Source: an uncultured delta proteobacterium
GTDB lineage: Bacteria > Desulfobacterota > Desulfobacteria > Desulfobacterales > Desulfosalsimonadaceae
DNA: 64,000 bases
NCBI GenBank assembly: GCA_963826785.1
Contig: CAWGYD010000001.1
Location: 512,001 to 576,000, forward strand
Direction: 5' to 3'
The notes under the pieces: generated by a model
Told to the model about the DNA's origin: nothing
Database searches by the model: none
What the model saw: the letters and a program-made list of their open reading frames with translations, nothing else
Made by a program: the position numbers and the translations under genes
Part shown: one piece after another, positions 1 to 64,000 of the stretch
Layout of the letters: every line of letters starts with the position of its first letter
How positions within the stretch are numbered: the first letter of the stretch is position 1

Positions 1-321
1 GGTGCCGGGGCTGATACTGGAGCCTGCCAGGGCCAGGTAACGCCCGGCGCGGACCAGGGAACGGTCCTTTCCCCCCCCGATCAAATCGGCCAGGGTGGCC
101 GTGATCTGGGCGAATCCACCGATCCCTTCGGCAAAGAAGCTGACCGCGGTCAACCACCGGTAATGGCTGTGCTTGAGGGCGGGCATATCGTAGTAGGTGG
201 GGCCGTCATATGTCGCCGGCACGTTTTTCAGCGGGGTGGTGATGGGAATGAGATCCCGGTCCGGCCATTGCCTCAGCTGTTCGCCCGGCATGGGTTGCAC
301 CAATTGTTCATGATCCATCAT
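1..321 (-). CDS. NrfD/PsrC-family membrane anchor subunit of the formate dehydrogenase complex (3' end outside window)
   Basis: Not in ORF track. Manual translation from ATG at 321 (RBS CAGGAG): MMDHEQ...TYDGPTYYDMPALKHSHYRWLTAVSFFAEGIGGFAQITATLADLIGGGKDRSLVRAGRYLALAGSSISPGT, resembling the NrfD N-terminus (YY-x2-P-x-LK...W...FF); lies downstream of the Fe-S subunit. Confidence 0.75.
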   Translation of the reverse strand, partial: MMDHEQLVQPMPGEQLRQWPDRDLIPITTPLKNVPATYDGPTYYDMPALKHSHYRWLTAVSFFAEGIGGFAQITATLADLIGGGKDRSLVRAGRYLALAGSSISPGT

Positions 322-400
322 GATCTCCTGTTTCCTGTTTCCTGTTTCCTTTTCCGTTTTGCGCTGTAAACGAAAGCGCTTCTATGGCCAATCCGCCCGA

Positions 401-574
401 ACACCCCCCTGGCCCCCCTCAAGGGGGGATTCAGATTTAATTCCTCCTCACCCGAAGGGGGATGGAGAAACTTTAATTCCATCCTCCAAAGTGGGATTTA
501 GCCATTAAAATTAGAACCCCTTCAGATGGAACCGAGCGCTAATTCCCCCCTCGAGGGGGGATAAAGGGGGGTGT
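401..574. repeat. REP/REPIN-like cluster of CCCCCCTC(A/G)AGGGGGG palindromes bounded by ACACCCCCC...GGGGGGTGT
   Basis: Directly visible; intact units at both ends, degenerate units inside; same family as clusters at 4825, 15873, 20610, 21801 and 62896. Confidence 0.85.
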
Positions 575-638
575 CGCTGCCGGGCAGATTGCAAACTATT
601 TTTGTTTTTAAAAGCACTGAACAGCCATGATCATTTCG

Positions 639-1559
639 CTATCGCCGGGCGGCAAGGGCCATGGCGGCTGCCGCCGTCAGCCCCGCCACTGCGGCCACCC
701 CGCTGCCCAGGCTGGACCGGATCCGGGGGGCGGCCAGCCGCGGGTTGGCGGGCAAGTTGTATACTTCCGGAGGCGCCAGGAGCAGGAAAAAGGCGTGGAG
801 CGCCTCCACGCCCCCGGTGGCCCCGGGTCCGCCGGGAACCCCGTACAGGTAGGCTTCCTTTCTCCCCATCTCCCTGAGGCGCGCAGCCCGGGCGTACGCC
901 CGATCCACCAGTTCTTCCACCTCGCCGAACTGGATGGAATTGGTGGGGCAGGTCTTGGCGCAGGCCGGCTCCAGCCCGCCTTTTAACCGGTCGTAGCACA
1001 GGGTGCACTTGTGGGCCTTGCCGTCGCGCAGGTTCAGCTCGATCACCCCGAAGGGGCAGGAGGGGACGCAGTAGGCGCAGCCGTTACAGATATCCTCCTG
1101 GACCACCACCGTGTTAAATTCGGTGCGGAACAGGGCGCCGGTGGGGCAGGCCTCCAGGCAACCGGCGCGTTTGCAGTGCTTGCATACATCGCTCATCATC
1201 AGCCAGTGGCTCTGGAAGGGCTTGAGGTGCGTGGCCCGGTGCCCTTCCCGGTCCTTGATCATTTCCACAAACGCCACATGCCGCCAGGTGGCGGCGGACA
1301 AAGCCCGGGTATTGTCGTAGCTCATCCCGGAGATGGCGATCTTGTCCGCGGGCAGGGCGTTCCATTCCTTGCAGGCCACTTCGCAGGCCTTGCACCCGAT
1401 GCACAGGCTGGTGTCGGTGAAAAATCCGTAAGACTTGCCGGGCCGAATGGTCACCCCGGCGGAAAGTTCGGATTCATCGGGGATCATGGCGTTCATGATG
1501 GAATCGGTATAGTCCCTGGCCCGGGGATGGACCGGGGGCGGATAGAGTGGGCCGGTCAT
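639..1559 (-). CDS. fdhB: formate dehydrogenase iron-sulfur (beta) subunit, four Fe-S clusters, C-terminal TM helix
   Basis: CIGCKACEVACK, CKHCKRAGCLEACP, CNGCAYCVPSCP and KCTLC...C...CP motifs; ATG at 1559 overlaps the alpha-subunit stop (ATGA) with RBS AGGAGG. Confidence 0.9.
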   Translation of the reverse strand: MTGPLYPPPVHPRARDYTDSIMNAMIPDESELSAGVTIRPGKSYGFFTDTSLCIGCKACEVACKEWNALPADKIAISGMSYDNTRALSAATWRHVAFVEMIKDREGHRATHLKPFQSHWLMMSDVCKHCKRAGCLEACPTGALFRTEFNTVVVQEDICNGCAYCVPSCPFGVIELNLRDGKAHKCTLCYDRLKGGLEPACAKTCPTNSIQFGEVEELVDRAYARAARLREMGRKEAYLYGVPGGPGATGGVEALHAFFLLLAPPEVYNLPANPRLAAPRIRSSLGSGVAAVAGLTAAAAMALAARR

Positions 1560-4500
1560 AGGATCCTCCTGGTTCTTTTTTCCTTGAACAGGTTGCAGGT
1601 AAAGGCCTTTCCTTCGTGGATGGAGGTGTTGGGCTCCCCCACGACGGCGGTCAGGGTATTGGCGATATCGCCGGTGGCGTACCCCTGCCATCCGAAATGC
1701 CAGGGCATGCCGATCTGGTAGATCCTCTGGCCGTTGCTGTAAAAGGGGCGCAGCCGATGGGTTACCAGCACCCGGGCCCGGACCTGTCCCCGGGCGGTGG
1801 CCAGCACCGCCCAGTCGAGGTTGGCCAAATCCTTTTCACGGGCCAGCTCCGGGGGGATCTCGATGAAGCCCTCGGGCATCAGCTCCGCAGTGATGGGGGT
1901 CATGCGGGTGGGAATGGCGCCCGAGTGGTGTTCGGTGAGCCGGTAGGTGGTCATGGCATAGGGGTAGTCCGGGTCGGCCGGGGCATGGTAGGGATTGCTT
2001 TGTCTCACCCATTTCCGGGCCGCCGGGTTGTCCTGCTGTTTGTAGAGCAGGTTGATCACCGGCGACTCCACCGGCTCATAGTGGGTGGGCAGCGGCCCAT
2101 CCTTCAATCCCGACGGGACAAACAAAGATCCTTTGCCGTCCGATATCATGATGAAGGGGGATTTGCCGTCAATGGCCGCCATCCCCTCCGGGTTTTTGGA
2201 CCAGTCCGGTGTCATGCCCGGGGGCTTGGATTTGGAAAAGTCGGGCACGTCGGGCCCATCCCATTTTTCCTTTTCCGCATTCCAGAACATGTAGGATTTT
2301 TTTGCAGACCATGGCTTTCCCGCCGGGTCGGCCGAGGCCCGGTTGTACAGGATGCGGCGGTTGTCCGGCCAGGAGAAGGCCCAGTTGAGGTGCGTCCCCG
2401 GCCCGTCGGCGCCGTCGGGCACCCGGGAGCGGGACCGGTTGTCCCCGTCTTCGGGAAAGATGCCGGAATAGATCCAGCACCCGCAGGCCGTGGAGCCGTC
2501 CGCCTTGATGCTCTTGATGCCCGAAATCTGCTTTTTGTCCGGCCAGGTATATCCGTTGATCTCCTTTAACACCGCCTCGGCCGATGGGTCGCGGTTCTCC
2601 CCCATCTCCGGGTAGTCCCAGGTGAGGGTCTGGATGGGCACGTCCTTTTGATCGGTGCTGTCCCGGTACAGCGCTTTGAGTTTCTTTCCCAGGTGGTAGA
2701 TGAACCAGAGATCGGAGCGGCAGTCGGCCGGCGGCTCCACCACCTTGTCGTGCCACTGGATCAGGCGGTGCAGGTTGGTGTAGGTGCCGTCCTTCTCTCC
2801 CGGCAGGGAGGCCGGCAGCATGAAAATCTCCGTCTGGATCTCGTGGGTTTTTAACGTCCCGTCAGCGATTTCCGGCGACTTGTACCAGAAGGAGGCGGTC
2901 TCGTTTTCAAAGATCTCCCGGACCACCATCCATTCCAGGTTGGGAAGGGCCTTGCGGATCATCTTGCTGTTTGATCCGCCGACCACCGGGTTCTGGCCGA
3001 TCAGGAGCAGGCCCCGGATGACCCCCGAATTGATGGCAAGGGTCATGGGCAGCTGACTGTGATCCCCCATGATCTTGGGGATGCGGTCAAATCCCCAGCC
3101 GTTTTCCGCCCCGGCGCTGTCCCCGTACCAGGCCCGAAGCAGGCTGACGGTGAATTTGGGGAAGTTGTGCCAGTACCCGGTGGGCACGGTTTCGGATTCG
3201 ATGTATTTTTCAAAGGTGTGGTGATAGGGTTTTCGGGCGTTGGGATGCCGCAGGTATCCCGGCAGCATGTTGTACAGGGTGGGGATGTCCGTGCTCCCCT
3301 GGATGCTGCAGTGTCCCCGCAGGGCCAGGATGCCGCCGCCGGGCCGGCCGATGTTGCCCAGCAGGAGCTGGATGATGCCCGCGGCCCGGATGATCTGCAC
3401 CCCGGTGGTGTGATGGGTCCAGCCCACCGCATAGGAGAACGCGCCGGTCTTCTCCGGCCCGCTGTTTTTCGCCAGGGCCTCGGCCACGGAGAGGAAGGTT
3501 TCTTTCGGGCACCCGGTGACCTTCTCCACCATCTCCGGCGTGTAGGCGGCATAATGGCGCTTTAAAATCTGGTAGACGCAGTTTTTATGCTGCAGGGTCA
3601 GGTCCTTGGGGATTTCCCCCTTGCTGAATCGCTTGAGCTTCTCGCTGTAGGATTCCCCGGTGCTCACCTGGTGTTCGGTCAGTGAAGAGGGGACGACCTC
3701 CCCCCGGTACTGCCAGGAGGCCATGTCATAGGAGCGGGTGTCGGCGTCCCACCCGGAAAACAGGCCGTCCAGGTCCGAGGCGTCCTTGAATTCATCGGAG
3801 ATGATGGTGGCGATATTGGTGTAATTTAAGGCATATTCCTTGAACCACAGGTCGTTTTCCAGGATGTAGTTGATGATGCCGCCCAGAAAAGCGATGTCGG
3901 TCCCGCAGCGGATGGGGGCGTAGATGTCGGACAGTGCCGAGGTGCGGGTGAATCGCGGATCCACGTGGATGACCGTCGCCCCCCGCTCTTTTGCCTGCAG
4001 CACGAACCGGAAGGTGATGGGGTGGCATTCGGCCATGTTTGACCCCATGATCACGATGCAGTCGGTGTTGGCCAGGTCCCACTGGGCGGTGGTGGAGGCC
4101 CCCCTGCCGAAGCTTGCGCCCAGACCGGGCACGGAAGCGCTGTGTCAGACCCGGGCCTGGTTTTCCACCCAGACCATGCCCAGGCCGCCGGCGCAGAGCT
4201 TCTTGATGAGATAGTTCTCCTCGTTATCCAGGGTGGCGCCCCCCAGTTCGGCCAGGGCCAGGGTGTGGTTGACGACTGTGCCGTCCGGGAGCGTCTCCAC
4301 AAACGTTTCGTCCCGGGTCTGCTTGATCTTCTCGGCAATCCGGTCCATGGCCCAGTCAAGCGGCTTGTCCTCCCAGTGGTCGGAATAGGGCGCCCGGTAT
4401 TTCACCGTGGTCAGGCGCTGGGGGCTGGAGCAGCCACCCGAAGGTGGCCGCCCCTTTGGGGCACAGGGTTCCCTGGTTGATGGGGCTTCTGGGGTCGCCC

Positions 4501-4736
4501 TCCATGTGGATGATGTCTTCCCCCCTGGCATAGACCAGCTGGGCACACCCCACTGCACAATACGGGCATATGGAGGTGCCCACCCGGTCGGCCTCCTCCA
4601 GGCGCGGCCGCAGCCGCCGGGACAGATCCGATTCGGCGGCTTTGCCCAGCGGGTCCTCGCCCGCCATCTGTTTGGGAAGCGACCAGTTGCGGCGCACTTT
4701 TCCTGCTCTGTCGTTGTCGTTTTGCTTTTCCGGCAT
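1556..4736 (-). CDS. fdhA: Mo/W formate dehydrogenase alpha subunit, selenocysteine-containing; one apparent frameshift near 4428
   Basis: Three ORF pieces join: 4356..4736 (CPYCAVGC...LCPKGA Fe-S motif), 4145..4558 (PQRLTTVKYRAP...NQARV) and in-frame TGA-HSASVPGLGASFGRGA into 1556..4132 (GSNMAECHP, LRGHCSIQG, TYRLTEHH). Confidence 0.9.
4112..4147 (-). promoter_or_regulatory. in-frame UGA (Sec) codon and bacterial SECIS hairpin
   Basis: TGA CAC AGC GCTTCC GTGCCC GGTCT GGGCGC AAGC: upper stem GUGCCC/GGGCGC, GU-containing loop, lower stem GCUU/AAGC, at the ARV-U-H active-site position. Confidence 0.85.
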
Positions 4737-4824
4737 GACTTCTCCTGTATTCCGTTCGAATTTTCGGGGAACTTAATCCGCCAGGTGTTTTAATACGTTG
4801 ATTTTTGGGCTTCCCGCAGGTCCG

Positions 4825-5003
4825 ACACCCCCCAAGCCCCCCTCAAGGGGGGAATCAGGAAGGGGTGCCCCCCCTCGAGAGGGGAATTGAGAAGGGGCCG
4901 CCCCACTGATATATTTATCCCCCCCTTCGTCCCTCTCAATGGGGAATAAAGGAGGGGCGGCTCCCCAGTTATACTCCCCCCTTGAGGGGGGCAGGGGGGG
5001 TGT
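4825..5003. repeat. REP/REPIN-like palindrome cluster (about 5 units)
   Basis: ACACCCCCC...CCCCCCTCAAGGGGGG...CCCCCCTCGAGAGGGG...CCCCCCTTGAGGGGGG...GGGGGGTGT. Confidence 0.85.
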
Positions 5004-5063
5004 GCCGACGGCATCCGATGCAAAAACCGCTGGGCGGGGCGCAATGCTTCAAAGGAAGTTCCA

Positions 5064-5300
5064 TTAGCTGAGCGGCTGCACCTTGTGCGCAATTCCCGAG
5101 GCCAGGTTCGGCTCCCCCTCGTACTGGACCATGACCGGTATCTTGAACTTGTGCCAACGGTTCAGCTCCAGGTTGCCCACCGGGGCGGAATGCGAAAGGG
5201 TGAGCAGGTGCCGCCGGCCGACGGCGTCCTTGATCTGAAAACGGTTCTCCTGCACCAGCAGAATTTGGCCGTGGGTCTGTTTGAGCGGTTCTTGCGCCAT
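5064..5300 (-). CDS. small hypothetical protein (78 aa) upstream of fdh alpha
   Basis: Protein-like composition (GQILLVQENRFQIKDAVGRRHLLTL...VMVQYEGEPNLASGIAH); co-oriented between narK and fdh. Confidence 0.6.
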   Translation of the reverse strand: MAQEPLKQTHGQILLVQENRFQIKDAVGRRHLLTLSHSAPVGNLELNRWHKFKIPVMVQYEGEPNLASGIAHKVQPLS

Positions 5301-5543
5301 ATTATGGATCCTTTCTATTCAGATAAGCATAATAATCGGTGTGAAGGGCCGGCATTATGGATTGACGGTATTTTGGAAATTGAAGGGGTGTATTTGACCG
5401 CAGAAACAGCGGGGCCGCTCACGCAGGCAGGCGGCATCCGGCCGGTCCCGGGGCTTTGGTGATGCCTGCCATCACCATGTGGATCAATAATCTATTGGAA
5501 AAAAGACGAGATTCGGATGGTTATAGAGAATTGAAAGAGAGGA

Positions 5544-6848
5544 TCATGCTTCCCGGTCGGCCCCTTTACGGATGAGCAAAAACAGCAGGCCCAGGGCAAT
5601 GGCGGAGAGGACGACAAAGACCCAGAATCCCTGGCTGTAGCCCATGTCCGGCGACCATTTGACGAACAGGCCCATGGCCGGGGGGATGACAAACCCGCCG
5701 AATGCGCCCAGCCCGCCCACGATGCCGGATGCGCCGCCCACCGCCGCGGGGCTGTATCGGGGGACCAGCTTGAACACGGCGGCATTGGCAAATCCCATGC
5801 CCAGTGCCATGATCATCTGGCCGGCAAAGGCCAGTGCCGCAGACGCGGTGACCATCACCATCATCACCGCGCCGGCCCCGGTAATGACAAAAGAGGCCAG
5901 CACCATCTTCTCCCCGCCCGCCTTGTCGGCGGCCCATCCCCCCGCCACCCGCAGCAGCGATGAAGAAAGGGAATAGCCGGCGGTCAGGAATCCGGCAGTG
6001 ACGATGCCGGTCTTGAAGAACTCGGACCAGTAGGTGGGAAACCAGACGGTGAGCGCAATGAACCCGCCGAAGGTGGTGAAATAGAAAAAGGTCAGCACCC
6101 AGGTGCGCCAGTCGGCGGCGGCTTTTTTGATGGAGTCCGTGGCGTTTCCGGACGGAACCAGCTCTTCGCCGCAGGCGTTGAGCAGGGCATCCCTGTCGAT
6201 CTCGATCCCCATTTCCCGGTACTGGAAGTAAGGGGCGTCCTTCATGAAGATCATGACCAGGATAAACAGGAGCATCACCGATAAAAACCAGGACAGGTAG
6301 GAAATGGTAAACCCCATGAAGGCCACCATGGAGGGCAGGGCCATGGCAAACAGCCCCGGGGCGAGGTTTCCCAGGCCGGCATACGCCGCCAGCGCCGAGC
6401 CCTGCTTCTTCTGGGGATACCAGTAGGAAACCGTGGGAATCCCCACCGAAAATACGGCGATGCCGCACCCGCACAGGACGCCGGAAAATAAAAACAGCGG
6501 ATACTGGGTGATGGTGGGCGAGGGGTAGAGGGCGAACAGGGCCATGATGGCAAACACCCCCAGCCCGGCCAGGCCCAGCAGGACCAGGATCGGCTTCTTG
6601 CCCCCGGTCCGGTCCACCATGGCCCCGAATGGAATCCGCAGCAGGGACCCGGTCAGGGCGGGGCAGGAGGAGAGCAGCCCGATGAGAAACGCGCCGATGT
6701 CCATGGATTCTTTTATCCGGTGAACAATGGGGCCAAAAGCGCTCACCCCGGCAAACCCGCCGAAAAAAGCCAGGGTGGTCCAGGCCAGGGCCGCCCCTTT
6801 GCTGGATTTGGCATGACAGACAGCGCCGTCTGAGTTGGGTTCAGTCAT
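5544..6848 (-). CDS. narK: nitrate/nitrite MFS transporter
   Basis: GSLLRIPFGAMVDRTGG, GIPTVSYWYP...GSALAAYAGLGNL, YFTTFGGF and GIVGGLGAFGGF nitrate signature regions; follows narI. Confidence 0.9.
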   Translation of the reverse strand: MTEPNSDGAVCHAKSSKGAALAWTTLAFFGGFAGVSAFGPIVHRIKESMDIGAFLIGLLSSCPALTGSLLRIPFGAMVDRTGGKKPILVLLGLAGLGVFAIMALFALYPSPTITQYPLFLFSGVLCGCGIAVFSVGIPTVSYWYPQKKQGSALAAYAGLGNLAPGLFAMALPSMVAFMGFTISYLSWFLSVMLLFILVMIFMKDAPYFQYREMGIEIDRDALLNACGEELVPSGNATDSIKKAAADWRTWVLTFFYFTTFGGFIALTVWFPTYWSEFFKTGIVTAGFLTAGYSLSSSLLRVAGGWAADKAGGEKMVLASFVITGAGAVMMVMVTASAALAFAGQMIMALGMGFANAAVFKLVPRYSPAAVGGASGIVGGLGAFGGFVIPPAMGLFVKWSPDMGYSQGFWVFVVLSAIALGLLFLLIRKGADREA

Positions 6849-6919
6849 AAGCTCCCCGTGTTCTTTCGGGTTTCATTGACGGTTCATCAAAAGTCCCAAA
6901 GTCCCGGAAAAAAGTCCGC

Positions 6920-7597
6920 CTACATCTCCCCCGCCCGCCGGCGGAAAACCACGTACCGGCGAAACACGTATGTCACCGGGATGCTCCAGATGTGCACCAG
7001 CCGGGTAAACGGGCTGTATGCCAGCAGGGCCAGGGCCAGGGTGATGTGAAGCTTGAAGGAGACCGGCGCGGCGGCCATCAGTTCCGGTCTGGGGGCCAGC
7101 ACCAGGATGCTGCGGATCCAGGGGGCTACCTTGAACAGCACATCGTATTTGGCAAACAGCAGGTTGTAGAGCCCCAGACCCGACACCAGCAGCAGAAACA
7201 GCAGCAGAAAATAATCGTTTTTCGATGTCGTGGCGAAGATCCGCCCGCGGAGAGTCCGCCGCACCAGCAGCCAGAAGACCCCGAAAACCATGAGGACGCC
7301 GGACAGCAGTCCCAGCCAGCGGGCCACCAGTTCATGGCGGTGGGTATCGAATCCAATCACGTCGTAGAGCGCCTGGGGGATCAGCATCCCGCCGAAGTGG
7401 CCCAGAAAAACGATGATCACCCCCCAGTGGAAAATACTGATGCCGTACCGGAGACTGCTTTTGTCGAGAAGCTGGCTCGACTTGGCATTCCAGTGGGTCC
7501 AGTCGGTGGCGTAGCGAAAGGCGTGGCCGACCACGAACAGGGTCAGCGCCAGGTACGGAAAAATGAGAAATGCCGCAATATTGATGGTTTCAGCCAT
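6920..7597 (-). CDS. narI: respiratory nitrate reductase gamma subunit (cytochrome b)
   Basis: WNAKSSQLL, FHWGV..VFLGHFGG, FKLHI and PFTRLVHIWS.P..Y heme-ligand motifs. Confidence 0.95.
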   Translation of the reverse strand: MAETINIAAFLIFPYLALTLFVVGHAFRYATDWTHWNAKSSQLLDKSSLRYGISIFHWGVIIVFLGHFGGMLIPQALYDVIGFDTHRHELVARWLGLLSGVLMVFGVFWLLVRRTLRGRIFATTSKNDYFLLLFLLLVSGLGLYNLLFAKYDVLFKVAPWIRSILVLAPRPELMAAAPVSFKLHITLALALLAYSPFTRLVHIWSIPVTYVFRRYVVFRRRAGEM

Positions 7598-7694
7598 TTT
7601 TCGGTCCGGTGATCATCGTTTTTTTTTGCTTGCCCATATCACTCCGGTAGTGATTTTTGGTTTTCCTGTTCATCCATTGTCTCCCCCCTTTTTT

Positions 7695-8261
7695 TCAAAG
7701 GGGGGCGGGGGGGATTTTTCGCTTGCCCGGCTTCACGCTTTCAAATATCTCGGCCAGGTTTTCAAAAACGCAGCTGTAGGGATTGTCGTTTTCTTTCAAT
7801 CGTCTGGCCAGTTCGGCCACCGGCCGGGCGTAATCGGTCCGGATCCAGTCCAGGTCGCCAAGATCGCACAGGGAGAAAAATTCAAGAACCATGGGAAGAT
7901 AATCCGGCAGTTCCCGGGTGGTCCGTTCAAAGCCGGCCTTTTCGTAGGCTTCGGCAAAGCGCGCCAGGGCCGCCCCCCGCTCCTTGTTGTCGCCATAGCG
8001 GTGGTAGGTCAGGTTCAGGCAGCGGTCCGGATTGAGGTCAAAGGTTTCCGAGTAGGCCTCCTGCAGTTTGAGCAGGGGCGTGTCGAGCAGATATCGGACC
8101 AGGTGATGCAGCCGGTCTTCCCCGGTATCCGCCAGCACCTTTTCCACCCGGGGCCTGGAATAGGCCAGGCTTTCGATCAGATCCTCGTCCGGAAACTGGA
8201 GCAGGGCCGACAGCAGCCGGAACACGTCGCAGATCAGTTTATTGTTGTCTTCGTTTACCAT
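7695..8261 (-). CDS. narJ: nitrate reductase molybdenum cofactor assembly chaperone
   Basis: LQEAYSETFD, LNLTYHRYGD..ERG..L and ELPDYLPMVLEF motifs; position between narH and narI. Confidence 0.93.
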   Translation of the reverse strand: MVNEDNNKLICDVFRLLSALLQFPDEDLIESLAYSRPRVEKVLADTGEDRLHHLVRYLLDTPLLKLQEAYSETFDLNPDRCLNLTYHRYGDNKERGAALARFAEAYEKAGFERTTRELPDYLPMVLEFFSLCDLGDLDWIRTDYARPVAELARRLKENDNPYSCVFENLAEIFESVKPGKRKIPPAPL

Positions 8262-9676
8262 CCGAATCCCTCCTCTCCCTGAATGTCGAGCATGTCTGCA
8301 TCCTCAGGTGTTTTCTTGACCGGGAGCACGAACCGGTCCGGGTACTTGGCAATGGCCAGCAATTTGTACATCTCCTTCGCATCTGTTTCCGTCAGGCCGG
8401 TCTGTTCAAGGCCCCCCGCATCGGCCCGGCCGTCCACCTCCATGCCCCGCATGTATTGGCGCAGCGCCATCAGCCGCTTCAGGGACAACCGGACCGGGGT
8501 CTCGTCACCGGCGGCCAGGAGATTGGCCAGGTATTTTACCGGGATGCGCATGGCATCGATCACCTCATCCGGTGTCGCCGCATCGGAAATCCCGCCTTTT
8601 ACCGGGCTCATGGGCGGCACGTACCAGACCATGGGCAGGGTCCTGAACTCCGGGTGCAGCGGCAGGGCCAGCCGCCAGGTTTTAATCAATCGAAACACCG
8701 GCGACCGGCGGGCCGCTTCCAGGTAACCCGGGGGGATCCCCTGTTTTTCCGCGGCCTGCATCACTTCTGCATCACTCGGGTCCAGGATCAGATCCAGGTG
8801 CGCCGGGTAGATCTGCCCGGGGTCTTTCACTGCGGCGGCTTGACCGATCCGGTCCGCATCATAGAGGAGGACGCCCACATAGCGGATGCGGCCCACGCAC
8901 GATTTGGCGCACAGGGTGGTCTCCCCGTTTTCCACCCGGGGATAGCAGAAGATGCATTTTTCAGAGGTCCCCCGCTTCCAGTTGAAATAGACCTTCTTGT
9001 AGGGGCACCCGGACACGCAGTACCGCCACCCCCGGCACCGGGCCTGGTCCACCAGGACGATGCCGTCCTCGTCGCGCTTGTACAGCGCACCGGACGGGCA
9101 GGAGGCCACGCACCCGGGGTTGAGGCAGTGTTCGCACAGCCGGGGCAGCCAGAACATGAACACCCGCTCAAATTCCAGGTAAGCCTTGGCGTCGATCCCG
9201 TCGAAATTGACGTCCCCGCCGCCGGTTTCCACCGTCCCGGCCAGGTCGTCTTCCCAGTTGGGTCCCCACTTGATGCGCATGTGTTTTTTCGTGATCACCG
9301 AATGGGGGCGGATGGCCGGCTGGTGCTTTTTCCGGGGGCTGTCGGTCAGATGCTGGTAGTTATAGTCCCAGGGTTCATAGTAATCGTCGATGGCAGGCAG
9401 ATCGGGGTTGTTGAAGATGCGGGCCAGTTTGTAGAAGCGGCTGCCGGCCTTCAAACGGAGCCGCCCGTTTTTCTCCTCCCATCCGCCCCGGTAGATCGCC
9501 TGGTTTTCCCATTTTTTGGGATACCCGATTCCCGGCTTGGTTTCCACGTTGTTGAACCAGATGTACTCGGCCCCTTCCCGGCGGGTCCACACGTTCTTGC
9601 AGGGGAGGCTGCAGGTGTGGCATCCGATGCACTTGTCCAGGTTCAACACCATGGCGGTCTGCACCTTAATCTTCAT
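8255..9676 (-). CDS. narH: respiratory nitrate reductase beta subunit
   Basis: LNLDKCIGCHTCS.PCKNVW, WFNNVETKPG.GYP, LPRLCEHCLNPGCVASCP, CRGWRYCVSGCPYKK and LPLHPEFRTLPMVWYVPP. Confidence 0.97.
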   Translation of the reverse strand: MKIKVQTAMVLNLDKCIGCHTCSLPCKNVWTRREGAEYIWFNNVETKPGIGYPKKWENQAIYRGGWEEKNGRLRLKAGSRFYKLARIFNNPDLPAIDDYYEPWDYNYQHLTDSPRKKHQPAIRPHSVITKKHMRIKWGPNWEDDLAGTVETGGGDVNFDGIDAKAYLEFERVFMFWLPRLCEHCLNPGCVASCPSGALYKRDEDGIVLVDQARCRGWRYCVSGCPYKKVYFNWKRGTSEKCIFCYPRVENGETTLCAKSCVGRIRYVGVLLYDADRIGQAAAVKDPGQIYPAHLDLILDPSDAEVMQAAEKQGIPPGYLEAARRSPVFRLIKTWRLALPLHPEFRTLPMVWYVPPMSPVKGGISDAATPDEVIDAMRIPVKYLANLLAAGDETPVRLSLKRLMALRQYMRGMEVDGRADAGGLEQTGLTETDAKEMYKLLAIAKYPDRFVLPVKKTPEDADMLDIQGEEGFGW

Positions 9677-12600
9677 ACCAGTCCACCTCCCCGGCCTTTT
9701 TCACGATGATCACCTCGTCACGCTGGGCCCCGGTGGGGCCGTAATAGTTGAACCCGTAGCTGAACTGCGCATATCCGCCGATCATCTGGGTGGGCTTGAT
9801 CATGATCCGGGTCACGCTGTTGTGGGTGCCGCCCCGCTGGCCGGAGCGCTTCGACCCCGGCGTGTTGATCAGCCGTTCCTGGGCGTGGTACATGAACGCT
9901 TTTCCCCTGGGGATGCGGTGGCTGACCACCGCCTTGGCCATGACCACGCCGTTGACGTTGAAGCATTCGATCCAGTCGTTGTCGGCCACATCGATGGCGG
10001 CGGCATCCTCGCTGTTGATCCAGACCGCCTCGCCCCCCCGGAACAGGGTCAGCATCAGGAGGGTATCCGAGTAGGTGGAGTGGATCGACCACTTGGAATG
10101 GGGGGTGAGGTAGTTTAAGACGATATATTTTCCGCTCTCCCGGATGCCGGCGGTGGACCCCATGGCCCGGGTGTCCAGCGGCGGCTTGTACACGGGCAGG
10201 CTTTCCCCGAAATCGACCATCCAGGGGTGGTCCTGGTAAAACTGGGCCCGGCCCGTCAGGGTGCGAAAAGGGAGTTTCTGCTCGATATTGATGACAAAAG
10301 GGGAATATCTCCGGTTTTCCGCCTCGATGCCGCTCCAGGTGGGGGAGGTGAGGATCGCGCGCGGCTGGGCGGTGATGTCGGAAAAGGTGATCCGGTCGCC
10401 TTGCCGCTCGGCGCTGAGATGGGAAAGGGACAGCCCGCTGGTCTTTTCCACGCCGTGCCACGATTTGACCGAGGTCTTCCCGTTGGTCTCCGGGGCCATG
10501 GCTAAAATCACCTGCGCCGCGGCCTTGCCGGTATCGAGCCGGGGCATGCCGAAGCTGACCCCCGGTGCGGTGACCGTGCCGAGTTCATCCTTCAATGCCG
10601 CGTATTCGTCATCGGCCTTCCAGGAAACCCCCTTGGCCCCCATCCCTTTTTCGGCGCAGAGCGGCCCTAAAGCCGTATACATGTTGTAGGTGTTGGGGTA
10701 GTCCCGGTTCACCACGGTGAGGTTGGGCATGGTTTTTCCGGGGACGGGATCGCACTCCCCCTTTTTCCAGTCCCGGATTTCGGGCTGGGCGATTTCGCCC
10801 GGGGTGTCATGGGAAAGCGGTGTGGCCACCAGGTCTTTTTCCACCCCCAGATGCCCGGGGGCCAGCCGGGAGAACTTTTCGGCCAGGGTCTTGAATTGGT
10901 CCCAGTTGGTTTTGGATTCCCATGGCGGGTCGATGGCCGGGTTGAAGGGGTGGATGAACGGGTGCAGGTCGGTGGTGCTCAGGTCGTGCATCTCGTACCA
11001 GGAGGCGGCCGGCAGGACCACGTCGGCATACAGGGCCGAGGTGGACATGCGGATTTCAGATGTCACCAGCAGATCGAGTTTTCCCTCCGGGGCGGTCTCC
11101 GGCCACTCGATCTCCTGGGTGCGGTGCGCGCTTTCTTCATTGTTCACCGCGTTTTCCACCCCCAGCAGGTGCTTTAAGAAATATTCGTGCCCCTTGCCGC
11201 TGGCGCCCAGGACGTTGGCCCGCCAGAAAAACATCACCCGGGGAAAATTCTCCGGGCTGTCCGGGGCCTCGGCGGCAAACCGTAAGCTGCCCGATTTAAG
11301 TTGCCGGGTCACCTGCTCAATGATGGCATCATCGGTTTTTGCGCCGTCTTTTTGGGCCTGGCGGCACAGATCGATGGGGTTGCAGTCAAACTGGGGAAAC
11401 GATGGGAGCCAGCCCAGGCGCGCTGCCACGGCATTGTAGTCGGCCGGGTGCCGGTACAGGGGTGCGCGGCGCGCAGGGGGGGAAAGGGTGGTGGCATCCA
11501 GCGGGTCGTAGCGCCACTGGCCGGTGGCGAAATAAAAAAAAGAGGTCCCGTTCTGCTGCCGGGCCGGACGAACCCAGTCCAGGCCGAAGGCAACCTGCAT
11601 CCAAGAGGCGATGGGCCGGATCTTTTCCTGCCCCACGTAATGGGCCCACCCGCCGCCGTTGACCCCCTGGCAGCCGCACAGGGTGGTCAGGTTCAGAATG
11701 GCCCGGTAGGTCATGTCGCTGTGAAACCAATGGTTGGTTCCCGCGCCAACGAAAATCATGGCCCGGCCCCGGGTTTTCTCGGCGGTTTGGGCAAACTCCC
11801 GGGCCACCCGGACCGCATCTTTCGCGGCAACCCCGGTGATGGACTCCTGCCAGGCCGGAGTATACGGCTTTTTATCCTCATACCCGGAAGGATAACCGTC
11901 AAGATCGGCATCATCAGGAAAGCCGGAGGCGCCCGCTTTTGGACGGATGCCCAGGTTGGCCGCCATCAGGTCAAATACCGTGGCCACCCGGATATCGCCC
12001 CGGTCGGTCCGGACGGTTTTCACCGGCACGCACCCGGTCTTTTCTTCGATGCCGGAAAGGGCGAACACGGGAAATTTCAGATGCACCCACCCGTCGTTTT
12101 CCTCGGCAAAACTCAACAACGGGTCGATTGGCACCCCTGTGTCCGGGTGTTCGAGTTTTAAATTCCAGCGCCCCTCTTCGTTCCACCGGAATCCGATGCT
12201 GCCGTTGGGGACCACCGGCGATGCGGTATTCGCATCGAATATCACGGTTTTCCATTCGGCATGGTTGTCTTTTCGTCCCAGGTCTGCGGCCCGAAGGAAC
12301 CGGCCGGCTGCGTCGCCGCCCGTTTCGGCCGACTCGATCTTCACCAGGAAGGGAAGGTCCGTGTAGGTCTTGGCATACGGATAAAAGTAGTCGGATTGCC
12401 GGTCGATGAAAAATTCCTTGAAGACCACATGGGTCATGGCCATGGCCAGGGCCCCGTCCGTGCCGGCCTTGGCCGGCAGCCAGGTGTCGGCAAATTTCAC
12501 GTATTCCGCATAATCCGGTGAGACGGCCGCCACCTTCGTCCCCCGGTACCGGGCCTCGGTGTAAAAATGGGCGTCGGGGGTCCGGGTCTGGGGAAGATTG

Positions 12601-13391
12601 GTTCCCCACACGATCATGTAGTCGGCCCCGAACCAGTCCGCGCTCTCGGGCACGTCGGTCTGGTCCCCCCAGATCTGGGGCGAGGCCGGCGGCAGGTCGG
12701 CATACCAGTCATAGAAGCTGAGCATGGCCCCGCCGATGAGCGACAGGAACCGGGCGCCCGAGGCGTAGCAGACCATGGACATGGCCGGTATGGGGGTAAA
12801 TCCGAAGATCCGGTCCGGCCCGTAGGTCTTGATGGTGTGGATCAGCGACGCGGCCACCAGGGTGGCGGCCTCATCCCAGGAAACCCTGACCAGTCCGCCC
12901 TTGCCTCGGGCCTTCTGGTACAGCCGGATATTTTCCCGGTCGGCGGCAATGTGCGCCCAGGCCTCCACCGGGTCCGGGTGCGCCGCCAGGGCGGTGCGCC
13001 ACAGATTCAGAAGCTCCGAACGGATGTAGGGGTACTTGATCCGCACCGGGCTGTAAACATACCAGGAAAACGTGGTTCCCCGGGGGCAGCCCCGGGGTTC
13101 GTGGTCGGGCAGGGCCGCGCCGCAGCCCGGATAATCGGTCGCCTGCAGCTCCCAGACGATCACCCCGTTCTTGACATGGACCTCCCAGGAGCACGAACCG
13201 GTGCAGTTCACCCCGTGGGTGGATCGGACCTTTTTATCGAACTGCCAGCGGCTGCGGTAAAACGATTCCCATTCCCGCTGATCACAGCGCACCTCGGCCA
13301 GGCCATCGGCCAGATTTTCTTTTCTGCACGCGCGGTCTTTTCCGCGGGGGCGCAGGAACCGTAGTCTCGAAAATAAAGGGGTTCGCCTCAT
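9666..13391 (-). CDS. narG: respiratory nitrate reductase alpha subunit
   Basis: RSTHGVNCTGSCSW, EPRGCPRG, SFYDWYADLPPASPQ.WG.QTDVPES and GGYAQFSYGFNYYG; start chosen at ATG 13391 after GGAGG. Confidence 0.97.
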   Translation of the reverse strand: MRRTPLFSRLRFLRPRGKDRACRKENLADGLAEVRCDQREWESFYRSRWQFDKKVRSTHGVNCTGSCSWEVHVKNGVIVWELQATDYPGCGAALPDHEPRGCPRGTTFSWYVYSPVRIKYPYIRSELLNLWRTALAAHPDPVEAWAHIAADRENIRLYQKARGKGGLVRVSWDEAATLVAASLIHTIKTYGPDRIFGFTPIPAMSMVCYASGARFLSLIGGAMLSFYDWYADLPPASPQIWGDQTDVPESADWFGADYMIVWGTNLPQTRTPDAHFYTEARYRGTKVAAVSPDYAEYVKFADTWLPAKAGTDGALAMAMTHVVFKEFFIDRQSDYFYPYAKTYTDLPFLVKIESAETGGDAAGRFLRAADLGRKDNHAEWKTVIFDANTASPVVPNGSIGFRWNEEGRWNLKLEHPDTGVPIDPLLSFAEENDGWVHLKFPVFALSGIEEKTGCVPVKTVRTDRGDIRVATVFDLMAANLGIRPKAGASGFPDDADLDGYPSGYEDKKPYTPAWQESITGVAAKDAVRVAREFAQTAEKTRGRAMIFVGAGTNHWFHSDMTYRAILNLTTLCGCQGVNGGGWAHYVGQEKIRPIASWMQVAFGLDWVRPARQQNGTSFFYFATGQWRYDPLDATTLSPPARRAPLYRHPADYNAVAARLGWLPSFPQFDCNPIDLCRQAQKDGAKTDDAIIEQVTRQLKSGSLRFAAEAPDSPENFPRVMFFWRANVLGASGKGHEYFLKHLLGVENAVNNEESAHRTQEIEWPETAPEGKLDLLVTSEIRMSTSALYADVVLPAASWYEMHDLSTTDLHPFIHPFNPAIDPPWESKTNWDQFKTLAEKFSRLAPGHLGVEKDLVATPLSHDTPGEIAQPEIRDWKKGECDPVPGKTMPNLTVVNRDYPNTYNMYTALGPLCAEKGMGAKGVSWKADDEYAALKDELGTVTAPGVSFGMPRLDTGKAAAQVILAMAPETNGKTSVKSWHGVEKTSGLSLSHLSAERQGDRITFSDITAQPRAILTSPTWSGIEAENRRYSPFVINIEQKLPFRTLTGRAQFYQDHPWMVDFGESLPVYKPPLDTRAMGSTAGIRESGKYIVLNYLTPHSKWSIHSTYSDTLLMLTLFRGGEAVWINSEDAAAIDVADNDWIECFNVNGVVMAKAVVSHRIPRGKAFMYHAQERLINTPGSKRSGQRGGTHNSVTRIMIKPTQMIGGYAQFSYGFNYYGPTGAQRDEVIIVKKAGEVDWYED

Positions 13392-13644
13392 CCGGCCTCC
13401 GTGATGCGGTTTTTGATTGCGGCATTTTGATAACAAAGAATGCGGTTTGCAAAAAAAGTTGTCAAACCGGAGAGAAGAGGCGTAGTTTATTTGATCGGAT
13501 CATAAATATCTTGTTCCCGGTTGTCTTTGCGCGAAGAACTTTTTGAAAGTGGATAAAAAGAAGCAAAGCGAATCGACATCATAACCTTTTTTACTTCTGG
13601 CTCCTTTTTCGATCCGTGGGAATTGGAAACGCAGGGAAAACATC

Positions 13645-15000
13645 ATGAACCCATCAAACGAACAAACGGATGTGGTATTGGTTTACCCGTACTATTACAC
13701 GCATGCCCTCAAGGCCATGCTGTTTCATCCGCTGGGAATCGCCCAGTTGGCCGCGCTGCTGCGCGAAAGGGGCATTTCCACCCGGGTGGTCGACTGCACC
13801 TTTCTGGACAGGGATTCGGCGATCGCCTCAGTTGCGGCGGCCCGGCCGAAAATCGTGGGCATTTACATCATGCTGTCCATGTCGGCAAACGCCCTGGCGC
13901 TTGCGGCGGCCCTTCGAGACCGCCTTCCCGGAGCCGCAATCGTCTGCGGAGGACCGCTTCCCACTTTGCGCCCCGAAGTTTTTTCGCCGGTATTCGATAT
14001 GGTTTTCCGGGGGGAGGCGGCCCAATCGTTTCCGGATTTCTGCGCCGATTACCTGGCGGAAACGCAGCCGAATGCGGATTTCGCATCCGTTATTGACGAG
14101 CCGACCCGATATCCGGGAATCTATCGGCGGCAGCCCGGCGGCGGGATTGTTTCATCCCCATCCCGGCATTCCGATGAAGACCAGATCAATCTACTGCCGA
14201 AACCGGATCGCAGCGATTATCCCCATGCGGCTTACCAGCGCTTCTGGCGCGATGCGCAGGGATTTTCCCTTGCCGGCATCATGACCACTTACGGCTGCCC
14301 GTATCACTGCGATTTCTGTTCAAAACCGATTTACGGGAATATCCTGCGGCGGCGATCCATGGACCGCATTTTCGAAGAGATCGCCGACATCAAACAACGG
14401 GGATACGACGGACTGTGGATCGCCGATGACTGCTTCAGCATCGACCCGGGCCATGTCCGGGCTTTCTGCCGTCGGCTGATTTCGGAAAAACTCGACATGA
14501 AATGGTTCTGCCTGGCCCGGGTGGACGGCATCTCTTCGGCCGACATCGGCCTGTGGGAGGCGGCGGGCTGCAAAAAGGTGTTTTTCGGACTGGAATCCGG
14601 GGACAACCGGGTGCTTTCTCTGATGAACAAGAAGACCACCACCGAAATGGCGGAGCGCACGCTTGACCGGTTTGCCAAAAGCGGCATCGATACCGCCGGG
14701 TTCTTTATCGTGGGATACCCCGGCGAAACCCACGAGAGCATCGAGACCACCTTTACGTGGGCGCTTTCCCTCCCGCTGGATGAAATCTCTTTTTCCGTTC
14801 CGTACCCGCTTCCCGGCACGCCCCTCCATGACCGGGTCGTCCTTTCCGGAAACCAAGCCGACTGGAACTACGAAAACGAAAACAAGATGGTCTATGCCTC
14901 GGATTTCGATGAATCCTACCTGAAAGCCCGAATCGATTCGGCATATGCCGAATTTGCGGCCCGGCGCCAAAAGCGGCCGACTGCGGGAACCCGCCGATAA
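13645..15000 (+). CDS. B12-binding-domain radical SAM protein (class B-like)
   Basis: HPLGIAQLAA, IVCGGPLPT, GCPYHCDFC (CxxxCxxC), IADDCF, FGLESG and FIVGYPGET. Confidence 0.9.
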   Translation: MNPSNEQTDVVLVYPYYYTHALKAMLFHPLGIAQLAALLRERGISTRVVDCTFLDRDSAIASVAAARPKIVGIYIMLSMSANALALAAALRDRLPGAAIVCGGPLPTLRPEVFSPVFDMVFRGEAAQSFPDFCADYLAETQPNADFASVIDEPTRYPGIYRRQPGGGIVSSPSRHSDEDQINLLPKPDRSDYPHAAYQRFWRDAQGFSLAGIMTTYGCPYHCDFCSKPIYGNILRRRSMDRIFEEIADIKQRGYDGLWIADDCFSIDPGHVRAFCRRLISEKLDMKWFCLARVDGISSADIGLWEAAGCKKVFFGLESGDNRVLSLMNKKTTTEMAERTLDRFAKSGIDTAGFFIVGYPGETHESIETTFTWALSLPLDEISFSVPYPLPGTPLHDRVVLSGNQADWNYENENKMVYASDFDESYLKARIDSAYAEFAARRQKRPTAGTRR

Positions 15001-15800
15001 TGATCCACAGGCTCGGGTTGCCGGATGGATTGTACCTGGTTCATTCCGATCAGCCGGGAGAAGGCAAAACCCGGGGCATGGCCAAAGGGCCGCACCTGGG
15101 GTGTGGCCATACCCTGTTTGCCGGCGGATCATCGGGTTTCGGACTTCCGGTCTTAAAGACGCCGGGACGGACGGTCTTTTCGTCCCTGCACGCCATCTCC
15201 CGGCCGGCACCGGACTGCCTTGAAATCGTCTATGATGTAAACCGGATCGTTTCATGGCATTTCCTGGGCGTAAAAACCCCGTCGATTTTTTCCGAGGTTC
15301 TGGAGAAATTGACGGATGGGTACATGAAAGTCCCCGGATGCCAGCAGGGCCTGCTGATGATCCGCAACCGGCTGTTTCAGCTTTTTCGGATTAAAAGCCG
15401 CATGGCAAAAGACCGCAGCCGGGGCCTTTGTCGGGTGACCTGCCGGACTGAAACCGGGAAACTGGCGATCCGGGTGGACGGCAGGGACCTGGCGGGCACA
15501 GGAGAATTGATCCTGTTAAACGAGGCGGCGGGAAACGCCTTTACCCGGCTGCGGATCAACGGCCGGATCTATGACGATCATCAGATTCCCGCCTGGATTT
15601 CCTGCCCCCTGGCCGCCCGTTTTGAAAATCCGGATGCCGGCGTGGGCTTTGGGGTTGATTTTCCGGACAAGGAGCCGGGAAAATTCCGGTTGGATGCCGG
15701 CCGGGAAGTCGGCCGGGGGCTGAACTGGGCCGGATTTGCGCTGACCATGGGCCGGCGCGCCTTTGCCTACCAGGTCCATTTTGACACCGATCGATGCTGA
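15000..15800 (+). CDS. hypothetical protein, translationally coupled to the radical SAM gene
   Basis: TAATG stop/start overlap at 14998-15002; 266 aa; no family recognised. Confidence 0.65.
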   Translation: MIHRLGLPDGLYLVHSDQPGEGKTRGMAKGPHLGCGHTLFAGGSSGFGLPVLKTPGRTVFSSLHAISRPAPDCLEIVYDVNRIVSWHFLGVKTPSIFSEVLEKLTDGYMKVPGCQQGLLMIRNRLFQLFRIKSRMAKDRSRGLCRVTCRTETGKLAIRVDGRDLAGTGELILLNEAAGNAFTRLRINGRIYDDHQIPAWISCPLAARFENPDAGVGFGVDFPDKEPGKFRLDAGREVGRGLNWAGFALTMGRRAFAYQVHFDTDRC

Positions 15801-15872
15801 TGGATACGCAACGCATTGCCTCCCGACCCGGCCGCCCCGCCCGCCCCGCCTGCACCGTCCGCACCCCCTTTT

Positions 15873-16110
15873 TTTTTATTCCCCCTCGAGGGGACTCCCC
15901 ATTTTTCACTCCCCCTTCGAGGGGACTTCTCGATTTTTTATTACTCCCTCAAGGGAACCACCCCCTTTTCATTCCCCCCTCAAGGGAACCACCCCCTTTT
16001 CATTCCCCCCTCAAGGGAACCACCTCCTTTTCATTCCCACCTCGAGGGAGCCACCTCCTTTTTACTCTCTCCTCGAGGGGATCTCCCCCTTTTTATTCCC
16101 CCCTCGAGGG
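15873..16110. repeat. tandem array of about eight ~31-bp REP-like units
   Basis: Units like TTTTCATTCCCCCCTCAAGGGAACCACCCCC repeated head to tail, with no unique spacers. Confidence 0.9.
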
Positions 16111-16583
16111 CATAGGCGCTAACTTAATGACCGATGCAATATCTTCTAATTTGTCGTTCCTCTTAAGAGCGTCATTCCGGCAGTCTTTAAGCCGGAATCC
16201 AGGAAGACGAAATGAACAGGCAACCAGCGGTATACATTCTTGCAAATAAAAGAAACGGCACCCTTTATATCGGTGTGACCTCCGACCTCATCAAGCGAGT
16301 TTGGGAACATAGAAACAATTTCGTGGAAGGGTTCACCAAAAAGTATGGAGTCCATTTTTTGGTTTGGTATGAGCTTCATGGAAGTATGGAATCTGCTATC
16401 CAGCGAGAGAAACGATTGAAAGACTGGAAACGAAAGTGGAAAATGCATTTGATTGAGAGAACGAATCCCGATTGGGAGGATTTGTATCCCGCAATCATTT
16501 AGATGGATTCCGGCTAAAAGACTGCCGGAATGACATAAAGGATGATTACGGGGGGGATACTATGCGTTAAGTCAGCGCTTATG
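16111..16583. mobile_element. non-autonomous IS4/IS231-like insertion cassette (473 bp) carrying a GIY-YIG gene
   Basis: 17-bp TIRs CATAGGCGCTAACTTAA / CATAAGCGCTGACTTAA (15/17); flanking 11-bp direct repeat CCCCTCGAGGG at 16100-16110 and 16584-16594; no transposase inside. Confidence 0.8.
16212..16502 (+). CDS. small GIY-YIG nuclease (UPF0213/YhbQ-like)
   Basis: AVYILANKRNGTLYIGVTSDLIKRVWEH...AIQREKRLKDWKRKWK.HLIE..NPDWEDL. Confidence 0.92.
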   Translation: MNRQPAVYILANKRNGTLYIGVTSDLIKRVWEHRNNFVEGFTKKYGVHFLVWYELHGSMESAIQREKRLKDWKRKWKMHLIERTNPDWEDLYPAII

Positions 16584-16675
16584 CCCCTCGAGGGGGGGGC
16601 AGGGGGGGTGTTCGGACCGGCGAAAAAAACTTATTTTAAACCCTTGTCGAGTTGAGGCCCTTGAAAGGAGCGACC

Positions 16676-17825
16676 ATGCCGTTTGATTTCTTCCTGATGT
16701 TGAAGATGCTGTTCAAGTCCGTGGTCTCCTACCGGGCCACCGGTTTGAAATTTACCCCCCAGCGGATCGCCTTCACCCTCTTTTTCCCGGTGATGTTTTT
16801 GTTCCAGGAACTGATCACCTGGGCCTGTCTGCTGCTCGATGACCAGATCTACCCCGACTACCGGAAGGTCGAGGTGAACCGTCCCCTGTTCATCGTGGGA
16901 TTTCCCCGAAGCGGAACCACTTACCTGCACCGGCTCATCGACAGTGATCCGCAGTTCACCGCGTTGAAGATGTGGGAGTTGATGTTTGCTCCCTCGATTC
17001 TTCAGAAGAAGTTTTTTCTGGCCCTGGGCAGACTGGACCGCAGAATCGGACATCCCCTTTACCGGATGGTGTTGAAATTCGAAGACAAAGCGTTTGCCGG
17101 GTCCCGCAAGATGCACCGGATCAGCCATTTCGAGGCGGAAGAAGACGAACTTATCCTGCTTCACATCTTTTCTTCGGCATTTCTGTTTTTCATGTTTCCT
17201 TTTGACGAGATGAAGCGGTTCACGCATTTCGACACGGATGTGCCCGCCCGCCGGCGCCGGGCGATTATGCGCTTTCTATAAAAAATGCGTACAGCGGCAT
17301 TTGTTCATGTTCGGCCCGGAAAAGATCTTTTTATCCAAGAACCCGGCTGGCAGCGGTAAAATCGAATCCCTCTATGAGACGTTTCCCGATGCGAAAATCG
17401 TGTGCATGGTGCGAAACCCGCTGGATGCCGTGCCCTCTGCCATCAGCTGGATGTCCTACGGGTTCAATACGTTCAATACCGATGAAAAACCCTACCAGAC
17501 AAAGCGGATCATGTCCGCCATTTCCCACTGGTACGCCTATCCCCTCATGCGGCTGGATTTAAGGGATGCGCATCAGCAGGCGATAAAAATCTACGATGCG
17601 CTGGTTTCCGATCCCGCCCCCTTTGTCAGAGGTCTCTATGAGCGGTTCGGGTATACTCTCTCCGGTGATTTTGAGGTGTTTTTAGCCAAAGAATCGGAAA
17701 AAGCGAAAAGTTATAAAAGCGGCCACGACTATTCCCTTGATCAGTTCGGCCTGACCCGTGAGCAGGTCGTGTCTGATTTTGCGCCGGTTTTTGAGCGGTT
17801 TGGTTTTCCGGAAAGGCAGGTTTAG
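16676..17825 (+). pseudogene. sulfotransferase-family protein, split by a frameshift near 17275 (pseudogene or sequence error)
   Basis: PLFIVGFPRSGTTYLHRL (5'-PSB loop) in the first ORF; LSKNP and VRNPLDAVPSAIS in the second; removing one T in CGCTTTCTATAAA restores RFYKKCVQRH. Confidence 0.75.
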
Positions 17826-17985
17826 ACGCCTGTAATCCCTATCATCGGCAAATATATCCGAATTCATGATGAATTTGCGCTTGATAAACAAGCCTTTTGT
17901 TTTATTATTTCCAAGTTCCCCCGTTGTTTACCCGCAACCGATTCAATAACTTATATTTCATACCGCAGCTGGTCTGGACAGCGGA

Positions 17986-18228
17986 CCCGATGTGGTGGTG
18001 ATGGATGTCTCCATACCGAAGATGGACGGCGCAGAGTCCACCCGCCGGATCAAGGCCGAATTGCCCCAGGTGCGGGGAATTGCTTTATCCATGTTTGATG
18101 GTCAATATGTGCATAAAAGAATGGCTTTTGCAGGAGCGGAGACATTTGTCAGTAAAAATTCATCTTCGGATGACTTGCTCAAGGCGATTTTTGGCGAATC
18201 CAGCCCGAACCCAAAGGGAAATTCTTGA
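17986..18228 (+). pseudogene. truncated receiver-domain remnant, paralogous to the REC domain of the downstream kinase
   Basis: PDVVVMDVSIPKMDGAESTRRIKAELP vs PDVVVMDFSMPKMDGAQATRLIKAEMP at about 20176; the N-terminal half of REC is absent. Confidence 0.7.
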
Positions 18229-18258
18229 GAATTCTGAATCTGGAAAATTTTAGATAAA

Positions 18259-20427
18259 ATGAATCCCAGCAAATTAAGCGATCCTGATTTTAAAGTCCTG
18301 TTCGAGTCGGTACCCGGCCTTTATCTGGTGCTTGACCCGGATTTGAACATTGCCGCCGCAAGCAATGCCTATCTGGAGGCAACCCGTACACGCCGCGCCG
18401 ACATCCTTGGCCGGCACTTGTTCGACGTTTTTCCGGACAACCCCGACGATCCCTCGGCCGATGCCATCCGCAACACCCGCGCCTCGCTGAACCGCGTGCT
18501 GCAAACGCACCAGCCGGATGCCATGGTGGTGCAGCGCCATGACATCCGAAAACCGGAAGCAGAGGGCGGCGGGTTCGAGGTGCGCTACTGGAGTCCGGTC
18601 AATTCGCCTGTTTTAAATCCTGACGGTTCCCTTGCCTACATCATTCACCGGGTTGAAAATGTCACCGATTTTGTGTTTCTGAAGCAGGAGGGCGTTGAGA
18701 AATCCAGGTTGACGGATGAACTGCGGGAGCGGGCCGTCCAAATGGAGGCGGATCTGTATACCCGGTCCCGGGAGGTGGCGGACATCAGCCTGGAGCTTAA
18801 GCAGGCAAACCAGGAACTGATCCGGCTAAACGAAAAGGATGAACGCCGGCGCGCCAGCCGGATTCTGCAGCGGAGCGAGGAGCGATACCGCACCCTTTTC
18901 GAATCGATGGATGAGGGTTTCTGCATCATCGAAGTCTTGTTTGATGCAAGCGATAAACCCGTTGATTACCGCTTTTTGGAAATGAACCCCGCTTTCGAGA
19001 AACACACCGGACTGCACAACGCGGCAGGGAAGCGCATGCGGGAACTGGAGCCCCACCAGGAGGAGCACTGGTTTAAGACCTACGGCCGAATCGCCATGAC
19101 CGGCGAGCCGGAAAGATTCATCAACCATGCCGAGCACCTTGAAAACCGCTGGTTCGAAGTTTATGCATTCCGGATCGGTCAACCCCGGGAACGGAAAGTG
19201 GCCGTTCTTTTCAGTGACATCACGGATCGCCGAGAGGCGGAAGAATCCCTTCGGCAGTTGAACGCGACGTTGGAGCAGCGGGTATCGGAACGCACCGAAC
19301 TGGCCGAGGCCCGGGCCAGGCAGCTTCAGGCGCTGGCAGTTGAGCTGATCGAAGCCGAGGAAAAGGAACGCCGGCGGATCGCCGAGCTTCTGCACGAGGA
19401 CCTGCAGCAGCTCCTGGCCGGCGCACGGATGCAGGTGCAGGCGGCCGCCAACCGGCAGTCGGACAGGCCCATCCTGGACAATGTGGACCGTATCCTCGAA
19501 GAATCCATTGAAAAGTCGAGACAGTTGTCGCACGAACTCGACCCCCCGGTGCTGCGCCATTCCGGTTTAATCGATTCACTGGAGTGGCTGGTCCGGCAGA
19601 TGGAGAAGCAGTTCGGCCTGACAGTAGCGCTCGAGGTGGAAGGGGCGCGCCGGTTTGAGCGATTCCACATGAAAACCTTCATTTTCAGGGCCGTGCAGGA
19701 GCTCCTGCTCAATATCGCCAGGCACTCCGGGGCCAGGAGCGCCCGGGTGGTCCTGTCGGATTCAGAGGAAGCACTGGTCGTCATGATCAGTGACCCGGGC
19801 CGGGGGTTCATTCCCGGCAATCTGGCGGCCAACGGAAAATCCGGACTGGGCCTGGCGAGTTTGAGCGAGCGATCCCAGTATATCGGCGGCGGCCTGAAGA
19901 TCGAAAGCGCACCGGGTAAAGGCAGCCGCATCACCCTGACCATTCCAAAGGCCCTGCCCGAAGCGGGCACACTGGTTCCAGCGGCCGGGTGGCAAAGGCG
20001 CACGCAAAAGAAAGAAGCGGAAGATGGCAATACAGCGCTCCGGGTGCTGTTTGCCGATGATCACAAGGTGATGCGCCAGGGATTGATCAATCTCATCGAG
20101 GGCCAGCCGGATATCCTGGTGGTGGGCGAGGCTTCCAATGGTGAAGAAGCGCTTGAACTGACCCGGAAGCTAACCCCCGATGTGGTGGTGATGGATTTCT
20201 CCATGCCAAAGATGGACGGTGCGCAGGCCACCCGCCTGATCAAGGCCGAAATGCCCCGGGTGCGGGTGATCGGCCTGTCCATGTTCATGGATAATAAAAT
20301 CATCCGGAAAATGAGCATGGCCGGGGCGGATGCGTTCGTCAGCAAAAATTCCTCTTCCGCTGATTTGCTGAAGGAGATCTATGAAATTGGCAGGCGAAAA
20401 GGGGATGGCGGCACTGCCGATGCATAA
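18259..20427 (+). CDS. hybrid sensor histidine kinase (PAS-PAS-HisKA_3-HATPase-REC)
   Basis: Two PAS domains, ERRRIAELLHEDLQQ H-box, QELLLNIARHS, GLGL and IESAPGKG; C-terminal LFADDH...VMDFSMP.MDG receiver. Confidence 0.9.
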   Translation: MNPSKLSDPDFKVLFESVPGLYLVLDPDLNIAAASNAYLEATRTRRADILGRHLFDVFPDNPDDPSADAIRNTRASLNRVLQTHQPDAMVVQRHDIRKPEAEGGGFEVRYWSPVNSPVLNPDGSLAYIIHRVENVTDFVFLKQEGVEKSRLTDELRERAVQMEADLYTRSREVADISLELKQANQELIRLNEKDERRRASRILQRSEERYRTLFESMDEGFCIIEVLFDASDKPVDYRFLEMNPAFEKHTGLHNAAGKRMRELEPHQEEHWFKTYGRIAMTGEPERFINHAEHLENRWFEVYAFRIGQPRERKVAVLFSDITDRREAEESLRQLNATLEQRVSERTELAEARARQLQALAVELIEAEEKERRRIAELLHEDLQQLLAGARMQVQAAANRQSDRPILDNVDRILEESIEKSRQLSHELDPPVLRHSGLIDSLEWLVRQMEKQFGLTVALEVEGARRFERFHMKTFIFRAVQELLLNIARHSGARSARVVLSDSEEALVVMISDPGRGFIPGNLAANGKSGLGLASLSERSQYIGGGLKIESAPGKGSRITLTIPKALPEAGTLVPAAGWQRRTQKKEAEDGNTALRVLFADDHKVMRQGLINLIEGQPDILVVGEASNGEEALELTRKLTPDVVVMDFSMPKMDGAQATRLIKAEMPRVRVIGLSMFMDNKIIRKMSMAGADAFVSKNSSSADLLKEIYEIGRRKGDGGTADA

Positions 20428-20609
20428 GGCTATGGAATATCACCTCACCAAAAAGCCCATCCTTCAATTCAGGATATATAAGATTGCGGCTTACGCCCGG
20501 CATCACCGCGAAAAAGCCGTCGCGGTTTCCAGGGAAGTAATTTTTACAAATGCTATAAATAATGGGTTCTGTTGGTAATTGCTATTGTTTAGCCCCGCCG
20601 GTTGTCCGT

Positions 20610-20761
20610 ACACCCCCCTTGGTCCCCCCTCGCAGGGGGGAATAAAAGAAAAGCCCCCCTCGCAAGGGGGATTTAAAAAAGGAGTCCCCCCTCGATGGGG
20701 GAAATAAGATCGTAATTTCAAGGCCTAATCCCCCCTTGAGGGGGGAATTAAAGGGGGGTGT
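20610..20761. repeat. REP/REPIN-like palindrome cluster (4 units)
   Basis: ACACCCCCC...CCCCCCTCGCAGGGGGG...CCCCCCTTGAGGGGGG...GGGGGGTGT between convergent genes. Confidence 0.85.
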
Positions 20762-20994
20762 GCGGGCGGCGGCCGTTACGATTCGAAAGTTCCTTTCTGT
20801 AAAAACTCCGCGCAACGGAATCGGAAGCTTTTTACGATGAGAAAGCCCGGTGCGCCTGAACATTTTAAAGCATGCGCTTTTCCGGGTCGGCGCGGCTGCC
20901 GTTGTTGGGCATATTTCAATATAATCAATGATATTTTCTGCACGCATCACAACAGTGAATTGCAATCAGGAGACTCCTGATTTAGAGCCGTCCC

Positions 20995-21555
20995 TCAGCC
21001 CTTGAGGGTGCAGGCATCCTTCAGATTCTCCACATTATCTCCGAAGGGTTTCGACATGATTTCATTCTTGTCGCCATAAATGAGAGTTGCCGCAAATTCT
21101 GCAATGTCAGTAATGATTTCCCGGCAGTGAAGCGCATGCTCCCGGCAGAGCCAGCTGTCTTTCCACTGCTTGCAGATTTCCCGGCACAATGTGTGGCCGT
21201 ATTTAGCCTTGATCAAATTGGGCAGCTGGTTGAACATTCGATAAAGCCCGGGATTTCCGTACAGCTGTTCGGCAGCGGCCCTGGCTGCGGCTTTTCTGTC
21301 CTCCCCTTCGGGGAGGCTGCTTCGGCCATGTACCGCACCGACAGCCAGTACCGCACCCACGATTGCACCGCAGGTGTCCCCGTAAAGTCCGACACCGCCT
21401 CCCAATCCCGTAGCCAATCTGAGGGTTTCTCTGGGAAGGCCTGTATCCACATGCTCCAGCACTGCTTCCAGGACACATTCCGCACAATTGAATCCCTTTG
21501 AAAAATTTTTCCTTGCCCGTTCTTTTACCAGCGTAATTTTTTCTTCAGTTTCCAT
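20995..21555 (-). CDS. C-GCAxxG-C-C family putative redox protein
   Basis: GFNCAECV, GLGGGVGLYGDTCGAIVG, YGHTLCREI and HCREII; start METEEK with RBS GAGGA. Confidence 0.88.
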   Translation of the reverse strand: METEEKITLVKERARKNFSKGFNCAECVLEAVLEHVDTGLPRETLRLATGLGGGVGLYGDTCGAIVGAVLAVGAVHGRSSLPEGEDRKAAARAAAEQLYGNPGLYRMFNQLPNLIKAKYGHTLCREICKQWKDSWLCREHALHCREIITDIAEFAATLIYGDKNEIMSKPFGDNVENLKDACTLKG

Positions 21556-21800
21556 ATTATCCTCTAAGATCCGTTTTGATGAAGTCATAAAAGTCTGAAA
21601 AGCATGGTCGTCGTCATTTCAGCGAAGTTAGAACCCGTCATGACGAGAATTTGATCGATGCATGCCAAGGGGACTTATGTTGAAAGGGTTCATGAAAAAG
21701 CATTCATTGAAATGAACAGGGTTTTCCGGAAATCCCAATATACGCTCAAATGATTTTTCCGTCTACCAAAACTGCAGGAAAAATAACGGCCGCCGCCGGG

Positions 21801-21882
21801 ACACCCCCCTGCCCCCCTCGAGGGGGGATTAGGACTTGAAATTACGACCAAATTCCCCCCTTGAGGGGGGGCAGGGGGGTGT
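21801..21882. repeat. REP doublet (REPIN-like)
   Basis: ACACCCCCCTGCCCCCCTCGAGGGGGGATT-spacer-AATTCCCCCCTTGAGGGGGGGCAGGGGGGTGT. Confidence 0.85.
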
Positions 21883-21916
21883 TCGGACCTGCAGAAGCCA
21901 AAAATCTGAATCAATA

Positions 21917-24900
21917 TCATCCCGCGTATTCCGCCCGTTCGATGAGCTCCATCTGGATGTCTTTGTTGAGCTGCGTGAAGTAGGCGTTGTAGCCGGAGAT
22001 CCGAACCATGAGGTGGCGGTAGTTTTCCGGGTGGGCCATGGCGTCTTTCAAGGTTTCCGAATTGACCACGTTGAACTGCAGCTGCATCCCGCCCATGCCG
22101 AAATAGGTTTTTACGTAGGCGCACAGGGTCTCCACGCTCTTTTCCCGGGTGTCGTTCGGATCCAGGTTGAACTTGACGTTAAAGGCGATGTTGTTGTCCA
22201 TGGTGTCTGGGTCCAGGGCGGCCACATCCCTTAAGTTGTCCAGGAAGGTTTTGGAGGCCAGGGGATGCGGGGTGAGGCCGGGGGTGAAGGCTTTGCCGAA
22301 GACCCGGCCCGAGGGGAGCGCCCCGGACAGCGATCCGTAGGCCACGTGCTGGGACATGGACCAGAATCCGGTGGTGTAGGGGCCGCCCCGGAAGTTTTTG
22401 TGTTCCCGGTGGATGTCGTGCACCAGGGCGGTCACCCGCCGGGCCATTTCAAGCGCCCCGGGATCTCCGGAGCCGAATTTCTTCACCCGGGTTGCCGCCT
22501 GGGCCTGCAGGGCGGGGTCGTTTTCGAAATTTTCGTCGATGGCTGCTTTCAGGCGGGAAAAGGGGACGCGCTTTTCATCATAGACCAGCTGTTTGATCAC
22601 CAGGAGGGAATCGATCACGTCGGACAGGCCGATGTTGGAGGTCCCCGATGAATTGTACACGGCGCCGCCCGCGGTGACATCGAGGCCCTTTTCGATGGTC
22701 CCCTGCATCAGGGCGCTCAAAAAAGGGGTGGGCCGCTTCTCGGAATGGACTTTGGCCAGCAGGTTGTTGAAATCCACGGCCTGGCCGATGAGAAATCTTA
22801 ATTGCTGTTCATAGGCGGCAAAGAAGGATTCAAAGTCGGGGAAAACGTCATCTTCGATGCTGCCGGTTTTCGGCCCCGGGGCCCAGCGCATCAGCGGATG
22901 GCAGCCGTCATGCAGGGCCATTTCCAGAGGCGCCACCAGGTTGAACAGGATGGCCCCGGTGTGTCCCATGTGCTTTCCGGAAATGGTGGGTTCCACGCAC
23001 CCGGTGGCCGACCAGTTCCGGATATCTTCTTCGGGATAGCCGTGCTGGGAAAGGGAGGCGAACACCGCCCTGTCGTTGTGCAGGGACGGGGTGCCGGCGG
23101 TGATGATGTTCACCTCGCACAGCCGCTTCAGATAGGTTTCGCTGTTGATCTCCGGGTGATGCCGGGCGTTTACGTTGACATCGCGCAGGGTCAGCATTTC
23201 CGCGGCTTTGAGCATGATGTAGGTCATGTCGTTCACCGCGTCCCTGCCGTCGGGCGTCACCCCGCCAATGGTGAGGGCCTGGGTGGAGGAGGCCCCCCCG
23301 AACAGGTAGTTGCCGATGTCCGGGGACAGGGGGAGATGGTCTGAAAAGCGCAGGAACAGGCAGCCGATCAGGTCGACGGCGTGTTTGATGCAGACCTTCT
23401 TTTCCGCATCGGTGGCGCATTTTTCCATGTCGGTTTCAAAATAAGGCTGGAGCCACTGGTCCAGCCGGCCGAACGACATGCCGGTGTTGGCGTTTTCCAT
23501 GTTGACGGCGATCCAGGTGAGGTTTAGCACATTGACCGCCTCGTCCAAGGTTAACGCGGGGTTTGCCGGCACGTTTTGAAGGATTTCGGCCAGGCGGAGA
23601 AGCTGCGCCCGCTGTTTCGGATCCTTTTCCGACCCGGCTTGCATTTCGGCCGCACCCCCAAGGCTTTTTGCATAGGCGTCCAACCCGTCCAGGGCAATCC
23701 GCATGGCCGAAAGCGTATTCTTTCCCTCGGCAGACAGGCCTGTATCGGCCAGGCGAGCCTCGATTTCTTTTCTTATCCCCGTGGTTCCCTTTTTCAGAAT
23801 GGTTGGAAAATCCGGTATGGTGTGGGATATTCCCACCGATTTCCAGACAAAGTAGGGGACCCATCGCTCCTCGATTTTCTGGCACAGGGGATAGCCGTTT
23901 TCCACGCGCACCCAGTTCCTGAAATTGCGCTCGGCCCAATAGGGAAAGATATCGAAGTGGAGTTTTTCCACCGTCTTTTCGGATATGGCATAGGGGTTTA
24001 AGATCCGGTGCGCGATGGAGCCGAGCTCCCCCCACAGCATGGTCCCCTGGGCCTCGGGATAGACCACCACCCCGATGGTGGGATTTGCGGTGGTGGTCCC
24101 GGCGATCAGGTCATTTTCCCGGATCAGCGGGGCCTTTTTCGCCATGATGTGCGCAAATACCCTGGCCTGCCGAAGGATCGGGTTCCAGGGGGCGCCGCCT
24201 ACGTCTGTTTCAAATCCGTTTTGCCGGCACCAGGCGGTAAGCAGTTCGGCGCGCTCGGGGCAGATCTCGGGCTTGATGCCAAAATAGGCGTCCCGGAAGG
24301 CCTTGAGCCGGGGAAAGTCATCCAGGCTGTATTCGGACAGGTAGGGATCGGGCAGATATTTGACCCCGGGATCAGTGCCCGGACATTTCATCCGGTATCG
24401 CCGCCGCTCCTTTAGAATGCCGGCCAGTCCGGCCGGGCACCCGGAATATGTCTTTTTACGCTCGGCCACATCCGTCCGGTGGCGTTTTTGAAGCATCTTC
24501 AAATGCTTGTTTCCCATGAGCAGGGAGACCAGAAAATTGAACAGCTGCAGGTAGGAGAGGTTGCCTTCCAGGATCATCCGGTTTTTCAGGATGAGGTTTA
24601 ACACCTCGTTGGGCGTGACCCGCAGCATTTCCAGAAGGGCCGCCTCGTCCTTGAACTTCAGCAGGGCATCGGCATCTTCCGGGATGGTTTTGCTCACCGA
24701 CATCTTTCCGTTTGAAAACACCGCGGCCAGGCGGACGCTGCGGGTCTCCGTGACAAAACCGATGGTAAAGTCAAGCGGCCCGTCCTTTACCGTCAGATAG
24801 CGGTTCAGGGCCGGGCGCTTGTTGAAAAGCAGGGCCATAAGTGACAGCAGCGCATGGGACATGCCGTTAAAGACCATTCCCTTGCTTTTTCGGGCAAACG

Positions 24901-24958
24901 GGATTCCCGGAGTGACCAGAAGGGTCTGGTTGGCCTGCAGGATCGGTGTGCGTTTCAT
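21917..24958 (-). CDS. glycyl radical enzyme (PFL2/eliminase-like) with N-terminal SCP2-like extension
   Basis: C-terminal LMVRISGY glycyl loop, single-Cys loop SATGCVEP, SFGRLDQWL and QLQFNV; 1013 aa, about 200 aa longer than a typical GRE; RBS GGAGG. Confidence 0.88.
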   Translation of the reverse strand: MKRTPILQANQTLLVTPGIPFARKSKGMVFNGMSHALLSLMALLFNKRPALNRYLTVKDGPLDFTIGFVTETRSVRLAAVFSNGKMSVSKTIPEDADALLKFKDEAALLEMLRVTPNEVLNLILKNRMILEGNLSYLQLFNFLVSLLMGNKHLKMLQKRHRTDVAERKKTYSGCPAGLAGILKERRRYRMKCPGTDPGVKYLPDPYLSEYSLDDFPRLKAFRDAYFGIKPEICPERAELLTAWCRQNGFETDVGGAPWNPILRQARVFAHIMAKKAPLIRENDLIAGTTTANPTIGVVVYPEAQGTMLWGELGSIAHRILNPYAISEKTVEKLHFDIFPYWAERNFRNWVRVENGYPLCQKIEERWVPYFVWKSVGISHTIPDFPTILKKGTTGIRKEIEARLADTGLSAEGKNTLSAMRIALDGLDAYAKSLGGAAEMQAGSEKDPKQRAQLLRLAEILQNVPANPALTLDEAVNVLNLTWIAVNMENANTGMSFGRLDQWLQPYFETDMEKCATDAEKKVCIKHAVDLIGCLFLRFSDHLPLSPDIGNYLFGGASSTQALTIGGVTPDGRDAVNDMTYIMLKAAEMLTLRDVNVNARHHPEINSETYLKRLCEVNIITAGTPSLHNDRAVFASLSQHGYPEEDIRNWSATGCVEPTISGKHMGHTGAILFNLVAPLEMALHDGCHPLMRWAPGPKTGSIEDDVFPDFESFFAAYEQQLRFLIGQAVDFNNLLAKVHSEKRPTPFLSALMQGTIEKGLDVTAGGAVYNSSGTSNIGLSDVIDSLLVIKQLVYDEKRVPFSRLKAAIDENFENDPALQAQAATRVKKFGSGDPGALEMARRVTALVHDIHREHKNFRGGPYTTGFWSMSQHVAYGSLSGALPSGRVFGKAFTPGLTPHPLASKTFLDNLRDVAALDPDTMDNNIAFNVKFNLDPNDTREKSVETLCAYVKTYFGMGGMQLQFNVVNSETLKDAMAHPENYRHLMVRISGYNAYFTQLNKDIQMELIERAEYAG

Positions 24959-25024
24959 GGCGATGCCTCCAAAAGGGGTCGGTCAGGGGGTTAAGAAATC
25001 CTGGATGACGAAACGGCCAGCCGG

Positions 25025-25060
25025 TCGTTAAACTTAACGTCGTTCAATTGACATGTCAAT
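25025..25060 (-). promoter_or_regulatory. putative sigma70 promoter of the GRE gene overlapped by two palindromes
   Basis: Minus strand TTGACA-17 bp-TAAGTT; palindromes ATTGACATGTCAAT (25047-25060) and CGTTAA-AC-TTAACG (25026-25039). Confidence 0.5.
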
Positions 25061-25075
25061 ATACCCTTGGCGCCG

Positions 25076-25924
25076 CTAATCCTTGCGCACCCGCATAAAA
25101 GAAGCAAACCGGGGGATGCCGTTTTTCGTCAGCCCTTGGTATTTGAATGTGACGGTAGTTCCGATCGCGGGGGGCTGACGGCGCTCGGCATCGGTAAATC
25201 CGGTGCCGAGTTTAAACTCGGTGCCGTTTTCGAGGACCAGGGTCAGGCTGCCCATCATGCCCTTGAGTCTGCCTTCTCCCGGATTGATCGCGATCACCTT
25301 TCCTTCCATATCGCTGAAGCGCTTGACCTTCAGTACACGGGGGCTGCGCCCGGCATGAAATGACAGGGCGGGATCCTTGATCACCACGCCTTCGCCGCCC
25401 CTGGATTCAATCTCGGTCAAAAAGGCATCGAGGTGATCGGGGCCGCTGCATACGATCTGATCAATGATCCGGACATGCGCCACCCGATGCGTTTTAAACC
25501 ATTTCCGTGCCTTGTCGAGCCGGGCGGGAAAATCACCGGATGCACCGGGCACTTCGAAAATGTTATATGTGATTTCCTTCCAGTTTTCCGAAGGCTTCTG
25601 ATCCATGACGGTATTCTGCACAAAGGAAAAATCGCTGCGTTTGCGCCACAGTTCGCCATCCAGGGCAAACGGGGGCAGCGATTGGGTGAACCATGCCGGT
25701 GCATGGATCACCTGTCCTTTGCGGGTGAGCAGTTCAGAACCGGTCCAGTACCCCCGGATGCCGTCGAGCTTCTCACTCATCAGCCAGCCGGCAACCGCTT
25801 CAGTGCCGGTGTAGGCGTCTGCATGCTGAAGAACAGGTGCTTCGGCCGCTTCAAGCGACCCTGCCGGGATGACCCCTGCCAAAAAAACCAAAATGCCGAC
25901 GGCCATACGAAAAAGAGCGGACAT
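25076..25924 (-). CDS. minimal ATP-dependent DNA ligase (Lig E type) with N-terminal signal peptide
   Basis: MSEKLDGIRGYW (motif I), LDGELW, GGEGVVIK and LKVK, OB-fold ending PRFASFMRVR; hydrophobic leader MSALFRMAVGILVFLAGVIPAGSLEA; RBS AAGGAGG. Confidence 0.88.
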   Translation of the reverse strand: MSALFRMAVGILVFLAGVIPAGSLEAAEAPVLQHADAYTGTEAVAGWLMSEKLDGIRGYWTGSELLTRKGQVIHAPAWFTQSLPPFALDGELWRKRSDFSFVQNTVMDQKPSENWKEITYNIFEVPGASGDFPARLDKARKWFKTHRVAHVRIIDQIVCSGPDHLDAFLTEIESRGGEGVVIKDPALSFHAGRSPRVLKVKRFSDMEGKVIAINPGEGRLKGMMGSLTLVLENGTEFKLGTGFTDAERRQPPAIGTTVTFKYQGLTKNGIPRFASFMRVRKD

Positions 25925-26093
25925 AACAAACCTCCTTGAATGGTGAATACCCCAAAAAGCGTATCCCGGTGATCGAAAATCGATGCAAATCAAAATGGTT
26001 TTCAAAGGTTGATTCCTGAGCCGATTCGTGTCATTAAATTTTAATATCCGGGTTCACTTTATTCTTATCTAATTTAATCAGGTAAATAAACCC

Positions 26094-27314
26094 ATGAATA
26101 ATCAATCGAACAAGGCTGCAGGCTATCGGTGGGTGGTGCTTCTGGTATTTTCAGTCATCAATGCGGTCATGCAGATCCAGTGGCTGACTTTTGCGCCGGT
26201 GGCGCGGGAAGCCCGGCTGGTTTACGGCGTGACGGCCCTGCAGATCGATTTTCTCTCCATGATCTTCATGGGGGTGTTTATCGTGATATGCCTTCCGGCT
26301 TCTTACATCATCGATACTTTCGGCATTCGGATCGGCGTCGGAATCGGCGCTCTGCTGATCGGCATATTCGGTGTTCTCAAGGGAATATACGCAAATGACT
26401 ACACCATGGTGTTGATTTCCCAGACCGGCCTTGCCGTTGCCCAGCCGTTTATTTTAAATGCCGTCACCAAGGTCGCCGGCCGCTGGTTCCCGGTGGAAGA
26501 AAGGGCGACCGCCGTCGGAATCGCAACCCTTTCCCAGTTCATCGGCATCATCGTGGCCATGATCGCCACCCCGCTGCTGGTGACGCAGAATGCGGACGGG
26601 AACTACCAGCTCGGGCATATGCTTTTATTCTACGGCATCATTTCCGCAGCCAGTGCAGTCCTGCTCCTGATATTTTTAAAAGAGCCGCCGGTGGAATCTT
26701 TGGATCAGGAAATCATCGATGGACGGATCGACGTGTTTGCCGGTGCGCTGCACATCCTGCGGCACAGGGACATGCGCCTGATGCTGCTGCTTTTTTTTCT
26801 GGGTCTGGGGATGTTCAATGCCATCAGCACCTGCATTGACCAGATCTGCCAGATCAAGGGACTGACCACCGAGCAAACCGGCATGGTAGGGGGGATGATG
26901 CTGATTGCGGGGATTTTCGGTGCGCTCATCCTGCCGGTCCTGTCCGATAAGCTCCGCAAGCGGAAAGCGTTTATCGTGGCGGGGATATTTCTGGCCACGC
27001 CCGGATTGGCCGGCCTGACTTTTGCGAGCGGGTATATCGTCCTGCTTTTGTCTTCTTTTGTTCTCGGGTTTTTTCTGCTGGGCGCATGCGCGCCGGTGGG
27101 CTTTCAATATTGCGCGGAAATCAGCTTCCCTGCGCCGGAATCGATCTCCCAGGGGCTCATTCTGCTTGCGGGTCAGATTTCCGGCGTGTTGTTCATCTAT
27201 GGGATGAACAAATTGGGAATGATCTTCTCCCTGACGGTTTTTGTCGGATTTTCAATCATTGGGGTCATTCTGAGCGCGATGGTCAAAGAATCGCCGCTGA
27301 TCCTGACGCCATAA
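26094..27314 (+). CDS. MFS transporter (FLVCR/SLC49-like)
   Basis: YRWVVLL, QWLTFAP, AVAQPFILN..TK.A..WFP..ERA.A; about 12 TM helices. Confidence 0.85.
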   Translation: MNNQSNKAAGYRWVVLLVFSVINAVMQIQWLTFAPVAREARLVYGVTALQIDFLSMIFMGVFIVICLPASYIIDTFGIRIGVGIGALLIGIFGVLKGIYANDYTMVLISQTGLAVAQPFILNAVTKVAGRWFPVEERATAVGIATLSQFIGIIVAMIATPLLVTQNADGNYQLGHMLLFYGIISAASAVLLLIFLKEPPVESLDQEIIDGRIDVFAGALHILRHRDMRLMLLLFFLGLGMFNAISTCIDQICQIKGLTTEQTGMVGGMMLIAGIFGALILPVLSDKLRKRKAFIVAGIFLATPGLAGLTFASGYIVLLLSSFVLGFFLLGACAPVGFQYCAEISFPAPESISQGLILLAGQISGVLFIYGMNKLGMIFSLTVFVGFSIIGVILSAMVKESPLILTP

Positions 27315-27355
27315 CACCGGGCTTATATGGAAATGGATTTCCGCGGATGATGCGC

Positions 27356-27919
27356 TTATCTCATTCCCCCCTGATTCAGATCATTCGGATTCCCGTAGCC
27401 TTCCTGACTTTCTTCCTGATTCAAATTTCGCTGTTGGGATGACGAACCGTAATAGCCCCGCACTTTGTTTTCAACGTTCGGGCTTGCAAAATTGGGCCAC
27501 TGATTTGCGCTGAACACCGGCGCATTCTGCAATTGCTGCCGACTGACGCTGATTTGAACCCGGCCGTTCAAATAGGTCGGATTCGCCGCGTCCCAGGGAA
27601 TCGGAATCAACTCTCCGCCTCTCCCGCTTAATCCCTGCTGGGAATACCCCGGGTTCACGATGATGTAATCGATCCCGCCATTTTGGCCGATCAGGATGTT
27701 TTCGACCTGCCCGATATTCTGCCCCTGGGAATCAACGACGTTCTGATTGATCATCTGTTGAAGGGTCGCGTATGCCTGCTGGATAGCCTCCTGCCCGGTA
27801 AGGATTTGGTTCAAGATATTCCCCGCCTGATTCTGGGCCAGGCCCGGCGTCGATCCGAGTGCACCGATCAAGCAAAGAGAAAGAAAGATTTTAAGCATTT
27901 TAGAGTTGAGCTTTTTCAT
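27356..27919 (-). CDS. exported PRC-barrel domain protein
   Basis: Signal peptide; VVDSQGQNIGQVENILI...IDYIIV...LIPIPW...QLQNAP.F...WP. Confidence 0.8.
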   Translation of the reverse strand: MKKLNSKMLKIFLSLCLIGALGSTPGLAQNQAGNILNQILTGQEAIQQAYATLQQMINQNVVDSQGQNIGQVENILIGQNGGIDYIIVNPGYSQQGLSGRGGELIPIPWDAANPTYLNGRVQISVSRQQLQNAPVFSANQWPNFASPNVENKVRGYYGSSSQQRNLNQEESQEGYGNPNDLNQGGMR

Positions 27920-27949
27920 TCTGGTTTTTCCCCTCTTTTAAAATAGGCT

Positions 27950-27996
27950 GCGTTGCCCGGCAGCATTGACGAAAAATGACGGCTGCCGGGCAACGC
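27950..27996. other. strong intergenic hairpin (15-bp perfect stem)
   Basis: GCGTTGCCCGGCAGC / GCTGCCGGGCAACGC between csbD and the PRC-barrel gene; no clear U-tract. Confidence 0.6.
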
Positions 27997-28037
27997 GCAA
28001 CTTTGACGATTTGCGTCGTCAAATTAGCCGGTTATGA

Positions 28038-28235
28038 TTATAAAGTTCTGCCGAAATCGTCTACTTCTCTTTCAGCTTTTTCCCTTGCCATTCCATACTT
28101 TTCCTGGATTTTGCCGATGAGCTCTTCACGTTTTCCCTCAACCACATCGAGATCGTCATCCGTAAGCTTGCCCCATTTCTGCCGGGCTTTGCCCTTCGTC
28201 TGTTTCCAGTTTCCCTTGATCTGATTCCAATCCAT
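28038..28235 (-). CDS. csbD: CsbD/YjbJ-family stress protein
   Basis: MDWNQIKGNWKQ.KGK...KWGKLTDDDL....GKRE.L.GKIQEKYG. Confidence 0.93.
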   Translation of the reverse strand: MDWNQIKGNWKQTKGKARQKWGKLTDDDLDVVEGKREELIGKIQEKYGMAREKAEREVDDFGRTL

Positions 28236-28508
28236 AGTGCAAATCTCCTTCCTTTGGGTTTAATCGCAGGGTTTCTGATAGGGTAAAATACGCTGCATCA
28301 CTAACTTAAAGTCTAACTTGGGATCGTCGAAAAACAATGGAGGAAATCTTGTATTTTGGCCTCCCGGCCCCATGCAGAAACGGTATTTTCGATGGTACGT
28401 GCTTCCGGTCCTGCTCGTGAACGTGATCGCCGGTTTCTTACTGCAAAAACGCCGCGCAGCGAAGTAGATGGCTTTATACCAGGAGACAATCCGGGGGAAC
28501 CAGGCCGT

Positions 28509-31500
28509 TTATACCGGCCGGACCGCTTCCGCATTCAGGGTGACCGCCCCCCAGTTTTCATCGACTTTGCCCGAGAGCAGAAACGGCCGGCCGTAATCCA
28601 GGATATGGCAGAAGCGATTGTAGATTTTGGGAAAGAGGACGGTTTCCACGATGCCGGTCTCATCCTCGAAGGTGACGAACTTCATGGGGTCGCCCTTGGC
28701 AGTGAGCACGGTCTTGCCGGTGATGAGCCACCCGGCGAATTGCACGCGGCGGCCCAGGTGTTTGGGGATGGCATCGGCCCTGGTAAGATTCAGCGGTTTT
28801 AAGCGGTCTTCAAACAGGGTCATGGGGTGGCAGGCACATAGAAACCCCAGCACGGCAAATTCGTACCGCAGCCGGTTTTGGGGGTCGTCTTCGGGGAGAT
28901 CGGGCATAGCCGCGGGGGCGCAATCGGAAAACAAGGACAGGTTGGTGTTTTTTGGGGCGCGCGCTTTTTGCCATTTTGAAAACTGCCACAGGAGTGCGGC
29001 CCGGTGTTTCCGAGATGAAAACCGGTCCAGGGCGCCGGAGTGAATCAGGGCCCTGGCTTCGGTCTCATCGGGCCGGACCCGCGCAAAGAAATCATCCGCG
29101 CTTTTAAACGCCTCTTTTTCCCGTTCCTCGATGATGCGCTCCCGGCAGGCCGCGGAGAGATCTTTAATGGACAGAAACCCCACCCGCAGGGTGCGGTCAC
29201 AGCCCATCCAGCGGGTGCGGCTTTGCTGAACATCCGGTCCCAGGATGGTGATCCCCAAACGCCGGGCCTCGGACACGTAGGCAAACGCGGAGTAAAACCC
29301 GCCCTGGTTGCTGATGACCGCGGCCATGAACTCGGCCGGGAAATGGGTCTTCAGATACGCGGCCTGGAAGGAGACCCGGGCATAGGAGGCGCTGTGGGGC
29401 TTGCAGAAGGAATAGCCGTTAAAGCTCATGATCATCTTCCAGATCTGTTTGATCTGATGGTCACTCACCCCACGGGCGCGGGCCCCGGCAACAAACCGGC
29501 CCAGGTAGTCGCGCAGCTGGTGCTCCCGGTCTTTTTTCGACATGACCTTGCGCAGGCCGTCGGCTTCCGCGTGGGAAAACCCGGCCAGCGCCACGGCCAC
29601 CCGGGAGACATCCTCCTGGTAGACCATCAGGCCGAACGTCTCGGAAAGCACGTCGTTTAACAGGGGGTGGATCGCCTCCCAGGCGCCGCCGTGGAGCCGG
29701 CGAAGATACTCCTGGATCACGTCGTTGGCCGCCGGCCGGATAATGGAGGAGTGGATGACCAGGTGCTCGAAGTCGCCCACCCCGGACTTTAGCTGCAAAA
29801 GCCGCGTGGCCGGGCTTTCGATGTAGAAGCACCCCATGGTCCCGCCCCTGGCCAGCGACTCCTGGGTGGCAAAATCGTCTTCGGGCGCCCAGCGGCGCTC
29901 ATCGAGTTCGCGCCCGTTTTCGCGCAAATTGGAAATGGCATCCCGGATCACCCCCAGGCTGCGGTTGCCTAAAAGATCGATCTTGACCAGGCCGGCGTCC
30001 TCGGCGGCATCCTTTTCCCACTGGATGATGGGGACCCCCTTGGGTGCGGTCTGCACCGGCACATAGGTGTCGATGGGATTGGGCGTGATCACCACCCCGC
30101 CGGGATGGACGGAAAGATGCCGGGGCAGGCCGATGATCCGCTGGGCGATGGACAGGATCTCCGGCCAGGGGTGGGGAAAATCGATCCCCCGCATCTGCGG
30201 CAGGGCGGCGATCCGTTCCTGAAAGTCCTGGTCGGATTCCTCCATGCGCCACAGCCAGGGAAGGCGTTTTGCCACCTGGTTGATCTCGGCATCGGTCAGG
30301 CCGAAGACTCTCGCGGTCTCGCGCACGGCCATGCGGGGCTGAAAGCAGACATGGTTTGAAACGAGTGCGGCCCGGCCCGCAAATTTCTGCAATACGCCCG
30401 CAATCACGTGATCGCGCTCGTCCCAGGCAAAGTCCACGTCGATATCCGGCGGATCGGTGCGGCCGGGGTTTAAAAACCGCTCGAAATAGAGGTTGTGCTT
30501 GACCGGGCAGACATTGGTGATCCCCAGGCAGTAGGCCACCAGCGAGGCCGCCCCCGATCCCCGGCCGCAGGTGCGGGGGCTTCTGGCCACAATGTCGGCC
30601 ACGATGAGAAAATAGGCATCAAACCCCATCTGGGAAATGATGGCCAGTTCATGCTCCAGCCGGTCGGCCACGGTTTCCGATATCTCGCCGTAGCGTTTGC
30701 GGGCCCCCGTATAGGCGGCCTGGCGCAGGTGGGTTGCGGCATGCTTTGGATCGCCCGTTTCATAGGGCGGCATGACAATGCCGAAATCCGGCCGGGAAAA
30801 AGTGATCCGTTCGGCCAGTTTACGGGTGTTCTCGATGGCCTCGGGGCAGACGGAAAAGCGCTTTTCGTATTCGGCCGGGCCGGCCAGATACGCATCGGGG
30901 GGCGCGGCGTCCCCGGGCCGGAGGCGGGAGATCGCCGTATTTTGATCGATGGCCCTCAGCACCCGATGAATGTCAATCTCTTCGGGTGCTAAAAAGAAAC
31001 TCCCCGGGGTGGCCACCAGGGGGATGCCCAGTTGCCTGGCCGTTTGCCGCAGGGGGTGGATGCCGGACACGGGTTTTCGGGGCATGGCCGCGGCCGTATC
31101 CACCCCGGCCGCATGCCAGGCGCACAGCCATTCCGGGTTGGAAGTGAGCACGATCAGGCCACGGTGAAATCGGGTGACGGCGGTCTTCAGGTCAAAACCG
31201 GCATCCCTGTGGCGGCGGGTCAGCAGTTGGCAGAGATGTCCGTACCCGACCGCGTCCTTGACCAGGCAGACGGCCCGGAAGGCGGATTGGGGATCGGTGA
31301 CCTCAGCTCCGACAACCGGCCGGATCCCTTCGCGTTCGCAGGCATTCAGAAAGGGCCACAGGCCGTAGAGGTTGTCCGTGTCGGTCAGGGCCAGCCGGTC
31401 ATAGCCGAGCCTGCGGGCATGGCGGCACAGGGCCTTGATGTCCGCAGTCCCCCACATCAGGGAGTATGCGGATCGGACGGCAAGAGGGAGTAGGCTTTTT

Positions 31501-31526
31501 TCATTCACAATCGGTCGTTTTTTCAT
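28509..31526 (-). CDS. dnaE2: error-prone DNA polymerase III alpha-like (DnaE2-type)
   Basis: GRGSGAASLVAYCLGIT, LYFERFL, PDIDVDF, KIDLLG and GYSFCKPHS; C-terminal OB fold (FVTFEDETG); start uncertain (ATG 31526 or GTG 31508). Confidence 0.9.
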   Translation of the reverse strand: MKKRPIVNEKSLLPLAVRSAYSLMWGTADIKALCRHARRLGYDRLALTDTDNLYGLWPFLNACEREGIRPVVGAEVTDPQSAFRAVCLVKDAVGYGHLCQLLTRRHRDAGFDLKTAVTRFHRGLIVLTSNPEWLCAWHAAGVDTAAAMPRKPVSGIHPLRQTARQLGIPLVATPGSFFLAPEEIDIHRVLRAIDQNTAISRLRPGDAAPPDAYLAGPAEYEKRFSVCPEAIENTRKLAERITFSRPDFGIVMPPYETGDPKHAATHLRQAAYTGARKRYGEISETVADRLEHELAIISQMGFDAYFLIVADIVARSPRTCGRGSGAASLVAYCLGITNVCPVKHNLYFERFLNPGRTDPPDIDVDFAWDERDHVIAGVLQKFAGRAALVSNHVCFQPRMAVRETARVFGLTDAEINQVAKRLPWLWRMEESDQDFQERIAALPQMRGIDFPHPWPEILSIAQRIIGLPRHLSVHPGGVVITPNPIDTYVPVQTAPKGVPIIQWEKDAAEDAGLVKIDLLGNRSLGVIRDAISNLRENGRELDERRWAPEDDFATQESLARGGTMGCFYIESPATRLLQLKSGVGDFEHLVIHSSIIRPAANDVIQEYLRRLHGGAWEAIHPLLNDVLSETFGLMVYQEDVSRVAVALAGFSHAEADGLRKVMSKKDREHQLRDYLGRFVAGARARGVSDHQIKQIWKMIMSFNGYSFCKPHSASYARVSFQAAYLKTHFPAEFMAAVISNQGGFYSAFAYVSEARRLGITILGPDVQQSRTRWMGCDRTLRVGFLSIKDLSAACRERIIEEREKEAFKSADDFFARVRPDETEARALIHSGALDRFSSRKHRAALLWQFSKWQKARAPKNTNLSLFSDCAPAAMPDLPEDDPQNRLRYEFAVLGFLCACHPMTLFEDRLKPLNLTRADAIPKHLGRRVQFAGWLITGKTVLTAKGDPMKFVTFEDETGIVETVLFPKIYNRFCHILDYGRPFLLSGKVDENWGAVTLNAEAVRPV

Positions 31527-31530
31527 CTTT

Positions 31531-32748
31531 TCATGATGCCATTGCCCGCCCCATGTGTATGCTGTCCGGGCCGAACCGATCCCGGATGCGGTCCATGGCA
31601 TTTATCATCGAGGCGCGTTTTTGAAAGATCTGTCCGGGTTCGGGGAAAAGCGCCATCTGGGCGGGCGGGAATACCGGCCGGGGGCAGGTCAGGCCGATGT
31701 GGCGCAGTCGCACCCGCCGGGTCCAGGCCTTGTACAGGATGGACCGTGCGGATTCAAACAGGGTGATATCGTCGGCCGACGGCCGGACAAGCTTTGCCTG
31801 CCCGAACCGGCGCAGTCCGTCGGAGTGGTCCAGCACGATGGAAAGCACCGCCGCCGTCTTGCCCTGCTGCCGCAGCGCGGCGCCAATCGTCTCCACCAGC
31901 AGGTATACCGCCCGTTCCACGGTGGGTACATCATTGGTGTCATTGCCGAATTCATGACCGGCGGTGACCTTCGGCGGCTTCTGCCCGGCGGGCAGCACCG
32001 GCGCGGCATCTATTCCCCGCACCGTGTCAAAGATATATCCGGCCCGGCGGCCGAAGGGGATTTCCAGCTGGGGTAGGGTCAGGCCGGCCACCTGGCGCAC
32101 CAGAGCCAGGTTGAGCTCCCGCAGCCGGGACAGGTCGGCAGGCTCGATGCCCGGGAGCAGGAAGACGGGGAGGGGGGCCAGAAAATCCGACTCCTCTCCG
32201 GCGCCCACGATGTATTCGCCTATGGGCTTGACCAGCCGGGTGGCCACCTTGGAGACCAGTTTGTTGGGGGCCACCGACCAGATGGGGGCCAGCGCCAGCC
32301 GATTCCTGATTTGCCGGTACATGCGCCAGGCCACGTCCACCGGCGGCCCGAACAGGCGGCTGGTGCCGGTCACATCGATGAAGAGATGCCCGTCGGCATC
32401 CCCCGGCTCGATCAGCGGGGAAAAGGCGAGCACTTCACCGAGCACATCGGCCATGGCCTGTTCATAGCGGGCCGGGTGGGGCGGCAGCACGGCGGCATCT
32501 TTGCAGCAGCGCAGGGCCCGCCGCAGGGGCATTGTTTTCCGCACCCCGGCCCGAAAGGCCTCTTCGCTCATGTCATACACCACCGCCCGGGCCGCTCCTT
32601 CCGGGGCGATAATCACCGGCCGGTCCTTGAGGCGGCGATCCACCAGGCGCTCCACGGCCACGGCAAAATCGGCGATGTTGAGGTGGACGACGGTGCGGGG
32701 GCGGTGCGGACGCATCCAAGCGGTGCGAGATTTTTCATTCAAAAACAT
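31531..32748 (-). CDS. Y-family polymerase homolog, likely catalytically inactive (ImuB/DinB-like)
   Basis: HLNIADFAVAVER, RPVII, S.EA.RAGV...MP, NKLVSKVA and LPV.LLPGI; clamp motif QMALF; C-terminal AMDRIRDRFG. Confidence 0.85.
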   Translation of the reverse strand: MFLNEKSRTAWMRPHRPRTVVHLNIADFAVAVERLVDRRLKDRPVIIAPEGAARAVVYDMSEEAFRAGVRKTMPLRRALRCCKDAAVLPPHPARYEQAMADVLGEVLAFSPLIEPGDADGHLFIDVTGTSRLFGPPVDVAWRMYRQIRNRLALAPIWSVAPNKLVSKVATRLVKPIGEYIVGAGEESDFLAPLPVFLLPGIEPADLSRLRELNLALVRQVAGLTLPQLEIPFGRRAGYIFDTVRGIDAAPVLPAGQKPPKVTAGHEFGNDTNDVPTVERAVYLLVETIGAALRQQGKTAAVLSIVLDHSDGLRRFGQAKLVRPSADDITLFESARSILYKAWTRRVRLRHIGLTCPRPVFPPAQMALFPEPGQIFQKRASMINAMDRIRDRFGPDSIHMGRAMAS

Positions 32749-32762
32749 AGTGCAAAGGTATT

Positions 32763-33064
32763 GGGTGATGGAATTAATGGAGTGATGGAATAATGGAATA
32801 TTGGGAGGACTGAATCGTTTGATCCATTACTCCACTATCTGTTTATCCAGTTGGCTCAAGTTGGGCTTAAACACAGCCAATTTAATCATGATACTTGGAT
32901 TCTCGCCTTCGCGGGAATGACGTAATCTTTAGTTAATGGTCATACCCGCGAAGGCGGGTATCCAGTTAAGTTGATAATTAATTTAGATGCTTGCGCCATT
33001 ACTGTGTCGAAGTGGATAACCATTTTCCATCATTCCATCATTCCATTATTCCACTCTTCCATTC
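32763..33064. repeat. inverted octamer arrays enclosing a GTCAT-type REP pair
   Basis: (GGARTRAT)n at 32763-32806, (CCATYATT)n at 33020-33064, REP arms at 32896-32921 and 32939-32964. Confidence 0.75.
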
Positions 33065-33080
33065 GTGATGTTGCGATTTG

Positions 33081-33932
33081 TCATGCATTTTCGGCCAATT
33101 TTTCATCGCTTTCCCCTTCCTTCATCAACCCCGCACTTTTCAGCAGCCGGATCATCATCTGCGCGTTTCGCGGGGCCTGGGCCCGGACATGATTGTTGAA
33201 AAACACCATGCCGGTGTCGGCCTGGCGGGCCATTTGGCCGATTCGATCGACCCAGGAGTTGAGTTCGGCATCCGTGTAATCGTAATCAAACTGTTTCTGC
33301 ATGCTGCCGGAGCGCCATCCCGCGGCATTCCGGCCGTGAAACCGGATATAGAAAAAATCCGGGCAGGTCACCACCTCAAGCGGCGGAAACAGCCCCGGAA
33401 GAGCAGGTTCATCCACCGCCGCCAGGGCGATCCTTCGCCGGGAAAGCTCGTCAAACACCCGGTCTGACGCCCAGGCGGCATGCCGGAACTCCACGGCCAC
33501 CGGCAGCCCTTCCAGTTGATCCAGCAGGGCGGCCAGGTAGAGCCGGTTTTGCCGGGAGCGGTCAAACGAGGGCGGCAGCTGCACCAGCACGGCCGCCAAT
33601 TGCCCGGCCTGGAGGAGGGGGGCGATGCCGTCCCGGAAGGCGGCCGCCTGGCTGCGCCACTGGTCCGGCTCGATCTCGTGGGTCATGGTGCGGGTGAGTT
33701 TGGCGGCAAAGGAAAAACCGGGACCGGCCATCTGCCGCATCCGTTCGATGGAGGATGCCTTGGGCATCTGGTACCAGGTATAGTTTAACTCGGTGATGTC
33801 GAACAGGCCGGCATAGTGTGCCAGCATGCGGGCCGCGGGAGTGCCCGGCGGGTAAAAGCCGGCATCGATCCATTCGGTGTAGGAATACCCGCTGGTCCCC
33901 ACCCGCAGCCGGCATGTGGATGAAAGCGTCAT
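33081..33932 (-). CDS. DUF72 (YecE-like) TIM-barrel protein
   Basis: VGTSGYSY.EW, ELNYTWYQMP, QLPPSF, AVEFRH..W, YIRFHGRN, DYDY...EL..W and FFNNH. Confidence 0.92.
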   Translation of the reverse strand: MTLSSTCRLRVGTSGYSYTEWIDAGFYPPGTPAARMLAHYAGLFDITELNYTWYQMPKASSIERMRQMAGPGFSFAAKLTRTMTHEIEPDQWRSQAAAFRDGIAPLLQAGQLAAVLVQLPPSFDRSRQNRLYLAALLDQLEGLPVAVEFRHAAWASDRVFDELSRRRIALAAVDEPALPGLFPPLEVVTCPDFFYIRFHGRNAAGWRSGSMQKQFDYDYTDAELNSWVDRIGQMARQADTGMVFFNNHVRAQAPRNAQMMIRLLKSAGLMKEGESDEKLAENA

Positions 33933-34567
33933 CTGGAGAGCCTCTGCATCACATCCGGTCCGCGGTGGATGCCGATGACCTTTCCCTGCACCAGGATTTC
34001 GTCAAAGGCGTATGATCTGGCTTCAAAGGCGGGGTTTTCCGGCTGCAGCACGATGCTCCCGGCGCGCAGAAAAAATCGTTTGACGGTGGCCTCGTCATTG
34101 CCGATCAGCGCCACCACGATTTCCCGGTCACGGGCATACTGCCGGGGTTCGCATATGGCCAGGTCCCCGTCCAGGATGCCGGCATTGATCATGGAATCCC
34201 CCTGGACCCGAAGGGCAAACAGGTTTTCGCCCTTGTACAGGTCCGAATCGACCACGATGCTTCCTTCCCATTCCTGCTGGGCATACATGGGCAGGCCCGC
34301 GGTGACCCGGCCCACCACGGGCACGTTTCGCCACCGGTGGATGCCCGCCAGCTGGCCCGGAGCGTCGATCAGGTAGATCCTGCGCCGGTAGCGCCCTTCG
34401 CGTTTGATCAGGCCCGCTTTTTCCAGGATTTTCAATGTCTGGGCCACGGCGGTGTGGCTGATGTCAAGGTCCTGGGCCGTCTGGCGCAGGGACGGTGAGG
34501 CGCCGGTATGGGCAATCTGTTCCTTGAAATAATCCAGAAGCCGTTGTTGTTTGGATGTCAAAGACAT
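33929..34567 (-). CDS. lexA: LexA repressor
   Basis: LTSKQ..LL, SPSLR HTH, VGRVTAGLP (Ala-Gly cleavage site), GDSM (Ser) and ATVKRF (Lys); ATGA overlap with DUF72. Confidence 0.93.
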   Translation of the reverse strand: MSLTSKQQRLLDYFKEQIAHTGASPSLRQTAQDLDISHTAVAQTLKILEKAGLIKREGRYRRRIYLIDAPGQLAGIHRWRNVPVVGRVTAGLPMYAQQEWEGSIVVDSDLYKGENLFALRVQGDSMINAGILDGDLAICEPRQYARDREIVVALIGNDEATVKRFFLRAGSIVLQPENPAFEARSYAFDEILVQGKVIGIHRGPDVMQRLSR

Positions 34568-34626
34568 GTGCAAGGGTCTCCTTCGTGCATGGTGATCAAT
34601 CCGGAAAAACCATAATTGCAAAAAAT

Positions 34627-34667
34627 GTAAATGTCAAAGTAAAGGTTTTGTAAAGCTTAATGTAAAG
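34627..34667 (-). promoter_or_regulatory. four phased GTAAA(G) direct repeats upstream of lexA, candidate operator
   Basis: GTAAA at 34627, 34639, 34650 and 34662 (11-12 bp period). Confidence 0.5.
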
Positions 34668-34835
34668 ACCGTCAACAATAACACTTGACTTTAAATTCAA
34701 AGTCCTTATCATGTTTTGCATTCTTAAAGGCCGGTTTGAAAGACCGGTGCATTTCTTTCCCAAGGCACACCTGTTTACCTAGTGGCGCCCTAAAGATTGA
34801 AGAAAAAGAAAATCTTATGAAAGGAGAACGTCACG

Positions 34836-35039
34836 ATGGCAAACGGAACAGTGAAGTGGTTTAACGAAAAAAAGGGCTATGGTTTCATTGAGGCGGAAGA
34901 TGGAAAGGATGTATTCGTTCATCATTCCGGCATCAACGCTACGGGCTTTAAAACGCTGAACGAGGGCGATTCCGTAACCTTTACCGTTGAGCAGGGTCAA
35001 AAAGGCCCTTCTGCAGTAAACGTTACCGTATTAGGCTGA
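34836..35039 (+). CDS. cold-shock protein (CspA family)
   Basis: [22 protein letters not shown] and GQKGP.A.NV. Confidence 0.96.
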
Positions 35040-35052
35040 TCGGCTTACCAAA

Positions 35053-35086
35053 AGGCACCCTCGAATTTTCGGGGGATGCCTTTTTT
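35053..35086 (+). terminator. rho-independent terminator after csp
   Basis: AGGCACCCTCGA...TCGGGGGATGCCT hairpin followed by a T-run. Confidence 0.75.
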
Positions 35087-35369
35087 CTTGATATTGCAAA
35101 CGTCCCGCTCAGCCCGAACCCTTGTCAAATTATGCATGCCTGCGCGAAATTTTATCCGCCGTGCAGGCAATGATAATGCCGTTACCGTTACCCGTGGGTA
35201 GCTGCATCTGTGCTGAAAGGGGGTTGTTCAGGTCATTTCGTTTTGCATTCAAACGGGCATGGAACCGGCGGCAAAAGCCTGTGAACTGCCCGTCATTCAA
35301 TGACCGGCTCCGGCCGCGTTCGAATGCAAAGGAATATGCCGCGGAGACATAAAAAAAAGAAAGGATTTA

Positions 35370-35660
35370 ATGATGAAGATATATGTGGGCAACCTGCCTT
35401 ACAATATCACGGATGAAAGCCTGGAGGCGATGTTCTCCGAATTTGGTACCGTTGAAAATATTAAACTGGTGATGGACCGATTCTCAGGACGGCCGAAGGG
35501 GTTCGGGTTTCTGGAAATGCCGGACAATTCAGAAGCCGATAAAGCCATGAAGGCATTGAACGGCAAGCAGATGGACGGACGCGCCATCAAGGTCAACCAG
35601 GCCAACCCCGAAGGCAAGAAGCAGAAAAAAACCCGCCGCCGGGGGGGAGGATTTAGATAG
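35370..35660 (+). CDS. RRM (RNP) RNA-binding protein
   Basis: IYVGNL (RNP2), KGFGFLEM (RNP1) and GRAIKVNQA. Confidence 0.93.
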   Translation: MMKIYVGNLPYNITDESLEAMFSEFGTVENIKLVMDRFSGRPKGFGFLEMPDNSEADKAMKALNGKQMDGRAIKVNQANPEGKKQKKTRRRGGGFR

Positions 35661-35834
35661 TCCAGTCGCACGCCGGGCGCCGATATCGCTGATAAAAGAG
35701 ATGGGGCCCGCCGGGCAATGACTTCGATTATTCAAGCTTGATGGGGCTTTTTGCCCCATAGAGACAGGAAATTCCAGGAGGAGAGGGTTTTGGTAAAACC
35801 GGCTTCCTGAAATTTCCTGTTTTTTTTGACTGGA

Positions 35835-37604
35835 TCAGTTTTTTATGGCGCTCACGGTTTCCTGGCCAGAGTAAAACCGGTCTTTGTCGGCAACAGATGG
35901 TTTTTCCACCAGGTAACGGCCTACGGCCATATATTTCAAACCGGATCTGGAAAATACGTCCATGGCATCCGCCGGGGAACAGACGATGGGATATCCGTGC
36001 AGGTTGAAAGAGGTGTTCAGCACGCCCCCGATGCCCGACATCTGGTGGAAAATCGAAATCAGCCGGTAGTAGGACGGATTCATGCGTTCCGAGACCACCT
36101 GCGGCCGGATGGTAAAATCATAGGGGTGGCAGGCGGCAATGATTTTTTGCACATTGCCGTTGGTATTGAAACTCAGAATCATGTATGGCGCGCTGATTTT
36201 TTTGGGATTCATGAAATATTCGGTTTGCCGGTCGGACAGGATGGAGGGCGCAAAGGGCATCCAGAAATCGCGGTTCTTGATGATGTCGTTGATGGTTCGG
36301 ATGCTGTCGCGGTCGGACGGGTTTGCCAGGATGGAGCGGTTCCCCAGCGCCCGGGCGCCGAATTCCATCCGGCCTTCAAATCGCGCCACCACTTCTCCCC
36401 GGTTCAGCAACCCGGCCACTTCCGTTTCGATATCGCTGCAGGATCGATAGGAAAACGAATGCTGCTTCAAGACGGATGCGATCTGGTCATCGCTGAATTC
36501 AGGCCCGTAGCAGAATGAATCCAGATGCTGCAGTTTAACGGGCGCTCCCTGCCTTGTTTTTTCCTGTGCATACTGTAAAAAAGCCGCACCCATCGCATTC
36601 GATTCATCCCCGCAGGATGGAAATACGAACAGGGAATCGACTTCGTCGAGTTCCATGATCCGCTTGTTGGCTTTTACGTTCATGAAGACGCCGCCGCCCA
36701 GTGCGACTTTGCGTATGCCGGTAGCCTGGATGCTGTTTTGCACCCACCGGACCAGAAAATCTTCGGTAAAATCCTGGACCGCCCCGCAGATCCAGTCAAA
36801 CCGTTGTGCTTCCGTCAGCTTTTGCAAAAAACGGTAGCTGTATTGCGCGTGGGGACACCCGCCGGCCCGATGCCAGGTCATCCCGCCGGTGGATGGATCA
36901 AATACCAGCAGCCTTTCAAATTTATGCTGCAGCTGCCGGTGCTTTTCACTCGAAGAATACGGCGCCATCCCCATGACTTTATATTCATGTTCTTCCGGGA
37001 TCATACCCAGAAGCGCGGTGATCATGGAATAGATATATCCGATGGATTCGCTCACGGAAACCGCATGCAAACGGCTGATTTTTCCATTTCTGCCGATGGA
37101 GACCGTGGCGCAGAGGTCGTCTCCGCCGGCATCGTTGGTCAAGATCAGCACCGGTTCGTCCCGCCACCAGGGCGAGCCAAAGTAAGCGGCGGCGGCATGG
37201 CAAAGGTGATGATCGTATGATACGATTTTTTCAGCCGAAAACCCGAGGCGCACCGCCTGCTGCAGCCGTTTTCTGTTGCGCGAGCGGGCGTAAAATGAAA
37301 ACACCGGCGTCTTCTTGAGCGCCCTTTTCAGATGGGTCTGTATTGCGGCCGAATCGATATATTCCCGTCTGATTTCATCCCGGTTCTTGTTTGCGGGCAT
37401 GTATCGGCTGGAAAATACGAGATGATCGATATCCTTTGGCGTAAGCCCGCTATGGCTGAAGATGGATTGAATGGCCTGCCGGGGAAAGGTGGAATGGTTT
37501 TTGATCCGGGACAGCCGCTCCTCCTGGATGGCAAATTCTATTTTTCCTTCCCGCAAAAGGCATGCGGACGCGCTGTGACCGTCGTGAATGCCGATAATGT
37601 CCAT
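35835..37604 (-). CDS. carbamoyltransferase (NodU/CmcH family)
   Basis: HDGHSASA, EERLSR.K, HHLCHAA, GGGVFMNVK.N, EFGARALGNRS, R.FWMPFAP and LNTSFN.HG.P. Confidence 0.92.
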   Translation of the reverse strand: MDIIGIHDGHSASACLLREGKIEFAIQEERLSRIKNHSTFPRQAIQSIFSHSGLTPKDIDHLVFSSRYMPANKNRDEIRREYIDSAAIQTHLKRALKKTPVFSFYARSRNRKRLQQAVRLGFSAEKIVSYDHHLCHAAAAYFGSPWWRDEPVLILTNDAGGDDLCATVSIGRNGKISRLHAVSVSESIGYIYSMITALLGMIPEEHEYKVMGMAPYSSSEKHRQLQHKFERLLVFDPSTGGMTWHRAGGCPHAQYSYRFLQKLTEAQRFDWICGAVQDFTEDFLVRWVQNSIQATGIRKVALGGGVFMNVKANKRIMELDEVDSLFVFPSCGDESNAMGAAFLQYAQEKTRQGAPVKLQHLDSFCYGPEFSDDQIASVLKQHSFSYRSCSDIETEVAGLLNRGEVVARFEGRMEFGARALGNRSILANPSDRDSIRTINDIIKNRDFWMPFAPSILSDRQTEYFMNPKKISAPYMILSFNTNGNVQKIIAACHPYDFTIRPQVVSERMNPSYYRLISIFHQMSGIGGVLNTSFNLHGYPIVCSPADAMDVFSRSGLKYMAVGRYLVEKPSVADKDRFYSGQETVSAIKN

Positions 37605-37643
37605 TTCGACCTCCTGTCTGTTCGTGCCGATGCAATGCGCGCT

Positions 37644-38717
37644 TCATCCGATGTGCGGGTAAATCAATTCCCCCTGGATGCGCAGAAGCCTTTGCGGCAT
37701 GTATCTGTTGATGGATTCAAGGATCCTGCGCCGGGTCCCCTTTTGGGCATTCAAATGCTTCGGCGGCAGGTAATAATAAGAAAGAGGGATGCGTGCGGCG
37801 TTCCATCTCTCTTTGAACTCGATCAGTGAAAGATTGTCCAGTGAGGATCTACCGAAATCGAAAAAAAGAGCGCCTTCTTCCTGCGCAAGCTTGATCGACT
37901 CCCATATGAGCAGCTGATTGGGTGAAAGTTTCAAAAACAGCTGATCGGAAGCACTGTATTCGAAATAGAAGGTGTCTTTGAATTTCAGCAGGATGGCGGC
38001 AGCGACGACTCTGTTCCGATACTCGATCAGGGGAAGATAGATCAGGCCTTCTTTTTCCAGGTACCGCCACAGGTTCAGAAAAAAGGAAAGCGGCGCCGGC
38101 GGCAGTCCGTGTTTTTTCCGGGTGGCGATTTCAAGATGGTAGAAGTCCAAGATATCTTTTTCGCCATGGCCCAGTCGAAAGGTCAGCCCTTCCCGCCTGG
38201 CGCGCCGGATGCGCTGCTGTATGCTGGTGCTGTGAAAGGACTGGAACAGCTGATCTGAGGGAAGGCCGATATCGAGGATATGGGTCACAAAATCACTCAG
38301 CTGCGAACCGCTAATGTAATCAGGCGATCGGTCCTGCCTGGATTTCAATTCGAGATAATCGATGCGGGGGTACCGGCTCGAAATGAAGGAGAGGAAACAG
38401 GCAAGCTTTTCATTTTTGATCAGCGGATCACAATAGCCGGCAAACGGAAGCGAGCTGAGGCGGGTCCCGGTCAGCCGGCTTTTCACCATCATCATCGGAA
38501 GACCGCCCATGATTTCGCCGGTCGAGGCGTTTTCCATGGACACGTAAACCGGGGTATAGCCGTATGTGGCCCTTAAAATTTTCGCCCATGCCGAGTGATG
38601 ATAAACAGATGCGTTCGGCTGGGAGGAAATGAAATTTCCCCAGACGGCATCATCATCAACATCATCGAGGTTAAGAATTCTAAAACGGGTGCCGAGTTCG
38701 AGTTCGGCTTTCATCAT
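37644..38717 (-). CDS. FemAB-like GNAT acyltransferase
   Basis: YH...W, SLPF..Y, IRRARREG, PN.LLIWE.I..A and FDFGRS...FKERW. Confidence 0.82.
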   Translation of the reverse strand: MMKAELELGTRFRILNLDDVDDDAVWGNFISSQPNASVYHHSAWAKILRATYGYTPVYVSMENASTGEIMGGLPMMMVKSRLTGTRLSSLPFAGYCDPLIKNEKLACFLSFISSRYPRIDYLELKSRQDRSPDYISGSQLSDFVTHILDIGLPSDQLFQSFHSTSIQQRIRRARREGLTFRLGHGEKDILDFYHLEIATRKKHGLPPAPLSFFLNLWRYLEKEGLIYLPLIEYRNRVVAAAILLKFKDTFYFEYSASDQLFLKLSPNQLLIWESIKLAQEEGALFFDFGRSSLDNLSLIEFKERWNAARIPLSYYYLPPKHLNAQKGTRRRILESINRYMPQRLLRIQGELIYPHIG

Positions 38718-38820
38718 GGATCACCCAGCATAATTCATTGAAATTCCTAAATTCAGCCCCCGATGAGATTATAAAAGTCGGTATGATAGCGGCCCGCCGG
38801 ATCATGCTGCAGCCTAAGCT

Positions 38821-38956
38821 TTGATGAAGCCGTAAAAAGTCGGATTTTACGCTTTCGTCATTCCGGCGGAGGCCGGAATCTACTACAAACTAAGTTGGTT
38901 ATAGACTCCGGTTTTCACCGGAGTGACGAACTTTGGACTTTTTGCGGCTTCATCAA
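38821..38956. mobile_element. 136-bp MITE-like element with an internal REP pair
   Basis: 21-bp TIRs TTGATGAAGCCG(T/C)AAAAAGTC (20/21), GCT on both flanks; internal inverted GTCA(T/C)TCCGG...CCGGA(A/G)TCTA arms. Confidence 0.75.
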
Positions 38957-39122
38957 GCTCCGGATCAGTTGTCGAATCGTATTACAGGGGTGATCTGGTG
39001 AAAATAGGGTTTAACCCTTATTTGCCGGAAGAATACCATGTAAACGGGATGACGCCGGCTACGGGAGGCGGATGGAGTGGATGCCCTTTTCGGGCTGGGG
39101 GATCTGCGGCCGGCCGCCTGCC

Positions 39123-40860
39123 TCAGGAAAGCTGCCGGCCGGTGAGTTCCTTGAAGATCAGCTCTGCGGTAAAGATGCCGCCGGCAATACCCGGGCTGTT
39201 TTTGGTGGCCGACACGTTGAACAGGTTGGCGGGGCAGTCCGGCTCCCGGATAGGGCCTTTGAGGATTTCATCCACGGTCAGCCGCCGTCCGTAGGCGTTT
39301 CCCATCTCTCCGCCGGTATCAATTTCAATGTCGATGGAAGAGACCACGTGGGCAAACGCCACCCGGCCGGCGATGCCGGGAAAAACGTTTTGATCCAGGA
39401 TGGCGATGATATCGGCGGCAAGCTTTTCTTTAAAGGCCGCCACCGCCTCCGGGCCGTCCTCATGGATGCGTTTTTCCTGGTGATAATTTCCCGGGCAGAA
39501 GATCACCAGGGCATCATCGGTGCATCCGGATGACCCGCCGAACCCGTTGGCGGTGGGCGAACCGATAAAGAGCATCTGCGGCGGGGCGGTGATGTCGGGG
39601 TATTGATAATTCACCTCCAGGCCGTCTTGCCACCAGTAATTGCGGCCTTTCATTTCCGAAATGGCGTCAAGTCCGCCCCGGATGCCGATGCAGCAGGTGG
39701 GAATGCTGTGGGAAGGCGTATAATCAAAATGCCCGGTGTCCCGGCCCAGAAGCGTGCAGGTCAGCCGGGGGGAGATATCGCTGAAGACCACGTCGCAGGC
39801 ATAATCGGACCCGTCTTGGCATACGGCCCGGACCACCAGGTCGTTCTCGACTTCCATCCGGACCACCCGTTTACCGGTCAGAACCGCGCCGCCCGCATTT
39901 TCGATGACCGATGCCAGTGATTTGAAAAAATGAGCAAACCCGTTTTTCGGGTACCAGGCCCCCTCATGATAGTTGCCGGTGCCCACGATGTAGGCGATGG
40001 CCGACATGGTCGATTCGTTTTCCGCAAAAATTCCGCCGTGTCCGTACAGGATGCGCCGAAGAAGGGGGCTGATCCGGTACTGATCGAAGAATTCCCTGAC
40101 CGACATGGAGATGATTTTCCCCAGCTTCACCTTCATGGCCAGATGCACTTTGCCGGTCAGCAGAAATTTGGTGGCCAGCAGAAACCGGCCTTCGGTGGCG
40201 GAATCTTTCCGGAAAAAGGATTTATAGGTGTCAAAAACCGCCATCATGTCATCGAATAACGCATCTATCCCTTCGGCTTCTTCCGGAAACAGGACGCTGA
40301 GTTCCCGGTGAAAGTTTTGTAAGGCCCAGCGGCACCTTGAAATCGATAAAGCAGTAATTGCAGGCCGCGTTTTGGTTTCCGATAAAAATCCGTTCAAACC
40401 CGTCAGGGGTCATGGGCGTAAACGGATCGGATGTCTTTAAATCCAGAAAATCCAGGAACCGGTCGCCCAGCCGGCCTTCCCCGAATTCCCAGACATACTG
40501 GGGCCCCATGGAGTAGCTCATCCCGCCGAAGGTCAGGCAGCGGCCATGGCCGCCGATGCAATCGGGGTTTGCTTCCAGTACGGTGACCGCATGCCCGGTT
40601 TTTGCAAAAAGCGCCCCCGAAGCCATTCCGCCGATCCCACTGCCGATGACCACGATTTTTTTCGGTTCGCCGCTGTTCCAGAAGGGCTGCTCCTTTGCCC
40701 GAAAAAACGGAATGGACAGCTGGTCTGCAATTTCCTTGAGCCGGTGCTCTGATTTCTGCTTTGAAAATTCGATAATGTCGGAAAGTTTCATAAAGAGGCT
40801 TTTATCTGGTAAAAGAAACGGTTTCGCGTAATCTGCAGCAGAATAATCCTGTTTAATCAA
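39123..40860 (-). pseudogene. phytoene desaturase (CrtI)-like FAD oxidoreductase, split by a frameshift near 40320; start uncertain
   Basis: VVIGSGIGG...VTVLE...IGG Rossmann motif in 40249..40860; WYPKNG, L...IE..GG, GNAYG and NLFNV..T..PG in 39123..40397; junction KVPLGL / QNFHREL. Confidence 0.7.
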
Positions 40861-41032
40861 AAATTCAAATCATTGTCTGCCGATCTTACCTTCCGGCCGG
40901 CAACTGTGAAGCGCGGATCAGGCAACGGATAATCATTGATTTATCCGTGATTGTTGCATATGCAAAAAAGAAACATTTCTTTCTGCATGCATTGGTCGAA
41001 AGTATTCTAAATTTTGATGATCGGAGTCCGTC

Positions 41033-41935
41033 ATGCTGCATTTTCTGCCCCCGCCCGTGCGCGGGGCCGTTGCCATATCATTGTATATCGTCAATACCAT
41101 CTGCTGTTTTACCCTGATGACCCCATTTATTTTTCTCAAAGTCATCATTCCTCATGCAGCCACCCGGAATCGGCTGACCATCGTGCTGATGAAACTGGGA
41201 ATGGGTTGGGTCAGCATCAACAGCCTGATCATGCGGCTGACCCAGAACATTAAATGGGATGTGAAGGGCATCGAGGGGTTCAGCACCCGGGAGTCCTATC
41301 TGGTGTTCAGCAACCATCAGTCCTGGGCCGACATCCTGGTCCTGCAGCACCTGTTCAAATACCGCATTCCGTTTCTGAAATTTTTCCTCAAAAGGGAGCT
41401 GATCAAGGTGCCCCTGCTGGGGGTGGCCTGGTGGGCGCTTGATTTTCCCTTCATGAAGCGCTACTCCCGCGACTTTCTGGAAAAGCACCCGGAACTCAAG
41501 GGCAAGGACATCGAAACGACCCGCAAATACTGCGAGAAATTCAAGACCTCGCCGATTTCGGTGATCAATTTTTTAGAGGGGACCCGGTTTGAGCCGGCCA
41601 AGCATGACAAACAGGGGTCGCCTTTTTCCCACTTGCTGCTGCCCAGGGCGGGCGGGGTGGCCATCGTGCTTTCCAGCATGGGCGCCTGCCTGTCCGGAAT
41701 CATCGATGTAACCATCGCATATCCGCAGAATCAGCCGCCGATTTCATTCTGGCATTTTCTGAAAGGCAAGGTGCCTGCCATCGTGGTCCGGGTGAAAACA
41801 TATCCCGTTCCCCCTGAATTTATCGGCCGGAGTTATGAAGAAGACGAACACTTCAAGACGGCCTTCCAGAAGTGGATCAATCAGGTCTGGGAGGAAAAAG
41901 ACCGGCAGATCGATCAACTGTTGAGGGCGGCATAA
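41033..41935 (+). CDS. acyltransferase (PlsC superfamily, YihG-like)
   Basis: SNHQSWADI, FFLKREL..VP.LG..WWALDFPFMKR, FLEGTRF and LLLPRAGG. Confidence 0.9.
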   Translation: MLHFLPPPVRGAVAISLYIVNTICCFTLMTPFIFLKVIIPHAATRNRLTIVLMKLGMGWVSINSLIMRLTQNIKWDVKGIEGFSTRESYLVFSNHQSWADILVLQHLFKYRIPFLKFFLKRELIKVPLLGVAWWALDFPFMKRYSRDFLEKHPELKGKDIETTRKYCEKFKTSPISVINFLEGTRFEPAKHDKQGSPFSHLLLPRAGGVAIVLSSMGACLSGIIDVTIAYPQNQPPISFWHFLKGKVPAIVVRVKTYPVPPEFIGRSYEEDEHFKTAFQKWINQVWEEKDRQIDQLLRAA

Positions 41936-41941
41936 GTTTTC

Positions 41942-43297
41942 ATGAACATGCGCATTGCCATCGTGGATGACGAACACCCGGTATGCCGGGAACTTGAACG
42001 CGCCCTTTCCGCCCAGGGTTTTGACACCGAGAGTTTTCAGGCGGCAAAACCCTTCCTGGATCGCATGGCGCAATTTCCATTCCATATTGTTTTTCTGGAC
42101 TTGAAGCTTCCGGATGCGGATGGGATCGAGATTTTAACGAAGATCAAACGGGCCGGCGAAGAGACCGAGGTCATCATCATCACCGGTCACGGCACCATCG
42201 AATCGGCGGTGGATGCCATGAAGAAGGGCGCTTACCACTATATCACCAAGCCGTTTCGCCTCCATGACGTCCGATCGCTGGCCGGAAGCGCCAAAGAAAA
42301 AATCGAACTGGTCAACGAAAACAAAAATCTGCGCGCGGAACTGGCCGGGGGCGACTTTATTTCCGGGTTTATCGGCGCCAGCCCCCCCATGCAGACCGCT
42401 TTTGCCATGATGAAAAAAGTGGCGGCAGTGGACTGCAATGTGCTGCTCCAGGCGGAAACCGGTACCGGCAAGGAAATGGCCGCACGGGCCATCCATAGCT
42501 TAAGCCCCAGAAAAGACGAGCCTTTCGTATCCTTCAACTGCGGCGGATTTACCGAGGACCTGATCTGCAGCGAACTGTTCGGCCACGAAAAAGGGGCATT
42601 CACCGGGGCGGCGGCCACCAAGATCGGATTGCTGGAATCCGCGGACGGCGGGTCGGTGTTTTTGGATGAAATCGGAGAAATGCCGCCGGCAATGCAGGTG
42701 CGGCTGCTGCATGTGATCCAGGAAAAGCGGATCATGCGGGTGGGCGGCACGCGCCCCATCGATCTTCATGTCCGCATCATCGCGGCCACCAACAAGGACT
42801 TGAAAAAAGCGGTGGAAAACGGGGAATTCCGGGAGGATCTGTTCTACCGTCTCAACGTGGTGTCCATTCCGCTTCCCAAACTGTCTGAAAGGCGGGACGA
42901 CATCCCGCTGCTGATTTCCCATTTCATCAAGAAATTCGACCGCGCCTTCGGCAAGAAGATCCGCGGCATTTCGCCCCCGGCCATGACCATTCTCATGGGG
43001 TACAATTTTCCCGGAAACGTTCGTGAACTGGAGAACATCATTCAACGGGCCGTGGCCCTGGCAGAAGGGGAGGTCATTGCCGTGACCGATCTGCCCGCCG
43101 ACCTCCAGGAACTCGAATTCTCCACGCTGGAGGGAGAAGGTCTGCTGTCCCTGGCGGAGATGGAGAAGCGGCATATCGAGCGGGTCCTGAAGATGACCGC
43201 ATACAACACCAGTCTGACCAGCAACATCCTCAACATCCCCCGCACCACCCTGTGGCGAAGGATGAAAAGGTTCGGTCTGATGAGAAATGAAGACTGA
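41942..43297 (+). CDS. sigma54-dependent response regulator (REC-AAA+-HTH)
   Basis: IVDDE/DLKLP receiver, ETGTGKE, ELFGHEKGAFTGA, FLDEIGE, FREDLFYRLNV, FPGNVREL and Fis HTH. Confidence 0.95.
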   Translation: MNMRIAIVDDEHPVCRELERALSAQGFDTESFQAAKPFLDRMAQFPFHIVFLDLKLPDADGIEILTKIKRAGEETEVIIITGHGTIESAVDAMKKGAYHYITKPFRLHDVRSLAGSAKEKIELVNENKNLRAELAGGDFISGFIGASPPMQTAFAMMKKVAAVDCNVLLQAETGTGKEMAARAIHSLSPRKDEPFVSFNCGGFTEDLICSELFGHEKGAFTGAAATKIGLLESADGGSVFLDEIGEMPPAMQVRLLHVIQEKRIMRVGGTRPIDLHVRIIAATNKDLKKAVENGEFREDLFYRLNVVSIPLPKLSERRDDIPLLISHFIKKFDRAFGKKIRGISPPAMTILMGYNFPGNVRELENIIQRAVALAEGEVIAVTDLPADLQELEFSTLEGEGLLSLAEMEKRHIERVLKMTAYNTSLTSNILNIPRTTLWRRMKRFGLMRNED

Positions 43298-43323
43298 AGG
43301 CGACAGGATGGATTTCAGCCTTT

Positions 43324-43541
43324 TTCCAAAATGAAACACCCCTATTTAATGTATAAGCCATTTTTTTAATTCATTTTATCGTCTTTATCATCATTTGAAG
43401 CCTTTCTTGGGTTTCAAAATGAAACACTCCCCGGGGTTTTGCCGCTTCTTCCCATTCCTTGATGCCCCTCGTTCCGTCGATTTTGCAGGCGCCTCTTAAC
43501 TCGCGCACCGCTTCCGTGATCCAACAATTTCAAAATGAAAC
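43324..43541. promoter_or_regulatory. three candidate enhancer (UAS) palindromes TTTCA-AAA-TGAAAC
   Basis: Copies at about 43324, 43411 and 43528, upstream of the sigma54 promoter. Confidence 0.6.
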
Positions 43542-43705
43542 CAACAGCAGCGCAAAACCCGCCCAACGCCTGATTTTCGTGCCATTGTGGCCCGGTTTTC
43601 GTGCATGCCATAAATATCTGTCCGTCTCATAATTTCTTACATATGAATGGCTTATCAATCTTTTGCAGGGAAAGCCGCCTCCTAATCGAACCCCGGGTCC
43701 GGATA

Positions 43706-43721
43706 TGGCACTGGTATTGCT
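43706..43721 (+). promoter_or_regulatory. sigma54 (-24/-12) promoter
   Basis: TGGCAC-TGGTA-TTGCT with exact GG-N10-GC spacing, about 35 bp before the USP start. Confidence 0.8.
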
Positions 43722-43756
43722 ATCTTGAAAGTGAACGCAGGGGGTTTCGGTGGATT

Positions 43757-44164
43757 ATGGAAAAAATTCTGGTGGCGATGGATACGAATATGACCAGCTT
43801 ATGGTCGTTCGTTTATGCCCTGAACCTGGCCAAACGGATGCAGGTCAAGATTTCGATTCTGCTGGTCAGCGATCCGTCGGTTTCTGAAAACGGCCCGAAA
43901 AAGAAAGGAAAAAATGCCTTTTCGATCAAAACCGAAATTGAAAAGCGCATTGCGGAGGGGCGTTCGGATGGCATTTACATCGATTATTATCATACCTGCG
44001 GATCGTACAAGGACGAAATCATACGCTTTATCCAGGAAAACAAGATCGATCTTCTGGTGATCGAGAGGCATATCACAGACAACATGTCTGAATTCATAGA
44101 AGAAATTAAGTTACGGACATACTGCCGGATCGAACTGGTCCAGCCAAAAGTTATCCATCCATAA
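43757..44164 (+). CDS. universal stress protein (USP)-like
   Basis: MEKILVAMD...YALNLAK...G...EI.RF..EN.IDLLVI. Confidence 0.7.
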   Translation: MEKILVAMDTNMTSLWSFVYALNLAKRMQVKISILLVSDPSVSENGPKKKGKNAFSIKTEIEKRIAEGRSDGIYIDYYHTCGSYKDEIIRFIQENKIDLLVIERHITDNMSEFIEEIKLRTYCRIELVQPKVIHP

Positions 44165-44179
44165 CGTCAGGAGCAAAAC

Positions 44180-45106
44180 ATGTGGCATCTGTATTTGCCG
44201 ATCGCAGGAAACAGCGTGAATGTCGTACTCATTTTTACCATTGGCGGATTCGTGGGGTTGCTGTCCGGGATTTTCGGGGTGGGGGGCGGATTTCTGCTCA
44301 CGCCCCTGCTGATCATGCTGGGCATCCCCCCCACCGTGGCCGCCGCCTCCGACTCCAACCAGATCGTCGGGGCCTCCACATCCGGCACCCTGGCCCATTT
44401 CCGCCTGGGAAACGTCGACTTCAAGATGGGCATTCTCCTGCTCATCGGCGGGGTGGTCGGCGGCACGGCGGGTGTCCAGATCATCAAGGTTCTGCGCGCC
44501 CTGGGGAGCGCCGACTTTCTGATCACCATCACCTATGTGCTGATGCTGGGTTTCGTGGGCGGCTACATGTTCATCGAAAGTTTCCAGGGCCTTAAAAAGA
44601 AAGCGCCGGAAACCGCGCCCCCCCCCGTTCGAAAGGATTCCAGCTATGCCCGGTTGATGAAAAAGCTGCCCTGGCAGACATCCTTTGAAAAATCGGGGGT
44701 GGAACTGTCGCTTCTTCTGCCCCTGATACTGGGGACATTCGTGGGAATCCTGGCGGCCATCATGGGCGTGGGCGGCGGATTCATCATGGTCCCGGTCATG
44801 GTCTACCTGCTGCGGATGCCCATGCATGTGGTGGTGGGGACCAGCCTGTTTCAGATTCTGTTCACCTGCATCAATGTCACCATCATGCAGGCGTCCACCA
44901 ATCATACGGTCGATTTCATCCTGGCGCTGATCCTTTTGCTCGGCTCCACCATCGGCGTGCAGTTCGGCGCAAAGATCAGCAAGCGCCTGGGGGGGGATCA
45001 GCTCAAGATTCTTCTGGCCATTCTGGTCCTCATCGTAATGGTAAAAATGCTGCTGAGTCTTTTGCTTACTCCCGAAATCATGCTATCGTATAAAGGAGGC
45101 CACTAA
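44180..45106 (+). CDS. TauE/SafE (TSUP) family permease
   Basis: MWHLYLPIA, G.LSG.FGVGGGFL.TP, GILAAIMGVGGGFI.VP and VVGTSLFQ. Confidence 0.92.
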   Translation: MWHLYLPIAGNSVNVVLIFTIGGFVGLLSGIFGVGGGFLLTPLLIMLGIPPTVAAASDSNQIVGASTSGTLAHFRLGNVDFKMGILLLIGGVVGGTAGVQIIKVLRALGSADFLITITYVLMLGFVGGYMFIESFQGLKKKAPETAPPPVRKDSSYARLMKKLPWQTSFEKSGVELSLLLPLILGTFVGILAAIMGVGGGFIMVPVMVYLLRMPMHVVVGTSLFQILFTCINVTIMQASTNHTVDFILALILLLGSTIGVQFGAKISKRLGGDQLKILLAILVLIVMVKMLLSLLLTPEIMLSYKGGH

Positions 45107-45107
45107 C

Positions 45108-45869
45108 GTGTTTAAACGGATCATTATCTGCTTTTTTCTGGCTGCCGGTTATCTTTTCGTCCAGTCCGGCATATCCGCTGCCGTCGCTCCTTGTGATGTT
45201 CAGCTGGAACCCAACCTCGTGACCGTGGGGGCGACCTATAACGGTGCAAAAGTCGGCGTCACCGGGACGATTTCCGATGATGCGCAAGTGGTCATCGAGG
45301 TGGAGGGGGCAACGGCGGAAACCACGCTGCTGAAAAAAGAGCATGTTTTCGGGCTGCTCTGGATGAACAGCGGCACCGTCACACTGGAAGGATTGCCCAA
45401 GGTGTACATGCTCTACCTGCCCGATGACATGGCCGCCTCGAAAAGTGATCTTGGGATCGGCCTTGCGGCATTGAAAAGTCGGGCAACGGTCTTGCCCGAT
45501 GACGGCACGGCGGCGCAGAAGCTGGACGAGTTTTTCAAACTCAAAAAAAAGGAAGGCCTGTATGCCATCCATGAGGATGCCATCGCGTATGGCACTAAAG
45601 ACGGCATCAGGACCTTTTCCTGCGAACTGAAGGTTCCGGCGGCCATGCACCAGGGCATTTATACGGTAAAGACCTCGGTGCTGCAAAACGGACAGGTGAT
45701 CGAGACCGTTTCAAGTCCGCTCAAAGTGGAAGAAGTCGGTCTGCCGGCACTGATCCGTTCCCTTGCATTCAACCATGCGCTCCTCTACGGCATCATGGCG
45801 ACGCTGGTGGCTGTTTTTGCGGGATTGCTGATGGGGTATATTTTTCAGGGTGAAAAGGGCGCCCATTAA
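45108..45869 (+). CDS. TIGR02186-family membrane protein (usual TauE partner)
   Basis: Signal/TM leader, Y.GA...V.G, KK..V.GLLW.N, P..Y and a C-terminal TM (A..HALLYG...LVA..AG). Confidence 0.75.
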   Translation: MFKRIIICFFLAAGYLFVQSGISAAVAPCDVQLEPNLVTVGATYNGAKVGVTGTISDDAQVVIEVEGATAETTLLKKEHVFGLLWMNSGTVTLEGLPKVYMLYLPDDMAASKSDLGIGLAALKSRATVLPDDGTAAQKLDEFFKLKKKEGLYAIHEDAIAYGTKDGIRTFSCELKVPAAMHQGIYTVKTSVLQNGQVIETVSSPLKVEEVGLPALIRSLAFNHALLYGIMATLVAVFAGLLMGYIFQGEKGAH

Positions 45870-45886
45870 ACCAATCGAAAACGCAT

Positions 45887-48499
45887 ATGAAATCATTCTT
45901 TAAAAGCCGTTTCCTGAATAGAAGCCGTAAAGCGGGTGATGATCAGCATCCGGTAAAGGCGGTGCCGTTTACGGCGGTGTTTAAAACCTTTCAGGAGACC
46001 CTTGCGCTCAACAACGAGGCGTTGACATTGATCGCCGAGATGGGCGCCATATTGAGCGGTGATTATGTGTATGACATCCATTACATTCAGACCGCCTGCG
46101 CAAATGCGGCCGACCTGGTCCACCGGCTGATCGAAAATTTGAATACCCTTTCCTCCCGGAAATACATGGATCTGTACGGCGCATTTCAGAAGATCGATGC
46201 CGGACTCAAGGAAGAACTTTCCGGCCGGCCGGTCATTCCGGAATCGCAGGATGTTCTGCCCTATGCGGAAATCAGCCGGGATGCCGCGGAAGTGACGGGG
46301 GCCAAAAACGCCAACCTGGGGGAGATTCAAAATGCGCTGGGATTGACCATACCGGACGGGTTTGCCATTACCACCCATGCATTTGCGCTGTTTATGACCC
46401 ACAACGGCCTGTGGGAAAAGGTCATGGCCCTGTCGGATGCCTGGCAGCATCGGGAATTGCCGGCATCGGATGCGTCGAGTCGGATTCAGGAGGCGATCCT
46501 TAAGGGAGAGATCCCGGTTCCCCTGAAGAAAAACATCGAAAAAGCGTTGTCCCGGATCGGTCATGATCCGTCAAAACGGATTTTGCATCTGGCGGTCCGA
46601 AGCAGCGCCTGGGGAGAAGACAGCGCGCACAGCTTTGCCGGGCAATACGTGACCCTGTTGAACCAGCCGTCAGACAGGGTTTGCGATGCCTATAAATCGG
46701 TCCTGGCCGGAGCATATTCGGCATCGGCCATGGAATACCGGAGGCAGAAGGGATATGCGGAAAGCGAAGTGGTGATGGCCGTCGGCTGCCAGATCATGGT
46801 GGATGCCCGGGCCAGCGGCGTATTGTACACCTTCGACCCCCAGGACCCGGAGCGGGACCTGATGCTGGTGACCTGCGTATGGGGCCTGGGTGCGCCGGCG
46901 GTGGAAGGCCGGGCCGCCGTGGATCAATACCAGCTCAGCCGCCGTTTCCCCCACAGTCCGGCCAGGACGGAGATCTCCCGTAAAACCGAAACCCTGGTGC
47001 CGCTGCCGGAAGGCGGCACCCATATGGTTCCGGTTGACGCCGACCGCCAGGCCACCGCCTGCCTCACCCCCAACCAGCTCCGGCGGCTGGCGGAAGCGGG
47101 GCTGCTGATCGAAAAGCATTTCAAAACGCCCCAGGACATCGAGTTTGCCATTGATGCGGATGGCAAAATGATCATCCTGCAGTCCCGGCCCCTGATGGTG
47201 CAATTCAACCGGTCGAAGATCGCCGGGCATCTTCCCGTGATACTGCGCGATCACCCGGTGATTTTTTCCGGTAAAGGGAGCATCGCCCAGAGGGGGATCG
47301 GCCTGGGAAGAGTGTACATGGTCTATCGCGATGAGGACCTGGATTCATTTCCCCGGGGCGCCATCCTGGTGTCGCGCTATACCTCCCCCCGGTTTGCCAA
47401 GGTGATCCGAAAAGCCGCCGGCATCATTACGGACGTGGGGTCGGCCACCGGCCATATGGCCACCGTGGCCCGGGAATTCAGGGTGCCCACCATCGTCAAC
47501 ACGGAAGTGGCCACCTCCCTTTTGCAATCCAGTCAGGAAATCACCCTGGATGCCGAGGAGAACAAGATCTATGACGGGATCATCAAAGAACTGAGGAATT
47601 ATCACCTGGCGGAGGAACCCATAGAGGAGACTTACGAGTACCGTCTGCTTCGCCGGGTGCTGAAAAAAATCAGCATTCTCAACCTGCTGGATCCGACCTC
47701 GCGGGATTTCGTCCCGTCTTCCTGCACGACCTTTCATGACATTATCCGCTTTGTTCATGAAAAAGCGGTGGAAGAGCTGATCAACCGCAATTATGACCGG
47801 GATCCCGATATCAAAACCAGCAGCGGCAAGCTGAAATTATCCGTGCCCTTGAACCTGGTGCTCATCGATATCGGAGACGGGCTTGCCGAAACCGCCGGCC
47901 GGAAAACCATTCTGCCCGACCAGATCGTCTCCGTCCCCATGCGGGCATTCATCGGCGGCCTGACCGCGCCCGGCGCCTGGAATACGGACCCCATGTCCAT
48001 CGATTTCGGCAGCTTCATGTCGAGCATGACCCGGACGATGTTTCACTCGATGGCCACCCCCAGGGATGTCGGCCAGAACCTCGCGGTCCTTTCGAAAACA
48101 TATGCCCACATCAGCCTGCGGCTGGGGTATCATTTCAACATGATCGACGCGTTTGTCTGTGACGATGACAACAGCAATTATGTATATTTCCGCTTCATGG
48201 GCGGTGTGACCGATATGACGAAAAGATCCCGAAGGGCCCAGTTTCTGGCCGATGTGCTCTCTAAAAACGATTTTCGTGTCGAGGTTCGCGGCGACCTGGT
48301 GGTGGCCCGGGTCAAAAAGCTTTCCATTGAACGAATGGAAAAGCGGCTGAATCTGATCGGGCTGCTGGTGGCGTTTTCACGCCAGCTGGATGTGCAGATG
48401 GTCAATGATCAGCAGATTACATTTCAGGCCGACCAGTTCAACGAACTGATCACCTCAACCCTTAACCGAAGTACGAAGGGGGTATATCAAGATGGATGA
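45887..48499 (+). CDS. PEP synthase/PPDK-like protein (nucleotide-binding plus phospho-His domain)
   Basis: GAKNANLG, GFAITT, AVRSSA.GED...SFAGQY, PQDIEF, LQSRP and GSATGHMATVAREF; atypical C-terminal domain (RLGYHF, FRFMGG). Confidence 0.85.
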   Translation: MKSFFKSRFLNRSRKAGDDQHPVKAVPFTAVFKTFQETLALNNEALTLIAEMGAILSGDYVYDIHYIQTACANAADLVHRLIENLNTLSSRKYMDLYGAFQKIDAGLKEELSGRPVIPESQDVLPYAEISRDAAEVTGAKNANLGEIQNALGLTIPDGFAITTHAFALFMTHNGLWEKVMALSDAWQHRELPASDASSRIQEAILKGEIPVPLKKNIEKALSRIGHDPSKRILHLAVRSSAWGEDSAHSFAGQYVTLLNQPSDRVCDAYKSVLAGAYSASAMEYRRQKGYAESEVVMAVGCQIMVDARASGVLYTFDPQDPERDLMLVTCVWGLGAPAVEGRAAVDQYQLSRRFPHSPARTEISRKTETLVPLPEGGTHMVPVDADRQATACLTPNQLRRLAEAGLLIEKHFKTPQDIEFAIDADGKMIILQSRPLMVQFNRSKIAGHLPVILRDHPVIFSGKGSIAQRGIGLGRVYMVYRDEDLDSFPRGAILVSRYTSPRFAKVIRKAAGIITDVGSATGHMATVAREFRVPTIVNTEVATSLLQSSQEITLDAEENKIYDGIIKELRNYHLAEEPIEETYEYRLLRRVLKKISILNLLDPTSRDFVPSSCTTFHDIIRFVHEKAVEELINRNYDRDPDIKTSSGKLKLSVPLNLVLIDIGDGLAETAGRKTILPDQIVSVPMRAFIGGLTAPGAWNTDPMSIDFGSFMSSMTRTMFHSMATPRDVGQNLAVLSKTYAHISLRLGYHFNMIDAFVCDDDNSNYVYFRFMGGVTDMTKRSRRAQFLADVLSKNDFRVEVRGDLVVARVKKLSIERMEKRLNLIGLLVAFSRQLDVQMVNDQQITFQADQFNELITSTLNRSTKGVYQDG

Positions 48500-48878
48500 T
48501 AAACAGCCTGTCCGGATTCTGGTTTTAGACGATGAACCGATCGTGTGCAAACGTCTGCAGCCGGTTCTGGAAAAAAAAGGGTACTATGTGGAGACGTTCT
48601 ACCAGAGCGAGGATGCGCTTGAGCGGTTCAGGGAAACCCCGTTTCACATTGTCGTCACCGACCTTAAAATGAAGGGCCTGGACGGCATGCAGTTTCTGAC
48701 CGAGGTGAAAAAGCTTTCTCCGGAAACCGAAGTGATTGTGATTACGGGGTTTGCCACCATGGAGACTGCCAAGGAATCCTTCCGCAAAGGGGTGTTCGAT
48801 TTCCTGGCCAAGCCCTTCAAACTGGGGGAAATTCAGGACGTCATCGAGAACGCGGAAAAAAAGATCAGGGAACATTAA
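48492..48878 (+). CDS. single-domain response regulator
   Basis: ILVLDDE, VTDLKM, ITGF and AKPF. Confidence 0.92.
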   Translation: MDDKQPVRILVLDDEPIVCKRLQPVLEKKGYYVETFYQSEDALERFRETPFHIVVTDLKMKGLDGMQFLTEVKKLSPETEVIVITGFATMETAKESFRKGVFDFLAKPFKLGEIQDVIENAEKKIREH

Positions 48879-48912
48879 CCGACAACTCCTTTTTGAAGAG
48901 AGGGACACACTG

Positions 48913-49726
48913 ATGATCAAAGCCCTTATACCCGTGAATGCCGATCTGAAGTCGAGCATCGCCCTCCGATATGCGAAAGCCCTGTCGCAGCGGATCGAAC
49001 TGATGCTGCATGACATTCATATCGTGGAAGCCGACCGGGTCGGGCCTGAGCCGGGTTCCGGCTGGGTCCGGAATACCTGGGAAAACGCATTGCTTGAAGC
49101 CGCCGACCAGGAAATCCGCCAATTTCTGGAGATGGAAAACCTGGGGTTGAAGCGGCTGGGCAATTCCGAAATCACTATCGGGGATCGCACCGAAAAGCTG
49201 CTGGAAACACTGGAACAGGGGGAATATCAGCTTTTTATGGAGGGCGCGCTGCCCACGTTCAATTATTCGGATTTCTCCTCTCTGGTGCATTCGCGGCTCT
49301 ACCGCGCCATGCCCTGTCCGGCCTTGGTGGTTAAAAACCTGGTCCCCCTGGATAAGGTGGCCATCCTGGTGGAAAATGGAGATGTTCCGAATTTGATTTC
49401 TGATTTTCTAAATGTTTTTTCGTCATCGGGCATCGAAGTGGACCTGATCGGTTTCATGCCGACGCGGTCCGGCGATCTGACGGTCCGGGAAGCGGAGACC
49501 CCGCCGGAATGGCTCAAGGAAGCAGCAGCAGATGCTCTCGGACCGGGAAGTCGCCCTGAAGGCGCATGCCATAATGGAAGGATCGGTGGATCAGGCGGCC
49601 CAGCACCTGCGGGCATATGGCCTGGTGGCGGCTTCCCTGCCGCGCCATCCGCGCCGGCATGATCCCAAACTGGAACTGCTGGCCCGGGTGTCGTGCCCGG
49701 TCCTGATCTGCTGGTCGAAATCATAA
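48913..49726 (+). pseudogene. tandem USP-like protein, split by a frameshift near 49525
   Basis: IKALIPV...ALRYA and PCPALVVKN in the first frame; C-terminus ending LLARVSCPVLICW in 49532..49726; junction in a GCAGCAGCAG run. Confidence 0.65.
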
Positions 49727-49742
49727 TGAAAAGGAGGTTGCC

Positions 49743-50588
49743 ATGAGGATACTGGTTGCGGTGGATCAACATCCGGAGACCGGATTCGTGGTCCGCCAGG
49801 TAGCCGAACTGGCCGGAAACACCTGGGCAAATGTCACGCTGCTGGGTATTTGTGATTCAGATGCCGGCGTCAAGGACATGGCCGGGCAGCTCGATGCCTA
49901 CCGGGGTATGTTTCTGTCCCGCATCGGGGGAGAAGTCACACCTTATGCCCGCCACAATGCGGAATATGAGCTGAACCAGCAGAAAAAGGGGGTCTGGAGC
50001 CTGCAGTACGGCGGCGACAACGGCAGAAAGGATTTTAGTTTCCGGATCCGAAGCGGCAGTGCGGGAAAGGCCATTGTGGCGGAATCGGTGGATGCGAATG
50101 CGGACCTGATCGTGATGGGCTGCAAGGACGGATCGCGATGCGAATGGCCGGACGATGCCGTCAAGAAAGTGGTGAAAAACGCCCAGTGCTCCGTGCTGGT
50201 GGTCAAGGAAGACAAGAAGCCGGAGATGATCGTCTGCTGCCTGGATCATGACACGGTGACCCAGGCGTCCATCGAAATGATCAACCAGCTGGTCACCCTT
50301 TACGGGGCTGAACTTGAAATCGTGGGCGTCACCGACATGAAAGGACTGCCGAGCGATGTGGACCGGCGGATGGCAAAGGTCCTCTCCTATTATACGGACC
50401 AGGGGATCAAGGCCTGGATCAAATCCGTGGATGCCGCTTCCCTGAAGTCGTTTGTGACACAGGCGGCGGAGGCGAATCTGGTGGCCCTGTGGATGGGCAA
50501 GGAATCTTTCCTGGACAAGATATTTTCCCGGCAGCGGCTGGTAAATCTGGCGGCAGACGCCGAGTCTTCCATCCTGATCTTAAGATAG
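49743..50588 (+). CDS. tandem USP-domain protein
   Basis: MRILVAVD, ADLIVMG, V.KNAQCSVLVVK and SSILILR. Confidence 0.85.
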   Translation: MRILVAVDQHPETGFVVRQVAELAGNTWANVTLLGICDSDAGVKDMAGQLDAYRGMFLSRIGGEVTPYARHNAEYELNQQKKGVWSLQYGGDNGRKDFSFRIRSGSAGKAIVAESVDANADLIVMGCKDGSRCEWPDDAVKKVVKNAQCSVLVVKEDKKPEMIVCCLDHDTVTQASIEMINQLVTLYGAELEIVGVTDMKGLPSDVDRRMAKVLSYYTDQGIKAWIKSVDAASLKSFVTQAAEANLVALWMGKESFLDKIFSRQRLVNLAADAESSILILR

Positions 50589-50656
50589 CCATGCGTCCCG
50601 GGGCCTGCTGTCTCAGCCGAAAGAAAACCCCGTCAGCCTGAAGTGGGATTTTTGCC

Positions 50657-52177
50657 ATGAACAAAAGTGACCCGATTGCAAGTGATGCCGAGATTCCCAG
50701 CGTCGAAGAGATGTTTGCCATGGAAAAGGCGCTTTCGGAGAGGCCCGCCTTCAGCATCCGTATCCGCATCATCCTGTCTTTTCTGCTGGCGTTTTTGTTT
50801 TCATTCGGCATCGGCATCTCTTCGATGATCTACATTTCCATTTTAAACGCCAAACAGAATTTTTTTGACAATGCCGGAAAATTCGCCATGCAGGTGGAAC
50901 AGGCCCGGCGCTATGAAAAGAATTTCTTCCTCTATGGCACCCGGACTGACCTTTACAGCGCCCTTGAAAATATCCGCAGCGCAGAATCGGTTCTAAACAG
51001 CACCACCAGCGAGATGCGGTCCCTGCTGAAACAGGAGACGTTTAAGAGCCTGCTCAATGACTTGAACAAATATGAGCAGGTGCTTGCCGGGATCGCAGCC
51101 CGGTATCAAAACGGGGACTACGGGGCGAAGCCGGATGCCCCGGAGGCCGAAAGCCAGCTGCGGGTCTCGGGGCATCGGATCCTGACCTTTGCCAATGAAC
51201 TGATGGAGCAGGAGCGGAGCAAACTTCATCAGGCGGTCCACCGATTCAGGCTGGCCGCCATTTTTTCCCTGATTCTGAATTTCATCATCATGGTCCTGGT
51301 GGCCGTGGAACTGAGCCGGCAGATCCTTCAGCCGCTGGGGCGGGCCGTTCAGTACACCCAGCGGATCGCGGCCGGCGATTTCAGCCTGATCAATCCCAAG
51401 CGAAAATTCCGGGATGAGTTTTCCAACCTGGCCATGAATACCAACCGGATGATCTACGAGCTGACGGAAAAGCAGAAACAGCTGATCCAGAACCGGAAGA
51501 TGGTGGCGGTGGGGACCCTGACCTCCGGGATCGCCCATGAACTCAACAACCCCTTGAACAACATCAGCATCACCACCGAGGCGATGCTCAGCGACCTGGA
51601 CAGCTTTTCCCGGGCCGAACTCAAGGACATGCTGCAGGACATCTTCACCCAGGTGGAGCGGGCCTCCGGAACGGTCCGGAACCTGCTGGATTTTACCCGC
51701 CTGGAGCCGGCCAAAGGCGAGACCATCGACATCAAACAGTTGATTCAGTCCAGCCTCAAACTGGTCAACAACGAACGGATCCTCAAAGGAATCGGGGAAG
51801 AAGTGCGGATCGAAGAACATCTGCCGTCGGTGGAAGGGAATTTCCGCAACCTTCAGCAGGTGTTTTTAAATATTTTTTTAAACGGCATCCAGGCCATGCC
51901 CGAAGGCGGAAAGCTGCAGGTGAAGGCCGACAATCACGCAGGGGGGTTCATCCGGATCGATGTCACGGACAATGGCTGCGGAATCGAGAAGAAAGACCTG
52001 GAGCGGGTGTTTGATCCGTTTTTTACCACCAAGGACGTGGGGAAGGGGACCGGGCTGGGTCTGTCCGTCAGCTACGGCATCGTCCGCAAAATGGGCGGAG
52101 ACATCGGCGTGGACAGTGAACCGGGCAAATGGACCACATTTTCCGTCTACCTGCCGGCCTCGGACAGGGTGGGGTAA
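50657..52177 (+). CDS. membrane sensor histidine kinase (HAMP-HisKA-HATPase)
   Basis: Two TMs, RDEF HAMP, GIAHELNNPL, QQVFLN, DNGCGI, FDPFFTTK and GTGLGL. Confidence 0.95.
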   Translation: MNKSDPIASDAEIPSVEEMFAMEKALSERPAFSIRIRIILSFLLAFLFSFGIGISSMIYISILNAKQNFFDNAGKFAMQVEQARRYEKNFFLYGTRTDLYSALENIRSAESVLNSTTSEMRSLLKQETFKSLLNDLNKYEQVLAGIAARYQNGDYGAKPDAPEAESQLRVSGHRILTFANELMEQERSKLHQAVHRFRLAAIFSLILNFIIMVLVAVELSRQILQPLGRAVQYTQRIAAGDFSLINPKRKFRDEFSNLAMNTNRMIYELTEKQKQLIQNRKMVAVGTLTSGIAHELNNPLNNISITTEAMLSDLDSFSRAELKDMLQDIFTQVERASGTVRNLLDFTRLEPAKGETIDIKQLIQSSLKLVNNERILKGIGEEVRIEEHLPSVEGNFRNLQQVFLNIFLNGIQAMPEGGKLQVKADNHAGGFIRIDVTDNGCGIEKKDLERVFDPFFTTKDVGKGTGLGLSVSYGIVRKMGGDIGVDSEPGKWTTFSVYLPASDRVG

Positions 52178-52244
52178 ATGCTTTTGCAGGAAATGGAGGG
52201 AAGTTTCAGATCCGTCCGTTCGTGCGAAAGAATCGAACCGGGAT

Positions 52245-54440
52245 TCAATTTGAATTTTGCGCATCATGGGCGCATGCCATGCAATACAGGCGGATCATCT
52301 TTAACTGCTCATAATCGAGCGCACCCTCGAGGGCATCGAAGACCGGCTTTAGATATTCGAACCCGATCCGCCTGAACTCAGCGATTGCATTTTTGACCGT
52401 TTCAGGCTCCATCCCTTCCATCAGGTACTCTACCCCCTTTTTCTCAATCAGATTCCCCTCCATTGCAAATTTAAGCAGATGATCCAGCACGGTCTGCTGT
52501 TTGATTTCATACCGGGCCATCAATGCCGCGATGGATGTCCCTTGATTATAGGCCTTGCCGATGGTGTGGTGGCGCATCTCCCGGGTGGTTTCGGGTTCTT
52601 GCAGACTGAAAGATGCGACTTCGGGAAATTCCGGCGGCGGATCGATCCGGTTTTCCGCGCAGTATGCTTTGATCAGGCCGATAAACAGTTCTCCGTATCT
52701 TTTAAGCTTGACCGCCCCCACACCGTGCAGGGTCAGAAGCTGCCGGTCGGAATGGGGCAGAAAAGAGGCCATCTCCAGCAGGGTCTTGTCCGGAAATATG
52801 GCATAGGGCGGAATATTGAGCTGATCGGCCAGCTGTTTTCTCTCCCGGCGAAGAATTTCAAACAGATCCCGATGAACCTCGGAGGGGTCTTCTGCTTCCT
52901 CGCGGGAGGCTGCCGTCTCCCGGCCGCGCGCCACCCAGACCGGGCGCTTGCCCCGCATGACCTCCCATGCCTCCGGGGTCAGGGAAAGACCGCCGTATTC
53001 CATGTCCTGAATTAACAATCCCTGGTGCAGGAACTGCCGGGTCAGCTGCATCCATCGCGCCTTTGAGTATTCCATGCCGATGCCGTAGGTGGACAGCCGA
53101 TCGTGGCCCGAAGCGATGATTTTTTGTCCCTTGGAACCGCGCAGGACGTCGATGATATGACTGGCGCCGAAGATTTCTCCGGTCCGCTTTACGCAGGACA
53201 GAAATTTCTGGGCGGCCACGGTGGCATCTGTTTTTTCCCGCTCACCGGCTGTGCAGTTGTCGCACATGCCGCAATTTTCGGCGCAATAGGTTTCGCCGAA
53301 GTAGTCGAGAAGGGGTTTTCGCCGGCAGATTTCGGATTCGGCAAACCGGAGCAGGGCGTTTAGATGGCGCATGGCCGCCCGGGTCTCACTCTCCGGCTTT
53401 TGTGCAATGAAATATTTGATCTTGGCGATATCCTGGTACCCCAGAAGCAGGAGGCAGTGGGCGGGGAGGCCGTCGCGGCCGGCCCGGCCGATTTCCTGGT
53501 AGTAGCCTTCCATGTTTTTGGGCAGGTCATGATGAATCACATAGCGGACATTGGGTTTGTCGATTCCCATGCCGAAAGCGATGGTGGCCACCATGATCCG
53601 GACATCATCCCTGATGAACCGCTGCTGGTTCTCCTTGCGCACCTCATCGGGGAGGCCGGCGTGATAGGGGCGGGCATTGTATCCCCGTTCGGCCAGGGCC
53701 CGGCTTAAGCTGTCCACCTGTTTGCGGGAATGGCAGTAGATGATGCCGGATTCATCTTCAAATCTTTTGATGAAGGTGAGGACCTGGCCAAAGGGCCGGT
53801 GCTTGTCGGCCACCTCGATGAACAGGTTCTTGCGGTCGAAGGAGTCGAGAAAGGTTTTGGCCCCGTCCCTGAACTCGAGCATCCTGCAGATGTCGGCCCG
53901 CACCCGGGGCGTGGCCGTAGCCGTCATGGCGATGCAGACCGCCCGGGGAAACTGGCGGCGGATGTTTGCCAGCTGCCGGTATTCGGGCCGAAAATCATGC
54001 CCCCATTCGGATATGCAGTGGGCTTCATCCACCGCCAGGCAATCGAGCTGGACCGATTCCAGCAGAGAGCGCATCCGGGGGGTCTGCAGGGCCTCGGGCG
54101 CGGCATAGACCAGCTTGGATCGCCCTTCGATGATCTTTTGGACATTGTGGTCATAATCCGCGGGCGCAAGCGTGCTGTTCAGCAGAACCGCATCGATTCC
54201 GGCCGCGGTCAGCTGATCCACCTGGTCCTGCATCAGTGATATCAGTGGGGAAACCACCAGGGTGAGCCCCGGCAGAAGCTGGGAGGGAATTTGAAAACAC
54301 AATGATTTCCCGCCCCCGGTGGGCATCACCAGGAGCGTATCGATGCCCGCCAGCAGGGTGGATATGGCATCTTCCTGCAGGGGCCTGAACTGTCCATACC
54401 CGAAGGTGTCTTTTAAAATGGCTGCGGCCTGGCAGATCAT
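52245..54440 (-). CDS. recQ: ATP-dependent DNA helicase RecQ
   Basis: MPTGGGKSLCFQ, VDEAHCISEWGHDFRPEY, TATAT, YHAG, FGMGIDK, QEIGRAGRDG, Zn-binding C..CDNC and HRDC. Confidence 0.96.
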   Translation of the reverse strand: MICQAAAILKDTFGYGQFRPLQEDAISTLLAGIDTLLVMPTGGGKSLCFQIPSQLLPGLTLVVSPLISLMQDQVDQLTAAGIDAVLLNSTLAPADYDHNVQKIIEGRSKLVYAAPEALQTPRMRSLLESVQLDCLAVDEAHCISEWGHDFRPEYRQLANIRRQFPRAVCIAMTATATPRVRADICRMLEFRDGAKTFLDSFDRKNLFIEVADKHRPFGQVLTFIKRFEDESGIIYCHSRKQVDSLSRALAERGYNARPYHAGLPDEVRKENQQRFIRDDVRIMVATIAFGMGIDKPNVRYVIHHDLPKNMEGYYQEIGRAGRDGLPAHCLLLLGYQDIAKIKYFIAQKPESETRAAMRHLNALLRFAESEICRRKPLLDYFGETYCAENCGMCDNCTAGEREKTDATVAAQKFLSCVKRTGEIFGASHIIDVLRGSKGQKIIASGHDRLSTYGIGMEYSKARWMQLTRQFLHQGLLIQDMEYGGLSLTPEAWEVMRGKRPVWVARGRETAASREEAEDPSEVHRDLFEILRRERKQLADQLNIPPYAIFPDKTLLEMASFLPHSDRQLLTLHGVGAVKLKRYGELFIGLIKAYCAENRIDPPPEFPEVASFSLQEPETTREMRHHTIGKAYNQGTSIAALMARYEIKQQTVLDHLLKFAMEGNLIEKKGVEYLMEGMEPETVKNAIAEFRRIGFEYLKPVFDALEGALDYEQLKMIRLYCMACAHDAQNSN

Positions 54441-54685
54441 AGGGTCTTATCAGAAATCCGGAAGGTTATGGTTGGTTCACATTAGCGGATATGAGCGCAT
54501 ATCCGTTAACAACAATATGGTTTTTACCATACTGCCGGAAATGATTCAACCGTTTCACCCCACATGCAGCTGTTAAATCACTTGATACAGAGTCATTTAA
54601 ATAGTATTTTCATACAGAATGAGAAACACGGAAGGGCTTTTATATGATGATTTTCGGATGATAACCTTTAAGAAGGGAGATTAAA

Positions 54686-55012
54686 ATGAAAAGAATCCTG
54701 ATCGTTTTAATGAGTATGGTATTCTTGACCGCCACGGTTCTTTTTGCAGCCGAGGAAGAAGAAGACGTGGGGTGGCGGTGCGGGAATCTTTTCATTCATG
54801 AAGGAATTCAATCATTTGAAGTCCTTCAAAGTTGTGGGGAACCGAATTCAAAAGAGGTCGTGGGATACGCCGAACACGGCGGCGACGATGAAGGCGACGC
54901 GGGTCTGGTAATTGAAAAATGGTTATATGGTCCCGACGCCGGATATTACCATGTACTCTACTTCAAGGCCGGTGTGCTGGAGAAGGTCGAAGCGGTCAAA
55001 GATATGAATTAG
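54686..55012 (+). CDS. exported DUF2845-like protein
   Basis: Signal peptide; WRCG..FI..G....VL..CGEP...EKW.YGP..G....L.F..G.L. Confidence 0.75.
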   Translation: MKRILIVLMSMVFLTATVLFAAEEEEDVGWRCGNLFIHEGIQSFEVLQSCGEPNSKEVVGYAEHGGDDEGDAGLVIEKWLYGPDAGYYHVLYFKAGVLEKVEAVKDMN

Positions 55013-55242
55013 GCGCAAGGGCTGCTGTTTGCCACGAGCATCCTTGGGGTTTTATACCGTTTAGTTGCCGATACATGATAAAATCTGACTTGAATACTTT
55101 TCTTTTTGAGTAAAAATCAGCAGCATTCCTGATTTTTATTTCATATTGATTTCATATCTTCTCCATGGCAGGGCTCGATTAGAGACAGGCGTATTGAAAA
55201 TTGCGCGGATGACCTGCCGTACATCAAAAGGAGGTGTTAGAT

Positions 55243-55449
55243 ATGAATAGAATTCTTTTTATCGTTTTGGCTGTCTTTGCAATGGTATTTACGCTTTCAT
55301 TTACGGGATGCCATGGTCATATAAACGGAGGAATCGGGACGGATGAAGACATTCAGTTTCAGAGGAATGCGTTCGTCCAGGAAACAACCCCGTCGAGCGG
55401 GGTGAAAGCGCAATCGATTGTAATGGAGACGACGGTTTTGCCGGTATGA
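55243..55449 (+). CDS. small putative lipoprotein
   Basis: RBS AGGAGG; leader MNRILFIVLAVFAMVFTLSFTG-C (lipobox-like). Confidence 0.55.
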   Translation: MNRILFIVLAVFAMVFTLSFTGCHGHINGGIGTDEDIQFQRNAFVQETTPSSGVKAQSIVMETTVLPV

Positions 55450-55705
55450 CAACAAGCGCACAGCAGGGTGAGGAATATCAAAACCCTGGTTGAACGTGAG
55501 ATGCTTATCATCGGAATCATTTATTCTCAAATTGAAGGCCGCAAGGAGAATACTCCTTTGCGGCCTTTCTGCAAGCGTGCGTAAGATACGAACAAAAAAC
55601 TTTTTACAATTTGTAAAAACCTTTGTCATTTAAAAGTTTGCCCCATCCATCCTGAGTTCAAACAAATTCTTATCTTTTTCAAAGACTTAAATCTATTCTC
55701 CACAA

Positions 55706-55721
55706 TGGCATTCCTTTTGCA
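55706..55721 (+). promoter_or_regulatory. sigma54 (-24/-12) promoter
   Basis: TGGCA-TTCCTT-TTGCA with GG-N10-GC spacing; perfect palindrome TTTTTACAA-T-TTGTAAAAA at 55601-55619 upstream. Confidence 0.7.
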
Positions 55722-55783
55722 TTTTTGACTGTCAGCATATGCATCAATTGCAGGGCAGAACAGAAAACAAAAGGAGAAGCATC

Positions 55784-56071
55784 ATGGCCGCATCAAAGCA
55801 TGCATCGAAAAACGGACGCCGAAAAACTCAATTCACGTTTAACGCCGAAGAAGCCAAATCGGTGAAGATCGTAGGGGACTTCAACAACTGGCGTGAAGAG
55901 GGCAAGACCCTGAAACATAATGGAAACGGCAACTGGCAGATCACACTCATGCTGCCGCCCGGAACCTACGAATACAAGTTTCTGGTGGATGGCAGCTGGG
56001 TGAATGATCCGTTAAACGAGCGCTTGTGCATCAATTGCTTCGGCACCCGGAATAATTATATCGATGTTTGA
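55784..56071 (+). CDS. stand-alone CBM48/AMPK-beta-like glycogen-binding domain protein
   Basis: AKSVKIVGDFNNW, G.W...L.L.PG.YEYKFLVDG.W..DP.N and FG..N; RBS AAGGAG. Confidence 0.88.
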   Translation: MAASKHASKNGRRKTQFTFNAEEAKSVKIVGDFNNWREEGKTLKHNGNGNWQITLMLPPGTYEYKFLVDGSWVNDPLNERLCINCFGTRNNYIDV

Positions 56072-56119
56072 TATATTCCATGTCACGCCATGCGACAAAT
56101 ATGTTAGTTGGGCAGCCAA

Positions 56120-56158
56120 ACGTGAAGAAACGCCATTCGCGCCGGCTGCATCAGACAT
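56120..56158 (-). pseudogene. 5' remnant of a HEPN (DUF86) toxin gene
   Basis: ATG overlaps the MNT stop; reads MSDAA then, after a 1-nt shift, REWRFF, resembling DUF86 N-termini; similarity then ends. Confidence 0.5.
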
Positions 56159-56441
56159 TGATCCGCTCCTGCTCAATGTAGGGTCGCAGCTCCGGCCGCA
56201 GGGCTTTTTCGGTGACCAGATCGACCGGACAGCCGAGCAAATCCTCCAGGTAGAACTGCACGCCGAAATAGCGCTTGGAGGTGGCCGGGCCGTCGAAGGC
56301 CACCAGCACATCAATATCGCTGCCGCTGGTCGCTGTATTGCGAGCGGTGGAGCCGAACAACGCCAGCCGGGTCACGCCGAAACGGGCCTGAAGATCGGAC
56401 TTGCTGCGGCTCAGTAGGTCAAGAGCGCGCTGTCTATTCAT
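56151..56441 (-). CDS. minimal nucleotidyltransferase (MNT/MntA-type antitoxin)
   Basis: FGV..LALFGS.AR......SDIDVLV.F...LEDLLG..VDLVT...LR. Confidence 0.9.
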   Translation of the reverse strand: MNRQRALDLLSRSKSDLQARFGVTRLALFGSTARNTATSGSDIDVLVAFDGPATSKRYFGVQFYLEDLLGCPVDLVTEKALRPELRPYIEQERINV

Positions 56442-56715
56442 CGTTTAGCCTCGAGGGACGTTTTGATCTCCCGAACATTTGCGCACCGGAAACATTCCGG
56501 CTCATGTAGACCATCCAGAACTATTCGACGATATAACATCTGCTATGCAGCGTGCAACTTAAAATTCGAGGGAGCTCCGACAGATTCAAAGCCGTTCCGG
56601 TATGTAAGCCAATGGAGACGAAAGAGAAGCGGAAAATGGCTGATACCCTGAAAAGGAGTAATCGGGCGGGCGGGCGGAGAAGCGGAAAAAATTACATAAA
56701 TATCAAATCTTACGC

Positions 56716-56756
56716 AAAAAACCCGTCGAACAACCGGACGCGGTTAGTGGACGGGT
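56716..56756 (-). terminator. terminator downstream of tmRNA
   Basis: ACCCGTC...GACGGGT stem followed by T6 on the minus strand. Confidence 0.65.
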
Positions 56757-56770
56757 CTGTCTTTTGTAAA

Positions 56771-57122
56771 TGGTGGAGGCGGCGGGAGTTGAACCCGCGT
56801 CCGAAAACATTCCATAATGGCGTCTACATACATAGCCTGAATTTTAATTGTCGCAGTTTAAGACTCCTTCAGGCAGGATTCTCAACCCGCTATCCTGTAA
56901 AATTTAACCGATTCCGGTACAGTCACCCGAAATCAGCTTTCCCGATAGTCGACGCCCTTGCATGGCCCTCGGGCAAAACCATGCAGGACGGCAGCCTTAA
57001 GCGGCTACAGCGTAGTTATAATCGTCTGCGATTATGTTTATGTTCCGCTTGTTTAACGAGTCAGCAGAAAACTCGGTATGCAACCATTACTTCCATGTCC
57101 CCGTCGAAGCCGTTTCGCCCCC
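56771..57122 (-). ncRNA. ssrA: tmRNA (352 nt), tag peptide (A)ADDYNYAVAA
   Basis: 5' GGGGGCGAAACGGCTTCGAC; 3' GGGTTCAACTCCCGCCGCCTCCACCA with a G3.U pair; tag frame GCA GAC GAT TAT AAC TAC GCT GTA GCC GCT TAA. Confidence 0.96.
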
Positions 57123-57454
57123 ATGAATTAAGATGAACCGTAAAGTGCCTGGTAAAGAAGGAAAAAGAAAAGAAAGCAGACGAATTTATAAGCAATAATA
57201 ATGGCCGGAAGCCCGTTTGTCAAGATAATGCGAGAATCCATGCGCTTTTAAATCCCCTATGGGAAAACAATATTCATGGATTTTAAATTGGAAATGAATA
57301 TGTTATTGCAAGCAGTTGGAGAAAAAATGGTTATGGGCGGGATAGCAGCGGGTCGGCTTTTCCGCATGCCGGCTTCTAAGCAATGACGCTTTTCCGGCTC
57401 TGGCGCCGAGCTCTGATGCACAGAGGAATGGGAATGTTTGAAAATAAAGGCGAT

Positions 57455-58231
57455 ATGGACATGAGGATTTTTTTTATCATTGCGATTCTGTCCGCTTTGC
57501 TGGTGGGAACGCTGCCATGCATTGCGCCGGCCGTTGAGGCAAATCCGGACGCCCGGACCCTGGTGGACCAGGCCGTGGATCACCTGCGGGGCAAAACGTC
57601 GCGCTCCCAGGTCACCATGACCATTCACCGGCCGGACTGGGAGCGGAAGATGACGCTCAAGGCCTGGACCAAGGGCCTGAGCGATTCCATCTTCTGGATC
57701 ATGGCCCCGCCCCGGGACCAGGGGAACGGGACATTGAAAAAGGGCAGCGAGATGTGGGTGTTCAATCCCAAGATCAACCGGGTGATCAAACTGCCCCCAT
57801 CCATGATGTCCCAGTCCTGGCAGGGATCGGATTTTTCCAACAACGACATTGCCAAGTCCGACAGCATCATCGATGAGTATACCCACGAACTCATCGGCAC
57901 CGAAACCCGCGAGGGGAAAACGGTATATGTCATCCGCTCCCTGCCCAAACCGGGCGCTCCCGTGGTGTGGGGCATGCAGGAACTGAAGATCCGGGAGGAC
58001 GATATCCTGCTGTCCCAGGAATTTTTTGACGAGGAAAAAAAGCCGGTAAAAAAGCTGGTGATGGAAAAGATCACCGAAATAGGCGGCCGGCTCTACCCGG
58101 TGAAATGGAAGATGTCCAAAGCCGATGCCGGAGACGAGTATACCCTGATCGACTATGACTCGCTTGAATTCGATGTGGATGTGTCGGATCGGATGTTTAC
58201 CGTTTCCAGTCTGAAAAATCCCCCCTTGTGA
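57455..58231 (+). CDS. LolA-like outer-membrane lipoprotein-sorting protein
   Basis: Signal peptide; P.RD.G..TLK....MW...P...RVIK.PPSMM.QSW.GSDFS.ND; start approximate. Confidence 0.8.
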   Translation: MDMRIFFIIAILSALLVGTLPCIAPAVEANPDARTLVDQAVDHLRGKTSRSQVTMTIHRPDWERKMTLKAWTKGLSDSIFWIMAPPRDQGNGTLKKGSEMWVFNPKINRVIKLPPSMMSQSWQGSDFSNNDIAKSDSIIDEYTHELIGTETREGKTVYVIRSLPKPGAPVVWGMQELKIREDDILLSQEFFDEEKKPVKKLVMEKITEIGGRLYPVKWKMSKADAGDEYTLIDYDSLEFDVDVSDRMFTVSSLKNPPL

Positions 58232-58237
58232 TGTGGT

Positions 58238-59497
58238 ATGGCAGCCGAATTCATGGATCTTAAAATCGCCTGGCGAAACGTGTGGCGCAATACGCGGCGC
58301 ACCTGGCTGACGGTGAGCGCCATCGCATTTGCCTGCGTGGTGCTGATCTTCATGCTCTCCTTCCAGTTCGGCTCCTATGACACCATGATCAATTCCTCCA
58401 TCCGCATCAATACCGGCCATCTTCAGGTGCAGGATAAGCGCTACTTTGATAAAAAGGACATCCGGCGGGTGATTAAACATCCCGAACCGATCCTTGCGAT
58501 GGTGTCCGGAATCGACCATGTCACCGCCGCAGCCCCCAGGGCGGAGGCATTTTCCCTGGCATCGTCTGAGAACCGGACGTACGGTGTCCTGGTGACGGGC
58601 ATCGATCCCGTGCGCGAACAGCGGGTATCCACGCTCAACTCGCTTATCCGGAAAGGGGGCTTCCTTGCTGAAACCAGCGGAAGCGATACCATGGCCGGCG
58701 CCCTGGTGGGAATCCTGCTGGCCCGGAACCTGAAAGTCGGCATCGGCGACGAGTTGACGGTGCTGGGGCAGGGGCGGGACGGGTCGGTGGCCGCCACCGT
58801 GCTCGTGGTCCGGGGGATCTATCAATCGGGCATCGACGAATTCGACCGCAGTACCATCCACATTCCGCTTGTCACGTTTCAGTCCGTCTACAACATGGAC
58901 GGTGCCGTGCATAAGATTGTCATCGATGTCGATTCCCTGGACCATGTCCAACAGGTCAAAACCGCCGTGCAAAAGGGTCTCCGATCAATCCCGGAAACCG
59001 CCGACCTGGTGGTCCTGGACTGGAGCGAACTGGTGCCCGGCCTGATGCAGGCCATCAAGGTGGACCTGGCCTCCGGGCTCATCTTCTGGTGTCTCCTGGT
59101 GCTGGTGGTGGCGTTTTCGATTTTAAACACCTTCTTGATGGCCGTTTTCGAGCGCACCCGGGAATTCGGGGTGATGATGGCGCTGGGTACCACTCCGGGC
59201 CGGCTGGTGCGACTGCTCCTGTTCGAATCCTCGGCCATGACCCTGGTGGGGGTGGCTTTGGGCATGCTGGCGGGCTGCGGAATAACCCTTCTCTTTCAGC
59301 ACATCGGAATCGACTTTTCCGGGGCGTCGGATATCTTGAGCCAATACGGCATTTCCGGCCGGATCTACCCGCGGTTAAGCCCCGTCACCGCGTTTGCGGG
59401 ACCACTGCTGGTGTGGGGGGTGACCTTTGCGGTCTCCCTGTACCCGGCATTGAAGATCCGCAGGCTCAAGCCGGTGGAGGCCATGGCCCATGTATAA
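58238..59497 (+). CDS. ABC transporter permease (LolC/E-FtsX family)
   Basis: IAWRNVWRN.RRT.LT, GIDP, GILLA..L...IGD, NT.LMAV.ERTREFG.M.ALG and YPA.KI.RL.P.EA. Confidence 0.9.
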   Translation: MAAEFMDLKIAWRNVWRNTRRTWLTVSAIAFACVVLIFMLSFQFGSYDTMINSSIRINTGHLQVQDKRYFDKKDIRRVIKHPEPILAMVSGIDHVTAAAPRAEAFSLASSENRTYGVLVTGIDPVREQRVSTLNSLIRKGGFLAETSGSDTMAGALVGILLARNLKVGIGDELTVLGQGRDGSVAATVLVVRGIYQSGIDEFDRSTIHIPLVTFQSVYNMDGAVHKIVIDVDSLDHVQQVKTAVQKGLRSIPETADLVVLDWSELVPGLMQAIKVDLASGLIFWCLLVLVVAFSILNTFLMAVFERTREFGVMMALGTTPGRLVRLLLFESSAMTLVGVALGMLAGCGITLLFQHIGIDFSGASDILSQYGISGRIYPRLSPVTAFAGPLLVWGVTFAVSLYPALKIRRLKPVEAMAHV

Positions 59498-60788
59498 TTC
59501 CAAATCGACTTCGTCGCCTCCTCCCTGCCGCCCTGGCATCCTTTCGAATGCAAATTGGAATAAGATGGATTTTCAGTTGGCCTGGCGAAATATCTGGCGC
59601 AATCCCCGGCGCACCCTGATCATCATGACCGCCGTGGTCATCGGGGTATTTGCCATGATATTTCTGACCGCCCTCATGCGGGGGATGATGGTCGATATGA
59701 TCGAAAACGGCATTTCCACCCTCACCGGCGATGTCAAGATCTATGCGTCGGGATACCGGGACGATCCCTCCATCGATCACCGCATTACGGATCCGCAGCA
59801 GATAATGAAAAGCGCCTCCCGGGTTCTACCGGATACGGCCCGGATGACCGACCGCGTGCGGGTCAGCGCCATTGCCGCAAACGCCCGTCATTCTTTCGGT
59901 GTCTTTTTGACGGGAATCGATCCGGCCGCAGAAAAAGGGGTCTCCTTTATCGGCCAGGCGCCTATCCGGGGCCAAATGGCCGCTTCGGAAAAAGAGAACT
60001 GGATCGTCATCGGCGCGGCCCTGGCGGATAAGTTTGAAACCCGCATCGGCCACAAGCTGATCCTCATGTCAGAGGGTGTCAATCATGAGATCGCCTCCAA
60101 AGCCTTTCGCATCACCGGCATCTACCGGGCCGAGCTGAAGTCCACGGAGGAGCAGTATGTGTTTGCCGGAAAAGCCGCGGTCCAGGAGATGCTGGGCATG
60201 GGAAGCAGCGTGTCGGCGATCGCCATCGCATTAAACCGCCATGATCAGGCCGATGCAGTGGCGCAACGGGTGAAAACGGCGGTCCATAAAGCGGACCTGT
60301 CCGTATACACCTGGCAGGAACTGCTCCCCATGCTGAGGGCATCTCTCTCCATGTTCGACGGTTTTGTCATCCTGTGGTATCTGATGGTGTTTGTGGCCAT
60401 GGCCTTTGGCATCGTCAACACCCTGCTGATGGCGGTGTTCGAGCGGATGCGCGAGTTCGGCCTGATGAAGGCCCTGGGTATGACGCCCGGCCGGATCATC
60501 CGGTCGGTGCTGATGGAGTCGATCATGATTTTATCGATCGGTCTGCTTGCGGGAAACCTCCTGTCGGCAGCGATGATATGGATCGTTTCTCAAACGGGAA
60601 TCGATCTGTCCGCTTTTGCCGCCGGCCTGGAATATGCCGGCATGACCCCGGTGATCCGGCCGGATGTGTATGTCCGGGACGTATTCATTGCCAATGGGGT
60701 GGTGCTTCTCCTGGGGCTTCTGGTGAGCGCATACCCGGCGGCAAAAGCGGCGCGCATTACGCCGGTTGCGGCCATGGCCCGGGTGTAA
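59490..60788 (+). CDS. ABC transporter permease (LolC/E-FtsX family); likely start at 59565
   Basis: MDFQLAWRNIWRNPRRT, NTLLMAVFERMREFG.MKALG and YPA.KAAR..P. Confidence 0.9.
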   Translation: MYNSKSTSSPPPCRPGILSNANWNKMDFQLAWRNIWRNPRRTLIIMTAVVIGVFAMIFLTALMRGMMVDMIENGISTLTGDVKIYASGYRDDPSIDHRITDPQQIMKSASRVLPDTARMTDRVRVSAIAANARHSFGVFLTGIDPAAEKGVSFIGQAPIRGQMAASEKENWIVIGAALADKFETRIGHKLILMSEGVNHEIASKAFRITGIYRAELKSTEEQYVFAGKAAVQEMLGMGSSVSAIAIALNRHDQADAVAQRVKTAVHKADLSVYTWQELLPMLRASLSMFDGFVILWYLMVFVAMAFGIVNTLLMAVFERMREFGLMKALGMTPGRIIRSVLMESIMILSIGLLAGNLLSAAMIWIVSQTGIDLSAFAAGLEYAGMTPVIRPDVYVRDVFIANGVVLLLGLLVSAYPAAKAARITPVAAMARV

Positions 60789-60828
60789 AAATGTAAATAA
60801 TATTTAGTTTGATTGGAGGCGGCTGCAA

Positions 60829-61512
60829 ATGCACATCGTGGAGGTAAACGGGGTGGACCGGATCTATGAACAGGGGGATGTAAAGGTTCATGCGCTGCAG
60901 GATGTCCGCCTGTCCGTTGCGGCCGGCGAGTTTGCAGCCCTTGCCGGCCCGTCCGGTTCGGGCAAGACCACCATGTTAAACATCATCGGCGGGCTGGACA
61001 CGCCCGACCGGGGGGAGGTGGTGGTGGACGGCCATCCCTACAGCAAAATGACTCCTTCCGAACTGGCCCGGCTGCGCCTGTTTCGCATCGGGTTCGTGTT
61101 TCAGGCCTACAATCTCATTCCGGTCCTGTCCGCACTGGAGAACGTGGAATATGTGATGCTGCTCCAGGGGGTTGAAAAAAAGGAGCGAGAGGAAAGGGCC
61201 CGCACCATCCTTTTCGAAGTGGGGCTGGGAGACAAGATGGACAGCCGGCCCTCGGCCCTGTCCGGCGGCCAGCAGCAGCGGGTGGCGGTGGCCCGGGCCA
61301 TCGTGTCGAACCCGGCCATGGTGCTGGCCGATGAACCCACCGCCAACCTCGATTCGAAAACCGGGGAGGGCCTTTTAGAGATCATGGGCGAGATGAATGA
61401 AAAGAAGCAGGTCACCTTTATCTTCTCCACCCACGATAAAATGGTGATGCAGCATGCCCGAAGACTGATCCGCTTGAAAGACGGCCGGATTGAAAGTGAC
61501 GAGAGGAAATAG
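60829..61512 (+). CDS. ABC transporter ATP-binding protein (LolD-like)
   Basis: GPSGSGKT, IGFVFQ.YNL, LSGGQQQRVA.ARA, LADEPTANLD and STHD. Confidence 0.95.
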   Translation: MHIVEVNGVDRIYEQGDVKVHALQDVRLSVAAGEFAALAGPSGSGKTTMLNIIGGLDTPDRGEVVVDGHPYSKMTPSELARLRLFRIGFVFQAYNLIPVLSALENVEYVMLLQGVEKKEREERARTILFEVGLGDKMDSRPSALSGGQQQRVAVARAIVSNPAMVLADEPTANLDSKTGEGLLEIMGEMNEKKQVTFIFSTHDKMVMQHARRLIRLKDGRIESDERK

Positions 61513-61518
61513 CCGGAC

Positions 61519-62835
61519 ATGAAATTCATCCGGCAATGCGGCGCGGTTTTTGCGGCAGTGGCGCTGCTGGCATTGGCTGCATGGCCATGTTGCGCGGCCG
61601 CAGATGATAACAGCCTGCTTTCCATGGTGGACTGGGGCGGCTATACCCGCCTCAGGGGATCGATGTCTTTCCCCGAAGAGGGCTCGGTGCTCGATCTGCT
61701 CCACCGGGACCGTCTGCATGACGCGGCATTCGAGGGGCGGCTGATTACGAAAATTCAGAAAAACCGGCGTGTGAGCTTTGATGCCCATTACGAAATCGTG
61801 GGCACGGCCGGCGAGACTAACCAGGTGCGGTCCGCACTTGCGGAGCGTTTTCCCGGATATTCGGGATTGCCGCTATTGGCCGGTCCTATCCAGGATGACC
61901 GCCGCCTGATGGATCTCACCCATGTGATCACTTCCGAATCCGACTATCTGCTCTACCATCGCATCGACCGCCTGGTGCTCACCCTGTCGCCGGACTGGGG
62001 CGCCCTTCGCATCGGCCGGCAGGCATTGACCTGGGGAAACGGGTTTTTGTTCAATCCCATGGACCTGTTCAACCCTTTTCCCCCCACCGACGTGGAGCGC
62101 GATTACAAGATCGGGGACGACATGGTCGATGCCCGGGTGTTTACCGGGAGCATCGGAGAACTGGAGATGCTGTACGTGCCCCGGCGGGACCCGGCAGACG
62201 GGGATGTAAAATGGGATCAGTCCTCTCTGGCCGCCAAGTACCATTTTTCCATCGACACCAGCGAGTTTGATCTGATGGCGGCGCGCCACTATGGAAATGA
62301 CGTGGCCGGAGCGGGCATGTCCGGCTATGTAAAAGATGCGGCCTGGCGCATGGATATCACCTGGACCGCGCTTCATGATGACGGGGATGATTCCGGGTTT
62401 TTGAGCTATGTGGCAAACATCGATTACTCCTGGGTATGGTGGGGGAAAAACCTGTACGGGTGGGTCGAATATTATTACACCGGCCTGGGAAACAGCAATT
62501 ATACCGATGCTGTAAAAAACCCGCAGATCACGGAGCGGATCGCCCGGGGGGAGCGCTACGTCCTGGGCCGGTCCTATGCCGACGTTAACCTTCAGCTGGA
62601 AGCCCACCCCCTGTTAAACCTGTATCTCACCATCATCAATAATACCAGGGATCCCTCCGGCGTGCTCCAGCCCCGGATGGTGTACAATCCACTGCAAGAC
62701 CTGCAAATGACCTTCGGCACCAATCTGTACTACGGGGGCTCCGGCACGGAATTCGGCGGATTTGATCTTCCCGGAACGGACCTGGTGCTGGCGCCGGCAA
62801 ATGCGGTGTACTTGTGGACGAGCTACTATTTTTAG
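61519..62835 (+). CDS. putative outer-membrane beta-barrel protein
   Basis: Signal peptide, RIGRQ.LTWG.G..FNP.D.FNP motif and C-terminal aromatic WTSYYF. Confidence 0.7.
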   Translation: MKFIRQCGAVFAAVALLALAAWPCCAAADDNSLLSMVDWGGYTRLRGSMSFPEEGSVLDLLHRDRLHDAAFEGRLITKIQKNRRVSFDAHYEIVGTAGETNQVRSALAERFPGYSGLPLLAGPIQDDRRLMDLTHVITSESDYLLYHRIDRLVLTLSPDWGALRIGRQALTWGNGFLFNPMDLFNPFPPTDVERDYKIGDDMVDARVFTGSIGELEMLYVPRRDPADGDVKWDQSSLAAKYHFSIDTSEFDLMAARHYGNDVAGAGMSGYVKDAAWRMDITWTALHDDGDDSGFLSYVANIDYSWVWWGKNLYGWVEYYYTGLGNSNYTDAVKNPQITERIARGERYVLGRSYADVNLQLEAHPLLNLYLTIINNTRDPSGVLQPRMVYNPLQDLQMTFGTNLYYGGSGTEFGGFDLPGTDLVLAPANAVYLWTSYYF

Positions 62836-62895
62836 CAGAGGGGGGAAGGGTGTTTGCGTCAATGGAGCTTGGCAGTTGCCGATCGGCCGTGTGCA

Positions 62896-62927
62896 ACACC
62901 CCCCTGGCCCCCCTGAAGGGGGGAATT
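62896..62927. repeat. single REP-like unit between convergent genes
   Basis: ACACCCCCCTGGCCCCCCTGAAGGGGGGAATT. Confidence 0.8.
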
Positions 62928-63017
62928 TCTATCAAAGTGGGGGGAAAGCGGCTGATGGGAAAGCGCAGGAAATTTTAGACCGCAGGTGGGGCGGACGCCC
63001 TTTTTCTTCAGCTGCTT

Positions 63018-63485
63018 TCAGTCGCTGCGGTTGTCTTTTCTGATCCGATCCATCTCCCGCTTCATTTCCCGGCCCTTGATGGCCTCGCGCTTGTCATAGA
63101 GACGCTTTCCCCGGGCCAGGGCAATGGAGATCTTGGCTTTGCCCTCCTTGAAATAGACCTTTAACGGGATCAGGGTGAATCCTTTTTCATTGGTCTTGCC
63201 ATAGAGGCGCTTGAGCTCGGATTTGTGCAGCAGGAGCTTGCGCGGCTGCAGGGGGTCATGGTTGTCAAAATGGGCAAACGCATACGGGCCGATGTGCATC
63301 TGGTAGACGTAGAGTTCGCCATTGACGAATTTCGCGTAGGCATCCTTGAGGTGCGCCCTGCCGTTTCGCAGGGATTTCACCTCGGTCCCCTTGAGCACCA
63401 TGCCCGCCTCGACTTCGTCCACGATGAAGTATTCGTGGCGGGCCTTGCGGTTGTCGGTGACCATTTTGATATGTTCATTGCCCAT
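63018..63485 (-). CDS. smpB: SsrA-binding protein
   Basis: NRKARHEY, EAG.VL.GTEVKSLR, RKLLLHK.E and ARGK.LYDKRE. Confidence 0.97.
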   Translation of the reverse strand: MGNEHIKMVTDNRKARHEYFIVDEVEAGMVLKGTEVKSLRNGRAHLKDAYAKFVNGELYVYQMHIGPYAFAHFDNHDPLQPRKLLLHKSELKRLYGKTNEKGFTLIPLKVYFKEGKAKISIALARGKRLYDKREAIKGREMKREMDRIRKDNRSD

Positions 63486-63489
63486 GGGG

Positions 63490-64000
63490 CTAATCCTGTT
63501 TGAAATTGCGGTTCAGGAGCGAACCGTAGCGGTCGTTGATGAGCTCGATGATGGATTCGGTGGTGGACAGCTTAAGGGCCTGCCGGACCAGGGATTCGGA
63601 TTCATCCACCCGGATCTTGCGGATCATGTCCTTGATGCCCGGAATCGACTGGGGCGCCATGCTCAGTTCATCGATGCCCAGGCCGATGAGTATGGGCAGG
63701 TTGATCGGCTCCGATGCCATTTCGCCGCACATGAACGTCTTGATCTTTTTTTCCCGGCCGGCATCCACCACGTGCCGGATCATCCGGATCACCGCGGGAT
63801 GAAGCGGATTGTAAAGATAGGCCACATGGCGGTTGACCCGGTCGATGGCCAGGGTGTACTGGACCAGGTCGTTGGTCCCGATACTGAAAAAATCGACCAG
63901 TTCGGCCATTTCCCCGGCCATGATCACCGCCGAAGGGACTTCGATCATGATGCCGATCTGAACGTCCTGCCCGCATTCCAGACCCTCCCGGCGTAAGCCT
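63490..64000 (-). CDS. ptsI: PEP-protein phosphotransferase (PTS enzyme I), C-terminal part only
   Basis: GIMIEVPSA, FFSIGTNDL.QY.LA.DR, HPAV.R and CGEMA. Confidence 0.9.
   Translation of the reverse strand, partial: GLRREGLECGQDVQIGIMIEVPSAVIMAGEMAELVDFFSIGTNDLVQYTLAIDRVNRHVAYLYNPLHPAVIRMIRHVVDAGREKKIKTFMCGEMASEPINLPILIGLGIDELSMAPQSIPGIKDMIRKIRVDESESLVRQALKLSTTESIIELINDRYGSLLNRNFKQD

Follow-up and report, generated by a model that had tools for sequence, protein, structure and literature searches.

The cassette that we describe here combines IS186-type ends, an exact target duplication within a family of hairpin repeats, a multicopy distribution and a conserved passenger gene, and its ends are shared with autonomous partners in other genomes. 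With a probability of about 0.8, we interpret it as a non-autonomous IS186-type element of the IS4 family, which is moved in trans by a transposase from elsewhere and for which the Ssn-type nuclease gene is a passenger and not the mover. The copy analyzed lies in a window of 64,000 nt of the source genome (G000), to which all window coordinates refer, while C-numbers denote contigs of the same genome. An earlier note had read this locus as nested layers, and its layout holds in detail. The two copies of the 11-bp direct repeat are identical, the 17-bp terminal inverted repeats (TIRs) agree at 15 of 17 positions, and the inner 30-bp inverted pair (16171-16200 and 16505-16534) agrees at 29 of 30. 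The 96-aa GIY-YIG reading frame matches Pfam PF01541 at 55.4 bits (cut-off 22.6), and the 473-bp cassette has IS4-family ends with no transposase inside, as claimed. Removal of the element together with one repeat copy rebuilds a hairpin repeat that nearly matches the intact copy at 21852-21889, from which it differs by one C/T exchange and the lengths of the G-runs. The element has a G+C content of 44%, compared with 55% for the contig, and a promoter scan returned nothing above chance level. The features are collected in Table 1.

Table 1. Features of the cassette and of its target repeat in the window.
Feature	Position	Strand	Remark
Tandem degenerate copies of target hairpin, directly upstream of cassette	15880..16094	+	read from sequence
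Left half of target hairpin repeat (C-run, loop, first G's)	16095..16110	+	includes first 11-bp duplication copy, 16100-16110
Left TIR, 17 bp	16111..16127	+	identical to IS186A end at 16/17
Left spacer, A+T-rich	16128..16169	+	
Left SRM-type hairpin, CGTC-tagged	16170..16202	+	one mismatch to published SRM search pattern
Single-domain GIY-YIG nuclease, Ssn-type, 96 aa	16212..16502	+	Y8, Y19, E66 correspond to SsnA Y6, Y17, E64
Right SRM-type hairpin, inverted	16503..16535	-	one mismatch to published pattern
Right spacer	16536..16566	.	homologous spacers in decayed cassettes of same-family genomes G013, G019
Right TIR, 17 bp	16567..16583	-	identical to IS186A end at 16/17
Second 11-bp duplication copy (16584-16594) and remaining target repeat (G-run, 3-nt spacer, G-run)	16584..16611	+	
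Intact inverted pair of target repeat	21800..21889	.	+ copy 21852-21889 is the empty-site reference

Two other genes in the window deserve mention. The sulfotransferase-family gene to the right of the cassette (16676-17825) is split over two frames near 17240-17280, possibly through a sequencing indel, as other frameshifts in the assembly suggest. Further upstream, an ORF of 1256 aa (9666-13436) is one that we take to encode a respiratory nitrate reductase alpha-subunit-like protein.

The sibling cassettes that the earlier note had predicted exist: BLAST and TIR pairing recovered 12 complete copies at 12 different sites of the source genome, and the exact TIR pattern occurs 21 times compared with 0 for the reversed control, so the element is not a product of chance. 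Six copies are full-length (473-475 bp, 98.7-100% identity), with the ORF intact in five and frameshifted in one. The other six are internally deleted, five to 245-246 bp with one common deletion junction and one to 333 bp. At this junction (element base 156), the 245-bp copies hold nine extra bases that resemble an inverted gene start and lengthen the inner inverted repeat. Older material is also present, including a relic with an intact ORF and only the right TIR (C8:22694-23099, 94% identical), half elements on C10, C11 and at C8:322741, and a further copy of 79% identity at C6:201848. Apart from these, a 63% paralogue with different hairpins and no TIR lies at C4:167247. A repeated TIR-like 17-mer at C5:306397, C5:281061 and C10:16863 was rejected as a TIR; it belongs to the tail of a gene that, from its RT and domain V/VI motifs, is presumably group II intron-like. 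The three copies of this tail (C5:~305000-306570, C5:280845-281500 and C10:16650-17000) sit inside a common intergenic inverted repeat, and two of them lie within 120-260 bp of 245-bp cassettes. That the cassettes are an assembly artefact of a repeat-rich long-read genome is scarcely conceivable. Frameshifts are indeed scattered through the assembly, the adjoining sulfotransferase being an example, but the twelve sites have their own duplications, like cassettes occur in many other genomes, and the element recurs in sequencing run X1 (376 bp at 100%) and run X3 (325 bp with two differences, continuing into a flank that matches one site of the source genome only).

The target duplications are of the kind left by a staggered cut. 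A duplication of about 11 bp had been proposed, and seven of the 12 copies are flanked by a perfect 11-bp repeat; two more have one mismatch, two have 12 bp with 1-2 mismatches and one is disrupted. With CAT...TAA TIRs and a duplication in the range of 10-12 bp that is perfect or near-perfect in 11 of 12 copies, the cassette conforms to the IS4 type, and across genomes a duplication length of 11 bp fits 19 of 31 and 18 of 42 elements best. The seven perfect duplications represent seven different target sequences, each copied exactly and in both orientations. The prediction that targets would be CCC-N5-GGG inside palindromes is supported, with 12 of 12 targets in one hairpin repeat family and the literal motif in eight of them. 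Eleven of the duplications span the axis of the hairpin, with several registers and either orientation represented, and the twelfth lies in the second G-arm. Given that only 489 of the 2351 CCC-N5-GGG sites in the source genome fall inside the target family, compared with 8/8 literal-motif targets, the preference exceeds this short motif. Among 18 flank-unbiased duplications the polarity is C-G in 11, C-C in three, G-C in three and G-G in one.

These data also bear on the alternative that gene conversion carried a few old insertions from one copy of the host repeat to another, with no new transposition, which we consider very improbable. Two copies have different loop variants to the left and right of the cassette, right-end haplotypes are mosaic, and copies in genome G061 mix long and short hairpins, all of which gene conversion would account for. 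Moreover, in one X3 contig (depth 3) the full nuclease gene is joined to a flank that in the source genome adjoins a 245-bp form, and the two forms have a variant base in common. This hints at recombination that alters some copies in place, and it weakens the count of independent jumps of the 245-bp form. However, conversion should reproduce a single register and a single duplication, whereas the seven exact duplications are of locally distinct targets in several registers and both orientations, and one exact duplication is in the second G-arm. Joints of an empty allele of the window site numbered 0 in 4/4 sequencing runs, all of which gave short, low-depth contigs, and no excision joint was seen in the same four runs; the empty site remains a reconstruction only. 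Kin genomes were set aside as a source of the empty allele: six sulfotransferase orthologues have no TIR, SRM or target repeat within 600 nt upstream, and their loci are not syntenic.

The ends identify the transposition system to which the cassette belongs. The assignment to IS231-type IS4 elements in the earlier note was correct as to family, and IS186-like is the more precise fit. The commonest form of the cassette TIR equals the ends of IS186A at 17/17 bases; both IS186A ends start with this form, and the likeness stops after base 17. IS186A duplicates 10 bp when counted from CAT, compared with about 11 bp for the cassettes. We take IS186 to be placed in the IS231 subgroup of the IS4 family. 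Three complete elements of 1323-1416 bp with the same ends encode proteins that match IS186 InsL (E 5e-58 to 2e-37), and both InsL relatives tested scored above the NCBIfam IS4 cut-off (NF033592). IS4 transposases lie between the same ends in other genomes (loci L063, L068, L070 and L210, among others), and the Y-R-E-K positions are invariant in the transposase alignment A1. A scan for GGG plus TIR, with each species represented by a single genome, gave at least 121 stretches, and the matches listed come from MAGs named as deltaproteobacteria/Desulfobacterota, Betaproteobacteria, Acidobacteria, Chloroflexi, Planctomycetes and others. The exact TIR was found in 16 of 400 genomes drawn evenly from the host phylum (control 0) and in none of 60 kin genomes, where relics surfaced only with a relaxed pattern. 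Viral contigs gave 119 stretches, nearly all of them E. coli IS186 or lone matches, and no cassette. The IS231 subgroup is characterized by CAT...TAA ends and 10-12-bp duplications (PMC2266710, Table 1), and E. coli IS186 targets GGGG-N6/7-CCCC (PMC5009759). The cassette works like IS186 but is not IS186 proper, as it contains no InsL and most of its targets have the reverse polarity. In the left spacer, an older variant in the source genome shares 15 of 22 bases with an autonomous IS186-type end (the best of 233 ends), which may be a weak hint of descent from such an end; the window copy shares 12 at best.

The helper transposase is where the evidence is thinnest. A matching IS4 transposase had been predicted in the source genome, and it was not found there (87.8% complete), being present only in other genomes. 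Both tblastn and an HMM built from five IS186-type transposases returned nothing in the source genome, although the same search recovers the gene where it is known to be present. The remaining transposase candidates, four matches to PF01609 and four to NF033592 (all of the latter under the cut-off), were rejected, as none lies between TIRs. At 87.8% completeness, absence of the helper from this genome is not proven. Genomes G061-G065, G069 and G070, each checked singly, likewise yielded no IS186-type transposase, and such helper-less genomes hold many ends: 22 TIR matches in G061, 39 in G062 and 85 in G069, with several genomes spanning 20-85. Among 49 further TIR-positive genomes, which came from 50 of 120 loci, 11 have a transposase match, and the ends stand beside the gene in nine of these. 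The corresponding figure for TIR-positive genomes of the host phylum is two of 16 (this set may share one genome with the 49), and of the 60 kin genomes, without an exact TIR, three have a transposase, two of them with near-identical ends. Many TIRs fall at contig breaks, as with collapsed IS copies, and collapse at contig ends may explain part of the missing helpers. A genome from the host's family, G013, contains an IS186-type transposase split over two contig ends, with near-identical ends, and also a relic that matches the right half of the cassette, with its spacer, at 79% identity; the kin genomes G019 and G002 hold further relics or Ssn cassettes. This indicates that the cassette lineage is old in the family and has met a helper. 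An intact IS186-type transposase also accompanies repeat-carrying mini-elements in G485. Still, co-occurrence of helper and cassette is the exception in these assemblies, and it is the main weak point of our explanation.

The repeat that receives the cassette is abundant and appears to have a nuclease neighbour of its own. With up to one mismatch allowed, the family has 257 matches in the source genome, compared with 0 for a reversed control, and is built from a pyrimidine run, a short loop, a purine run, about 3 nt and a second purine run, the runs consisting of C and G only. Sixty-two close inverted pairs form REPIN-like doublets. The only DUF559 gene of the source genome (C5:9387-9833, locus L489) has an inverted pair of target repeats at both ends and three more copies upstream, and C-run/G-run hairpins stand on both sides of seven of eight kin DUF559 loci and on one side of the eighth, as judged by eye, a regular expression having missed some. 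The target repeat is thus linked to DUF559 by association, and DUF559 proteins may be makers or cutters of these repeats. As the repeat frames the DUF559 gene, the cassette would land in the repeats of another repeat-nuclease system. RAYT was ruled out as the owner of the target repeat, since none of the five Y1 genes of the source genome has a copy within 1.5 kb. For the same reason, and with a GIY-YIG gene as its cargo, the cassette does not belong among the REPtrons (RAYT-REP). In its three-block build, the target repeat is comparable with the BoxC/PIT/TM-ECO triplex repeat (PMC4666352), though the letters differ: compared by eye, the family consensus does not conform to the TM-ECO consensus as printed there, CCCTCNCCC-N3-6-GGGNGAGGG-N3-GGGNGAGGG. 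That paper reports that no transposase or integrase was found adjoining TM-ECO. A literature search for DUF559 with palindromes found nothing related.

By its sequence, the passenger is an Ssn-type nuclease, with an SRM-type hairpin on either side. Over 93 aa, the window protein shares 63% identity with a homologue of 94 aa from N. gonorrhoeae, which is surrounded by eight NTS and is probably ssnA, judging from its length, its Y6/Y17/E64 residues and its NTS flanks. With this homologue standing in for the N. meningitidis protein, the window protein has the size and the identity (at least 60% over 75% of SsnA) that define the Ssn family, and the catalytic residues are kept (Table 1). Each window hairpin deviates from the published SRM pattern at a single base, and close variants elsewhere in the source genome match it exactly. 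The association of GIY-YIG genes with GTCATTCC palindromes, suggested by the earlier note, is seen in relatives, such hairpins standing on both sides in 51 of the 80 closest. SsnA recognises its CGTC-tagged hairpin only when the DNA is single-stranded and cleaves a few nucleotides upstream of it, with no activity shown on dsDNA, and an SRM stands on both sides of 42% of the homologues (Chenal et al. 2025, PMC11893778). With ssDNA cleavage by the Ssn/SRM system already demonstrated in print, the link between nuclease and hairpin is right but not new. By analogy, the top-strand cut site of our passenger would fall in the left spacer. The earlier note had supposed that the nuclease may propagate its hairpins as RAYT does for REPs. 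In the source genome, 24 of 39 hairpins of the window type are inside the 12 cassettes, and much of their abundance can thus be put down to the IS shell; of the 15 that lie outside, six precede a remnant of the gene start. A second SRM variant, with about 30 identical copies (e.g. window 38900-38928), lies outside IS186-type ends. Pairs of ssn genes with a common shell type have dN/dS values of 0.20, 0.10, 0.095, 0.14 and 0.093, with 0.49 in a sixth pair that differs at three places, and the five values of 0.09-0.20 among these six pairs point to purifying selection on the nuclease inside the shell.

The same shell recurs as a carrier in other genomes. We surveyed the closest 80 of 511 metagenomic matches to Ssn; both TIRs are present in 15 of these (10 distinct sites, six rows being one site) and at least one in 25, compared with two matches of a reversed-TIR control in 230,838 nt. 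Searches by TIR, blind to cargo and limited to elements of up to 1.5 kb, gave 46 complete elements in 29 families, three autonomous and 26 mini. Two mini families carry Ssn, three DUF559 and one a Y1 transposase remnant (Pfam), and the other 20 have no match to the four queries applied; the recognised coding cargo consists of repeat-flanked nucleases only (Ssn, DUF559, Y1). In 22 of the 26 the sequence folds better than shuffles (z of -2.5 or lower). There are about 10 Ssn cassettes in G061 and about 20 DUF559 cassettes in G062. IS186-type ends also enclose heptamer-like inverted repeats at L094, L242, L243, L507 and L042, which are presumably of the kind beside four-helix-bundle and GxxExxY genes. 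At locus L171 (G061:C2:510883-511532), a 162-bp insert occupies a TTAA of the cassette TIR, with the TTAA duplicated, making a fourth nested layer; this insert has its own short inverted ends, reminiscent of IS701, and a GTAG-type repeat pair.

A further reading, compatible with movement of the cassette by an IS186-type transposase, concerns the order in which shell and nuclease came together. We give slightly less than an even chance to the possibility that the SRM-ssn-SRM module can move by itself and has entered existing IS186-type MITEs repeatedly, as opposed to one shell-plus-nuclease ancestor that diversified. Shelled Ssn loci have at least seven unrelated spacer types (grouped by eye), and the same ends hold other repeat modules, as repeated capture would predict. 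In a tree of Ssn genes (83 rows, 96 columns, quick search), shelled and unshelled genes are interspersed, with 11 changes for the rows with both TIRs. However, only 6 of 79 branches are starred, and the starred branches force only two changes; several seemingly unshelled loci, moreover, have decayed TIRs with 4-5 mismatches, so that loss from a shelled ancestor also fits. The support in this tree does not suffice to decide between repeated capture and repeated decay.

Taken together, these observations suggest the following mechanism for a cassette moved in trans. An IS186-type transposase would bind both ends, excise the cassette and integrate it into a C-run/G-run hairpin, across its axis; this helper would since have been lost from the source genome or not assembled in it. 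The passenger, if it acts as SsnA does, would bind each SRM hairpin in ssDNA and cleave the strand a few bases to the 5' side. It would be kept by purifying selection in the shell and yet be dispensable for movement of the shell, because the 245-bp forms, which retain 18 codons only, nonetheless have perfect duplications in four of five copies, and most mini families lack recognised cargo. Transposition of the shell followed by decay would then multiply the nuclease gene and scatter SRM hairpins. Against this explanation stand the missing helper in eight cassette-bearing genomes, the reverse target polarity relative to IS186 and the lack of an empty allele or excision joint. The first of these would also suit a different process, in which repeat-cognate nucleases (Ssn, or DUF559 cutting its own target repeat) start a cut-and-repair movement and the IS186-like ends are relics, as would purifying selection on the nuclease inside shells, a recognised coding cargo made up entirely of repeat-flanked nucleases, and the location of every target in the DUF559-linked repeat. 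We nevertheless regard such a process as very improbable. From phylum to phylum the ends hardly vary, in contrast to the unrelated spacers and cargo, which is the pattern that recognition of the ends by a transposase would leave, and autonomous elements with these ends make duplications of equal length. In addition, cargo-less mini-elements reach high copy, as in G069, and SsnA has shown no activity on dsDNA (PMC11893778).

The components of this system are already known singly: IS186, MIC231-type cassettes moved in trans, REP-targeting IS4 elements and Ssn with its SRM. With IS186 (IS186A/IS421, InsL; E. coli, IS4) the cassette has in common the first 17 end bases and G+C-rich palindromic targets, and it differs in the absence of a transposase and in its mostly C-run/G-run targets, compared with GGGG-N6/7-CCCC (PMC5009759). 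The MIC231 cassettes of Bacillus cereus s.l. (IS231 subgroup), for which trans-mobilisation is reported (PMC6199540), similarly place two IS4-type IRs around a passenger gene with no transposase. As described there, the present cassette works like MIC231; we liken it to that description and do not count it as a member. Its ends fit CAT-------AA--TAA and the DR of 10-12 partly (PMC2266710, Table 1), and it differs from MIC231 in size (74-650 bp across the cassettes, compared with about 700-3000 bp), in its cargo of a repeat-nuclease module or repeat pair, and in occurring in other phyla. REP-targeting IS (ISRm22 of the IS4 family, IS1397 and IS621; Tobes and Pareja 2006, PMC1525189) also insert at the palindrome axis, but they are autonomous, whereas the cassette is non-autonomous and brings a second repeat system. 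Like the Ssn unit of Neisseria with its NTS/SRM (PMC11893778), the window unit has a single GIY-YIG domain with Y/Y/E and an inverted SRM-type hairpin on each side; unlike NTS-ssnA-NTS, it is enclosed in IS ends and multicopy, with five intact ORFs in full cassettes. In its accessible text, that paper likens NTS-ssnA-NTS to an IS and hypothesises mobility, with no movement shown and no outer TIRs described, and 12 of its 14 supplements contain no IS4, IS186, MITE, DUF559 or 'terminal inverted'. CGTC repeats are apparently without a dedicated transposase, according to Di Nocera 2013 (PMC3733652). An IS4-ended cassette with Ssn, DUF559 or another repeat-nuclease module was not found in searches of the open literature.

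A broader reading, which we offer tentatively and hold to be possible rather than probable, is that IS186-type ends serve as a general shuttle across many phyla for repeat-plus-nuclease modules of three unrelated classes (Ssn GIY-YIG, DUF559 Vsr-like and Y1 HUH), as well as for bare repeat pairs. DUF559 modules would seed the C/G hairpins at which the transposase aims, and the shells would multiply the modules. If true, this would supply the missing mobility route for CGTC/SRM repeats, and the E. coli IS186 transposase should move the cassette. As the cassette has the ends of E. coli IS186, a laboratory strain of that species would allow an immediate test. The cassettes also provide many natural Ssn-SRM pairs in compact form, together with an abundant hairpin repeat tied to DUF559. 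For the spread of CGTC/SRM repeats and Ssn genes, they present a case in which a classical DDE shell multiplies the whole module.

Follow-up and report, generated by a model that had tools for sequence, protein, structure and literature searches.

The window, the whole 64,000-nucleotide stretch analysed here, comes from an uncultured delta proteobacterium and carries an intact gene for a glycyl radical enzyme (GRE) that begins with ATG, 7 nt behind a GGAGG ribosome-binding site (Table 1); no sigma-70 promoter better than chance was found for it. The AF2 model of the full-length protein has a pLDDT of 88 and a pTM of 0.90, and the barrel, the Cys loop and the C-terminal Gly loop that mark the PFL-like superfamily are all present. 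The initial annotation had described a 1013-aa GRE with RISGY and a single-Cys GCVEP loop, and this description stands, with C654, E656 and G989 in an unbroken reading frame covered by PF02901 and PF01228; RISGYNA is kept in 143 of the 148 rows of the family alignment. The gene is flanked by a DNA ligase and a C-GCAxxG-C-C protein. As was also noted then, the window contains neither small-subunit nor microcompartment genes: BSS/MASS-type small Fe-S subunit genes occur neither in it nor among the recurring neighbours, and BMC genes are absent from the whole genome (88% complete).

Table 1. Features of the GRE locus, in window positions
Feature	Position	Strand	Remarks
SCP2-fused GRE gene	21917..24958	-	1013 aa, intact
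Glycyl radical domain PF01228, residues 892-995	21974..22285	-	G989 in RISGYNA
GRE ten-stranded barrel, PF02901, residues 217-875	22334..24310	-	Pfam; Foldseek best 5i2g, TMt 0.91
Cys loop C654-V-E656 (CxE), motif GCVEP	22991..22999	-	148/148 family rows
Thr559 at aromatic-lid position (CutC Phe395, HypD Phe340)	23282..23284	-	From alignment
His379, aligned to GD His164 / HypD His160 / CutC Asp216	23822..23824	-	His in 148/148 family rows
SCP2-fold domain, residues ~28-150, then long helix (134-171) and linker	24509..24877	-	
Ribosome-binding site GGAGG of GRE gene	24966..24970	-	
Retained operator of the family TetR, 13-bp palindrome, core AACRNYGTT	25034..25046	-	Predicted; 89 nt before GRE ATG
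FLVCR-like (choline/ethanolamine-transporter type) MFS, possibly linked	26094..27314	+	FLVCR2 E 4.3e-40; 1.1 kb from GRE

The N-terminus had been read as SCP2-like, and structure prediction confirms an SCP2 fold for residues 28-150 of the modelled protein. Modelled with AlphaFold (pLDDT 85), residues 28-178 retrieve UbiJ-SCP2 in Foldseek (E 3.5e-7), and the best ten rows of VIA-align with the N-terminal model are all SCP2 domains (Z 8.9-12.6). At the level of sequence, the N-terminus of the window protein taken singly scores 12.8-14.4 bits against PF02036 (E 0.05-0.15), below the gathering score of 21.3, while 39 of 69 family N-termini match the profile at E<=1, the best at 1.3e-5; a PDB sequence search with the single GRE N-terminus found nothing. 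An SCP2 cluster also came up at 0.77 in an Atlas feature search with the N-terminus, which we treat as no more than a lead. UbiJ, the alkylsulfatases SdsA1, Pisa1 and YjcS, and MFE-2 have the SCP2 fold in common as a fused lipid-handling module; in contrast to these enzymes, the partner of the domain in the window protein is a radical enzyme. The fusion is retained in all 55 of the other homologue-search matches and maintained across phyla; the window GRE belongs to a widespread, uncharacterised SCP2-GRE fusion family. The words 'sterol', 'SCP' and 'fused' are absent from the text of the 2026 GRE review (PMC13450708), and a literature search confined mostly to non-subscription papers and to main texts uncovered no publication about a GRE fused to SCP2.

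What kind of chemistry might such an enzyme perform? Sections 5.6-5.7 of the review describe CxE as defining the GRE 1,2-eliminases and isomerases (PMC13450708), and C654-V-E656 has this form. The top Foldseek matches are propanediol and glycerol dehydratases (TMt 0.91, 27-29% identity), and glycerol dehydratase (GD; 1R8W/1R9D) and propanediol dehydratase (5I2G, 9RCO) have both CxE and the His164 position (H379) in common with the window protein. Beyond H164, C433 and E435, the GD pocket positions, which we take to be H281, S282, Y339, D447 and Y640, are not reproduced as a set: the first four read T492, G493, A556 and G668, and the H164 position and that of Y640, still aromatic as W866, are the only ones kept. 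The window protein also differs from both dehydratases in the loss of the aromatic lid and in an extra N-terminus of 215 residues with the SCP2 fold. GD His164 has been assigned as the acid for the leaving hydroxyl (PMC13450708, section 5.6.1). Aromatic packing on the substrate is described for CutC F395, HypD F340 and IslA W374 (PMC8473560), and this residue is missing in the window protein, where the register read from the printed alignment places T559. The lid aromatics are replaced by small residues in every family row; at position 559, 73 of the 148 rows have Asp and 61 have Thr (D, T, E, N and Q are seen overall), and in the window protein's own subtype all 33 rows have Thr.

The other characterised classes fit no better. 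The best sequence match is CutC (5FAU, 9F3W; E 1.3e-107), whose Thr502, Thr334 and Phe389 positions are kept as T667, T492 and F553, whereas Asp216, Phe395, Tyr506 and Y208 are replaced by His379, Thr559, Leu671 and W372. HypD (6VXE) has CxE and the His160 position in common with the window protein, and this His is all that is retained of its pocket, Asp278, Phe340 and Thr645 having become Thr492, Thr559 and Met868. The anchor of the C-S lyases IslA, IseG and HpsG (Arg and Gln of beta-1, Arg of beta-8) is absent, with V375 and H379 in its place and no Arg at 863-872. Scores lie below all NCBIfam GRE class cut-offs: 368 bits against 1050 for TIGR04394 (CutC), 373 against 1100 for NF043068 (HypD), 346 against 1000 for NF048011 (C-S lyase) and, with a single Cys, 130 against 994 for TIGR01255 (pyruvate formate-lyase). 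Judged by these HMM cut-offs and printed alignments, no characterised class is present with its full specificity residues, and the earlier proposal of an uncharacterised eliminase-type GRE holds. Neither of the two findings named in advance as contrary to the initial annotation, an N-terminus unlike SCP2 and a characterised class with complete specificity residues, was encountered.

The regulation and activation of the enzyme are better seen across the family, in which the usual gene order is TetR-activase-GRE. A palindromic operator lies upstream of 52 of 53 family TetR genes (shuffle mean 1, maximum 4). Sequence comparison shows that the window gene keeps this predicted operator, with a degenerate second half-site after it; for GRE genes as a class, the operator stands directly upstream in 4 of 94 cases, not above chance (shuffle maximum 5).

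The window GRE had been called an orphan activated in trans, its activase to be sought in the neighbourhoods of homologues. The family's usual gene order does include one, and the enzyme is an orphan locally only. A motif scan of the window found no GRE activase; the sole radical SAM protein among the 32 window proteins scanned is of the B12-binding class and was rejected for this role. An intact family-type activase (TIGR02494), the only one in the genome, lies on another contig (G000:C8:203630-204544) beside a frameshifted GRE paralogue. Family-type activases score at least 400 bits against at most 330 for other GRE activases, thresholds set in the present analysis, and with profiles partly built from genomes later counted, they occur in 25 of 26 relatives with a fusion GRE as against 0 of 15 without; of 29 further genomes with no activase adjacent to the GRE locus, 27 have one as well. 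The window GRE and the C8 paralogue have identical Gly loops, RISGYNA, and since activase cross-reactivity tracks Gly-loop identity (PMC13450708, section 2.5), the C8 activase could be shared; it is likely that it switches on the window GRE. The C8 paralogue carries two apparent frameshifts and its TetR gene one, one of these breaks at a homopolymer run, and 2 of 33 control genes are also split.

The subclade of the window GRE (14 tree tips) has an adjacent activase in none of its members, a count that excludes the activase-less copy of genome G023, placed outside by the tree; the GRE copy of G018 is interrupted by a contig end. The activase-less subclade is maintained in many genomes. The fusion family as a whole is nearly core in Desulfosalsimonadaceae (21 of 25 genomes), and its hosts include long-chain lipid degraders; Desulfatiferula olefinivorans is one carrier in culture.

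The partner genes of the family suggest sphingolipids. Six TetR-GRE-activase operons enclose a short-chain dehydrogenase (SDR), for which four of the five Atlas structure neighbours listed (rows 2-5) are 3-ketodihydrosphingosine reductases (KDSR; TM 0.93-0.94); in PDB sequence searches the KDSR Tsc10 came 28th in one and was absent at E<=1e-40 in another. A KDSR-like gene, detected with a profile partly built from genomes later counted, is found in 14 of 26 relatives with a fusion GRE (and missing from the other 12) against 0 of 15 without, and in a phylum sample in 12 of 20 against 12 of 281. Homologues of S1P lyase are present in 23 of 26 relatives that carry the fusion GRE, against 5 of 15 that do not. 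Two are encoded in the window's genome, each immediately after an FGGY kinase, and one of them is matched in the PDB at E 1.3e-194. Neutral ceramidase (PF04734) is found in 19 of 61 family-bearing genomes against 0 of 19 without the family; the remaining 42 lack it, and the window's genome has none. The co-occurrence counts given here, with thresholds set in the present analysis, overstate the association since they were drawn among kin and lipid degraders. Further, an aldehyde:ferredoxin oxidoreductase lies directly 3' of the GRE in two loci. No sphingolipid gene adjoins the window GRE or any subclade locus.

Taken together, these observations lead us to favour, with slightly less than even confidence, a long-chain 1,2-eliminase that would remove the extra hydroxyl of phytosphingosine or of a 1,2-diol derived from it. 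We infer a hydrophobic substrate, for which a sphingolipid-derived alcohol is preferred over alkanes or sterols. Following general GRE chemistry, the activase would install the radical on G989 and C654 would become a thiyl radical, abstracting the hydrogen from the carbinol carbon, while E656 would take the proton from that carbinol hydroxyl and H379 would give a proton to the leaving group on the next carbon; the product would be a ketone or an aldehyde. As the partner genes would have it, phytosphingosine could lose its 4-OH to give 3-ketosphinganine, which the KDSR-like reductase could convert to sphinganine for the kinase and S1P lyase. Alternatively, the long-chain 1,2-diol or 2-hydroxy unit left by S1P-lyase cleavage of phytosphingosine could be turned into hexadecanal. 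In this scheme the alkyl tail would sit in the SCP2 domain. A diol is compatible with the uncharged Thr559 of the window subtype, and a substrate carrying an amine would match the paralogues with Asp559.

Given the many lipid types carried by the SCP2 fold, the substrate could also be a lipophilic alcohol outside the sphingolipids, such as a monoalkyl glycerol ether (a YbiW/PflD-like C-O cleavage), a dihydroxy fatty acid, the side chain of a hopanoid or steroid polyol, or a glycolipid aglycone. CxE GREs are known to cleave ether C-O bonds (PMC13450708, section 5.7), the extended SDR linked to the operon resembles HpnA, 3-beta-HSD and OleD models most, a GH3 glucosidase lies under the same operator in the window's genome, and the long-chain lipid degraders among the hosts fit as well. 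However, such a substrate would leave the KDSR-like reductase in six operons and the enrichment of S1P lyase and ceramidase unexplained, and we consider it rather unlikely. Somewhat more doubtful is a CutC-like C-N lyase that would deaminate a long-chain amino alcohol, such as a sphingoid base, to a 3-hydroxy aldehyde or ketone. CutC as top sequence match, the CutC-like Thr667 (CutC Thr502) with its TG loop, the Asp that half of the family has in place of the cation-pi Phe of CutC and HypD, the FLVCR-like transporter, and the class III aminotransferases found close by in partner clusters are consistent with it; yet in the window copy residue 559 is a Thr instead of an Asp and the position of CutC's Asp216 is taken by His, and deamination is not needed since kinase and S1P lyase already give a non-radical route for sphinganine.

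A small polar substrate, be it a polyol or an amino sugar, is improbable; the SCP2 domain would then anchor the enzyme to the membrane, cap it for solubility or serve in docking instead of binding the substrate. Lys373 and Arg365, invariant over the 148 rows, could bind a phosphate or carboxylate, the gamma subunits of other GREs shield hydrophobic patches for solubility (PMC13450708, section 4.2), and the other recurrent partners (split transketolase, Zn-alcohol dehydrogenases, GH3 glucosidase, aldolase II and a RuBisCO-like protein), like the FGGY kinase, also fit small-polyol or glycoside catabolism; nevertheless, the aromatics that pack small substrates are gone from the lid, the fusion persists across phyla and the partner genes lean towards lipids. 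Very improbable are a fumarate-adding, alkylsuccinate-synthase-like hydrocarbon enzyme with SCP2 in place of small subunits, for which the GISH motif and the polar lid-less loop at 553-560 in common with Archaeoglobus fulgidus PFL2 (2F3O; ~30% identity, no SCP2 domain, different beta-6 and beta-8 residues, function debated between GD and MASS) would speak but to which CxE, the His, the lack of small-subunit genes and matches to BSS and MASS (E 1e-49 and 1e-65) far below those to eliminases (1e-107) run counter, and a silent relic, which the missing adjacent activase would suggest but which sits poorly with an intact frame, pocket and operator in a maintained subclade.

Returning to the long-chain eliminase, a wider proposal is possible, if speculative: the family could be the first of GRE eliminases acting on membrane lipids, SCP2-fed radical dehydratases that would make 3-ketosphinganine from phytosphingosine or an aldehyde from a long-chain 1,2-diol and supply a missing step in the oxygen-free degradation of sphingolipids by sediment and digester anaerobes. 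The pathway would run through ceramidase, GRE, KDSR-like reductase, FGGY kinase, S1P lyase and aldehyde oxidoreductase, and Thr- and Asp-type paralogues would split the substrates under one activase and one TetR operator. The literature search returned no described anaerobic route of sphingolipid degradation, and the eliminases and isomerases treated in sections 5.6-5.7 of the review all act on small polar molecules (PMC13450708). A GRE that acts on lipids and brings a carrier domain along would broaden the range of reactions in the superfamily, offer a possible biocatalyst for deoxygenating long-chain diols and, if the proposal is true, name an enzyme by which anaerobes recycle the sphingolipids of dead biomass. 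With an activase for co-expression, an operator with its TetR and a short list of substrates now named, a direct test is possible.

Among the genes around the GRE, the DNA ligase, the C-GCAxxG-C-C protein and a split sulfotransferase were dropped as partners, since none recurs beside the GRE in any fetched locus. Subclade loci adjoin acetyl-CoA synthetase and deacetylase genes; the acetyl-CoA hydrolase/synthetase/deacetylase block before the closest homologues is confined to close kin, absent here and read as local synteny. A transporter of the window's MFS type was seen beside the GRE in no other locus; its relatives elsewhere adjoin ceramidase, kinase/aldolase or S1P-lyase genes, and one ceramidase operon holds such a relative together with a TetR of the family.

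It is evident that the glycyl radical enzyme (GRE) fused to an SCP2-like domain is encoded by a complete gene. The initial annotation had described a 1013-aa GRE with RISGY and a single-Cys GCVEP loop, and both stand, the frame being intact: a GGAGG site lies 7 nt 5' of the ATG, C654 and E656 occupy the loop, and G989 lies in RISGY. The full-length model is confident (pLDDT 88, pTM 0.90), and its best structural matches are propanediol and glycerol dehydratases (TMt 0.91, 27-29% identity). The protein falls under all NCBIfam class cut-offs (score/cut-off in bits: trans-4-hydroxy-L-proline dehydratase HypD 373/1100, choline trimethylamine-lyase CutC 368/1050, HpsG 346/1000, PFL 130/994), and the broad PFL2-3 model also stays short (466/678). 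Three more GREs of the same genome, G000 (C4:15237-17618, C6:379443-381812 and C6:218450-220960; L009-L011), likewise fall short of the class cut-offs, save that one passes the broad PFL2-3 model; a single one of the three has an adjacent activase.

Coordinates of the GRE, its operator and related features (G000, the window's own genome; C, its contigs)
Feature	Position	Strand	Remark
SCP2-GRE reading frame	21917-24958	minus	
GRE barrel	residues 217-875 of window protein	minus	Pfam
Glycyl radical domain	residues 892-995 of window protein	minus	Pfam
Retained operator site	25034-25046		89 nt before GRE start; TetR gene lost
Paralogous TetR-activase-GRE operon with operator (L008)	G000:C8:202907-207853		activase intact
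FGGY-kinase + S1P-lyase pair	G000:C8:123643-126877		
FGGY-kinase + S1P-lyase pair	G000:C5:185083-188123		

The SCP2-like N-terminus proposed earlier is borne out by the family alignment and by structure prediction of the domain. Searched alone against Pfam, the window N-terminus matches SCP2 only below threshold; across the family, 39 of 69 aligned N-termini match PF02036 at E<=1, and any other family is matched by at most 2 of them. The domain model finds UbiJ-SCP2 as its top match (E 3.5e-7), followed by alkylsulfatase SCP2 domains and sterol carriers, and in a second, independent comparison of structures across 48,161 chains SCP2 domains fill the top ten rows (Z 12.6-8.9). The domain is thus, as modelled, an SCP2 fold, with a putative role in lipid handling.

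Residues 25-215 used as a query retrieved 55 other proteins, all with a GRE barrel, and 79 family loci were collected from Desulfobacterales, Smithella, Spirochaetota, Bacillota, Actinomycetota and others, the cultured Desulfatiferula olefinivorans being among the carriers. The fused form occurs in 26 of 41 relatives and in 20 of 301 genomes of the phylum (the latter at E<=1e-17 to the domain profile, short stand-alone SCP2 genes excluded). The usual layout is TetR, activase and GRE, with counts of at least 34 and 25 among 81 loci. At L087, L041 and L057, two or three divergent paralogues that differ in their pocket residues stand in tandem, with one activase each at L087 and L057. In four distant homologues (P0118, P0156, P0188, P0117) the catalytic Cys, Glu or His is missing or changed, in some of them together with an altered Gly loop; they are possibly pseudo-enzymes or perform another chemistry. 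No paper on the fusion was found in searches of the accessible literature; the words 'sterol', 'SCP' and 'fused' are absent from the main text of a 2026 GRE review (PMC13450708), and the available parts of PMC12583861 and PMC13761379 have no bearing on it.

Pocket residues were taken from printed alignments, with roles from the accessible part of PMC8473560 and from PMC13450708 (sections 4.2, 4.3, 5.6, 5.7 and 7). H379 aligns with His164 of glycerol dehydratase, the acid for the leaving hydroxyl (PMC13450708), whereas His281, Tyr339 and Asp447 of that enzyme are missing. CutC residues Thr502, Thr334 and Phe389 correspond to T667, T492 and F553; T492 also occupies the position of HypD Asp278, the sulfonate-binding arginines of IslA are missing, and the aromatic that usually packs on the substrate is replaced by Thr559. 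Among 148 partly redundant rows at >=50% identity, H379, E488, C654, E656 and T667 never vary, and K373, R365, H666, W866 and H871 hardly do. From these residues and their conservation, the chemistry is most likely a 1,2-elimination in an opened pocket, and there is little doubt that it is of the eliminase type. At position 559, 73 rows have Asp and 61 have Thr; the window subtype always has Thr, and most activase-adjacent paralogues of the same bacterial family have Asp. The sequences suggest two subtypes, set apart by a residue that may pair with an ammonium group. The pocket fits no characterised class, which, with every NCBIfam cut-off missed, agrees with the earlier proposal of an uncharacterised radical lyase. 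Overall, SCP2-GRE probably works like a GRE 1,2-eliminase yet belongs to no characterised class. The window copy contributes to the picture of the family a subclade with a probably shared activase, the operator that it has kept and the link to kinase and lyase.

The enzyme had also been called an orphan, and locally it is: no activase, small-subunit or microcompartment gene was found near it, but G000 carries an intact family-type activase on C8. A tree of 105 sequences puts the window protein in a 14-tip clade (support 1.0), none of whose tips has an activase within 4.5 kb; seven of them besides the window have flanks of 5.8 kb or more on each side, and the remainder lie on short contigs. In the neighbouring clade each of the six members has an activase next to it, the node joining the two clades being weak (0.78). 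The seven other genomes of the same bacterial family with an activase-less copy all carry, in addition, a paralogue with adjacent activase. A profile built from 40 operon-linked activases scores the family type at >=380 bits and all other GRE activases at <=330. Of 29 further genomes with no activase adjacent to the locus, 27 hold the family type (the exceptions being a genome of 1.6 Mb and another whose best score is 283). Among the 41 relatives, 25 of 26 with the fusion have it and 0 of the 15 that lack the fusion, no genome having more than one; the positive counts are partly circular because the profile holds activases from many of these genomes, and the negative side is free of this. Moreover, the Gly loop RISGYNA is common to 143 of 148 rows, and cross-activation is reported to track Gly-loop identity (PMC13450708, section 2.5). 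Radical transfer to the window GRE is thus likely to be the work of the C8 enzyme. In its operon as assembled, TetR shows one apparent frameshift and the GRE paralogue two; a DUF362 gene follows the GRE.

The family operator, a 13-bp palindrome that has AACRNYGTT as its core and mostly comes as a pair at 14-bp spacing, precedes 52 of the 53 TetR genes, against a mean of 1.0 and a maximum of 4 in shuffles; the exception adjoins no SCP2-GRE. The site retained at the window gene lies at the same distance from the start as in L043, a locus without TetR. With 123 occurrences of the core in the 4.4-Mb genome, a stretch of 230 nt would hold one by chance in about 0.6% of cases. Taken together, sites immediately in front of GRE genes (4 of 94) are no more frequent than in shuffles, since most GREs sit behind TetR. 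Two family TetR genes of G000 (C8, C3), both seemingly broken or truncated in the assembly, could act in trans on the window operator. On C3, a family TetR with a tandem operator stands first in an operon (G000:C3:168722-174650; L207) that has no GRE and holds an acetoacetate-decarboxylase-like/extended-SDR fusion, an SDR and a GH3 beta-glucosidase, several of its genes looking frameshifted.

Clues to the substrate come from operon and genome partners. An extended SDR resembling HpnA/3-beta-HSD/OleD and a classical SDR recur in family operons, the latter in six operons of six genomes and once fused to the former. Atlas structure neighbours of the classical SDR are mainly 3-ketodihydrosphingosine reductases (KDSR); PDB sequence searches did not single out Tsc10. 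A KDSR-like SDR (>=260 bits) occurs in 14 of 26 relatives with the fusion, three of which supplied the profile, versus 0 of 15 without, one of these giving a partial match of 218 bits; in the phylum (>=230 bits) the counts are 12 of 20 versus 12 of 281. G000 has its own copy at C6:452799. Neutral ceramidase, not found in G000, occurs in 19 of 61 chosen genomes with the fusion versus 0 of 19 without, and in 4 of 20 versus 7 of 281 of the phylum sample; four genomes have it at 20-28 kb from the GRE locus, separated by unrelated genes. One ceramidase operon holds a family-type TetR and an MFS 52% identical to the window MFS (26094-27314), whose sole strong PDB matches are FLVCR choline/ethanolamine transporters; another relative of this MFS adjoins a sphingosine-1-phosphate (S1P) lyase operon. 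S1P-lyase homologues occur in 23 of 26 relatives with the fusion versus 5 of 15 without. Both G000 homologues lie directly behind an FGGY kinase, which may be an unrecognised sphingoid-base kinase, and the C8 copy matches a solved S1P lyase at E 1.3e-194. Fisher values for these co-occurrences are too favourable, since related genomes are not independent samples and many genes of this kind are common to lipid degraders. At no locus of the window subclade does a sphingolipid gene adjoin the GRE.

The hosts appear equipped to cleave sphinganine via kinase and lyase, and a radical enzyme is therefore not needed for that step. Phytosphingosine breakdown gives a 2-hydroxy C16 acid, removed in eukaryotes by alpha-oxidation according to the part of PMC10002949 available, and the kinase-lyase route would leave the extra hydroxyl unsolved. 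By chemistry usual for GREs, the enzyme could abstract the C3 hydrogen and expel the 4-OH, yielding 3-ketosphinganine, a substrate for a KDSR-type reductase; or it could dehydrate a long-chain 1,2-diol to an aldehyde for oxidation by aldehyde:ferredoxin oxidoreductase, whose gene lies directly downstream of the GRE in two loci. A lipophilic substrate of some kind is highly probable; one-step removal of a phytosphingosine-type hydroxyl by either route is a tentative proposal, at slightly under even chances. The data establish the fold, fusion, motifs, operator, activase and co-occurrences; from these, radical transfer, the substrate and the part played by SCP2 are inferred.

Related gene orders were seen elsewhere. 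In G034 (L293), kinase, aldehyde:ferredoxin oxidoreductase and lyase follow one another beside an FLVCR-like MFS. A cluster of FLVCR-like MFS, FGGY kinase, class II aldolase and class III aminotransferase recurs at L278, L285 and L294, with ceramidase at L278 and L285 and a RuBisCO-like protein at L278; by gene content it could be an unexplained amino-polyol or sphingoid catabolic module. Within the window, a sulfotransferase-family gene (16652-17825) is split into two overlapping frames with its break at a homopolymer (A6), perhaps through an assembly indel; an SOS mutagenesis cassette (28509-34621) comprises LexA, DUF72, a DinB-like polymerase and error-prone DnaE2; and a respiratory nitrate reductase operon (5544-13436; NarG-type alpha subunit) with an MFS transporter is present in this Desulfobacterales-like genome.
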